Source: a virus (Duplodnaviria; Caudoviricetes). Taken from it: 39,774 bases of DNA. The notes below the pieces were generated by a model. The model was given only the letters and a program-made list of their open reading frames with translations, ran no database searches and had not been told where the DNA came from. The position numbers were made by a program, and so were the translations under genes. The stretch covers positions 1 to 39,774 of the IMG/VR virus record IMGVR_UViG_3300017780_003276; one strand, given 5' to 3'. Positions 1-39,774 of the stretch are shown in pieces (position 1 is the first letter of the stretch; every line of letters begins with the position of its first letter).

Positions 1-1713
1 TACGCTGCTGCGGATGCTGACTTAACACTTAGAATAGCTAACCACTTCCTACCAGTATTGAGAGAGGAAGGACTAGAGCAGTTCTTTTTTGAAGATGAAG
101 TAATGCCGGTTTACAGAGAAGTAACTATTCCAATGGAGCAGCACGGTATCAAACTTAATATAGCTCTACTAGAGGAAACTAGAGTTAAAATTGTAGAGGA
201 TTTAGAAAAGCATGCTGACTTAGTTGTCGAAGCCTTATTAAGTAGTCCTGAGATAAGAGGTTGGATTATCGAACAAGCAGCTGAGGCATATCCACCTAAA
301 AATAAAGGAACTTTCACACAGAGATTATTAGAGCAGAATAACGTTGAGCTACCAAGATCAGGTACGAGTGGAAAATTTACAATTAATAAAGCAGCTGTGA
401 ATGGATTACCAAATTCAACTATTAAGGATTACTTAATAACTGGAGATCTAGATTATTTAACAAAGGAGCAAATTATAAAGGTTAGTTTATCACTTTGGAA
501 AGAGGACAATGATGGAAAGTTTTTCAATATACAATCCAAGGATCAATTAGGTAAGATAGCATTTAATGTACTAGGTATTAAACCGTTATCATCAACTACA
601 AAAGGGAAAGCTCAGTTTGATGAAGATCTTATACAATCAATCAGCAAAGATTATGAGTGGGCTAACTATCTTCGTATCTATAATAAGCTAACTAAGATCA
701 AGTCATCATACATAGACCGCTTTCTAGATGCAGCAGACGATGGTATATTCTATCCATACTTTAAACAAAACGGAACTGTATCAGGAAGATACGGATCCGA
801 TATGCAGCAGCTACCAAAGCCTTTAGAACCGGGACAGGACGAACAAATCATTATGGACTATAATAATGTGATTAGAGCATTCTTTATTTGTCAAAAAGGA
901 ACAAAATTACTTGATACGGATTATGCTTCACTTGAACCAAGAGTCTTTGCAACAGTGACTGGTGATCAAGGCTTGAAGGATATTTTTAATAACGATCTCG
1001 ATTTCTACTCACACATTGCTATAAAGACTGAGAAGTTAGAGGGGGTTAGTGCACATACAAAAGCTCCTAATTTTCTTAAAAAAGTTAATCCAATTAAAAG
1101 ACAACAAGCTAAGTCGTACTCACTAGGCGTACCGTATGGTATGTCAGGATATGCTTTAGCAATGACACTTAACATACCAACAAAAGAAGGTGATAGGCTT
1201 GTTGAAGGCTATTTAGACGGATTTCCCGATCTCCGGAAGTGGAGAGAGGAATCTCGTAAGTTTGTAAAAGAGAATGGATATATAAAGAACAAAGTAGGTC
1301 GTATAAGACATTTACCAGTAGCAAAGGAAGTATTTTCGGTAATGGGGGATAAATTGATGGATTGGAGACATAAAAAAAATATGGAAAGGGATTACGGAGT
1401 TGAGGTAGTAGCTAATTTATATCGAGATTATAAAAATGCTCTCAACAACTGCCTTAACTACCAGATACAGTCTTATAGTGCATCCATTGTTAATAGGGCA
1501 GCTCTTCAAATCAATCGTAGATTCAAAAAAGAAGGTATAGAAGGACAGGTTATTGCTCAAATACACGATCAACTCGTTTGTCAGGTAAAGGAACAATATG
1601 TTGAACAGGCTTGTTTAGTAATGCAAGATTGTATGGAAAACACAACAAAACTCGATGGAGTAGAATTAATAGCTATCCCAGTGATAGCAAAAAACTTCAA
1701 AGATGGCCATTAA
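1..1713 (+). CDS. polA: Family A DNA polymerase, 5'-truncated by window edge (3'-5' exonuclease III motif plus polymerase domain)
   Basis: Frame open from base 1 (YAAADADL = ExoIII YxxxD); motif A DTDYASLEPRV, motif B RQQAKSYSLGVPYG, motif C QIHDQL; TVSGRYGS; NYQIQSYSA. Confidence 0.96.
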   Translation, partial: YAAADADLTLRIANHFLPVLREEGLEQFFFEDEVMPVYREVTIPMEQHGIKLNIALLEETRVKIVEDLEKHADLVVEALLSSPEIRGWIIEQAAEAYPPKNKGTFTQRLLEQNNVELPRSGTSGKFTINKAAVNGLPNSTIKDYLITGDLDYLTKEQIIKVSLSLWKEDNDGKFFNIQSKDQLGKIAFNVLGIKPLSSTTKGKAQFDEDLIQSISKDYEWANYLRIYNKLTKIKSSYIDRFLDAADDGIFYPYFKQNGTVSGRYGSDMQQLPKPLEPGQDEQIIMDYNNVIRAFFICQKGTKLLDTDYASLEPRVFATVTGDQGLKDIFNNDLDFYSHIAIKTEKLEGVSAHTKAPNFLKKVNPIKRQQAKSYSLGVPYGMSGYALAMTLNIPTKEGDRLVEGYLDGFPDLRKWREESRKFVKENGYIKNKVGRIRHLPVAKEVFSVMGDKLMDWRHKKNMERDYGVEVVANLYRDYKNALNNCLNYQIQSYSASIVNRAALQINRRFKKEGIEGQVIAQIHDQLVCQVKEQYVEQACLVMQDCMENTTKLDGVELIAIPVIAKNFKDGH

Positions 1714-1736
1714 ACTCTATTTTCAAGCATGCTAAA

Positions 1737-1745
1737 CTATTTATA
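1737..1745 (+). promoter_or_regulatory. Putative phage (late-type) promoter motif CTATTTAT(A/T), copy 1
   Basis: Same motif is intergenic shortly upstream of starts at 1737, 6735, 14444, 30744 (ATATTTATA), 32884, 34147, 35581. Confidence 0.6.
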
Positions 1746-1776
1746 AGCTGAAAGATATCCTCAGCTAAATAAATAG
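1737..1776 (+). promoter_or_regulatory. Hairpin covering the translation initiation region of the fibre gene
   Basis: CTATTTAT(1737-1744)/ATAAATAG(1769-1776) and AGCTGA(1746-1751)/TCAGCT(1761-1766); ATG at 1779. Confidence 0.6.
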
Positions 1777-1778
1777 AA

Positions 1779-4700
1779 ATGTCATTAATTTATCGTACTT
1801 CCAGTATTGCCAACGCAGGCATAGACTATATAAAAGGTTTACCTTTATTATATACCGAACTGGACGGTAACTTTGCAGCCATATCGTCATCGTTTGCAGC
1901 AAGACCCATTTACTTACCAGGTCCTGGTATAGAAATACATGGTGACTATATATCTGCATCAGTAAGATCTGTAAATGGTATATTTCCAAATAATGGTAAT
2001 ATCCAACTAGGATTTACACAAACAATAACAGGTACACTAGCAGCAATACCACCTATAGCAGCCGATGGTACAGTTTATATAGTATCAGGTGACCCTAATC
2101 CAGCAAATAATGGTGATTCATATATATACGTATTAAGTCTACCAGGTTGGGTACAATTAGCTGTATTAGACCAAGCAGCAGCAGATGCTAGATATTTAAT
2201 GTTGGCTGGTGTGAATTCACCAATGCAGGGCTCTATAAACATGGGTGGTTATAATATCACAAATGGTGGAACCTTTTTTGGAACAGCAACTACAGCTTCA
2301 TATATAACAACAGCTCAAACAGCTTCATTTGTAACAGCCTCAAGTGTTTACGGACCGTACGGAGCTAATTCAGTACTAACAGCATCCTTTGCATTAACAG
2401 CTTCTAATACACTAAGTGCATCATTTAGTACTTATGCAGCCACAGCATCGTATGTAGCAAACGGACCAGATGTTAGTAGAATACTAAGTGGATCTACAGT
2501 AGTACAGTCATATGCATCTGGTCAAGTAGTAATAAGCGGTAGTAGCCCACTAACAACAAGATTAATAATAAGTGGTGGATTAATAATAGGACCTAACCAA
2601 GTAATAGGAAATTCAGGCTTTGCAATGGGATACGGCTCAATAGCTGTTGCAAATTACTCAACAGCAAACGGAGCATATAACTTAGCAAATGGAGTATACT
2701 CACACGCAGAAGGTCAACAAACAACAGCGTCTGCAATTGGATCACACACAGAGGGATTTGGTAGCATAGCAGGTGGATCGTATGCACACGCAGAAGGATA
2801 TTACACAACTGCATCAGGACAATATTCCCACGCAGAAGGTCGGCAGACAGCTACTATAGGAGACTATTCACACACAGAAGGATATCAAACAACAGCAAGT
2901 GGATCTTATTCACATGCTGAAGGTTTTAATACAATAGCAAGTGGATCTTATTCACATGCAGAAGGTCATCAAACAACAGCAACCGGATACTACGCACACG
3001 CAGAAGGAGATAGTACAACAGCATCAGGTACCGGATCACATGCTGAAGGCGAAGCAACAATTGCAAGTGGACCTTATTCACATGCAGAAGGTCATCAAAC
3101 AACAGCAACCGGATACTACGCACACGCAGAAGGAGGTAGTACAACAGCAACCGCAGACTATTCCCACGCAGAAGGTGCTAGTACAATAGCAACCGGAGAC
3201 TATTCCCACGCAGAAGGAGATAGTACAACAGCAACCGGATATGGATCCCACGCAGAAGGAGATAGTACAACAGCTTCAGGTTACGGATCACACACTGAAG
3301 GATATATTACAGTAGCAAGTGGATTTTATGCACATGCAGAAGGTTATAATACAACAGCAAGTAGAAACTATTCTCACGCAGAAGGTTTTGATACAACAGC
3401 CCAAGGAACTGGATCTCACGCAGAAGGATATGGTACAATTGCGTCAGGATCTTATCAACATGTACAAGGTAGATATAATAGACATAACAACGCATCATCA
3501 CTAGTAATAATTGGTAATGGTGCTAACAGCGGGAGTAGAAGTGATCTAGTATTATTTAATTCAACAGGTGTTATTATAAGCGGATCACTAACAGTAACAA
3601 GCTCTGTTAATCTAACTAACTTAACAACAGCGGCTCAAAGCAATATAGTAACAATCAACACTGCAACCGGACAGCTATTTTATACAGCGTCTAGTGCAAT
3701 AAGTGGTGGTAGTGGAAGTGGTCCAATATCAGTAACAAACTCAACGCTGTATTCCAACAACCCAGCAACATCAAACTTTAATACAACAGAGTCAATATTC
3801 TTTGGCACAAATGCTGGTAATGGTGCAACACAAGCAGCACGATCAATATATTTAGGTACGCAAGCAGGTCAAAATGCAGTAAGTGCAAGTGATACAGTAT
3901 TCATAGGAAGGTATGCCGGTCTAACAGCAGTAAATGCAAGTGCATCAGTAATGATCGGTACTAATGCAGGTCTATATGCAACCAACGCAGGTGGGTCAGT
4001 ATTAATAGGTAAGGACGCAGGTTACCAAACAGCTAACGCACCACTCTCAGTAATGCTAGGCTACGAGGTTGGTGTAGGAGCTACTAATGCCACTAGCACA
4101 ACTATGATAGGTTGGCAAGCGGGATATGTTGCAACAAATGCAAGCCATTCTAATTTTATTGGTACAAATGCGGGTGGTTATGCAGCTACAGCATCCTATT
4201 CAAATTTCATAGGCTACCAGGCAGGATATGCAGGAGGTGGACTTACTGGAGTTGGAACTAATAATACTATCGTAGGTACAAATATAACATTACCTGGTGG
4301 AGTACGAAACTCAATTAACCTAGGAGCTATACTATTTGCAACGGGTACATATTCAACCACAGCTGGAAATCCATACTCCGGTTCAATGTTCGGATCTGGT
4401 AGGGTTGGTATTAATATTGTAAATCCACAATACACACTAGATGTATCAGGATCAACAAATATAAGTGGAAATACTACTATAACCGGTTCTCTTAATGTAA
4501 TAGCAGGCATAACAGGTTCATTATTTGGAACAGCATCATTTGTTCTAACATCATCACTAACCGGCGATTTCTTTGTACAAGGAGGTAATTCATTTAGTGC
4601 ACAAGCTGTACTTGGTACTAACGATGTTCAAAATCTTGCTTTTGAAACTAGTGGTTCAACTAGAATGTTTATTAGTTCTAGTGGTAATGTTGGTATAGGA

Positions 4701-6206
4701 ACAACATCACCCTCATTTAAACTAGACGTTAGTGGTAGCGATGCTCTAATAAATGGAATTACAGTCGGTAGAGGAGCAGGAAGTATTACAGCAAATACTG
4801 CTATTGGTTCTCAATCTTTAGCAAGCAACACCACAGGCACCAGCAATACTGCTACCGGACTTCAAGCATTATTTGCTAACACCACAGGCGACAGCAATAC
4901 TGCTACTGGCTACACAGCATTACGCCAAAATACCACAGGCGTCTTTAATACTTCTAATGGTTATGGTGCATTATACGCCAACACCACCGGCAGTTACAAT
5001 ACAGCTATTGGCTATCGAGCATTAACATCTAACACCATAGGCAACAGCAATACTGCTACTGGAATGTATGCATTACAAGACAACACCACCGGCAGTTACA
5101 ATACTGCTAACGGCTTTCGAGCATTAAACAACAACACCACAGGCAACAGCAATACTGCTAATGGCTATGAATCATTATACTCCAACATCACAGGAATAGA
5201 AAATACTGCTAACGGCCATTCAGCATTATACTTCAACACCACAGGCAATTACAATACTGCTAATGGCATTTCAGCATTATACTCCAATACAACAGGTACT
5301 GAAAATATTGCTATTGGCAGAGCAACATTATACTTCAACACCACTGGTCAAAAAAATACTGGCAATGGTGTTCAAGCATTATATTCCAATACCACCGGAG
5401 CCAACAATACTGCTACAGGATATTTAGCACTTGGCTCCAGCACCATAGCCAACAACAATACTGCTACTGGCTATCAAGCATTATACTTAAATACCTCAGG
5501 TTCAAACAATACTGCTACTGGACTTCAAGCATTACGCTCAAATACCACAGGCAGCTACAATACTGCTGATGGTTATAATTCCCTTTATTCCAACACTACA
5601 GGGCAATACAATACAGCTATTGGACATCAAGCAGGATATGGCACAGGAACAAATAGCAATACAACAGGTGACAACAACATATTCATAGGTAAGGAAAGTG
5701 TAGGCGTTAGTGCAACAGGATCTAATAGAACATGGATAGGTAGCAGTTCAACCACTTCAACATGGTTAGCAGGTAATCTATTATTAGGTACTACAACTGA
5801 TGAGGGATATAGACTAAATGTTAGTGGATCAACAAATATAAGTGGAGATACTACTATAACCGGTTCTCTTTTAATCGGTAGCTATTTAGCACCGGCTCTA
5901 AATACAACGGCAACTGCAACAGTCAACACAGGAAGCGGTACAGTAATTTATCAAATAGCTACATCATCATACGATGGAGCTTGGTTTGAATATGTAGCTA
6001 AATCAGGATCAGTAGCAAAGGTTGGACAAATCATGGCATCGTGGAGTGGTAGTAGTATAACGATGCTTGAAACAATACCACCAGCAATTAGTCCCGCAGG
6101 CAATGCTTTTACAATGAGTATGATATTAACAGGAAGTAACGCAGCCCTTACAGGGTCAGCAACTACAAATGGGTGGGCAGTTAAAACAATAATAAGAGGT
6201 ATATAA
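1779..6206 (+). CDS. Large repeat-rich virion fibre/adhesin-like protein (YadA-head-like beta-roll repeats)
   Basis: 1475 aa, Gly/Ser/Thr/Asn-rich; 14-aa SHAEGxxTxAxGxY array, GxxAG array, NTAxGxxALxxNTTG array, GNVGIGTTSP motif; follows CTATTTAT motif. Confidence 0.8.
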   Translation: MSLIYRTSSIANAGIDYIKGLPLLYTELDGNFAAISSSFAARPIYLPGPGIEIHGDYISASVRSVNGIFPNNGNIQLGFTQTITGTLAAIPPIAADGTVYIVSGDPNPANNGDSYIYVLSLPGWVQLAVLDQAAADARYLMLAGVNSPMQGSINMGGYNITNGGTFFGTATTASYITTAQTASFVTASSVYGPYGANSVLTASFALTASNTLSASFSTYAATASYVANGPDVSRILSGSTVVQSYASGQVVISGSSPLTTRLIISGGLIIGPNQVIGNSGFAMGYGSIAVANYSTANGAYNLANGVYSHAEGQQTTASAIGSHTEGFGSIAGGSYAHAEGYYTTASGQYSHAEGRQTATIGDYSHTEGYQTTASGSYSHAEGFNTIASGSYSHAEGHQTTATGYYAHAEGDSTTASGTGSHAEGEATIASGPYSHAEGHQTTATGYYAHAEGGSTTATADYSHAEGASTIATGDYSHAEGDSTTATGYGSHAEGDSTTASGYGSHTEGYITVASGFYAHAEGYNTTASRNYSHAEGFDTTAQGTGSHAEGYGTIASGSYQHVQGRYNRHNNASSLVIIGNGANSGSRSDLVLFNSTGVIISGSLTVTSSVNLTNLTTAAQSNIVTINTATGQLFYTASSAISGGSGSGPISVTNSTLYSNNPATSNFNTTESIFFGTNAGNGATQAARSIYLGTQAGQNAVSASDTVFIGRYAGLTAVNASASVMIGTNAGLYATNAGGSVLIGKDAGYQTANAPLSVMLGYEVGVGATNATSTTMIGWQAGYVATNASHSNFIGTNAGGYAATASYSNFIGYQAGYAGGGLTGVGTNNTIVGTNITLPGGVRNSINLGAILFATGTYSTTAGNPYSGSMFGSGRVGINIVNPQYTLDVSGSTNISGNTTITGSLNVIAGITGSLFGTASFVLTSSLTGDFFVQGGNSFSAQAVLGTNDVQNLAFETSGSTRMFISSSGNVGIGTTSPSFKLDVSGSDALINGITVGRGAGSITANTAIGSQSLASNTTGTSNTATGLQALFANTTGDSNTATGYTALRQNTTGVFNTSNGYGALYANTTGSYNTAIGYRALTSNTIGNSNTATGMYALQDNTTGSYNTANGFRALNNNTTGNSNTANGYESLYSNITGIENTANGHSALYFNTTGNYNTANGISALYSNTTGTENIAIGRATLYFNTTGQKNTGNGVQALYSNTTGANNTATGYLALGSSTIANNNTATGYQALYLNTSGSNNTATGLQALRSNTTGSYNTADGYNSLYSNTTGQYNTAIGHQAGYGTGTNSNTTGDNNIFIGKESVGVSATGSNRTWIGSSSTTSTWLAGNLLLGTTTDEGYRLNVSGSTNISGDTTITGSLLIGSYLAPALNTTATATVNTGSGTVIYQIATSSYDGAWFEYVAKSGSVAKVGQIMASWSGSSITMLETIPPAISPAGNAFTMSMILTGSNAALTGSATTNGWAVKTIIRGI
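2937..3149 (+). repeat. 87-bp direct repeat, 126-bp period, in the SHAEG array (2937-3023, 3063-3149)
   Basis: Copies differ at 2 positions on manual alignment. Confidence 0.9.
4449..5870 (+). repeat. 45-bp direct repeats (4449-4493, 5826-5870) bracketing an in-frame 1377-bp module
   Basis: ggatcaacaaatataagtgga(a/g)atactactataaccggttctctt, one mismatch; offset 1377 = 459 codons. Confidence 0.9.
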
Positions 6207-6242
6207 TATGACTATACTATAAAAGCCCTTATCGAAAATAAA

Positions 6243-6662
6243 ATGGCATATTCAGAAAAAGTAATCGATCACTACCAAAATCCAAAAAATGTTGGTACGT
6301 TAGACAAGTCAAGCAAAAGAGTAGGTACAGGCCTTGTAGGAGCACCAGAGTGTGGCGACGTTATGCGTTTACAAATAGAGGTTGATGATGCAACAGGTAT
6401 GATTACCGATGCAAAGTTTAAAACTTTTGGTTGTGGAAGTGCAATAGCATCATCAAGCTTAGCAACAGAGTGGCTTAAAGGTAAAAGTATTGATGAGGCA
6501 CTTACGGTAGATAATATGGATTTTGTAGAAGAGTTAAATCTTCCTCCTGTAAAAATACATTGCAGCGTATTAGCAGAAGATGCTATTAAAGCAGCTATTA
6601 ACGATTACCGTGTAAAAAATGGTAAAGAGGCTATTAAATTTGAGGATAGTTTGGTTCATTAA
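6243..6662 (+). CDS. iscU: Fe-S cluster scaffold protein IscU
   Basis: YSEKVIDHYQNPKNVG, GAPECGDVMRLQI, KFKTFGCGSAIASSS, LPPVKIHCSVLAEDAI. Confidence 0.96.
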   Translation: MAYSEKVIDHYQNPKNVGTLDKSSKRVGTGLVGAPECGDVMRLQIEVDDATGMITDAKFKTFGCGSAIASSSLATEWLKGKSIDEALTVDNMDFVEELNLPPVKIHCSVLAEDAIKAAINDYRVKNGKEAIKFEDSLVH

Positions 6663-6734
6663 TAATCCCTCTGCCCCTAATTAAAAAATTACTTCAATTT
6701 ATAAAAAATTTTTATTGTTTTTGTATATACCTGA

Positions 6735-6743
6735 CTATTTATT
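6735..6743 (+). promoter_or_regulatory. CTATTTATT promoter motif upstream of hsp20-groES-groEL
   Basis: Recurrent motif; extended identity with 14428-14453. Confidence 0.6.
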
Positions 6744-6749
6744 AATACA

Positions 6750-7262
6750 AACAGAGATACGGTAGGTCTCAAGTTATATTAATCATTAACCGCTCACTTT
6801 AGGGGAGCAACAAAAACACAGGAGGTTTATTATGACATTTATTAAAGAATGGGAACTCGATCCCTTTGATCTTCTTTGGAAGAATTTTTTCGACTCAAAA
6901 CCACATTTCACAACACTTATTGACAAAGTTAACTATCCAGTAGACATCTACGAGACGGAAGATGGTATTTACTTTGAACTAGCCGTTGTAGGCTTAGACA
7001 AGGACGATATTAATATTCTAACGGAGAGTGACACGTTACGCATCACATACCACAAAGATCCAGACACCCGTCTATATATCTACAAAGGTATCGCACGCAG
7101 AGCTTTTGACCTGGCTTGGAAGATTGCAAATAAATATGATCTATCAAAGTTAAAAGCTAGCTTAGATAAAGGACTGCTTAAACTAGAAATCCCATATGCG
7201 GATACAAAGCAGCCTAAAAAAATAACAATTAAATAATCAAAAGAGGCCTACCGTAATCTGTT
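6750..7262 (+). repeat. Inverted repeat pair flanking hsp20 (6750-6770 / 7243-7262)
   Basis: AACAGA-GA-TACGGTAGGTCTC pairs with GAGGCCTACCGTA-A-TCTGTT: 13 bp (one U.G) plus 6 bp. Confidence 0.85.
6832..7236 (+). CDS. hsp20: Small heat shock protein (Hsp20/alpha-crystallin)
   Basis: YPVDIYE, AVVGLDKDDI, YKGIARRAF, ASLDKGLLKLEIP, C-terminal IxI (ITI); SD AGGAGGT at 6820-6826. Confidence 0.93.
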   Translation: MTFIKEWELDPFDLLWKNFFDSKPHFTTLIDKVNYPVDIYETEDGIYFELAVVGLDKDDINILTESDTLRITYHKDPDTRLYIYKGIARRAFDLAWKIANKYDLSKLKASLDKGLLKLEIPYADTKQPKKITIK

Positions 7263-7445
7263 ATGTTTAGATATCAATTTTTAAATTTCAATAATAATTT
7301 GTATATTATTAAGAAGCTTATAAAAGAGGATCACGGACCTATCATAGAAGTATGGAAGGAACAGCTCAGAGCAGATACAGTACTTAAAAAGGATGGTATA
7401 TTATACTTCCTTGAATTAGTACCAGAAGCAGTAATTACAAATTAA
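7263..7445 (+). CDS. Hypothetical protein (60 aa) between hsp20 and groES
   Basis: ATG ORF filling the gap in operon orientation. Confidence 0.7.
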   Translation: MFRYQFLNFNNNLYIIKKLIKEDHGPIIEVWKEQLRADTVLKKDGILYFLELVPEAVITN

Positions 7446-7461
7446 AAACAAAATAAAGACT

Positions 7462-7755
7462 ATGGTAAAATTAAAACCCGAAAACGGCTACATTGTATTG
7501 AAGCCAATTGAAGAACGAGAAGAAACCTACGGTAACATTGTTATCCCGGATCTAGGAAAAGAAAGACCTGAGTTAGGTGAAGTAGTTGCAACAAGCGATA
7601 CTTTTAATTGGCACACAGGAGAAATCGTAAGAACTAAACTTACCCCTGGCGCTAAAGTATTAATTCCAAAACTAGGAGCCTCAAGGATTTCAATTAAAGG
7701 AGATGAATTTTTTATTGTAAAAGAACAAGACATTTACGCACAATTAGAAGACTAA
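7462..7755 (+). CDS. groES: Co-chaperonin GroES
   Basis: LKPENGYIVL, mobile-loop TYGNIVIPD, GEVVA, GAKVLIPK, FFIVKEQDI; upstream of groEL. Confidence 0.92.
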   Translation: MVKLKPENGYIVLKPIEEREETYGNIVIPDLGKERPELGEVVATSDTFNWHTGEIVRTKLTPGAKVLIPKLGASRISIKGDEFFIVKEQDIYAQLED

Positions 7756-7770
7756 AAACAAACAGTTATT

Positions 7771-7818
7771 ATGAGTACAACAACAGTATTTGGAATAGAG
7801 CTAAAAAACAATTATTAA
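7771..7818 (+). pseudogene. Relic of a second groEL 5' end (15 codons)
   Basis: MSTTTVFGIELKNNY* resembles GroEL start [16 protein letters not shown]; DNA ggaatagagctaaaaaacaa vs ggaactgagttaaaaaataa. Confidence 0.55.
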
Positions 7819-7837
7819 TAATTAAAAAGAATTACAA

Positions 7838-9502
7838 ATGAGTCACACAGAGTTTTTACAAGGAACTGAGTTAAAAAATAAATTACTAGTAGGTATTAAA
7901 AAGTTAAATCAAGCAGTATCGTCAACGCTGGGTCCTGGAGGTAGAACTGTTTTAATACAGGGGCCTGGTGGAGAGGTTAAGGTAACAAAAGATGGTGTAA
8001 GCTGCGCAAAAGCATTTGGGAAGCTAGAAGACCAAGTAGAAGACTTAGGTGCGCAGTTAGTGAAACAAGTATCAATCAAATCCGCTAATGAAGCGGGTGA
8101 TGGTACAACAACGTCAACATTGCTAGCAGCTACAATGGTGGAAGAGGGATTGAAACTAATTAATCAAGGATCTAACCCAGTAGAAGTTAAAAAGAGTATT
8201 GATAGTTATACCAAACTTGTTATAGAGCAATTAAAAGGGCTCGCTAAGGATGTAGCAACTCAGGAGCAGATTAAAGATGTAGCCACAATATCAGCTAATG
8301 GCGATGTTGAAGTAGGAGAGCTTATCTCAACAGCAATTGAAAAAGTTGGTAGAGAAGGTATTGTGACATTAGAAGAATCTAAAACAGGAGAAACTACATT
8401 AGAGGTAGTAGAAGGTATGCAGTTCGATCGCGGTTACAAATCACCGTATTTTGTTACTAACAATAGTACAATGCAGTCTGTATTAGAGGATTGTTATATT
8501 CTAATCTACGATGGTCGTATTTCAACAGCAGCAGATTTACTTAACGTATTAACAAAGGCTAACTCTGAAAATAAAGCATTGCTAATCATAGCAGATGATA
8601 TTGGTGACGAAGCACTTGCAACCTTAATCGTTAATAAGATGAGAGGTATTGTTAAAGTATGTGCAGTTAAGGCACCAGACTACGGAGACCGTAAAACATT
8701 ATTACTTGAAGATATGGCAATCTTAACAGGTGGTCAAGTTATATCAAGAGATAAAGGTTACAAATTAGATAAACTGACACCAGCTCAACTAACAGGTTTC
8801 TTAGGCACAGCTAGAACAGCAACAGTATCAAAAGACGAAACAACAATTATTGATGGTAGTGGAAAGGAAGAAGCTATTGTACAGAGAGCTGGTGAGATTA
8901 AAGATCAGATTGAAAAAGCAACATCTTTCTTTGAGAAAGAAAAGTTACAAGAACGCTTAGGTAAATTAGTAGGTGGAGTAGCAATCATTAGTGTTGGAGG
9001 TAATTCTGATATTGAGATTAGAGAGAGAAAGGATAGAGTCGAAGATGCATTATTTGCAACAAAGGCAGCCTTAATTGAAGGAGTTGTGCCTGGAGGCGGT
9101 ATTGCATTAATTGAAGCTTTAAACGGCTTATCAACTAACCCAAAAGAAATGTCAGCCGATCAGACAAGAGGGTATGAAATTGTTAAGAAAGCATGCTTTG
9201 CACCTTTTAAAGTAATCTTACGTAATTGTGGCATAGATGACTACTATACAATCCTAAGGAATTTATCTGATAAACAAACTGGTGATGGTAAAGTATTATA
9301 TGCATACAATGCAAAGACAGGTGAAATTGTTGATGCAGCAGCTACTGGATTATTAGATCCAGCAAAAGTAACACGCACAGCATTAGAGAACGCAGCGTCA
9401 GTAGCTGGTACTATTCTAACAACAGAGAGTGTTATCTTTGAAAAGAAAGCAGAGAAAGATAATAACAATGCAGGTATGGATATGATGGGTGGAATGATGT
9501 AA
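7838..9502 (+). CDS. groEL: Chaperonin GroEL
   Basis: [56 protein letters not shown]-type tail. Confidence 0.98.
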
Positions 9503-9505
9503 GAG

Positions 9506-9536
9506 TTGGATAATTGAAAAAAGGTTCGTATGTTTA
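9506..9536 (+). promoter_or_regulatory. Bacteroidota-type -33/-7 promoter (TTG-N20-TATGTTTA)
   Basis: Matches TTTG-N19-21-TAnnTTTG with final G->A; same spacing at five sites. Confidence 0.7.
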
Positions 9537-9540
9537 GTAT

Positions 9541-9672
9541 ATGACAGAGATATTACACGCAATTGGACTATGCCCTGATAGTATGGCACATACAAGCCTT
9601 TTTAAGATTATCTTTATGAGCTCTCACGAGTTACAGTATGCATATCACTATATAAAACATTTAATAAAGTAG
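9541..9672 (+). CDS. Small hypothetical protein (43 aa, MTEILHAIGLCPDS...), not in ORF track
   Basis: ATG 4 nt after promoter; TAG 2 nt before next start. Confidence 0.6.
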   Translation: MTEILHAIGLCPDSMAHTSLFKIIFMSSHELQYAYHYIKHLIK

Positions 9673-9673
9673 A

Positions 9674-9988
9674 GTGCTAAGGAAAGCTAAATACAAACAA
9701 ATAGTAAAAGAGTGGAACGAAGCAAGTCGAAAAGATGTTTGGGATGCTATTAAAGATAATTTTATATTTGGTTTTATAGGAGCCACCTTAGTTGTTTTTA
9801 TTGCAACGAATATAGATATAGCAGTATTGGCTGGATATATTACCTATTATTTTATGATGGGTAAAATTGTTAACAGACCAAAATATGTTACAGATCTTGG
9901 AAAGAAAATAATGTTCCCTATATCATCAGCGTTAGGAGCATTTACAGGTTATAAATTAAGTTATCTATTAATACAATTAATTAAATAA
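9674..9988 (+). CDS. Hypothetical membrane protein
   Basis: 2-3 hydrophobic segments. Confidence 0.75.
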   Translation: MLRKAKYKQIVKEWNEASRKDVWDAIKDNFIFGFIGATLVVFIATNIDIAVLAGYITYYFMMGKIVNRPKYVTDLGKKIMFPISSALGAFTGYKLSYLLIQLIK

Positions 9989-9992
9989 GTTT

Positions 9993-10250
9993 ATGAAAGA
10001 TTATATTAAAATAGTTTTAGGATTAATAATAGTTGTAGTACTAATATGTAATACCTCTTATCAAAGAACACAGATACAGCTGTTAGAGTATACAACTACA
10101 AAACAACGTGCATTAATAGATTCTATATCATCAGAATTATTTATACAACACACGATTTTTGATCGATACGATATAGCATTAGAAATGCTAAAAGAGCAGA
10201 ATTACGAAGCTGCTAAGCAATTTGAAGATTGTCTAAGCAACGTAGAATAA
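9993..10250 (+). CDS. Hypothetical protein with N-terminal TM/signal
   Basis: Hydrophobic N-terminus; tight packing. Confidence 0.7.
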   Translation: MKDYIKIVLGLIIVVVLICNTSYQRTQIQLLEYTTTKQRALIDSISSELFIQHTIFDRYDIALEMLKEQNYEAAKQFEDCLSNVE

Positions 10251-10260
10251 ATCTTGATAG

Positions 10261-10873
10261 GAGAGGTACTTCATATCTTGATGGTTTTAATTTTTTAACA
10301 AAAAAAAACAAACATGAAAAAAGTAATATTATTATTAGCAGTATCATTAGCTGCATTCGCAAGCGTAAACGCACAGAAGAGTTCACAATTTGTAACTGGT
10401 ACTGTGTCTTACACAAAATCAACAGATATTAAAGCATCTTACAGCATCAACCCTTTAGTTGGTTATTTTATAACTAATAAAGTAGCAGTTGGTGTATTCG
10501 GATCATTTGGAGAAACAGCAACTGCAAAGACTGTAGGTGTAGGTATCTTTACAAGATGTCATTTTTTAACCATCGGTAAAAACTGCCAATTGTTCTCACA
10601 GCTAGACCTTGGTAGTAATTCAGAAAAAAAAGCAGGTGTAAAAGCATCTACAACTGGTGTTAACCTAGGATTAGGTGCTAATTACTCAATTACTAAGAAG
10701 TTAGGACTTACTATACACGTTGCTGATTTAATTTCATACAAAAGCAGCGATGGTAGTTCAACAACAACGATCGGATTTACAGGAATTACAAATCCATTTG
10801 CAGTAGCAAAGTTTGGAGTAATTTACACGTTTTAAGATATACAAAATTATTACAAGGACCTGAGGTACCTCTC
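10261..10873 (+). repeat. Inverted repeat pair flanking the beta-barrel gene (10261-10280 / 10853-10873)
   Basis: GAGAGGTACTTCA/TGAGGTACCTCTC 13 bp (one U.G) plus TCTTG/CAAGG 5 bp (one U.G). Confidence 0.75.
10314..10835 (+). CDS. Outer-membrane beta-barrel protein (small, probably 8-stranded)
   Basis: Signal peptide MKKVILLLAVSLAAFASVNA; alternating amphipathic strands; C-terminal GVIYTF aromatic motif. Confidence 0.82.
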   Translation: MKKVILLLAVSLAAFASVNAQKSSQFVTGTVSYTKSTDIKASYSINPLVGYFITNKVAVGVFGSFGETATAKTVGVGIFTRCHFLTIGKNCQLFSQLDLGSNSEKKAGVKASTTGVNLGLGANYSITKKLGLTIHVADLISYKSSDGSSTTTIGFTGITNPFAVAKFGVIYTF

Positions 10874-10884
10874 AGGTCTTTTTT
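10854..10884 (+). terminator. Intrinsic terminator
   Basis: GACCTGAG-GTACCT-CTCAGGTC followed by T6. Confidence 0.85.
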
Positions 10885-10943
10885 ATTGAACACCCAAAGA
10901 GTACAGACGAGTAGTAACTTTTATAAGATAATCAACAAAAAAG

Positions 10944-10975
10944 TTTGGTAATTCAAACCCTTTTTAGTACCTTTA
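10944..10975 (+). promoter_or_regulatory. Bacteroidota-type promoter (TTTG-N20-TACCTTTA) for denV
   Basis: Motif and 20-nt spacer; ATG 4 nt downstream. Confidence 0.7.
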
Positions 10976-10979
10976 CTTT

Positions 10980-11375
10980 ATGACAAGGATTAATATAGGT
11001 GTTCCACCAATTCAATTAGAGAGTAAACATTTAATAGCCGAGCATAGAGAGCTCAAACGAATACCAAACGTAGTAGGCAAAGGTCGCTACAATCTTAAAA
11101 ATGTACCACCACAGTTTACACTAGGAAAAGGCCACGTATCTTTTTTCTACGATAAACTAGGATATTTAAAGAAGAGGTATATAGAGTTATACGAGGAGTG
11201 TAAAAAGAGAGGATTTAATGTTCAAAGTTATATATCATCCTGGGATAATGTACCGCATAGTCTAATGAATGATTATACACCTACTGAGAGGGATATAGCT
11301 ATTGTTAAAGAGAGGATCGCAGATAGATTAGCTAATCCATTAGCAAAACAAAAGAAACAAATAAACACGATATAA
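10980..11375 (+). CDS. denV: Pyrimidine-dimer DNA glycosylase (T4 endonuclease V family)
   Basis: MTRIN N-terminus (catalytic Thr2), HLIAEHRELKRI, FTLGKGHVSFFYDKLGYL. Confidence 0.93.
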   Translation: MTRINIGVPPIQLESKHLIAEHRELKRIPNVVGKGRYNLKNVPPQFTLGKGHVSFFYDKLGYLKKRYIELYEECKKRGFNVQSYISSWDNVPHSLMNDYTPTERDIAIVKERIADRLANPLAKQKKQINTI

Positions 11376-11377
11376 AC

Positions 11378-11629
11378 ATGGCAAACATTTATTATTTTTC
11401 AACGGAATACTGTGGCCCCTGCAAAATGTTCAAACCAGTAGTACAAGAGGTAATGGGACAAACAGGTAGGTCAGTTCAGTTTATAGATGCACAACATAGT
11501 CCAGAGATGGCAGCAAAGTACAATGTATCATCAGTACCAACAATTATTATTGAAGATGGTCACAACGTAGTTAAACTAGTTGGACCTCAATCAAAAGCTA
11601 AATTAGTTGAATTATTTTCAAATATATAG
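11378..11629 (+). CDS. Thioredoxin-like protein
   Basis: YCGPCK active site, YNVSSVPT cis-Pro motif. Confidence 0.9.
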   Translation: MANIYYFSTEYCGPCKMFKPVVQEVMGQTGRSVQFIDAQHSPEMAAKYNVSSVPTIIIEDGHNVVKLVGPQSKAKLVELFSNI

Positions 11630-11654
11630 AAAAAAGTTGCTAAATAATTAGCAT

Positions 11655-11766
11655 ACAGGAGTGGCGGAAGCAGACAGGTCGACATAGTCTGCAAGTTAGA
11701 CGCTACCAGATGTGGTGGGCATAGGGAAACCGAGCCGTATCGGGGCAGATCCGATCTCCTGTACCA
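11655..11766 (+). ncRNA. Atypical tRNA-like RNA (class II fold, encoded CCA, no canonical anticodon loop)
   Basis: Acceptor ACAGGAG/CTCCTGT+A+CCA; Leu-like D arm GCGG..ACGC with inserted hairpin; T arm ATCGG-GGCAGAT-CCGAT; long variable arm with GAAA loop; GC-rich island. Confidence 0.8.
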
Positions 11767-12147
11767 AGTTACTGTTCTTTGACATAAAGGAGAAATAAAA
11801 CATGAATACACAATTAGCATTTGCTTTTGGTATGCTTGCGATGATTGCTATCGGTATGATGGTAGTGATTGTTGTAGGTATGGTAAAGGTGCACAGACAA
11901 GGAAACAAAATTATATCACTTGAAAAGTGGATTGATGATACAAACATATCTGCAGATCAAAACGTGCAGGTACTAGAACGAAGTATCTCAGAAGAAGTTC
12001 GATCATTACTGAATGAAATCACAGCAGTACACCAGCGAATTAGCGAAGTACACTCTATAATGGATTCACGATTCGATAAGTTCGAAGATAAAATAACAAA
12101 GAAACAAATTTTAAAAGACTAAAAAAATAGTCGAAGAACAGTAACTT
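11766..12147 (+). repeat. Inverted repeat pair flanking ORF 11802 (11766-11783 / 12130-12147)
   Basis: AAGTTACTGTTCTTTGAC pairs with GTCGAAGAACAGTAACTT: 18 contiguous bp, one U.G. Confidence 0.9.
11802..12122 (+). CDS. Single-TM coiled-coil hypothetical protein
   Basis: N-terminal hydrophobic helix then heptad-rich segment; SD-like AAAGGAG at 11786-11792. Confidence 0.8.
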   Translation: MNTQLAFAFGMLAMIAIGMMVVIVVGMVKVHRQGNKIISLEKWIDDTNISADQNVQVLERSISEEVRSLLNEITAVHQRISEVHSIMDSRFDKFEDKITKKQILKD

Positions 12148-12245
12148 TATATATTAAAAAATCATAATGAAATATTAGCCGAACTTACAAAAATTAAAAA
12201 GAAATAAAGAGAGTACTGTTATAATTAATAAACTAAAACAAAAAA

Positions 12246-12956
12246 ATGAAAAAAATCACACTCATAGTAGTAAGTCTACTAGCAGTTATATTATTTAGCT
12301 GTAACACAAAAACAAAAACTGAAACAGTGGAAGATATTAAATCTGATACAGCAGTTAAGATTCACCAAGGTTCCTTTGCCTTTTGTGGAGCATCAGGTGC
12401 AGTACCAACAGGTAAAAAAATAATTGTACAAGGAGTAAAGTATGATGAAGGTTGTGCTATTTGTCCTGTATTAACAGGACCATCTATTTCTAATTTAGTA
12501 ATGGAAGGGGTTAGTGGAACTTATGGAAAATTCAATGTAGGCGAAAACTTTCAAACTCCTGATGGGACTGGTAAAACAGTATGGTCTTGTTTTTGGTACT
12601 TTGATTCAACAACTACCGTACCTCAATTTAATCCAACAACTAAAGAGTGGGAATTACTACCACCTATAAATCGTTCATTTCTTGTAAACACTGACTCAGC
12701 AAGTACGAGTGAAAGTAATATGTTTGCGATGCCGGGTATTATATTCGATACAACATCTACCGGTATTGTGTTGGCTAGAGTATATGGACCACTTAATGAG
12801 GCTGCAGTTCCGTTACGTAAAGCAATCCCCGTTAAAACAGGAATGACATCCATTACCGCAGCTAAAGTTGGTTTTCCTTATCCCGTGGGAACACCTATAC
12901 CTATTATGAACTTAGGTAAAGAACTTAAGAAAAAAGAAAAATATAAAAAAGATTAA
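12246..12956 (+). CDS. Putative lipoprotein, unknown function
   Basis: MKK plus hydrophobic core plus LFSC lipobox-like motif; extra Cys (FCG, CAIC). Confidence 0.8.
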   Translation: MKKITLIVVSLLAVILFSCNTKTKTETVEDIKSDTAVKIHQGSFAFCGASGAVPTGKKIIVQGVKYDEGCAICPVLTGPSISNLVMEGVSGTYGKFNVGENFQTPDGTGKTVWSCFWYFDSTTTVPQFNPTTKEWELLPPINRSFLVNTDSASTSESNMFAMPGIIFDTTSTGIVLARVYGPLNEAAVPLRKAIPVKTGMTSITAAKVGFPYPVGTPIPIMNLGKELKKKEKYKKD

Positions 12957-13002
12957 TAATCAAATCTGATAAACTACAGCAATTAACTACTTAAAAATAA
13001 AA

Positions 13003-13032
13003 TCAGCCTAACTGTTGCTAGGCTGGTTTTTT
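13003..13032 (+). terminator. Intrinsic terminator overlapping the next promoter's -33 element
   Basis: TCAGCCTA-ACTGTTGC-TAGGCTGG then T6. Confidence 0.8.
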
Positions 13033-13045
13033 ATTCTTATTTTAA
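13015..13045 (+). promoter_or_regulatory. Bacteroidota-type promoter, weaker match (TTG-N20-TATTTTAA)
   Basis: Same spacing as the other four copies. Confidence 0.5.
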
Positions 13046-13057
13046 AAATAAAAGTAA

Positions 13058-13291
13058 ATGAACAACAACGAACAAGTTAAATTAAACATTTCATTAGACA
13101 AAACTCAGTCTATCATTTGTGAATCATGTAGTAACGATACCTTCAATCAGGTTTTATTTCTTCGTAAAGCAAGTAAATTCCTAACGGGAACAACTCAAGA
13201 TGCTTTAATGCCAATACCAACATTTGCATGCGTTAAGTGTGATCACGTTAATAAAGAATTTCAACCAGCAATTGAAGCACAACAAGACTAA
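13058..13291 (+). CDS. Small zinc-ribbon protein
   Basis: CESC...CVKC. Confidence 0.8.
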   Translation: MNNNEQVKLNISLDKTQSIICESCSNDTFNQVLFLRKASKFLTGTTQDALMPIPTFACVKCDHVNKEFQPAIEAQQD

Positions 13292-13297
13292 TACCCT

Positions 13298-13561
13298 ATG
13301 TCAAAAAACAGTGATTATGGTATAGTTGTAGATTACGATAAAGATAATAGCAGAACCGTACGTAAGACGGACTACGTGGTTGACTCTATCATTGATCAAT
13401 TCATTGATAGAGCCAGCTTTGGTAGAAGTAAGTATGGAGTTGGAATGGAAAGAGATGACCTCTCTATCCTAGAATGGATCGAACATGCTAAGCAGGAGCA
13501 TATGGATGCTATTCTGTATTTAGAAAAATTAAAAGTTATACTAGGTGGCAGAAAAAAATAA
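13298..13561 (+). CDS. Small all-helical protein, possible MazG-like nucleotide pyrophosphohydrolase
   Basis: GRSKYG...EWIEHAKQEHMDAILYL pattern. Confidence 0.55.
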   Translation: MSKNSDYGIVVDYDKDNSRTVRKTDYVVDSIIDQFIDRASFGRSKYGVGMERDDLSILEWIEHAKQEHMDAILYLEKLKVILGGRKK

Positions 13562-14417
13562 GTCAGTATCCTACTCACAGTACTCAATGTACAAGAACTG
13601 CAACTACCAGTGGTACCTCTCGTACGTAAAGAAGCTACAACCCTTCAAGCCTTCAATACATTTAATTTTCGGGACAGCCTTTCACGAAACACTACAGCAC
13701 TACATTCAGACTATGTTTGATAAGTCAGGTGCAGAAGCAGATAAGATACATCTACCGACCTACTTCAAAACTAAGCTGATAGAGCTATACCAATCTAATT
13801 CAGTACACGGACACTTTTCAACACCTGAGGAACTCACAGAGTTTAATGAAGATGCTATTGCAATACTAGATTTCTTCAAAAGAAAACGTAATCTATTCTT
13901 CACAAAGAAGAATACAAAACTGATAGGAATAGAATTACCAATCCTAGCACCCATCTTAGAAGGCATAGAGAACGTCAGTATGAAGGGCTTTATTGATTTG
14001 GTAACCTATAACAAGACGGTAGATAAGTACACGATATACGACATTAAAACATCTACTAGAGGCTGGTCTGATTACGAGAAGAAAGATCAAACCAAGATCA
14101 ACCAGATACTACTCTACAAAAGGTTCCTATCACTGAAGTTAAATATACCAGAAGAGAAGATAGATGTGCAGTTCTTTATCGTAAGAAGAAAGATAAACGA
14201 AGCTGCTGAGTTCGTACCTAAGAGAGTACAGGAGTTTATACCTGCAAATGGTACAAAGAAAGTAAATGATGCAGTAGAGGATATACAAGCATTTGTTAGA
14301 AATGTCTTTACACCCGTAGGAGAATACCAAGAAAAGGAGTATGTTAAGAGCATAGATAAGTGTAGGTTTTGTCCGTATAACGATAAGTTAGATCTATGCG
14401 ATAGAAAAGTTTCCTAA
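13545..14417 (+). CDS. PD-(D/E)XK Cas4/RecB-like nuclease with putative Fe-S cysteines
   Basis: SYSQ..C, FGTAFHE, GFIDLV, IYDIKT, QILLY, CRFCPY..C. Confidence 0.88.
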   Translation: MAEKNKSVSYSQYSMYKNCNYQWYLSYVKKLQPFKPSIHLIFGTAFHETLQHYIQTMFDKSGAEADKIHLPTYFKTKLIELYQSNSVHGHFSTPEELTEFNEDAIAILDFFKRKRNLFFTKKNTKLIGIELPILAPILEGIENVSMKGFIDLVTYNKTVDKYTIYDIKTSTRGWSDYEKKDQTKINQILLYKRFLSLKLNIPEEKIDVQFFIVRRKINEAAEFVPKRVQEFIPANGTKKVNDAVEDIQAFVRNVFTPVGEYQEKEYVKSIDKCRFCPYNDKLDLCDRKVS

Positions 14418-14443
14418 GGTATATAGCTTTTGTATATATCTAA

Positions 14444-14467
14444 CTATTTATTACTAAAACAGTAATA
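14444..14467 (+). promoter_or_regulatory. CTATTTATT motif overlapping a hairpin that reaches the start codon
   Basis: Motif 14444-14452; TATTACT(14449-14455)/AGTAATA(14461-14467). Confidence 0.55.
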
Positions 14468-14673
14468 TGAGAATAGGAAAAAAGGATGATATTCTAACAT
14501 CCGTAAGGGTTAGAGAGAAGTTGTTTGAAGATTTTAAACAAGCTTCTAATCTAAATAGGATTACGATGAGAAACCTACTTGAAAGATCAATGTTCCTATA
14601 TTTAACGGACGAATCTTTTAAAAAAACAATTAATAATCACTTAAATACACATTACACAGGTAATCAAGATTAA
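14467..14673 (+). CDS. Putative ribbon-helix-helix DNA-binding protein
   Basis: Strand LTSVRV then two helices (EKLFEDFKQ, MRNLLERSMFLY). Confidence 0.6.
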   Translation: MRIGKKDDILTSVRVREKLFEDFKQASNLNRITMRNLLERSMFLYLTDESFKKTINNHLNTHYTGNQD

Positions 14674-14684
14674 AAAGTTTACGA

Positions 14685-16127
14685 ATGAAAGAAGGTTATA
14701 TCAAAAAAGCAGATAGGAAAAAGATTCTATTACTATGTGACGACATTAGATTCACATCAGGAATCGCAACAATGGCAAAAGAAATTGTAATAGGCACAGC
14801 TCACCGCTACAATTGGATTAATTTAGGAGCAGCAATCCAACACCCAGAGCATGGGAAACGTTTAGATGTATGCATTGACACAAACCAGGTTACTGGTATT
14901 GATGACTCATCGGTGTTCATATACCCACATAATGGATATGGATCACCTGAGGTAATTAGACAGCTTATTGAGTTTGAAAAGCCAGACGCTATTATATTCT
15001 TTACTGATCCAAGATACTGGATTTGGTTATTTCAAATGGAGAATGAAATTAGGAAAAAAATACCTATGATCTATCTTAATATTTGGGATGACTTACCAGC
15101 ACCACTATATAATAAATCGTATTACGAATCTTGCGATGCTTTAATGGCAATCTCAAAACAAACGTGTAACATCAATAAGATGGTGTTGGGTAGTAAAGCT
15201 AAGGATAAGGTTATTAAATATGTGCCACACGGTATTAACGAAAAAATGTTCTTTCCAATTACAAAAGATAATGCAGAGGAGTTCACAAAACTGCAGGATA
15301 TGCGAAAATCCTTTTTTGGTGATGATCAACCTGAGTTTGTTGTAATGTATAATGCTAGAAACATTAGACGTAAGTGCACATCTGACTTAATAGCTGGATA
15401 TGCTCAGTTCTGTGATAAGATTGGAAAAGAAAAGGCTAAGAAGTGTACACTATTATTACATACGCAACCATTAGATGAGAATGGAACTGACCTACTAGCT
15501 GTAACGGAGTTGTTATGCGATCCGACCTATCAAAGAGTTGTATTCTCAAACAACAAGTTCTCTACCGCAGAGATGAATACCTTATATAATATGAGTGACG
15601 TTGTTACTCTGGTATCATCTAACGAAGGTTGGGGATTATCTTTAACAGAGGGTATGATGTGTGGTAAGATGATTATTGCAACTGTTACAGGTGGTATGCA
15701 AGATCAAATGAGATTTGAAGATGAGAACGGTAACTGGCTAGAGCTTACAGAAGAGCTTCCGTCGAACCATTTTGGAACTTATAAAAAACACGGAGACTGG
15801 GCTGTACCGGTATTCCCAACTAACATGAGTATAGTTGGATCAATACCAACACCTTATATATTTGACGATAGAGCTGATTTTAGAGATGTTGCTATCGCCA
15901 TTGAACAAGTCTACAACCTAACTCCAGAAGAAAGAGCCAAGAGAGGCACAAATGCACGTACATGGGTAACATCAGATGAAGCAATGCAATCAGCTAGATG
16001 GATGTCTAAAAATGTAATAGATACTATCGACACAACCTTAGCAACCTGGAAGCCTAGAAAATCATTTGAGCTTCTTAAAATAGAAAAATTATCAAGAAAA
16101 AAATTAGTACATCCACTTGTTTATTAA
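14685..16127 (+). CDS. Glycosyltransferase, GT-B fold (GT4-like)
   Basis: SGIATMA, YVPHGIN, RNIRRK, SNEGWGLSLTEGMMCG. Confidence 0.9.
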   Translation: MKEGYIKKADRKKILLLCDDIRFTSGIATMAKEIVIGTAHRYNWINLGAAIQHPEHGKRLDVCIDTNQVTGIDDSSVFIYPHNGYGSPEVIRQLIEFEKPDAIIFFTDPRYWIWLFQMENEIRKKIPMIYLNIWDDLPAPLYNKSYYESCDALMAISKQTCNINKMVLGSKAKDKVIKYVPHGINEKMFFPITKDNAEEFTKLQDMRKSFFGDDQPEFVVMYNARNIRRKCTSDLIAGYAQFCDKIGKEKAKKCTLLLHTQPLDENGTDLLAVTELLCDPTYQRVVFSNNKFSTAEMNTLYNMSDVVTLVSSNEGWGLSLTEGMMCGKMIIATVTGGMQDQMRFEDENGNWLELTEELPSNHFGTYKKHGDWAVPVFPTNMSIVGSIPTPYIFDDRADFRDVAIAIEQVYNLTPEERAKRGTNARTWVTSDEAMQSARWMSKNVIDTIDTTLATWKPRKSFELLKIEKLSRKKLVHPLVY

Positions 16128-16149
16128 TAAAAAATTAGTATAGTATAAT

Positions 16150-17427
16150 ATGAAACAGTTTTGCGTTATATCAGCACCACCAGATACGTATAGTGGATAC
16201 GGTGCAAGAAGTAGAGATTTTATTAAAGCTTTATATGAAGTTAAAAAAGATGAATGGGATATTGTAATTATACCACAAAGATGGGGTAGTACTAATTGGG
16301 GATTCATAGATAATAATATTGAAGAGTGGGGATGGATGAAAGCCTTATTCGTAACCCAACAGATTAAACAGCCTGATATATGGATTCAGATAACAGTACC
16401 TAATGAATTTCAGCCCGTAGGTAAAGTTAATATTGGAGTTACAGCAGGTATTGAAACAACCCTATGTGATCATAGTTGGATAGAAGGTGTTAATAGAATG
16501 AATGTTACATTAGTATCATCTAACCATGCCAAGATAGTATTTCAGAGTTCAACGTTTGATCAGAAGGATCAACAAGGCAATGTTGTTAGCAAATTAAAAT
16601 TAGAAAAACCCATTGAAGTTTTATTTGAGGGTGTTGATCTAAATAAGTATTTCTATATTGATGGTATGGAATTAGACGGTACAGATTTAGTACAGTCGTT
16701 AGATACAATAAGTGAAGAGTTCTGCTACCTGTTTGTTGGTCACTGGTTACAAGGTGAGCTTGGTCAGGATAGAAAGGATGTTGGTATGTTAATTAAAACA
16801 TTCTTAGAATCATTTAAAGGTAAGAAATCTAAACCGGGCCTTATTCTAAAAACATCATCAGCAACATCTTGTATAATGGATAGAGATGAAGTGTTAAAAA
16901 GAATAGATGCCATCAGAAGTATGGTAGGGGATAGTGATTTACCGAACATATATTTACTACACGGTGATTTAGAAGATGCTGATATTAATAATTTATACAA
17001 TCACCCAAAGGTAAAAGCCATGTTGTCATTTACTAAAGGTGAAGGTTACGGTAGACCACTTGCAGAGTTTTGCTTATCAAAAAAGCCAGTAATAGCGTCG
17101 GCATGGTCAGGACACATGGACTTTCTAAGCCCAGAGTTTACAGTACCGTTAGCAGGCGAAGTGAGACAACTACACCCATCAGCAGTCGTACAAAACATGC
17201 TTTTACCAGAATCAGGATGGTTTACAGTAGACTACAAAGCTGCGAGTAAAATACTAGTAGATATGTATGAAAATTATAGTAAGTATGAGGTAGGTGGTAA
17301 ACGACAAGGACATAAAATTAAGACAGAGTTTTCATATGATAACATGGTCTTGTTTCTAAAACAGTACACTGATAAGTATGTGCCTAAGCAAGTGCAACTT
17401 ATGTTACCTAAACTTAAAAAATTATAA
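16150..17427 (+). CDS. Glycosyltransferase, GT-B fold (GT4-like)
   Basis: SGYGARSR, DRKDVG, KGEGYGRPLAEF. Confidence 0.88.
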   Translation: MKQFCVISAPPDTYSGYGARSRDFIKALYEVKKDEWDIVIIPQRWGSTNWGFIDNNIEEWGWMKALFVTQQIKQPDIWIQITVPNEFQPVGKVNIGVTAGIETTLCDHSWIEGVNRMNVTLVSSNHAKIVFQSSTFDQKDQQGNVVSKLKLEKPIEVLFEGVDLNKYFYIDGMELDGTDLVQSLDTISEEFCYLFVGHWLQGELGQDRKDVGMLIKTFLESFKGKKSKPGLILKTSSATSCIMDRDEVLKRIDAIRSMVGDSDLPNIYLLHGDLEDADINNLYNHPKVKAMLSFTKGEGYGRPLAEFCLSKKPVIASAWSGHMDFLSPEFTVPLAGEVRQLHPSAVVQNMLLPESGWFTVDYKAASKILVDMYENYSKYEVGGKRQGHKIKTEFSYDNMVLFLKQYTDKYVPKQVQLMLPKLKKL

Positions 17428-17431
17428 CTAT

Positions 17432-17662
17432 ATGCAACCAAATGATTTTATTCAGTGGCTAAGAGGATTTATTGAAGGTGTACATGACTTTAACGTTACA
17501 CCTAAGCAGTGGGATGATATAAAAGATAAACTGGATACTGTCCAACACTCTGAAAAGGGTACTTGGCATACACTAGACAGTAATAACTGGAATACCACAA
17601 CTACAAACAATTACGCAGACGTAACATATAAAACAGATGTACCAACAACAAATACAATATGA
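17432..17662 (+). CDS. Hypothetical protein (start moved to ATG 17432)
   Basis: MQPNDFIQWLRGFIEG; ATG just after upstream stop. Confidence 0.7.
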   Translation: MQPNDFIQWLRGFIEGVHDFNVTPKQWDDIKDKLDTVQHSEKGTWHTLDSNNWNTTTTNNYADVTYKTDVPTTNTI

Positions 17663-18111
17663 ATAAGGACCAATTAACAACCTGTCCTAAATGTGAATGT
17701 GATGGGTGCTATACGCTACCGATTAACGAGACAAAGAATAGTTACTTTTGCTGGGGTTGTGGTTTCCAAACCAACGACTTAATGAAAATAGGAGACTTTG
17801 ACTTTGAGGAATACGAAGAAGTAGTACCAGAACTATACAAGGATATTAAGCACGTAGATGACGATAAGAGAGTTTGGTATCCTATAACAATAAACTTAGA
17901 AACTAAGGGAACAGTCTTTGCTTACGGTAAGTCTGAGGATAATTGGGAATGGGCTGCTATTAAAGCAATACCGTTAACTGAAGTGGAAAAGGATGAACCT
18001 AAATACAAAGGAGTCAGTTATAAATCAGATGCTAAATCATTTAAGCAGTTTGGACAAGACTTTATTGAAGCATGTGATTATATTGGGTTATTTGAAAACC
18101 AGCAACAATGA
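17659..18111 (+). CDS. Hypothetical protein with N-terminal zinc finger
   Basis: CPKC...CWGCG; ATGA overlaps. Confidence 0.78.
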   Translation: MNKDQLTTCPKCECDGCYTLPINETKNSYFCWGCGFQTNDLMKIGDFDFEEYEEVVPELYKDIKHVDDDKRVWYPITINLETKGTVFAYGKSEDNWEWAAIKAIPLTEVEKDEPKYKGVSYKSDAKSFKQFGQDFIEACDYIGLFENQQQ

Positions 18112-18731
18112 TAAGAATAAGTTATGCAATAACAGCATGCAACGAGCATGTTGAATTAGAAAGACTATTAGATCAACTCAACGAACACATAAGACCGGAT
18201 GACGAGATCGTAGTACAGTTAGATAGTACAGCAACTAAGGAGGTAAAAGCAGTAGCTGAAAAATATAACGTAGTAACCCACTATGAATATCATAGAATAA
18301 CCTACAGCCTTAATAATGATTTTGCTGCGTTTAAAAACAATTTAAAGGATCACTGCACAAGAGAGTTTATAGTCTTTATAGATGCTGACGAATACTTCTC
18401 AGAAGAACTTATATTAAGTCTACCAGAGCTCGTAAATCTAAATTACAACGTAGACTTATTCCTAGTACCAAGAATTAATACTGTTGAAGGATTAACACAA
18501 GAGCATGTTAACAAATGGAAATGGCATGTTAATCAAGATGGATGGGTAAACTATCCGGATCACCAAACTCGTATTGTTAAGAATACCTCTAAAATAAAAT
18601 GGGTAAATAAAGTACACGAGAGACTGGTCGGTGCTGAAAGAATAACGACCTTACCTGAAGGGTATGATTTAATTCATCCAAAAACAATAGACAAACAAGA
18701 AAAACAAAATAACTATTACGAAACTTTATAG
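18108..18731 (+). CDS. Glycosyltransferase family 2
   Basis: ISYAITACNE, FIDADE (DxD), YPDHQTR, KVHE. Confidence 0.88.
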   Translation: MIRISYAITACNEHVELERLLDQLNEHIRPDDEIVVQLDSTATKEVKAVAEKYNVVTHYEYHRITYSLNNDFAAFKNNLKDHCTREFIVFIDADEYFSEELILSLPELVNLNYNVDLFLVPRINTVEGLTQEHVNKWKWHVNQDGWVNYPDHQTRIVKNTSKIKWVNKVHERLVGAERITTLPEGYDLIHPKTIDKQEKQNNYYETL

Positions 18732-18734
18732 ATT

Positions 18735-19346
18735 GTGAATATAACAGGAATATCTCTCGGATGGAACTGCAGTCCAGCAGGATACGGAGTAGAAAATGGA
18801 ATACGAGCACAAAAAGCTAGTGGATACCAAACATGTCCATTTGATGAAATGGTAACTAACTTACCAGGAGTGCTTGAATGCATTGCTGATGACTTTAAAT
18901 ATTTCATGGACAGTAGCTATCTTGAACTTATACAAGCTCCATTTACTACAGGAGGAATAGTACAAGGGGAAATACTACTGCACAACACTAGGTACAATTT
19001 TTTCTTTAACCACGAATCACCAGGTCATGCAGGATTGTATGCATCTCAGAACTGGCAAGGAGGTATAAACCACTATCTTGACAACGACTTTGCATTACTA
19101 AAAGAAAGGTACAATAGGAGAGTTAGTAATTTTAGGAACTATATTAACAGTGGAGATGGGATAGCTTTTATTGTAGCTAGATTTAATGCAGACTTTACAC
19201 AACTGCATGAAGTACTATCCAAAACATACCCCACCTTACAGTATGATATCTATCAAATGATACCACCAGAAGGTAAAGAAGTAGTAGCTCAGCACTATAC
19301 AATAATGCAACTACAAGATGATATTATTAATTTAGAATTGCAATAA
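18735..19346 (+). CDS. DUF1796-like (putative papain-like) protein
   Basis: ISLGWNC, TCPFD, FNHE, RYNRRVSNF pattern. Confidence 0.6.
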   Translation: MNITGISLGWNCSPAGYGVENGIRAQKASGYQTCPFDEMVTNLPGVLECIADDFKYFMDSSYLELIQAPFTTGGIVQGEILLHNTRYNFFFNHESPGHAGLYASQNWQGGINHYLDNDFALLKERYNRRVSNFRNYINSGDGIAFIVARFNADFTQLHEVLSKTYPTLQYDIYQMIPPEGKEVVAQHYTIMQLQDDIINLELQ

Positions 19347-19347
19347 G

Positions 19348-21264
19348 ATGTATAAAGTAGTACACAAACCGTGGGGAAAGGAAGAGTGGTTAGCATTGAA
19401 TGATGCTTACTGTTATAAAAGAATTTATATTAACACAGGGTACAAGACTAGTTACCAGTACCATCAATTTAAACAAGAGACCAATTACATTATAGATGGA
19501 ACTGCTGAAGTGTGGTTAGAAAATGATGAAGGAGTGGTAGAGAAAAAGATAATGGGACCTGGCGAGTTCTTTAATGTTAATCCACCAAAGAAGCATAGAG
19601 TTATAGCCATTACCGATATCATACTACAAGAAGTATCAACTCCACACGTAGATGATGTTTTTAGGATTGATGATGAATTTAATAGAGTTGATGGAAAAGT
19701 AGAGGCTGAACATAAGACGCCTGCAGTTTTAATATTGGCAGCAGGAATAGGTAGTAGGTTGAAAGACTTAACAGTAAGTGTAAACAAGGCTATGCTACCT
19801 ATTAATAACAAAGCTATCATTTCTTACATCATTGATAAGTTTCCAAAAGAGTACGACTTCGTTATAGCATTAGGATATAAAGGAGAGGAATTAAAACAAT
19901 ATTGTGAGATAACACATCCACAACATAAATTCACTTTTATCAACGTAGACAAGTACAAAGGAAAGGACTCAGGTCCAGGATATTCATCACTACAGTGTAA
20001 GGAATATTTACAACGTCCATTCTACTTTACTGTGGTAGATTGTTTAATTGATACTAAAATACCACACTTGGATGGGAATTGGTTAGGAATTTATCCTACA
20101 GCATATCCAGAGAAGTATTCAACAGTTAAGGTAGATGACAATGGAAATATACTAGACTTCCTAGGAACAAGTACGAAAGGATATGATAATGCTTTTATAG
20201 GTTTGGCTAGTATATGGGATTACGAAATCTTCTGGAATGAATTAGAATCTAATATAAAGAATGGAGAAATTGTTACAGCATTTACAAATTCAGATAAATA
20301 TCCTTCATTCAAAGCAAAACATTTAAAATGGCTAGACACAGGTAACTTGGATGACTTAAGTAAAACCAGAGAGTACTACAAAGATCAACCTATATCTTTA
20401 TACAAAATAACTGACGAGATAACCTATAAAGAAAATAAGTTCATCAAATTTAATCCAGATACTAACTTTATTAAAAACAAAGCTACTCGAGCTGATTTAT
20501 TGAAAGACTTAGTACCATCAGGGTTTACAAATACAGACCACTTCATCAGCTACGATTGGGAAGCGGGAAGCACTTTGTATAAATTTGATTCAGTAGCTCT
20601 ATATAAAGTTTTCTTAGAAAAACTTGGCAAAGTTATATATAAATCAGAGAAGTCTGAAGGAAGTCGAGATCTATTTGAAAAATTTTATATTGATAAAACT
20701 CAGCAAAGAAGAGAAAAGTTTTTAAGTAGGTTTGGTACGAGATACTTTACGAACAAGTATATAGTTAATGGAAATAGCTACGATTCTTTTAAGAACATCT
20801 TAAGTAGGGTAGATATGGAGCCATTATACAACAGTACAGTGTACACACTCTTCCACGGAGACCTTCAGTTTGATAATATAATATACTGTCCAGAGACGGA
20901 GAAGTTTACGTACATTGATTGGAGAGAGTCTTTTGGAGGATCAACAGCGGCAGGAGATATTTACTACGACTTGGCTAAGTTGTACGGAGGATGTATTATA
21001 CCATACAACTTAATGAAAGATGAGAACTCAATCAAACTTTCAGAAGGCTCAACAGTAGTTGAATATTCATACAAAGTAACAAACAGTCTCCAGCACTTTA
21101 GAGTAGATTACGAAAAGTGGCTTATTGCAAATGGATTTGATTTGACAAAAGTCAAGTTAGTCACAGCTCTTATCTATCTAAACATGTCACCTCTTCATGA
21201 TGAGAAGTTTGGAAAAATGTTATGGTTTAAGTCACTACAACTATTTGATGAACTTAGTAAATAA
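19348..21264 (+). CDS. Three-domain fusion: cupin + sugar-nucleotidyltransferase + APH/choline-kinase-like phosphotransferase
   Basis: KPWG..SYQYHQFKQE..HRV (cupin); ILAAGIGSRL..NKAML, WLDTG (NTP transferase); FHGDLQFDNI, YIDWR, YDLAKL (kinase). Confidence 0.85.
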   Translation: MYKVVHKPWGKEEWLALNDAYCYKRIYINTGYKTSYQYHQFKQETNYIIDGTAEVWLENDEGVVEKKIMGPGEFFNVNPPKKHRVIAITDIILQEVSTPHVDDVFRIDDEFNRVDGKVEAEHKTPAVLILAAGIGSRLKDLTVSVNKAMLPINNKAIISYIIDKFPKEYDFVIALGYKGEELKQYCEITHPQHKFTFINVDKYKGKDSGPGYSSLQCKEYLQRPFYFTVVDCLIDTKIPHLDGNWLGIYPTAYPEKYSTVKVDDNGNILDFLGTSTKGYDNAFIGLASIWDYEIFWNELESNIKNGEIVTAFTNSDKYPSFKAKHLKWLDTGNLDDLSKTREYYKDQPISLYKITDEITYKENKFIKFNPDTNFIKNKATRADLLKDLVPSGFTNTDHFISYDWEAGSTLYKFDSVALYKVFLEKLGKVIYKSEKSEGSRDLFEKFYIDKTQQRREKFLSRFGTRYFTNKYIVNGNSYDSFKNILSRVDMEPLYNSTVYTLFHGDLQFDNIIYCPETEKFTYIDWRESFGGSTAAGDIYYDLAKLYGGCIIPYNLMKDENSIKLSEGSTVVEYSYKVTNSLQHFRVDYEKWLIANGFDLTKVKLVTALIYLNMSPLHDEKFGKMLWFKSLQLFDELSK

Positions 21265-21859
21265 GGATACTAAAATATACTGTTCCTTTTCCTCTAATCC
21301 AGGAAACAATGGATGCGTGTACTTCAATACTAAGTTCCAACAGAATGGAATAAATGCAATTTACAAATCATTCTACTCAGATAACATAGAGAAGTCTGTG
21401 CAAGCTGTGAAGAGTTTAGGTATAGTAGGGTTTGCTGTTAGTATGCCATTTAAGGTAGAAGTACTTAAGTATGTTGATGACATGGACATATCAGTTAAGG
21501 AGATTGGAGCAGCCAATACAATTCTTAATGTAGATGGATATCTAAAAGCATACAACACAGATTGGTTAGGAGTGAGTAAGTACTTAACATTACCTCCAAA
21601 ACACCTAAGTATTTTAGGTGATGGGGGTTTTAGTAAAGCTGTACAATATGCTTGCAAGTCTCTACAAACTGAGTATGCAGTGTATACAAGAGAGCACTGG
21701 CACAAAGTCTCACAGTTAACAGGAGTAGTCTTCAACGCAACCCCAGTAGACGTACAAGTAGAAGGGGACCTTATAGATGGAAGACCATTTACAGTAACTG
21801 GTAAAGCTATTGCTGAGTTACAAGCAGAAGAACAATTTAAACTTTATACAAATGAGTAA
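21248..21859 (+). CDS. Shikimate dehydrogenase-like protein (SdhL-type), compact; start moved to ATG 21248
   Basis: NKDT.., IYKSF, AVSMPFK, GAANTI, AYNTDW, ILGDGGFSKAV, NATP. Confidence 0.8.
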   Translation: MNLVNKDTKIYCSFSSNPGNNGCVYFNTKFQQNGINAIYKSFYSDNIEKSVQAVKSLGIVGFAVSMPFKVEVLKYVDDMDISVKEIGAANTILNVDGYLKAYNTDWLGVSKYLTLPPKHLSILGDGGFSKAVQYACKSLQTEYAVYTREHWHKVSQLTGVVFNATPVDVQVEGDLIDGRPFTVTGKAIAELQAEEQFKLYTNE

Positions 21860-22838
21860 CATAAAATACTTTATAGGTCCAATGACCAAAAATGTAGTAG
21901 ATGCTATATTAGAATATTCAAATAAGTCGGGAAATATAATAGGACTAATCCCTTCGAGAAGACAGGTTGAGTTCGATGGTGGGTATGTTAACAACTGGAC
22001 CACAGAAGAGTTTAGTAAATACATTAGATCCACTCCAAGCAATACAGTACTAAAAAGAGATCACTCAGGACCAGGACAGGGACAGTCGGATGATGATGGT
22101 TACCAATCCCTATCAGAGGATTGTAAGTATTTAGATTTAATTCATATTGATCCTTGGAAAAAGTATCCTGCTTTTAATTTAGGATTAAAAGAGACTATCA
22201 AAATGATTGAACATTGTTATGATTTGAATCCTAGTATAGAATATGAAGTGGGTACTGAGGAAGCTATAAGAAGATTTGAACCTTATGAATTAGATGAATT
22301 GGTTTCTCAATTAAAATCTAAATTAGATTCTGAAGTATTTGCAAAAATAAAATACCTAGTAATACAGTCAGGCACTTCTTTAAAAGGAAATATTCAAACA
22401 GGAGCTTACGATAGTCAGAGGTTACTAGACATGGTGGCAGTGGCTAAAAAGTATAATTTAATTTCTAAAGAACACAATGGAGATTACATACCTGTACATA
22501 TTATTCATGAAAAATTTGAATTAGGACTTGATTCAATTAACATTGCTCCTGAGTTTGGATTAATTGAAACGCAAACATATCTAGATCAAATGGAGGAAAA
22601 TGGTGAGGATTTTATAAATTATTGGCAAATATGTTATGACTCTAATAAATGGGTAAAGTGGGTAGACAATGGATTTGATCCAATAGCACGTAAAAAAGAA
22701 CTAATACAAATATGTGGACATTATGTATTATCTAATACATCTTTTGTTGCTATTAAGAAAAAATATCCGTATATTGATAATATCATTAAATATAATTTAT
22801 TAAATAAGCTTTACCAACTACATGGACAATCGACCTAA
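21852..22838 (+). CDS. KbaZ/GatZ-like TIM-barrel (tagatose-phosphate aldolase/epimerase family); start moved to ATG 21852
   Basis: IGPMTKN, SRRQVEFDGGY, RDHSGPG, IHIDP, YEVGTEE, KEHNGDY, NIAPEFG. Confidence 0.75.
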   Translation: MSNIKYFIGPMTKNVVDAILEYSNKSGNIIGLIPSRRQVEFDGGYVNNWTTEEFSKYIRSTPSNTVLKRDHSGPGQGQSDDDGYQSLSEDCKYLDLIHIDPWKKYPAFNLGLKETIKMIEHCYDLNPSIEYEVGTEEAIRRFEPYELDELVSQLKSKLDSEVFAKIKYLVIQSGTSLKGNIQTGAYDSQRLLDMVAVAKKYNLISKEHNGDYIPVHIIHEKFELGLDSINIAPEFGLIETQTYLDQMEENGEDFINYWQICYDSNKWVKWVDNGFDPIARKKELIQICGHYVLSNTSFVAIKKKYPYIDNIIKYNLLNKLYQLHGQST

Positions 22839-23178
22839 AACAATAATCTGCGACATAGACGGAACATTATGCAAGCATAAAATTCCTACCTTAAACACAG
22901 CACCACTACCACTAGAAGTACTCCCAGGAACCGTAGAGAAATTATCAGAGTGGGATGCAAAAGGATACAACATCGTTTTAATTACAGGCAGGAGAGAGTC
23001 CATGAGAAAGACTACCGAGCAACAATTGGCTGAAGCTGGAATCTTTTATGATCAATTAGTAATGGGAGTTGGCGGAGGAGCTAGAATCTTGATTAATGAC
23101 AATAAGCCTGATGGAAAGCAAGCAGCAATGTGTATTAATCTTCAACGAAACATAGGAATTAGTAATATTAATATATAA
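22822..23178 (+). CDS. Small HAD-family phosphatase
   Basis: CDIDGTL, ITGR, LINDNK. Confidence 0.85.
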   Translation: MDNRPKTIICDIDGTLCKHKIPTLNTAPLPLEVLPGTVEKLSEWDAKGYNIVLITGRRESMRKTTEQQLAEAGIFYDQLVMGVGGGARILINDNKPDGKQAAMCINLQRNIGISNINI

Positions 23179-23184
23179 ATAAAC

Positions 23185-23859
23185 ATGTTCATAGTACCGT
23201 GTAAATATATCGAGGGCAGAAGCCTCATCAGAGAGTGCATCGAATCAATAAGGACACACCACCCAGAAGAAATGATAGTGGTGGTGGACTCTAACTCAGA
23301 CGATCTTTCCTATTTTGAATATCTAGAACAAGTTTCTAATGTAGTAATATGTAATAAGAAAAATCCAAACTACATTATAGGTGCTCTATGGAAAGCATAC
23401 GAAATGTACCCAGACGAACATCACTACGTACTTATTCACGATACTATTATACTCAAGAAGCCATTGGATAGGTTCTTACACGACGAAGAGACCTACTCCT
23501 TTTTGTACTTTGATGAGCATCCACCTAGTGCTGAAAATCAAGCGATACTCGATAGATTTATCCTACCTAACTACACACACCCTCTAGAAACTCCGTTACT
23601 GGGAGTGTGGGGAACAGCAGCTATTTTGAAAAATAGTATAGTAAAAAAATTCATAGAGATGAATTTACATAATAGCTATCTTCCAAATAATAAGATAGAA
23701 TGCCATATGTCAGAAAGAGCATTAGGTGTATTGCTTGCTAAGGAAGGCATAGACTTTGTAACTAACTGTGTGGAACAAAAAAACTGCTTAGTACATTGGG
23801 GCAATATGTTCGATAACGGATTTGATTATATTAGAAAAGTAATAACAATAAGAGATTAA
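23185..23859 (+). CDS. Glycosyltransferase-like (GT-A)
   Basis: CIESIR, VVVDSNS, LIHD, ERALG. Confidence 0.7.
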   Translation: MFIVPCKYIEGRSLIRECIESIRTHHPEEMIVVVDSNSDDLSYFEYLEQVSNVVICNKKNPNYIIGALWKAYEMYPDEHHYVLIHDTIILKKPLDRFLHDEETYSFLYFDEHPPSAENQAILDRFILPNYTHPLETPLLGVWGTAAILKNSIVKKFIEMNLHNSYLPNNKIECHMSERALGVLLAKEGIDFVTNCVEQKNCLVHWGNMFDNGFDYIRKVITIRD

Positions 23860-23861
23860 TT

Positions 23862-25136
23862 ATGAAATTTATACAAGTAGGAGCACACGTAGGTAATGAT
23901 GAAGCATTTGACATTATTAAGAACTATGATATTGAACTAGGAATACTTATCGAACCATTACCACAACTAGTACCCAAGCTACAAGAAGCTTACAAAGGTA
24001 TTCCAAATATAGTTATAGAGAATAAAGCAATTGCTGTTGATAGTAGTGATAGCATTTCTTTTTATGTTGATACAAAAGATCCAATCACTGAGCTAAGCTC
24101 TATGAACAAGCAACACCTACTGGAACACAAAGTAGAGGAGAAGGACATCCAGGAGATAAAAGTGCAGACAGAGACATTGGAAAGTATTTTAGATAGATAT
24201 AATATTACAGAACTAGATTACTTATTTATAGATACTGAAGGATTTGACTGTGATATTTTAAACTCCTTTGATATGAGCAGGTATAAAATTCACAATATAA
24301 TCTTTGAGGATATTCATGCTGATGGTACGGGTCTGAGGGGTCTGAAGTATAGTACTGTGGTGCGGAAGCTAGAATCAGAAGGATATAGAGTAGAGAAGTA
24401 CAGTAACAATAATACTAGATGCAAACTAGACACCACCCTACACATACTATACAGAATATCAGATAGTGGCTATGCAAAAGTAAAACCTTCCTACATAGGC
24501 AATGAACCTTGTTTAAAAAATGCAATAGATAGATTTCCACCTAGTAAATTTAATTGGACAGTTATTGCTGATAATGTATCGGAAGATACTGCAAGGATGA
24601 TCGAAAAGTATGTAGATAAGGATAGCATACAACATGTAAGTATAGGACATGGAGCAGGTACCTTTAATATAGCTTTGGATCAAGCACTTGGTAAAGATTC
24701 TAAGGATATTGTATACTTCTTAGAGAACGATTACCTACATAGAAAGGGCTCTTACCAAGCTGTAATAAGTGCTACAAAGACACTATCACCATCTTTCATC
24801 TCTCTATACGACCACCCGGATAAGTATATGGATCCATCTATAGGTGGTAATCCATACTGTGAAGGAGGAGCAGAGGATACTAGAGTTTATTTAGTAGGAA
24901 ATGCTCACTGGAAGATAACAAATTCAACTACAATGACATTTGCAGCAAGAGTAGAAACTCTAAAAAGAGTTGAGCCTACTTTAAGAAAGTGGACAAATAC
25001 ACCACATCCTCATGATTTTGAAATGTTCATAGAACTAAGAGAACAAAACGAAATATTAATAACATCCATACCAGGATACTCCACTCACGGAGAAACACAA
25101 TGGTTAGCCCCAACTATTGACTGGAGTAACCAATAA
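23862..25136 (+). CDS. FkbM-family methyltransferase fused to a GT-A domain
   Basis: IQVGAHVG, LIEP, IDTEGFD; C-half YFLENDYLH. Confidence 0.82.
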   Translation: MKFIQVGAHVGNDEAFDIIKNYDIELGILIEPLPQLVPKLQEAYKGIPNIVIENKAIAVDSSDSISFYVDTKDPITELSSMNKQHLLEHKVEEKDIQEIKVQTETLESILDRYNITELDYLFIDTEGFDCDILNSFDMSRYKIHNIIFEDIHADGTGLRGLKYSTVVRKLESEGYRVEKYSNNNTRCKLDTTLHILYRISDSGYAKVKPSYIGNEPCLKNAIDRFPPSKFNWTVIADNVSEDTARMIEKYVDKDSIQHVSIGHGAGTFNIALDQALGKDSKDIVYFLENDYLHRKGSYQAVISATKTLSPSFISLYDHPDKYMDPSIGGNPYCEGGAEDTRVYLVGNAHWKITNSTTMTFAARVETLKRVEPTLRKWTNTPHPHDFEMFIELREQNEILITSIPGYSTHGETQWLAPTIDWSNQ

Positions 25137-25142
25137 TCTATT

Positions 25143-25874
25143 ATGAAAACATTAGTAACAATACTACACTATAACACACCAGAGTTAACAGATAATCTAT
25201 ACGAAACACTAAAGCCGTACGAAAAGGATGTATATGATTTAGCAATTATAGACAATGGTTCACATGCTGATAAGAAAAGCAAATATGCCTCGTATGAATT
25301 AAAGCAGAATTACTTCTACGGAGGAGGTGTAAGCACTATCCTAGAGATGTTCCTAGACTCCCCTCAGTACGATTCGGTAATGATATTAAACAGCGATATC
25401 ATATGTCACGGTGAGGATTATGTCAAAACACTAAGAGATGAACTATTCTCAGGAGACTTTATGATAGTATCCCCTTGCATACTAGAGCCCTATCTAGGAA
25501 ATCAAACTTGCTGGAAACCAATGAGACCTTGGCATACTAATACAACTAGGCAAGTACCTTGGATTGATTTTCAAGCTCCTTTAATGCAACGTAAGTTTGT
25601 AGAAACTCTACATCCTATTGATTTGCAACTAGTATATGGATGGGGCATAGATATACTATCTGGAGTACTTTGTGAAGAGAATAACTGGAAGATAGGAGTA
25701 TGTGACAAAGTACCGTCTGTACACTTAATCAGCCAAACAATAAAACAAAACCCAGAAGAACTTTCAGAGGTAAATAGTTTAGCAGAAAAAAACATGTTTG
25801 AATATTTTGAAAAGATAAATAAATATCCTAACTTTATAGATATGAGAACTAGATCTTTTAATTATGAAATATAA
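25143..25874 (+). CDS. Glycosyltransferase family 2
   Basis: ILHYN, IIDNGS, LNSD, YGWGID. Confidence 0.82.
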   Translation: MKTLVTILHYNTPELTDNLYETLKPYEKDVYDLAIIDNGSHADKKSKYASYELKQNYFYGGGVSTILEMFLDSPQYDSVMILNSDIICHGEDYVKTLRDELFSGDFMIVSPCILEPYLGNQTCWKPMRPWHTNTTRQVPWIDFQAPLMQRKFVETLHPIDLQLVYGWGIDILSGVLCEENNWKIGVCDKVPSVHLISQTIKQNPEELSEVNSLAEKNMFEYFEKINKYPNFIDMRTRSFNYEI

Positions 25875-26028
25875 TACATTAGCAACTTTACACATCATGT
25901 GGTATGAGAGTGAGATGATGAGAGAATTTGTATATGTGGAGGACGCAACACCAGCGTGTGTATCTTTAATGAATAGTTCGTATATTGGATCATACAACTG
26001 TCCTACGAGTGGTACAAACAAACTTTAA
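25864..26028 (+). pseudogene. Chimeric 54-codon deletion scar (GT N-terminus fused to fcl fragments)
   Basis: TLHIMWYE ~ TLHVMWYE of ORF 26918; MREFVYVEDATPACVSLMNSSYIGSYNC ~ fcl MREFVYVDDVASACISLMNSTHTGSYNC. Confidence 0.8.
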
Positions 26029-26037
26029 CTAAATAAT

Positions 26038-26925
26038 ATGATTACATTTACATTATCAACTCTCAATACTATAAATTATTTAAAATTAGCTGTTGAGTCT
26101 GTAAGAAAGAACTCTTACTACAAAGATGCACCTTTTGTAATACATGCTGAAAATTGTACTGACGGTACGGATGAGTGGTTGCAAGAGAATAAGGAAAAGT
26201 ATAACTTAGAGATTTACATTGAAAAAAATGAAGTACCAAGGGGTATAGGTGGAGGTATGAACTTCTGTGCAGATAAGGTAAGAACAAAGTATATAGGGTT
26301 CCTATCATCAGATTTTTATATGGGCATCGATTGGGATTTGGAACTAGTCAGATTGTGTGAGGAAAGTCCTAATAAAAAACTATGGACATTTTGCTATAGA
26401 GTAGAGCCTGATATCTTCAACGATCCTAATCATAGACCTGGAGTTGTTAAAGCAGCAATTGAAGACTTTGGTGAGTTTCATCATAACTTTAATAAAGAAA
26501 GATTCTTAGAATGGAGTAACATGTTTAGTGTTGATAATGATATACAATTTGCAATACCGCAAGGTGTAAGTGGTGTAATTAAAAAAGAGGACTGGGATTA
26601 TGTAGGTGGTAATGATGATAGATTTGCACCTATGTACTGGGAAGATGCTGATATCTTTATTAGAATGCTTAACGAAGGGTATGAGTTCATTACAACAACA
26701 AAATCTGTACTATTCCACTTTGCATCTAGGACAAGCAGATTCCCAGACGATAACCTAAAGCAGAGACCAAAACACTTAGCAGACCACGAACAAAGAAGTT
26801 TACAGAGGTTTATTAAAAAATACGGAAGACTACCTCAGCACGGACCTAACGGTGAGTATTACCCAATGCTTGCTGTAGACGGATCACCTAATAGAATAAC
26901 TCAAACAAATTTAAAAAATGAATAA
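26038..26925 (+). CDS. Glycosyltransferase family 2
   Basis: CTDGT, GIGGGMN, LSSD, GGNDDRF, WEDAD, FHFAS. Confidence 0.85.
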   Translation: MITFTLSTLNTINYLKLAVESVRKNSYYKDAPFVIHAENCTDGTDEWLQENKEKYNLEIYIEKNEVPRGIGGGMNFCADKVRTKYIGFLSSDFYMGIDWDLELVRLCEESPNKKLWTFCYRVEPDIFNDPNHRPGVVKAAIEDFGEFHHNFNKERFLEWSNMFSVDNDIQFAIPQGVSGVIKKEDWDYVGGNDDRFAPMYWEDADIFIRMLNEGYEFITTTKSVLFHFASRTSRFPDDNLKQRPKHLADHEQRSLQRFIKKYGRLPQHGPNGEYYPMLAVDGSPNRITQTNLKNE

Positions 26926-27790
26926 GTTATTATGTACACTACATGTAATGTGGTATGAATATTTAATGATTAGTGAAACATTAGATTCAATACAGCAAGC
27001 TATTGCTAATGCAGTAGAACCTGTTGAGTTAATTATATGTTTAAATTCACAAACTTATATTGAAAAACCAAATGACGATATAGATACAGAGAGTGTATTC
27101 GATATCTTTTTAAACCATCCAGTACTAGAAACTGCAACCATAATTAGAAAGACAGATAGTGATCCGTTTTATAATATAGGAGATTGGGCTAGAGACATCT
27201 ACGGTCCCAAATACGATTATAAGTACATAGTATGGGGCGAAAGCGATTGCCTAATACCGGAAGATTATTTTTATTTACTTCAAAGTATAGATATTGATCA
27301 TCCACATACAATATCATTAGCTAATCGAAAAATGTGGGATACTAGTTGGGATGAGGTTGAACATCCACTTATTCAAAAAATACCTAGAACAGGACCGCCA
27401 GAAGAGCCACAAAGGAATACACCAGAACCTTTAGGAGCAGGACATTATATTAGTCAAGCACAATTGAATGATTTTAACCGTGAATTTGAACCGGAACTAA
27501 TTAGATTATCACAGCCTAAAGTAGACGGCTGTATGACAGCAATGTCTAGAAACTTTCCAGACTCTTTTATAGCAGATGGATTACATATAGGAGGTCATGA
27601 TACGTACTTGGAACTGTTTATGAAAAAATATCAAATACCACAATACCACATTACAACTAGATTAAAAGGACATAACTGTACACATCCTAATAAACGAACA
27701 GGAACAAGTACAACTAGAGGTAGTGAAGCATATAAAAAATATGCACAACAATGCACTGAATTAATTCAAAAACTTATACACGAAAAATAA
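26918..27790 (+). CDS. Putative glycosyltransferase (GT-A-like)
   Basis: WGESDC (DxD-like); island context. Confidence 0.6.
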   Translation: MNKLLCTLHVMWYEYLMISETLDSIQQAIANAVEPVELIICLNSQTYIEKPNDDIDTESVFDIFLNHPVLETATIIRKTDSDPFYNIGDWARDIYGPKYDYKYIVWGESDCLIPEDYFYLLQSIDIDHPHTISLANRKMWDTSWDEVEHPLIQKIPRTGPPEEPQRNTPEPLGAGHYISQAQLNDFNREFEPELIRLSQPKVDGCMTAMSRNFPDSFIADGLHIGGHDTYLELFMKKYQIPQYHITTRLKGHNCTHPNKRTGTSTTRGSEAYKKYAQQCTELIQKLIHEK

Positions 27791-27794
27791 AAAC

Positions 27795-28715
27795 ATGAAT
27801 CAAAATTCAAAAATATTAATAACAGGATCAACAGGAATGGTTGGATCGGCTGTAGTAAGACTACTAAAAAAGCAAGGATTTACAAATCTACTAACACCTA
27901 GTAGAAAAGAATTAGATCTTAGAAATACACAAGAGGTTAATAACTACTTCCAGGAACACAAACCTGAGTATGCTTATCTAATAGCAGCTAAGGTAGGTGG
28001 CATACATGCTAATATGACATACCGCGCCGATTTTATATTTGATAATCTAATGATGCAGTGCAACGCAATTAATGCTTGCAAAGATAATCAAATTAAGAAA
28101 CTATTATTTGTTAGCAGTGGATGCGTTTATCCAAAAAATGCAAATAATCCTATTCACGAAGCTGATATGCTAACAGGATTACTCGAACCATCAAACGAAC
28201 ATTACTCAGTTGCAAAGATAGCTGGAATAAAAATGTGCGAAGCGTATCACTTACAGCATGGATTAGATTATGTAGTGGTTATTCCAAACAACATATACGG
28301 ACCTAAAGATAATTATCATCCTGAAAATTCACACGTAATGGCTTCGTTAATTAGAAAATTTCATGAAGCTAATAAAAATAACACAGACGTAGAGATATGG
28401 GGAAGTGGTAATCAAATGAGAGAGTTTGTTTATGTTGATGATGTTGCAAGTGCTTGTATTAGTTTAATGAATAGTACTCATACAGGATCCTACAACTGCA
28501 GTAGTGAAGTTGAGATACCAATAAGAGACTTAGCAAACTTAGTAGCAACAATTCAAGACTTTAAAGGAAATATTAACTACAACACAACTAAACCAGAAGG
28601 ACATTTTAGAAAAGGATTTTCTTGTCAGAAGCTAAAAGAGATCGGATGGAATGCTGGTACTGACTTAGAGACTGGTATTAGATTAGCGTATAATTGGTAT
28701 AAACAAAACAACTAA
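27795..28715 (+). CDS. fcl: GDP-L-fucose synthase
   Basis: ITGSTGMVG, AAKVGGIHAN, GCVYPK, YSVAK, NIYGP, WGSG..REF. Confidence 0.93.
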   Translation: MNQNSKILITGSTGMVGSAVVRLLKKQGFTNLLTPSRKELDLRNTQEVNNYFQEHKPEYAYLIAAKVGGIHANMTYRADFIFDNLMMQCNAINACKDNQIKKLLFVSSGCVYPKNANNPIHEADMLTGLLEPSNEHYSVAKIAGIKMCEAYHLQHGLDYVVVIPNNIYGPKDNYHPENSHVMASLIRKFHEANKNNTDVEIWGSGNQMREFVYVDDVASACISLMNSTHTGSYNCSSEVEIPIRDLANLVATIQDFKGNINYNTTKPEGHFRKGFSCQKLKEIGWNAGTDLETGIRLAYNWYKQNN

Positions 28716-28725
28716 AATAAATAAG

Positions 28726-29700
28726 ATGAGTAAGACAGCATTAATAACTGGCATTAATGGAATGGATGGTAGCCACCTAGCAGACTTTTTACTGGATAAA
28801 GGATATAAGGTGTACGGAGTTGAAAGAAGAAGCTCTTGTGAAAATAGATTAAACATAGAGCATATTATTGATAAGGTAACCTTAATTAACGGTGACCTTA
28901 CTGATCAGAACTCACTACTAAGAGCATTTAAAGAAAGCAACCCAGATGAGGTTTATAACCTAGCAGCTCAGTCTTTTGTAGGTGAGAGTTGGAACACACC
29001 AGAACAAACAAGCGATGTAACAGGACTAGGAGTACTTAGAATGTTAGAGGCTATCAGAGAGTACGGACACAGCAACATTAAGTTTTATCAAGCCTCTAGT
29101 TCAGAAATGTTTGGACGGATGGTAGAAAATCCAGCAAACGAAAATACACCATTCTATCCTAGATCGCCGTACGGCGTTTCTAAACTATATGGTCATTGGA
29201 TAACTAAAAACTATAGAGAGTCATATAACATGTACGCATGTAGTGGTATATTGTTTAACCATGAATCCGAAAGAAGAGGGTATGAGTTTGTTACTAGAAA
29301 AATTACAAACGGCGTAGCTAAGATACATTTAGGATTAGCAGATCATATTGTATTAGGAAATCTGGATGCACTGAGGGATTGGGGATATGCTCCTGATTAT
29401 GTAGAAGCTATGTGGCTAATGCTACAACAAGCAGTTCCTGATGATTTTGTAATTGCTACAGGAGTGACTAGATCTATACGTGAATTTTTAGATACAGCCT
29501 TTCAGCATATAGGTATCACAGACTGGAGTAACCATGTTAAAATAGATGCTAAGTATATGAGACCAGCAGAGGTAGATGTATTAAGAGGAGATTGTAGCAA
29601 AGCAAATCAATTACTAGGATGGAAACCAAAGACCCCATTTTCAGAAATGGTAATGAAAATGGTCGATACTGATCTTAAACTATTATATAATAAAAAATGA
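28726..29700 (+). CDS. gmd: GDP-mannose 4,6-dehydratase
   Basis: ITGINGMDGS, YNLAAQS, YQASSSE, FYPRSPYGVSK, LFNHES, RDWG. Confidence 0.96.
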   Translation: MSKTALITGINGMDGSHLADFLLDKGYKVYGVERRSSCENRLNIEHIIDKVTLINGDLTDQNSLLRAFKESNPDEVYNLAAQSFVGESWNTPEQTSDVTGLGVLRMLEAIREYGHSNIKFYQASSSEMFGRMVENPANENTPFYPRSPYGVSKLYGHWITKNYRESYNMYACSGILFNHESERRGYEFVTRKITNGVAKIHLGLADHIVLGNLDALRDWGYAPDYVEAMWLMLQQAVPDDFVIATGVTRSIREFLDTAFQHIGITDWSNHVKIDAKYMRPAEVDVLRGDCSKANQLLGWKPKTPFSEMVMKMVDTDLKLLYNKK

Positions 29701-30743
29701 TATCATTAGTAATACCAGTCACAAGTGATTGTAGTGACTACACTACAAATCTTGTAAATAATATAAGAGAGCTATATCCAAACGAAAACGACGTTGAAGT
29801 TATTGTGCATAACGGAGAATGTAGTAGTTTAGGAGATAACTGGAATGGGGCTGTTGCAAAGGCTACTGGAGAAAAGATTATCCTACTACACAACGACATG
29901 GTTCTCAAACCAGGCTTTGTAGAAACTATGGATAAACATATTGCTCGAAAAAGACTTACCACCTACACTCGAATAGAACCACCAATATACCCAGACACTT
30001 TTCCAGGTAAGATGATACTAGATTGTGGTTATGATTTAACAACCTTTGATAAAAACAAGTTTAATAGTTTACCTAATGAAGATTACTTAATTGACGGAGG
30101 AGCTCAAATTTTCATAGGTTGCTACAAAGAGGACTATATAGGAATTGATGGTACAACTTTTAAAATGTTCTGCGAAGATGACGACTTACATCTACGATAT
30201 AACTTACTAGGATACGAAAAAAAGGTAAGCTCAGCATGCGTTTATCACTTTGTTAGCAAGACATCTAGAGCTATAAAAGACTATCAAGCAATAGAACATA
30301 TCTCAAATATTAATTTTATAAGAAAGTGGGGATTTAGATCATCACAGTATAATAAAAAATATAATGTAGGATTTATAGTTAAAAACTGCACTCAGGAATT
30401 ATTAATTGCTATTGAACCATGGTGCACTAATATAGCATGTGATGTTGATCCGAGTTTATTTTTAAAGCTAATACAACCAACTACTAAGTTTAATTTATCA
30501 AAGAAGATAAAACCAATTGACACTCAATTAGAGAATGATGTTATTATAACATTTGATGCATCTAAAATAGTAGATAATAGTTTAAATCTTATATCCACAA
30601 TAGCAGATTCGCTAACCCATAATAATGTAGAAGTTGGTAAATTTGAGTATGATATATATCAAATAGAGGTTAGAGCTGTTAACACATACGAAGATAAACT
30701 AATCAAAACAAATGATCCTTACTTTTTAAATCAACTACTTTAG
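29697..30743 (+). CDS. Glycosyltransferase family 2 with C-terminal extension
   Basis: ISLVIP, LHNDM, CEDDD, VYHFVS, FIRKWG. Confidence 0.85.
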   Translation: MISLVIPVTSDCSDYTTNLVNNIRELYPNENDVEVIVHNGECSSLGDNWNGAVAKATGEKIILLHNDMVLKPGFVETMDKHIARKRLTTYTRIEPPIYPDTFPGKMILDCGYDLTTFDKNKFNSLPNEDYLIDGGAQIFIGCYKEDYIGIDGTTFKMFCEDDDLHLRYNLLGYEKKVSSACVYHFVSKTSRAIKDYQAIEHISNINFIRKWGFRSSQYNKKYNVGFIVKNCTQELLIAIEPWCTNIACDVDPSLFLKLIQPTTKFNLSKKIKPIDTQLENDVIITFDASKIVDNSLNLISTIADSLTHNNVEVGKFEYDIYQIEVRAVNTYEDKLIKTNDPYFLNQLL

Positions 30744-30752
30744 ATATTTATA
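30744..30752 (+). promoter_or_regulatory. Variant TATTTATA promoter motif
   Basis: ATATTTATA 3 nt before ATG 30756. Confidence 0.45.
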
Positions 30753-30755
30753 AGC

Positions 30756-31250
30756 ATGACAAATTTACTAGAAGCATTAGCACCGTTAATACCAAAATAT
30801 CCAATTGAGATAGCTGGCCACCATTTAGAGCTACGTTTGGATGTTAATATTAACAAAACCAAAAAAGGAGTTAAATTACAGTTCATCATAGGTAAATCAG
30901 CACCAGAGGATCCTAGAAAATTACAGGATCTTAGTAATGAAATAGGCACTGAACTACAAAAGAAGTTTGGAAATGCTGGGCTGCAGATTATTGCTGATCT
31001 AGAAAATCCATATAGTAATGTAATAGGGTTCTTACTACCACTCCCATCATTGGCTAATTATCTAATGAAGCATGTGTTTGAAATAAGTAAGGAACAACCT
31101 ACTGACCAAGATGCTCAACAAGATTCAGAAGAAGAACCAATACTGGAACCACTGCCAGCAGAGGAAATGCCTCCAAGTGAAGAAGATCAGGACTTAAAAG
31201 AGGTTATGATGTGGAGGGCTGGACTAACTGATATAGTGAAAAAGAAATAA
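30756..31250 (+). CDS. Hypothetical protein with acidic C-terminal tail
   Basis: Long ORF, operon packing. Confidence 0.8.
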   Translation: MTNLLEALAPLIPKYPIEIAGHHLELRLDVNINKTKKGVKLQFIIGKSAPEDPRKLQDLSNEIGTELQKKFGNAGLQIIADLENPYSNVIGFLLPLPSLANYLMKHVFEISKEQPTDQDAQQDSEEEPILEPLPAEEMPPSEEDQDLKEVMMWRAGLTDIVKKK

Positions 31251-31263
31251 ATGACAAATAGTT

Positions 31264-31653
31264 ATGGCAAAAAGACATATACCAAAAGCAGTATTTGAAC
31301 CATGGGATGGTATAAGTGCTGCTGATTTAATACAAACACCACAATTAGTTGAACTTGTCAAGAAGGAAGCGCCTCAAGCAATTAGAGATGCTTTTGATAA
31401 TAGAAAGACATTTGCAACACTCTTTCAAATAAATCACTCAGAATACTACATAGACATTCCAAAACCTTACTGGGTTAGTGCATTAGAGGTGTGTATTAGA
31501 TATTACATAGAAGACCAACGCTACGAAGATTGTAAAGATATTAAGAAATTAATTGATGACATTAAGGCTGGTACCAAATCCCTATCAAAAAAACAAGTAA
31601 AAACACAAGACGATGGAAAGAACACTGACAGAGATACAATCAGCGATCAATAG
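31264..31653 (+). CDS. Hypothetical protein
   Basis: ORF; C-terminal EDQRYEDC helical hairpin (UVR-like, weak). Confidence 0.78.
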   Translation: MAKRHIPKAVFEPWDGISAADLIQTPQLVELVKKEAPQAIRDAFDNRKTFATLFQINHSEYYIDIPKPYWVSALEVCIRYYIEDQRYEDCKDIKKLIDDIKAGTKSLSKKQVKTQDDGKNTDRDTISDQ

Positions 31654-32020
31654 CATACTTAGTGTTAAAAGCTTGATTAGAAAGAAAAAGAAGAAGCAAG
31701 CGGATAAGAAGAAGGAGCTCTTCATTGCTATTATAAACTCAATAGAACAAATAATTAATCGTCAAAATTTAATGTATGCAGATCTACAGTTAGACTTTGC
31801 AAACTACGACGAGTCGTTTTTAGATACAATAGATGCTTTAATTATACTACATTTTGGTAAAGAGGGAGCAGAGATTATTGGATGGTTCTTGTGGGAGAGA
31901 CAAAATCCAGACGGAACATTGAACTACCTACTTGATGAATACGAAAACGAAGTTCATATAACCACCGTACAGGAACTATGGGAGTTACTCATACGACTAA
32001 ATCCTAAATACAATGAGTAA
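31613..32020 (+). CDS. Hypothetical protein
   Basis: Overlapping ORF in operon. Confidence 0.78.
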   Translation: MERTLTEIQSAINSILSVKSLIRKKKKKQADKKKELFIAIINSIEQIINRQNLMYADLQLDFANYDESFLDTIDALIILHFGKEGAEIIGWFLWERQNPDGTLNYLLDEYENEVHITTVQELWELLIRLNPKYNE

Positions 32021-32663
32021 GGGTAGAGCTCCGAGAAATTTATCAGAGGCTGCAGTGAGAGATGCTATGAAGCATACTAAATCTAATACACAAGCAGCTA
32101 GATATCTTAACATAACTATTGATACTTATAGGAAGTACGCTAGGATGTATGTGGATCAGGAAACTAGCAAGACATTATATGAGCTTCACGATAACAGAGC
32201 TGGTAAAGGAATTGCTAAGTTAAACTGGAAGCAAGAGTTTCCAATGGAAAGACTTGAGAAGATATTAGCAAAAGATGAATATAAACCATTCAATGCTCAA
32301 AAACTAAAAGCAAGGCTATTATACGAAGGTAAATTAATATTAGAGTGTTATAGGTGTAGCCACAATGAAAAGCGTGTAATTGACTTTAAACAGCCTTTAG
32401 TCTTGAATTTTAAAGATGGTAATAAGTTTCATTGGAATCTTGATAATCTGGAAATGATATGCTATAACTGCCATTTCCTATATGTTGGAGGATTATTTAC
32501 AGAAAAGCAGTTACGTAGAATAGAAGATGCCTCAGCTCCCACAGTAAAATTAGCTGAAATAGACTATGGGGTAGATGATACTTTTTTAGAGCATTTTAGA
32601 AATATTGGACTAATGGATGACGATAAATATCAACCAGGAGATGAATTTATAACAAGATTATAA
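32013..32663 (+). CDS. HTH plus degenerate HNH/zinc-finger protein
   Basis: SNTQAARYLNITIDTYRKYA (HTH); CYRC...LVLNFKDGN..NLEMICYNCH. Confidence 0.72.
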   Translation: MSKGRAPRNLSEAAVRDAMKHTKSNTQAARYLNITIDTYRKYARMYVDQETSKTLYELHDNRAGKGIAKLNWKQEFPMERLEKILAKDEYKPFNAQKLKARLLYEGKLILECYRCSHNEKRVIDFKQPLVLNFKDGNKFHWNLDNLEMICYNCHFLYVGGLFTEKQLRRIEDASAPTVKLAEIDYGVDDTFLEHFRNIGLMDDDKYQPGDEFITRL

Positions 32664-32664
32664 C

Positions 32665-32844
32665 ATGGATATAAAACCAATGAACAACGAGGACTTAGTA
32701 GTCATAGGCGATGTCTTAGACCAAGCACTAGAGAGTGGATTAGAAGTTGAAGTAATATACTGGGCTTTGCAAGCAATGAAGCTAAACCCAACTATGACAC
32801 CAGCAGAGGCAATGTCGCTTGGAGTACTTGAATGGATTAAGTAG
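32665..32844 (+). CDS. Small hypothetical protein (59 aa), not in ORF track
   Basis: MDIKPMNNEDLVVIGDVLDQALESGLEVEVIYWAL...EWIK*; fills gap. Confidence 0.7.
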   Translation: MDIKPMNNEDLVVIGDVLDQALESGLEVEVIYWALQAMKLNPTMTPAEAMSLGVLEWIK

Positions 32845-32883
32845 ATATTATGATATAAACAAAGGTTTTTGTTTTATATATCC

Positions 32884-32892
32884 CTATTTATT
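32884..32892 (+). promoter_or_regulatory. CTATTTATT promoter motif
   Basis: 7 nt before ATG 32900. Confidence 0.6.
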
Positions 32893-32899
32893 ATTAGGC

Positions 32900-33121
32900 A
32901 TGATCAGCGACACAGCATATGATATTATAAGTAATGTGGCTGATGCTTATGTGCCTAATAAAAAGCATCCACTACTACATATTATTAGTAGAAATGCGTG
33001 GGTTGACTTAGTCATTGATTTAATCAATAAAGGACACATTAAGCCTAAAATGGCAGTTATTTTAAAATGTGCCCTTAACTGGGAGATATTACTAACTAAT
33101 AAAATTAGTCGTTTAAACTAA
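32900..33121 (+). CDS. Hypothetical protein (start moved to ATG 32900)
   Basis: First ATG after motif. Confidence 0.65.
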   Translation: MISDTAYDIISNVADAYVPNKKHPLLHIISRNAWVDLVIDLINKGHIKPKMAVILKCALNWEILLTNKISRLN

Positions 33122-33411
33122 TGAAACTACTAGAACTCAACCCCTACCCTTTTCAAACAGTATTCCTACAGTATGGTGTACTCGGTATCGTCGCCTTCGT
33201 CTTAGGTTATTTTGCCTGGACGTCTTATAAAAAACTAGTAGATCGCAATGACAACCTTGAGAGAAAGGTAGATGCATTACAGTTAGAAGTAAGGGAGTTG
33301 CTAGTAGAAGAAAGAGATCGTATGAGTAGGATCATCGAAGAGAATACTAAAGCAATCACAGAACTTAGAAACATAATTGTATCAGCATTGCTAAATCCCA
33401 TTGAAAAATGA
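33121..33411 (+). CDS. Single-TM coiled-coil protein, BhlA/UviB holin-like
   Basis: LQYGVLGIVAFVLGYF TM plus coiled coil. Confidence 0.6.
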   Translation: MKLLELNPYPFQTVFLQYGVLGIVAFVLGYFAWTSYKKLVDRNDNLERKVDALQLEVRELLVEERDRMSRIIEENTKAITELRNIIVSALLNPIEK

Positions 33412-33704
33412 GATATGACTCACAAGCACTAGGTAGCTTAGCAGATAAACTACTTAGTGGTAAAAGTGAATTTGATAGATTAAAGGAAATAGGTAATAAG
33501 CAGAACTATCCATATAAGATTCAGAAGTTAAAGGAAAGACTTACTGAGAATCTAAGGTTCTGGATAGTAAAAGGACCTAGTAATAGGTTGACGGATATAC
33601 AAAATGATATAAAATGTTTATCCAATATGCTAGGTAAGCAGGAGTTTACAAAACAAGAGAAGCAGAAAATAGACGAGCTTGTTAAAAAGCATCCCATAAT
33701 ATAA
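33408..33704 (+). CDS. Hypothetical protein
   Basis: ATGA overlap with upstream gene. Confidence 0.72.
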   Translation: MRYDSQALGSLADKLLSGKSEFDRLKEIGNKQNYPYKIQKLKERLTENLRFWIVKGPSNRLTDIQNDIKCLSNMLGKQEFTKQEKQKIDELVKKHPII

Positions 33705-33709
33705 AAGTT

Positions 33710-33892
33710 ATGAAAGAAGCAGGTTTTACAAAATTTGTACGTGAATACAAAGACGACACAGGTAAAAAGGTAGTATCTAGATGGTATTATGACTACTCCA
33801 TTACTAAAAACGGACCTATCCTAACTGAGGAGTTGGTTCTTCCCCCAAAAGAAAGAAAGAAAAAAACAACAAATAAAGTTGCTGAATCGTAA
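33710..33892 (+). CDS. Small basic hypothetical protein
   Basis: ATG ORF. Confidence 0.68.
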   Translation: MKEAGFTKFVREYKDDTGKKVVSRWYYDYSITKNGPILTEELVLPPKERKKKTTNKVAES

Positions 33893-33909
33893 ATTCATTT
33901 GTATATTTA
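33879..33909 (+). promoter_or_regulatory. Bacteroidota-type promoter (TTG-N20-TATATTTA)
   Basis: Motif and 20-nt spacer. Confidence 0.7.
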
Positions 33910-33930
33910 CATCATAACTAAATATATAGT

Positions 33931-34140
33931 ATGAAGTATTGTAAAGTATGTCAAGAACCAATTAATCCTAAAAGAGTTAAACTAGGATACAGAGATACCT
34001 GTGTAAACCATTCAGGAGCTAGTAAGTATGTAGGATTTGTAGCAGGTGCTGGTAAGGTTGATTATGAGATTAGTATTGTAAGAGATCCAGAAACAGCAAA
34101 CTACATGCAAAGATTAATGGATACAAGAGGAAACGGGTAA
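33931..34140 (+). CDS. DksA/TraR-like zinc-finger protein
   Basis: CKVCQEPINPKRVKLGYRDTCVNH resembles CxxCxxxIxxxRL..CxxC with last Cys->His. Confidence 0.55.
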   Translation: MKYCKVCQEPINPKRVKLGYRDTCVNHSGASKYVGFVAGAGKVDYEISIVRDPETANYMQRLMDTRGNG

Positions 34141-34146
34141 TACATA

Positions 34147-34155
34147 CTATTTATT
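34147..34155 (+). promoter_or_regulatory. CTATTTATT promoter motif
   Basis: Upstream of ATG 34173. Confidence 0.6.
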
Positions 34156-34172
34156 AGAAACGCATTTTTACT

Positions 34173-34700
34173 ATGTCATACATTGATCCAGCCAAATACA
34201 ATGAGCTATTAAATAGATTCGCAAAAGGAACATCTAAGGGTATTCTAAAAGAAAACTACATAGATTTAGTACCACTAAATACATTTGAAGGTAAGCTTAC
34301 CGATATAGGTGCTACCATAAACCAATCGTACATAAACCAAACGTATCCAGATGCTAAGAGCATGGAAGAAGCTGATGGTATGAAAAAGTTAGGAAAATAT
34401 AAACCAAAATCATATGATCTAGATGGTGATGGTGTTCCTAACGGAGCTGATAAAGCACCTAAGGATGGAGCAAAGCACGAAGGTATCCATATTGGTCAAC
34501 CAACAGGCCCAACAATCCAAACAGTAGAAGGATTAGAACTCAATAAGTTAACACTTGATGAGAGAACTACATTAAAAGCATACGTAGAATCTATAAAAAC
34601 TACTAAAAAAGCTATTCAAGAGTTGTTAGCAAAAGCTAAAGGTCCTAGAGTTGAAGGTGGTGATATGAGTAGTGGGTTGACTATGCCAACCGAAGAATAA
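34173..34700 (+). CDS. Hypothetical protein with DxDGDG Ca-binding-like motif
   Basis: DLDGDGVPNGADKAP. Confidence 0.75.
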   Translation: MSYIDPAKYNELLNRFAKGTSKGILKENYIDLVPLNTFEGKLTDIGATINQSYINQTYPDAKSMEEADGMKKLGKYKPKSYDLDGDGVPNGADKAPKDGAKHEGIHIGQPTGPTIQTVEGLELNKLTLDERTTLKAYVESIKTTKKAIQELLAKAKGPRVEGGDMSSGLTMPTEE

Positions 34701-34711
34701 TAAAAAAATAG

Positions 34712-34742
34712 TTGCTAGATTGATAAAAAGTATCTATCTTTA
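34712..34742 (+). promoter_or_regulatory. Bacteroidota-type promoter (TTG-N20-TATCTTTA)
   Basis: Motif and 20-nt spacer. Confidence 0.7.
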
Positions 34743-34778
34743 GTATATTATATCTTAAAACAAAAACAAATAAAAGTT

Positions 34779-35033
34779 ATGGCAAATGCAAATTATGTGT
34801 CCCAAGAGGACCAGACGCAGGTAATCCTTACTACCAAAGGATCAACAAAAGTAGTTGAAACAATAAGCAACTATCCAATAACAGTAGTACCACGTATTAA
34901 AAAGAAAGTGGACTTAAAAAAAGTACCTAACCAAACAGACGACACTCCCAAAACCAAGAAGCGTTACTACTACGAGAAGACTAGCAACTACGTAAGCTAT
35001 GCTCGCGCAAAGCAATTAGGACTTGTAAAATAA
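34779..35033 (+). CDS. Basic hypothetical protein
   Basis: ATG ORF with A-rich leader. Confidence 0.72.
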   Translation: MANANYVSQEDQTQVILTTKGSTKVVETISNYPITVVPRIKKKVDLKKVPNQTDDTPKTKKRYYYEKTSNYVSYARAKQLGLVK

Positions 35034-35055
35034 TTATAATAATTAAAAATTAGTT

Positions 35056-35400
35056 ATGACACAGAGTCACGAAATATTATTCTTAAATTCCTCAAGAGTT
35101 TATTTGAGAGTAGGAAATACCTGGTACGATGGTACCACTAGTTTTCACTACGAAATAGGTGATATATTTGTAATAGGTAAAATTGAAGAGATACTATCAT
35201 ATGCCAAATATAAAGCACGCTTCCCAACATCCAAAAATGAAATGGGACCAAGTATGTCTGACAAAACCAACTCAGGTGATTATATTAGAAAGGTATCAAA
35301 TAAAGCTGATAGCCAGGGTAGGTATAATAATATAGTGGAATATACAGTTAATTCACAACGGTATAAAATAGATACTTCAAAAGCTGACATTAATGATTAA
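35056..35400 (+). CDS. Hypothetical protein
   Basis: ATG ORF. Confidence 0.7.
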   Translation: MTQSHEILFLNSSRVYLRVGNTWYDGTTSFHYEIGDIFVIGKIEEILSYAKYKARFPTSKNEMGPSMSDKTNSGDYIRKVSNKADSQGRYNNIVEYTVNSQRYKIDTSKADIND

Positions 35401-35515
35401 TAAAATAATAAAAAGATTAATGTATATATGGGATCTTTATATAGCTCCTACACTTATCAACTCTATGAAGCAAGTAGCGTACTTTAAATCAATGAAAGAG
35501 ACGTATAAGCAGTAA
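35393..35515 (+). CDS. Possible 40-aa protein, not in ORF track
   Basis: MINKIIKRLMYIWDLY...; overlaps upstream stop. Confidence 0.45.
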   Translation: MINKIIKRLMYIWDLYIAPTLINSMKQVAYFKSMKETYKQ

Positions 35516-35580
35516 GTGGAGTATAGACTACCAAAACAAGAAGAAGAAACGATTCTTACGCTTACAAATCGCTTTTTAAA

Positions 35581-35589
35581 CTATTTATT
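35581..35589 (+). promoter_or_regulatory. CTATTTATT motif heading the lysis operon
   Basis: 4 nt before ATG 35594. Confidence 0.6.
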
Positions 35590-35593
35590 AGGG

Positions 35594-35911
35594 ATGAATC
35601 AGCAAATAAAAGAGCGTATTGTAAATACCTTAGTAAACCAACTCAAATCTACTTCAACAAGATCAAGTGATGCTGATTGGTATATAGGATTTAAACCTAG
35701 TGCAGAAACCCCAGTAGAAGAATCGGAATACGATCCTAAAACAGGAAACGTAATTAATAATACTGCGGTAGGTACTCACGCCACTTTCTTACAGCAGTGG
35801 GATGCAGCTGGATCTGGGTATGTTGAAGAGGATGATGTTAAACGAGATAGTGGTACATACAGTTTTAACTTAAATAAACCACTCAGAACATATGCAAGTA
35901 AAACAGATTAA
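35594..35911 (+). CDS. Hypothetical protein (start moved to ATG 35594)
   Basis: First ATG after motif. Confidence 0.68.
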   Translation: MNQQIKERIVNTLVNQLKSTSTRSSDADWYIGFKPSAETPVEESEYDPKTGNVINNTAVGTHATFLQQWDAAGSGYVEEDDVKRDSGTYSFNLNKPLRTYASKTD

Positions 35912-36272
35912 AAAAAAAGCTGCTAAAGTAGTTAAGAGCTATACTAAGCCTGTATTATATATACTATTGAGCTTAGTATTATTGTATGGAGCTATCTATT
36001 TACTTACAAGAAAAGAGTACATGCCTGCAGATTTGCAAGCAACTATCGATTCGCTGACTAATGCTAACATAAAATTAACAGAACATCAAAAACAAATTGA
36101 TAGTACTATACAGGTATATGAAGCTGTGGTTAGAGAGGTTGACAATCAAATAGATCATATAAAAGAAAAGACTACTATTATTCGTGAGTACTACCACGAA
36201 CAAAGCCAAGCGGCTAGTTCATATACTCCAACACAAGTAGATTCTTTTTTTAGAAGCAGATACGGTTATTAA
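35892..36272 (+). CDS. TM plus coiled-coil protein, inner-spanin-like
   Basis: N-terminal TM, long coiled coil, lysis context. Confidence 0.55.
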   Translation: MQVKQIKKKAAKVVKSYTKPVLYILLSLVLLYGAIYLLTRKEYMPADLQATIDSLTNANIKLTEHQKQIDSTIQVYEAVVREVDNQIDHIKEKTTIIREYYHEQSQAASSYTPTQVDSFFRSRYGY

Positions 36273-36278
36273 CGGTTA

Positions 36279-36320
36279 CATAATGGTTGTGGATTATAAA
36301 ATCTAAAAACAACAATTATG
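36279..36320 (+). promoter_or_regulatory. Hairpin sequestering the holin-like start codon
   Basis: CATAAT/ATTATG, GTTGT/ACAAC, GGATT/AATCT; ATG 36318 fully paired. Confidence 0.65.
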
Positions 36321-36575
36321 AATTTTAAAAAATGGATCTTAGATTTGTTCAAAGATGAACGCGGATCAACATCAATCAAACCAGTAGTAGCCTTTATTGG
36401 TACTTTATTTCTTTGTGGCACATTAGTTGCTAATTCATTCACAGAAGAACACTTCAAACCAGCTGATTCATTAGTAGATGCAGTTATGATTATTACAGCC
36501 ATTGGTATGGGTGCTGATAGTTTAGATAAGTTTTCAAAAAGAAAACATCAAGAAGAACCTAAAGTAGAAGAATAA
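36318..36575 (+). CDS. Holin-like protein, 2 TM
   Basis: Two hydrophobic helices, charged C-tail. Confidence 0.6.
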   Translation: MNFKKWILDLFKDERGSTSIKPVVAFIGTLFLCGTLVANSFTEEHFKPADSLVDAVMIITAIGMGADSLDKFSKRKHQEEPKVEE

Positions 36576-36853
36576 TGAAAAAATTAATTATAGTATTAGT
36601 ATGTATAGCTATATCACTAACTACATCTGCTCAAAAATCTAAGCCACAACCTTGGTCATTAAGCACCAGTTTAGGATATATCGAGGTAGTAACTCCTTAT
36701 TCAGGATCTAATTTATGGACATCAGTTAATGTTGGTTATAGCGTTAAAAGATGGTCATTTGGTACTTGGGTAGGATGTAATTACTGGGTTAAGGGAACAC
36801 AACCAGATTTTAGAGTTGGCGTATCAACCAACTACACAATTAAAAAGTGGTAA
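36575..36853 (+). CDS. Small secreted beta-strand protein
   Basis: Signal peptide ..TTSA; amphipathic strands ending in W. Confidence 0.7.
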   Translation: MKKLIIVLVCIAISLTTSAQKSKPQPWSLSTSLGYIEVVTPYSGSNLWTSVNVGYSVKRWSFGTWVGCNYWVKGTQPDFRVGVSTNYTIKKW

Positions 36854-36856
36854 AAA

Positions 36857-37213
36857 ATGAAAGATATAGGAATAACTCTTAGTTTTTTAATAAGTGGGTT
36901 ATTTGGAGCTATATTAATGGCATCTAAACAAGCCAAAGGAAATATTAAATCAATAATAATATCTATTGTGGGAGGTATGGCCTCAGCTAATTATCTTACA
37001 CCGGTATTGATTGAAATGCTAAAACTTGAAGAAACTAAACTACAAAATGGATTAGCTTTCGTTATAGGATTTTTAGGATTGAAATTAGTAGAGGTAGTAA
37101 GTGAAAAGTTTCTAAATAAAATAATAGCAGTTGACGAACCTAAAAATAAAACAACAAAAAAGAAAACAGTTACTAAAAAAACCAAACCAAATGTTAGAAA
37201 AATTAAAAAATAA
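36857..37213 (+). CDS. Holin-like protein, 3 TM
   Basis: Three hydrophobic segments, AFVIGFLG, Lys-rich tail. Confidence 0.65.
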   Translation: MKDIGITLSFLISGLFGAILMASKQAKGNIKSIIISIVGGMASANYLTPVLIEMLKLEETKLQNGLAFVIGFLGLKLVEVVSEKFLNKIIAVDEPKNKTTKKKTVTKKTKPNVRKIKK

Positions 37214-37817
37214 GCTTTGGATTGTTATAATACCAGTTGCCATTATAGTATTGTTATCAATCTCAGCTATCAAGGATATTGAAAAATCCCACATTGAATT
37301 AGATAATGGTAAACGTACCGCGTATTATCTAAGATCATCAACTGACAGTTTAACTTACCTAGGGGCGGCTTACACAGCTACAGGTAATGAAAAATTTATC
37401 AATCAATTTAACGATCATTTAGAAAGAAGAAAAGAAATAAAGTTTGATATTGATGAAGATGCTTTAGTTTATTATAACGAAGGTCTTAGATTAAGTAATT
37501 TACTTGCAGCTGAAATAGAAGGACCAGCATTTAAAGCAATGGATAGTAAAGCGTTTTTTGGTGATAAATACTTGTCATATAAAACAGGAATAATTAATAG
37601 TATTGAAAGTTTAAGAATTACAGTTTATAATAAGTCAAACTCTAAATTACAAAGAGCAATATTAGAGCTCAACATTTACATCTACGCTTTAATTTTTATT
37701 GTATTAGGTTTAGTAGTGTTTATTAAATTTAATTCTACCCCTCCAATTAAAACAAAATCCACTAATAAAAAGAAAATACCAATTAAAAAATCTAAAAATG
37801 GCAAACGAAGAAGTTAA
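37191..37817 (+). CDS. Two-TM protein with chemoreceptor-like periplasmic helical sensor domain and no signalling domain; start moved to ATG 37191
   Basis: TM-LRSSTDSLTYLGAAYTATGNEKF...LSNLLAAEIEGPAFKAM..FFGDKYLSYKTGI-TM, short basic tail. Confidence 0.6.
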   Translation: MLEKLKNKLWIVIIPVAIIVLLSISAIKDIEKSHIELDNGKRTAYYLRSSTDSLTYLGAAYTATGNEKFINQFNDHLERRKEIKFDIDEDALVYYNEGLRLSNLLAAEIEGPAFKAMDSKAFFGDKYLSYKTGIINSIESLRITVYNKSNSKLQRAILELNIYIYALIFIVLGLVVFIKFNSTPPIKTKSTNKKKIPIKKSKNGKRRS

Positions 37818-38742
37818 AGAGTCAACATCAACACAAGTAGGTAATACTACACTAACAGCAGAAACTGGAGCAAGTGCAGAAGCACATGCTGGAGTAGCAG
37901 TAACAGACACATCAGTATCAGCGACAGCAGGTGTATCAGCAGAAGTAGATGCATCAGTATCTAGTACAACTGAATTTGATGGAGCTACATTAACAAATGA
38001 AGCACATGCTATAGCAGAAGCACATGCTGAAGCAACAGCAGAAGCAGGATGGGATGGTAGAGATGCTAGTGCTAATGTTAGTGTGGAAGCAGGAGTAAGT
38101 GCTGAGGTAGGTACTAGTTCAACTGTAGAAACAGATCATGGAACATACGGTGTTCATGCTGAAGCAACAGCAGAAGCAAGCGCATACGCAGGGGCAAATG
38201 CCTCAGTAGGTGAACACGGAATAGAAGGTAATGCTGGAGCAATGGCTGGAGCATCAGTAGGTGTAAATGTAGGTACAACTGCCGAATATGGAGATGTATC
38301 AGCAGAAGCAAATGCTGGTGTTAGTATAGGAGTACAAGTTGGAGCTGAAGTTGGTGGTGGTGCTACAATGGAACATGGAGTAGTAACTGTAGGAGTAGAA
38401 GGAGAAGTAGCATTATTAGCAGGAATTGAAATAAATACCTCAATATCAGTAGATATAAATGATGAAATTAAAGCAACAGAAAAAGCAGCCGCCGAAGCAG
38501 CAAAAGTAGTAGAGGTAGCAGCAGCAGTTGCTAAACACGAGGCAGAAGTAGCAGCTGCAGAAGCTAAAAGAATAGCTGAACATCAAGCAGCAGTTGCTAA
38601 AGCTGAGGTTGAAAGACAAGCAGCAGTTGTTAAACACGAGGCAGAAGTAGCAGCTAGAGCAGCACAAGACGCAGCTAATAGAGCAGCAGAAGAAGCTAAA
38701 AAAATAGTTAATAAAGCAAATCCTAAAAATTGGTTTAAATAA
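37798..38742 (+). CDS. Acidic Ala/Gly/Val-rich beta-repeat protein with C-terminal coiled coil
   Basis: AEAGASAEA-type repeats; AAVAKHEAEVAA repeats. Confidence 0.78.
   Translation: MANEEVKESTSTQVGNTTLTAETGASAEAHAGVAVTDTSVSATAGVSAEVDASVSSTTEFDGATLTNEAHAIAEAHAEATAEAGWDGRDASANVSVEAGVSAEVGTSSTVETDHGTYGVHAEATAEASAYAGANASVGEHGIEGNAGAMAGASVGVNVGTTAEYGDVSAEANAGVSIGVQVGAEVGGGATMEHGVVTVGVEGEVALLAGIEINTSISVDINDEIKATEKAAAEAAKVVEVAAAVAKHEAEVAAAEAKRIAEHQAAVAKAEVERQAAVVKHEAEVAARAAQDAANRAAEEAKKIVNKANPKNWFK
38521..38655 (+). repeat. 36-bp direct repeat, 99-bp period (38521-38556, 38620-38655)
   Basis: gcagcagttg(c/t)taaacacgaggcagaagtagcagct. Confidence 0.85.
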
Positions 38743-38757
38743 TAAAAATAAAATAAA

Positions 38758-39357
38758 ATGGACATTAACAAACTAAAAGGACACATCCCGGATAGCGTCA
38801 TAGCAATGTTACCGGATACAATGACAAAATTTGAATTGAATACCCCACTCCGCTTAGCTCATTTTCTAGCTCAAGCAGGACATGAGTCAGGTGGTTTCAA
38901 AGCAGTAAACGAAAATTTAAACTATGGTGCTAAAGGATTGTTAGGAATATTTAAAAAATATTTCCCAACACCTGAAAAAGCAGCATTGTACGAACGCAAG
39001 CCAGAAAAGATTGCTAACCTAGTATACGGTGGTAGAATGGGTAACGGAGCTGAAGCAACTGGTGAAGGATATAAATTCCGTGGACGTGGCTACATTCAGT
39101 TAACTGGTAAAGATAACTACAAAGCATTTGATGCGGTTGTACCTGAAAATTTACTTGAATCACCAGATCTAGTAGCAACTAAATATCCATTATTATCTGC
39201 TGCTTGGTTCTTTCATAAAAATGGATTACATAAAATAGCTGATGGTGGGGCTACAGATGCTGTAGTAACATCAGTTACAAAACGTGTTAATGGTGGAACT
39301 ACTGGTTTACCTGATAGACTTAAACACTTCAAAGAATATTATACATTACTAAAATAA
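38758..39357 (+). CDS. Endolysin, glycoside hydrolase family 19
   Basis: AHFLAQAGHESGGF, ENLNY, FRGRGYIQLTGKDNY, SAAWFF, VTKRVNGG. Confidence 0.93.
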   Translation: MDINKLKGHIPDSVIAMLPDTMTKFELNTPLRLAHFLAQAGHESGGFKAVNENLNYGAKGLLGIFKKYFPTPEKAALYERKPEKIANLVYGGRMGNGAEATGEGYKFRGRGYIQLTGKDNYKAFDAVVPENLLESPDLVATKYPLLSAAWFFHKNGLHKIADGGATDAVVTSVTKRVNGGTTGLPDRLKHFKEYYTLLK

Positions 39358-39362
39358 AATAT

Positions 39363-39774
39363 ATGATAAAGTTATTATTGATTGTACTACTATCAATACC
39401 TGTTCTTGTAAAATCTCAAACAGTAACCTACGATAGTGCTAGAAACGTTAACTACACGGTTGTTGACACAATTAAATTACCATACCCAGTAGCTAAGCAG
39501 ATTACCTTAGATCTAATTAGTGGTGATAGTGCCAAAGCTGAATTAAAACTAACAAATGAGAATGTTACATTACTAGAAAAGAAAGTAACATTAAAAGATA
39601 GTATTATTTCAGGACACGTTCAAAAAGGCATTATGTATGAAGAACGTATCCAAAATGAACAATTAAAATTTGACGCCCAAGGATTATGGGTTAAAGATTT
39701 ACAAAAACAAAATAAGAAATTTAAAGTAAAATTAACATTCACTAGAATAACACTTAGTGCTATTATTGGTGGAA
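39363..39774 (+). CDS. Signal-peptide coiled-coil protein, 3'-truncated (possible spanin component)
   Basis: MIKLLLIVLLSIPVLVKSQ..., coiled coil, hydrophobic segment starting at window end. Confidence 0.65.
   Translation, partial: MIKLLLIVLLSIPVLVKSQTVTYDSARNVNYTVVDTIKLPYPVAKQITLDLISGDSAKAELKLTNENVTLLEKKVTLKDSIISGHVQKGIMYEERIQNEQLKFDAQGLWVKDLQKQNKKFKVKLTFTRITLSAIIGG

Follow-up and report, generated by a model that had tools for sequence, protein, structure and literature searches.

A Phage RNA on a Leucine-tRNA Body with a Palindrome-Tipped D-Loop Hairpin and a Predicted Self-Pairing Dimer

Locus and Fold of the RNA

The window, which is the whole stretch of DNA that was analysed, comprises 39,774 nt (positions 1 to 39,774 of IMG/VR record IMGVR_UViG_3300017780_003276, Duplodnaviria; Caudoviricetes). 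It is a piece of a large phage that encodes DNA polymerase A, an IscU-like protein, Hsp20, GroES/GroEL, a pyrimidine-dimer glycosylase, and many glycosyltransferases. The closest polymerase is that of Flavobacterium phage immuto 2-6A (55% identity), in which the gene order is partly alike. The public runs that hold the window stretch are lake or aquatic samples, with small shares. From the polymerase and the provenance of these runs, we infer a Bacteroidota host. The phage-borne IscU/NifU-like protein, Hsp20, GroES, and GroEL are encoded at 6243-9502, and about 16 kb of glycosyltransferase, methyltransferase, and nucleotide-sugar genes extend over 14685-30743, a kind of cluster that is similar in phage immuto.

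A noncoding RNA gene on the forward strand (11655-11766) lies in the gap that separates a thioredoxin ORF (11378-11629) from an unannotated ORF of 106 amino acids (11802-12122). The RNA is 112 nt long including CCA and has a tRNA-Leu frame folded as a five-arm cloverleaf, an assignment made from homology, covariation, and fold. The 5′ strand of the acceptor stem, ACAGGAG (11655-11661, with A1-U72 and C2-G71), pairs with CTCCTGT (11756-11762), and the 3′ segment (11756-11766) continues with the discriminator A73 (11763) and an encoded CCA (11764-11766). U8, G9, the 5′ strand of the D stem (G10-G12), G13, A14, and A15, the Levitt partner of U48, occupy 11662-11669, and the D stem joins GCG (11664-11666) to CGC (11701-11703). 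A hairpin of 6 bp is inserted between A15 and position 18 (11670-11692). Its strands, GCAGAC (11670-11675) and GTCTGC (11687-11692), enclose an 11-nt loop (11676-11686) that contains the palindrome GUCGAC (11678-11683), the predicted site of self-kissing in a dimer. The remaining D loop, with A18 at 11694, G19 at 11695, and an A20-type A at 11698, is followed by the 3′ strand of the D stem (together 11693-11703). The anticodon arm is reduced to 5 bp and a 4-nt loop, GATG, without an anticodon (11704-11717). The segment 11718-11738 holds the variable arm proper (11718-11736), which is long and has an internal loop and a GAAA cap, and then one unpaired G and U48. The T arm (11739-11755) has the stem 11739-11743/11751-11755 and the loop G54 G55 C56 A57 G58 A59 U60 (GGCAGAT). 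An earlier sequence-only reading of this DNA had already placed the acceptor, the D arm with its 6-bp insert, the reduced anticodon arm, the variable arm, and the T arm where they are described here. It did not notice that the D-loop hairpin has a self-complementary tip, which is the most informative feature.

The window RNA folds with a minimum free energy of -38.4 kcal/mol (z -2.0, an energy matched by 7 of 200 shuffles), and the five-arm cloverleaf scores -35.9 kcal/mol, at most 2.5 kcal/mol off the minimum. Folding energy by itself is modest support, and homology is the decisive evidence for the predicted RNA gene. With the covariance model R1, whose training set included it, the window RNA scores 94 bits. 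ARAGORN reports no gene in the whole window. The window RNA has no Rfam match at the gathering score and nothing relevant at E ≤ 10, and members from 17 other loci belong to no Rfam family, two of them giving sub-threshold tRNA scores of about 25 bits. The checks by ARAGORN and Rfam that the earlier reading had called for thus matched neither a canonical tRNA nor a known family. It is very probable that 11655-11766 encodes a real, non-decoding RNA.

The surroundings of the gene have features of their own. An 18-bp inverted repeat (11766-11783/12130-12147, forward strand) encloses the downstream ORF and begins at the final CCA base (11766). This ORF has a hydrophobic N-terminus and no Pfam match, and tblastn with it found no cultured phage. 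In 12 of 14 relatives, a stem of 15-20 bp with altered sequence surrounds the homologous ORF, mostly directly after a tRNA, a tmRNA, or the mimic RNA. The 5′ arm of the ORF-enclosing repeat contains GTTCTTTGAC, which we take to resemble boxA or an rRNA-processing stalk, and its similarity to the beginning of Rfam DUF2693 reaches 15 bits, far under threshold. A terminator-like hairpin at 10854-10881 has the palindrome GGTACC in its loop region, and two more GGTACC-tipped hairpins are found in genome G003. GroEL also flanks the mimic RNA in loci L071 and L221. No promoter signal above chance was found for the RNA. Four RNA runs leave 11614-11715 uncovered in their assembled contigs, in which RNA ends or levels are not visible, and one RNA contig covers 11752-12048 at 100%, as an assembled contig that shows neither the RNA ends nor their level. 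Relatives are present in two runs that are probably of DNA.

Extent of the Family

Homologues were sought with two viral-contig pattern scans, one metagenome scan, one prokaryotic-genome scan, and a wider protein-anchored scan. D-stem letters were prescribed in the patterns, along with some letters of the acceptor or T loop that differed by scan, so that invariance at these positions is partly built in. A covariance model trained on 28 members scored the candidates, with ≥60 bits as the family threshold, and ordinary tRNA-Leu reach about 52 bits at most with this model. At least 85 matches lie at ≥60 bits, which correspond to at least 60 distinct sequences and at least 32 clusters at 85% identity. 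L327, the window's own sequence, and L342, whose 3′ end is cut off, were left out of the counts, and the misparsed L282 was left out of the T-stem counts. A looser parser gives at least 81 distinct RNAs with a D insert in at least 42 clusters, 15 of these clusters being more distant.

The downstream protein offers a separate way into the family. A search with this protein alone gave 14 loci, and in 6 of them a homologous RNA lies ≤800 bases upstream. The 13 distinct members from protein-anchored loci keep the same frame with small changes and have A73 in 12 of 13, the parser having required part of the frame. Among 185,579 bacterial and archaeal genomes, 18 pattern matches were found, of which 3 score with the model. 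One is a core member on a contig of a Flavobacterium MAG, another is a distant variant, and the third has a normal D loop. The pattern used for prokaryotic genomes fixed G55, and members with U55 escape it. Patterns fixing the window's own T loop gave 0 matches in one scan, and 34 matches from another such pattern had no cloverleaf on inspection; on later parsing, one of these, L037, proved to be a distant long variant.

Blastn of three members against GenBank phages returned nothing meaningful. Phage immuto 2-6A has no match by pattern or by model, the model search being weak since it scored no candidates. The lack of a match in the nearest cultured phage indicates that this phage group can do without the RNA. 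No description of this RNA was found in a search of listings and abstracts from a literature with few subscription journals. The homologues form a real and conserved family of phage tRNA-Leu mimics that is apparently previously undescribed, and the covariance model and phage search that the earlier reading proposed have recovered homologues with covariation.

Genes for tRNA or tmRNA are found in 58 of 75 family loci and in 39 of the 46 loci of ≥3 kb, and ARAGORN finds none in the window itself. The mimic RNA is also retained in a 93%-complete phage whose other tRNA-type genes are a tRNA-Gln and a tmRNA only. Because it is kept in this tRNA-poor phage and stands without tRNA neighbours in the window, the mimic is not merely array filler. 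One copy is present in each of four of five viral records searched whole; the match in the fifth, L072, fits the pattern and is not a member. A scan of 84 neighbouring proteins, of 118 listed, revealed no conserved partner gene. Phage tmRNA genes with unusual tag peptides lie 120-630 bases from the RNA in L001, L002, L004, L071, L106, L123, and L177.

The same phages carry other Leu-frame RNAs, which have a normal D loop, a common AGTCAGG-type acceptor, and very variable anticodon and variable regions (L008 1897-2024, L006 2321-2427, L010 2197-2315, L123 3262-3373, L007 2629-2711, L485, and L496). A 137-nt variant has a D hairpin without palindrome together with G18G19/UUC (L050 351-488, L054 2996-3132, and at least about 40 similar loci). 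It is near-identical across many contigs that resemble gut phages.

Conserved Core and Elbow

Across the 28 aligned sequences, pairing is complete (100%) in the acceptor stem and 99% in the T stem, with double-sided changes at 9 of these 12 pairs. Pairing is 99-100% over the acceptor, D, and T stems, and 19 of 26 modelled pairs have changes on both sides. Double-sided change cells number 126 compared with 48 in shuffles, none of 500 shuffles being as high, and 87% pairing is observed compared with 38-44% when partners are slid. Canonical tRNA-Leu features are present, namely A73 (32/32 clusters), A15-U48 (31/31 clusters, A14/A15 and the AGAC letters being part of the search patterns), an A20a-type A, and a long variable arm, which bears a GNRA cap in 29 of 32 clusters. 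C2-G71 is common in the family, and A1-U72 occurs in 23 of 31 clusters compared with 1 of 20 neighbouring tRNA-Leu.

At the anticodon position, the predicted arm loop measures 3, 4, 5, 6, 7, and 8 nt in 4, 16, 5, 4, 1, and 2 clusters, respectively, and no triplet is common to these loops. A loose test for a 5-bp stem, 7-nt loop, U33, and R37 is passed by 2 of 32 clusters, whose triplets are unrelated. With its 4-nt loop, the window copy lacks the canonical arm of a 5-bp stem, a 7-nt loop, U33, and a Leu anticodon. The covariation, the conserved elbow, and the lack of a conserved anticodon bear out the earlier description of a non-decoding, tRNA-Leu-like mimic.

The elbow departs from the canonical G18-U55 and U54-A58 pairs, which in the window are A18/G55 and G54/G58, and G55 is found in 27 of 31 clusters. 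Ordinary tRNAs from the same loci have UUC in 122 of 123 cases. Across 42 clusters, which are not independent and in which position 18 was assigned by rule, G18 occurs with U55 in 13 and with G55 in none, and another base at 18 occurs with G55 in 25 (20 A, 4 C, and 1 unassigned) and with U55 in 4. The window has G at both partners of the 54-58 pair, and an identical T arm is present in L361 and L391. G54-G58 can reportedly substitute for U54-A58 in a functional tRNA, according to the Steinberg laboratory. The odd T loop goes together with a changed D loop, and two further phages have it too; it appears to be a compensated elbow and is not decay. The sequence-only reading was right that GGCAGAT departs from TTCRANY, and its remodelled loop is better seen as this elbow. 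Natural elbows with A/C18-G55 and G54-G58 offer a test set for the requirements of RNase P, LeuRS, and EF-Tu.

These observations bear on whether the locus is a disguised intron-containing tRNA or a decaying tRNA-Leu pseudogene. The body is of Leu type, some members stand in tandem with tRNA-Leu, and two clusters pass the loose anticodon-arm test. However, removal of the D hairpin restores no anticodon, the first-arm loops stay at 3-8 nt with 7 nt in 1 of 32, and no Rfam intron matches, which speaks against an intron-containing canonical tRNA, the refuting case that the earlier reading had named. Decay is contradicted by compensatory changes across all stems, by covariation of the 18/55 pair, and by the unusual T arm that is unchanged in two other phages, and here too the earlier argument against random decay is upheld. 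Either origin is extremely improbable and largely refuted.

The T stem mostly lacks G51-C63, a strong EF-Tu pair that is present in 2 of 31 clusters compared with 17 of 20 neighbouring tRNA-Leu. Just 56 of 123 ordinary tRNAs of all kinds have the pair, so its absence is informative only against tRNA-Leu. Such an RNA could serve as a dedicated leucine carrier, charged by LeuRS, avoiding EF-Tu, and donating to a non-ribosomal transferase such as an N-degron enzyme of L/F type or a lipid, glycan, or cell-wall enzyme, with the dimer stabilising or channelling it. According to section 12 of PMC9976931, E. coli LeuRS requires A73, A15-U48, and A20a and can dispense with the anticodon and variable arms. 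The mimic retains A73 and A15-U48 throughout and the A20a-type A, and the common C2-G71 likewise favours a carrier. The EF-Tu-weak T stem and non-GG D loop are as in the non-proteinogenic tRNA-Gly of S. aureus, whose escape from EF-Tu is marked by A51-U63 and the loss of G18G19 (PMC4052509). The many glycan-modifying enzymes encoded in the window and a tRNA-Leu gene immediately upstream in 5 of 29 mapped loci agree with this role. On the other side, G18:U55, G19-C56, and U54:A58 matter for leucine identity in E. coli (PMC9976931, same section), but most members have A/C18-G55 and the window copy has G54 and G58. The frequent A1-U72, so rare in neighbouring tRNA-Leu, speaks against a carrier as well, no transferase is found among the scanned neighbours, and a donor has no evident need to dimerise. 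A leucine carrier is on balance unlikely.

The 3′ end and the position of the gene raise another explanation. CCA is encoded in 3 of 32 clusters compared with 19 of 123 ordinary tRNAs of the same loci; the encoded CCA noted earlier is present in the window copy and is not a trait of the family. Under a processing or stability tag, the tRNA shape would draw RNase P and RNase Z, whose cuts in the phage transcript would release the following mRNA; the 18-bp stem would then clasp the ends of this mRNA, and the hairpin would protect or tether the piece. The mostly unencoded CCA is compatible with such a tag, and in many loci the RNA directly precedes a stem-enclosed ORF, a tRNA-Met, or a tmRNA, standing alone in the window. 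Maturation enzymes read the top half and elbow of tRNA, and these are the best-conserved parts of the mimic. However, ordinary tRNAs, most of which here also have no encoded CCA, occupy the same position with the same job in other relatives, and a tag leaves the switching palindromes, the GNRA cap, and the invariant A73 unexplained. This role is improbable.

A Self-Complementary Hairpin Tip

The loop of the inserted hairpin was examined for a centred tetramer that is a Watson-Crick palindrome and has two or more G/C. Such a tetramer is present in the D-hairpin loop of 30 of 32 clusters and in the anticodon-arm loops of 3 of 32 of the same RNAs (Fisher p 3e-12; the clusters are related, and p-values therefore overstate independence). 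In 3000 rounds, redrawing the loop letters gives a mean of 6.8 clusters (maximum 16), and shuffling within the loop gives a mean of 12.7 (maximum 23). The palindrome is found in 55 of 60 distinct sequences, 45 of 50 clusters at 95% identity, and 13 of 14 at 75% identity. Eleven hexamers occur among the 32 representatives: GUCGAC, UGGCCA, UUGCAA, AGUACU, GUGCAC, UGUACA, UUCGAA, GCUAGC, ACCGGU, AUGCAU, and AUCGAU. On a loop-free tree, which is weakly resolved with 19 of 29 inner branches open, the central tetramer changes 16 times, where the minimum possible is 6. In several members, the stem reaches a 4-nt palindromic loop, and the inner bases are unable to pair within one molecule.

Selection for self-complementarity at the hairpin tip is demonstrated at the level of sequence. 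Kretsch et al. (bioRxiv 2024.12.08.627333) hold that palindrome switching supports intermolecular kissing loops, which were seen by cryo-EM in OLE L9.3 and GOLLD L21a. Because the palindrome of the mimic likewise switches among hexamers, a homodimer is predicted, and the RNA probably forms this self-pairing dimer. A single protein that binds the tip is unlikely because the palindrome words are so many and so different. Extended-duplex energies, which were computed with no shuffled control and carry no weight here, are -13.5 kcal/mol for the window, -3.6 and -8.0 for the two palindrome-less clusters, and -8.0 to -20.7 for the others. The prediction is specific: the 110-nt RNA would self-associate by a 6-base word, a two-base change would abolish association, any other palindrome would restore it, and variants with different palindrome words should not mix.

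The palindrome has boundaries within the wider family. It is lacking in 2 of the 32 core clusters, and among the 15 more distant D-hairpin clusters it is present in 4, at chance level, with the large gut-phage group among those that lack it. In a sister lineage, the variable arm is tipped with GUAC in 9 of 10 sequences whose D loop is normal, and 3 of 3 D-hairpin sequences are palindromic at the D hairpin and none in the variable arm. The palindrome of this lineage is in the variable arm (L430 1228-1351, L432, L438, L440, L441, L443, L446, L452, and L457) or in the D loop (L436, L476, and L168), never both. The cluster of L102, L120, L156, L313, and L332 has no D-tip palindrome and has CAUG at the tip of the arm in the anticodon position, and L326 has both.

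A module of this kind could also belong to an RNA scaffold, in which the kissing loop and GNRA cap build GOLLD/ROOL-like assemblies for organising or storing phage RNAs, and the tRNA body is a stable chassis only. GOLLD and ROOL, phage RNAs encoded close to tRNA islands, assemble by kissing loops and A-minor contacts (bioRxiv 2024.12.08.627333), the variable arm of the mimic is GNRA-capped in most clusters, and the palindrome sits in different arms in the sister lineage. Against a scaffold, the single symmetric contact that is evident yields a dimer, two larger genomes show no second noncoding hairpin with the palindrome of the RNA (in a crude scan that missed the RNA's own tip), and neither GOLLD nor ROOL is found in genome G003. 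A scaffold is decidedly improbable.

Proposed Role

The reading preferred here, to which a probability of about 0.45 is given, is that the phage RNA is built on a leucine-tRNA body and homodimerises through its palindrome-tipped D hairpin into a two-headed tRNA decoy outside translation. Host RNase P, 3′ trimming, and the CCA-adding enzyme would mature the mimic like the surrounding tRNAs. The hairpin tip would then pair with a second copy as a symmetric kissing loop or an extended duplex. The partner would be the RNA itself because all four records that hold it have one copy each. Exclusion of the RNA from EF-Tu and the ribosome may come from its weak 51-63 pair together with the altered elbow and the added arm. 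The two tRNA-shaped heads could give the dimer avidity for a host protein able to recognise the shape or the acceptor ends of tRNA, for which a defence enzyme that attacks tRNA is the likeliest candidate.

A decoy, rather than a donor, tag, or scaffold, takes up about half of the remaining probability and is the weakest step of the mechanism. A bivalent decoy is favoured because the RNA has shed its decoding parts, has left some LeuRS elements (it departs from G18:U55 and U54:A58 and keeps A73 and A15-U48), and has gained a valency that a donor or tag does not need. According to PMC11455837, those tRNA-attacking defences that have been studied best cleave in the anticodon loop, and phages are known to counter anticodon nucleases with a decoding tRNA that resists them. 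Since the mimic has no anticodon loop, a decoy would have to act through the elbow or acceptor end. The fuller proposal of a class of homodimeric tRNA mimics, in which a strain-specific kissing hairpin on the elbow and a translation-avoiding T stem make a bivalent trap for defence enzymes or a synthetase, is tentative and somewhat unlikely. If true, it would amount to a counter-defence made of RNA alone and would give the first case in nature of a tRNA-shaped RNA that evolved to dimerise.

Comparison with Known Systems

The mimic resembles class II tRNA-Leu (RF00005) in its 7/5 acceptor/T stems, Leu-type D stem, A73, A15-U48, and long variable arm. It differs in having no anticodon loop, a D-loop hairpin of 20-30 nt, A/C18-G55, A1-U72, and mostly no G51-C63, and it scores under the RF00005 threshold. 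Two other classes of structured RNA were rejected. Bacterial Y RNAs (YrlA/YrlB) have an acceptor closed by a loop and a Ro60 gene nearby, and the mimic has no Rfam match to them, an open acceptor with a discriminator, and no TROVE domain among the scanned proteins. tmRNA, for which G3-U70, a missing D stem, and an mRNA-like domain were the test features, does not fit the intact D stem and the A3-U70 found in 22 of 28 members, and separate tmRNA genes lie beside the RNA. Identity with allo-tRNAs or selC*, unusual cloverleaves from metagenomes and phages with 8/4 or 9/3 stems (Mukai et al., PMC5389517), is likewise rejected, since all aligned members have 7/5 acceptor/T stems; the portion of PMC5389517 searched makes no mention of 'D-loop' or 'E-arm'.

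The non-proteinogenic tRNA-Gly of S. aureus is comparable to the mimic in its A51-U63 pair, lost G18G19, and weak EF-Tu binding (PMC4052509), but has a normal cloverleaf with an anticodon and a known acceptor enzyme, the Fem proteins.

Closer in setting are the non-decoding RNAs in phage tRNA clusters, RNA1, RNA2, RNA3, RNAI, III, and IV of T5 (NC_005859) and rnaC/rnaD of T4 (NC_000866), annotated as 'stable RNA' or 'tRNA-like stable RNA with unknown functions'. T5 RNA1 shares the Leu-type D arm. The extra mass of these RNAs is in the anticodon or variable region, whereas that of the mimic is in the D loop, and model R1 gives at best 17 bits on them (T5 RNA1) and no score for rnaC/rnaD. The mimic would work like the T5/T4 stable RNAs, is built differently, and is not homologous to them. 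The tRNA-like stable RNAs of T4/T5 are still without a known job, and tRNA finders skip such genes.

The dimerisation initiation site of HIV-1 is a hairpin loop with a 6-nt palindrome and purine flanks. The loop of L061, AA-GUCGAC-A, resembles it, although the HIV-1 site is of unrelated origin and part of a retroviral genome, whereas the mimic is a tRNA body.

OLE, GOLLD, and ROOL have symmetric kissing loops and palindromes that switch between homologues, as predicted for the mimic, and GOLLD and ROOL lie near phage tRNA islands (bioRxiv 2024.12.08.627333). These RNAs are several hundred nt long with many bridges, and the kissing loops of OLE and GOLLD were seen by cryo-EM, whereas the mimic is 100-125 nt and tRNA-shaped, with one evident bridge and a dimer predicted from sequence. 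The mimic RNAs match no OLE, GOLLD, or ROOL Rfam model. If the prediction is true, phage tRNA mimics possess quaternary structure, which would link them to the GOLLD/ROOL/OLE multimers and offer a route to function.
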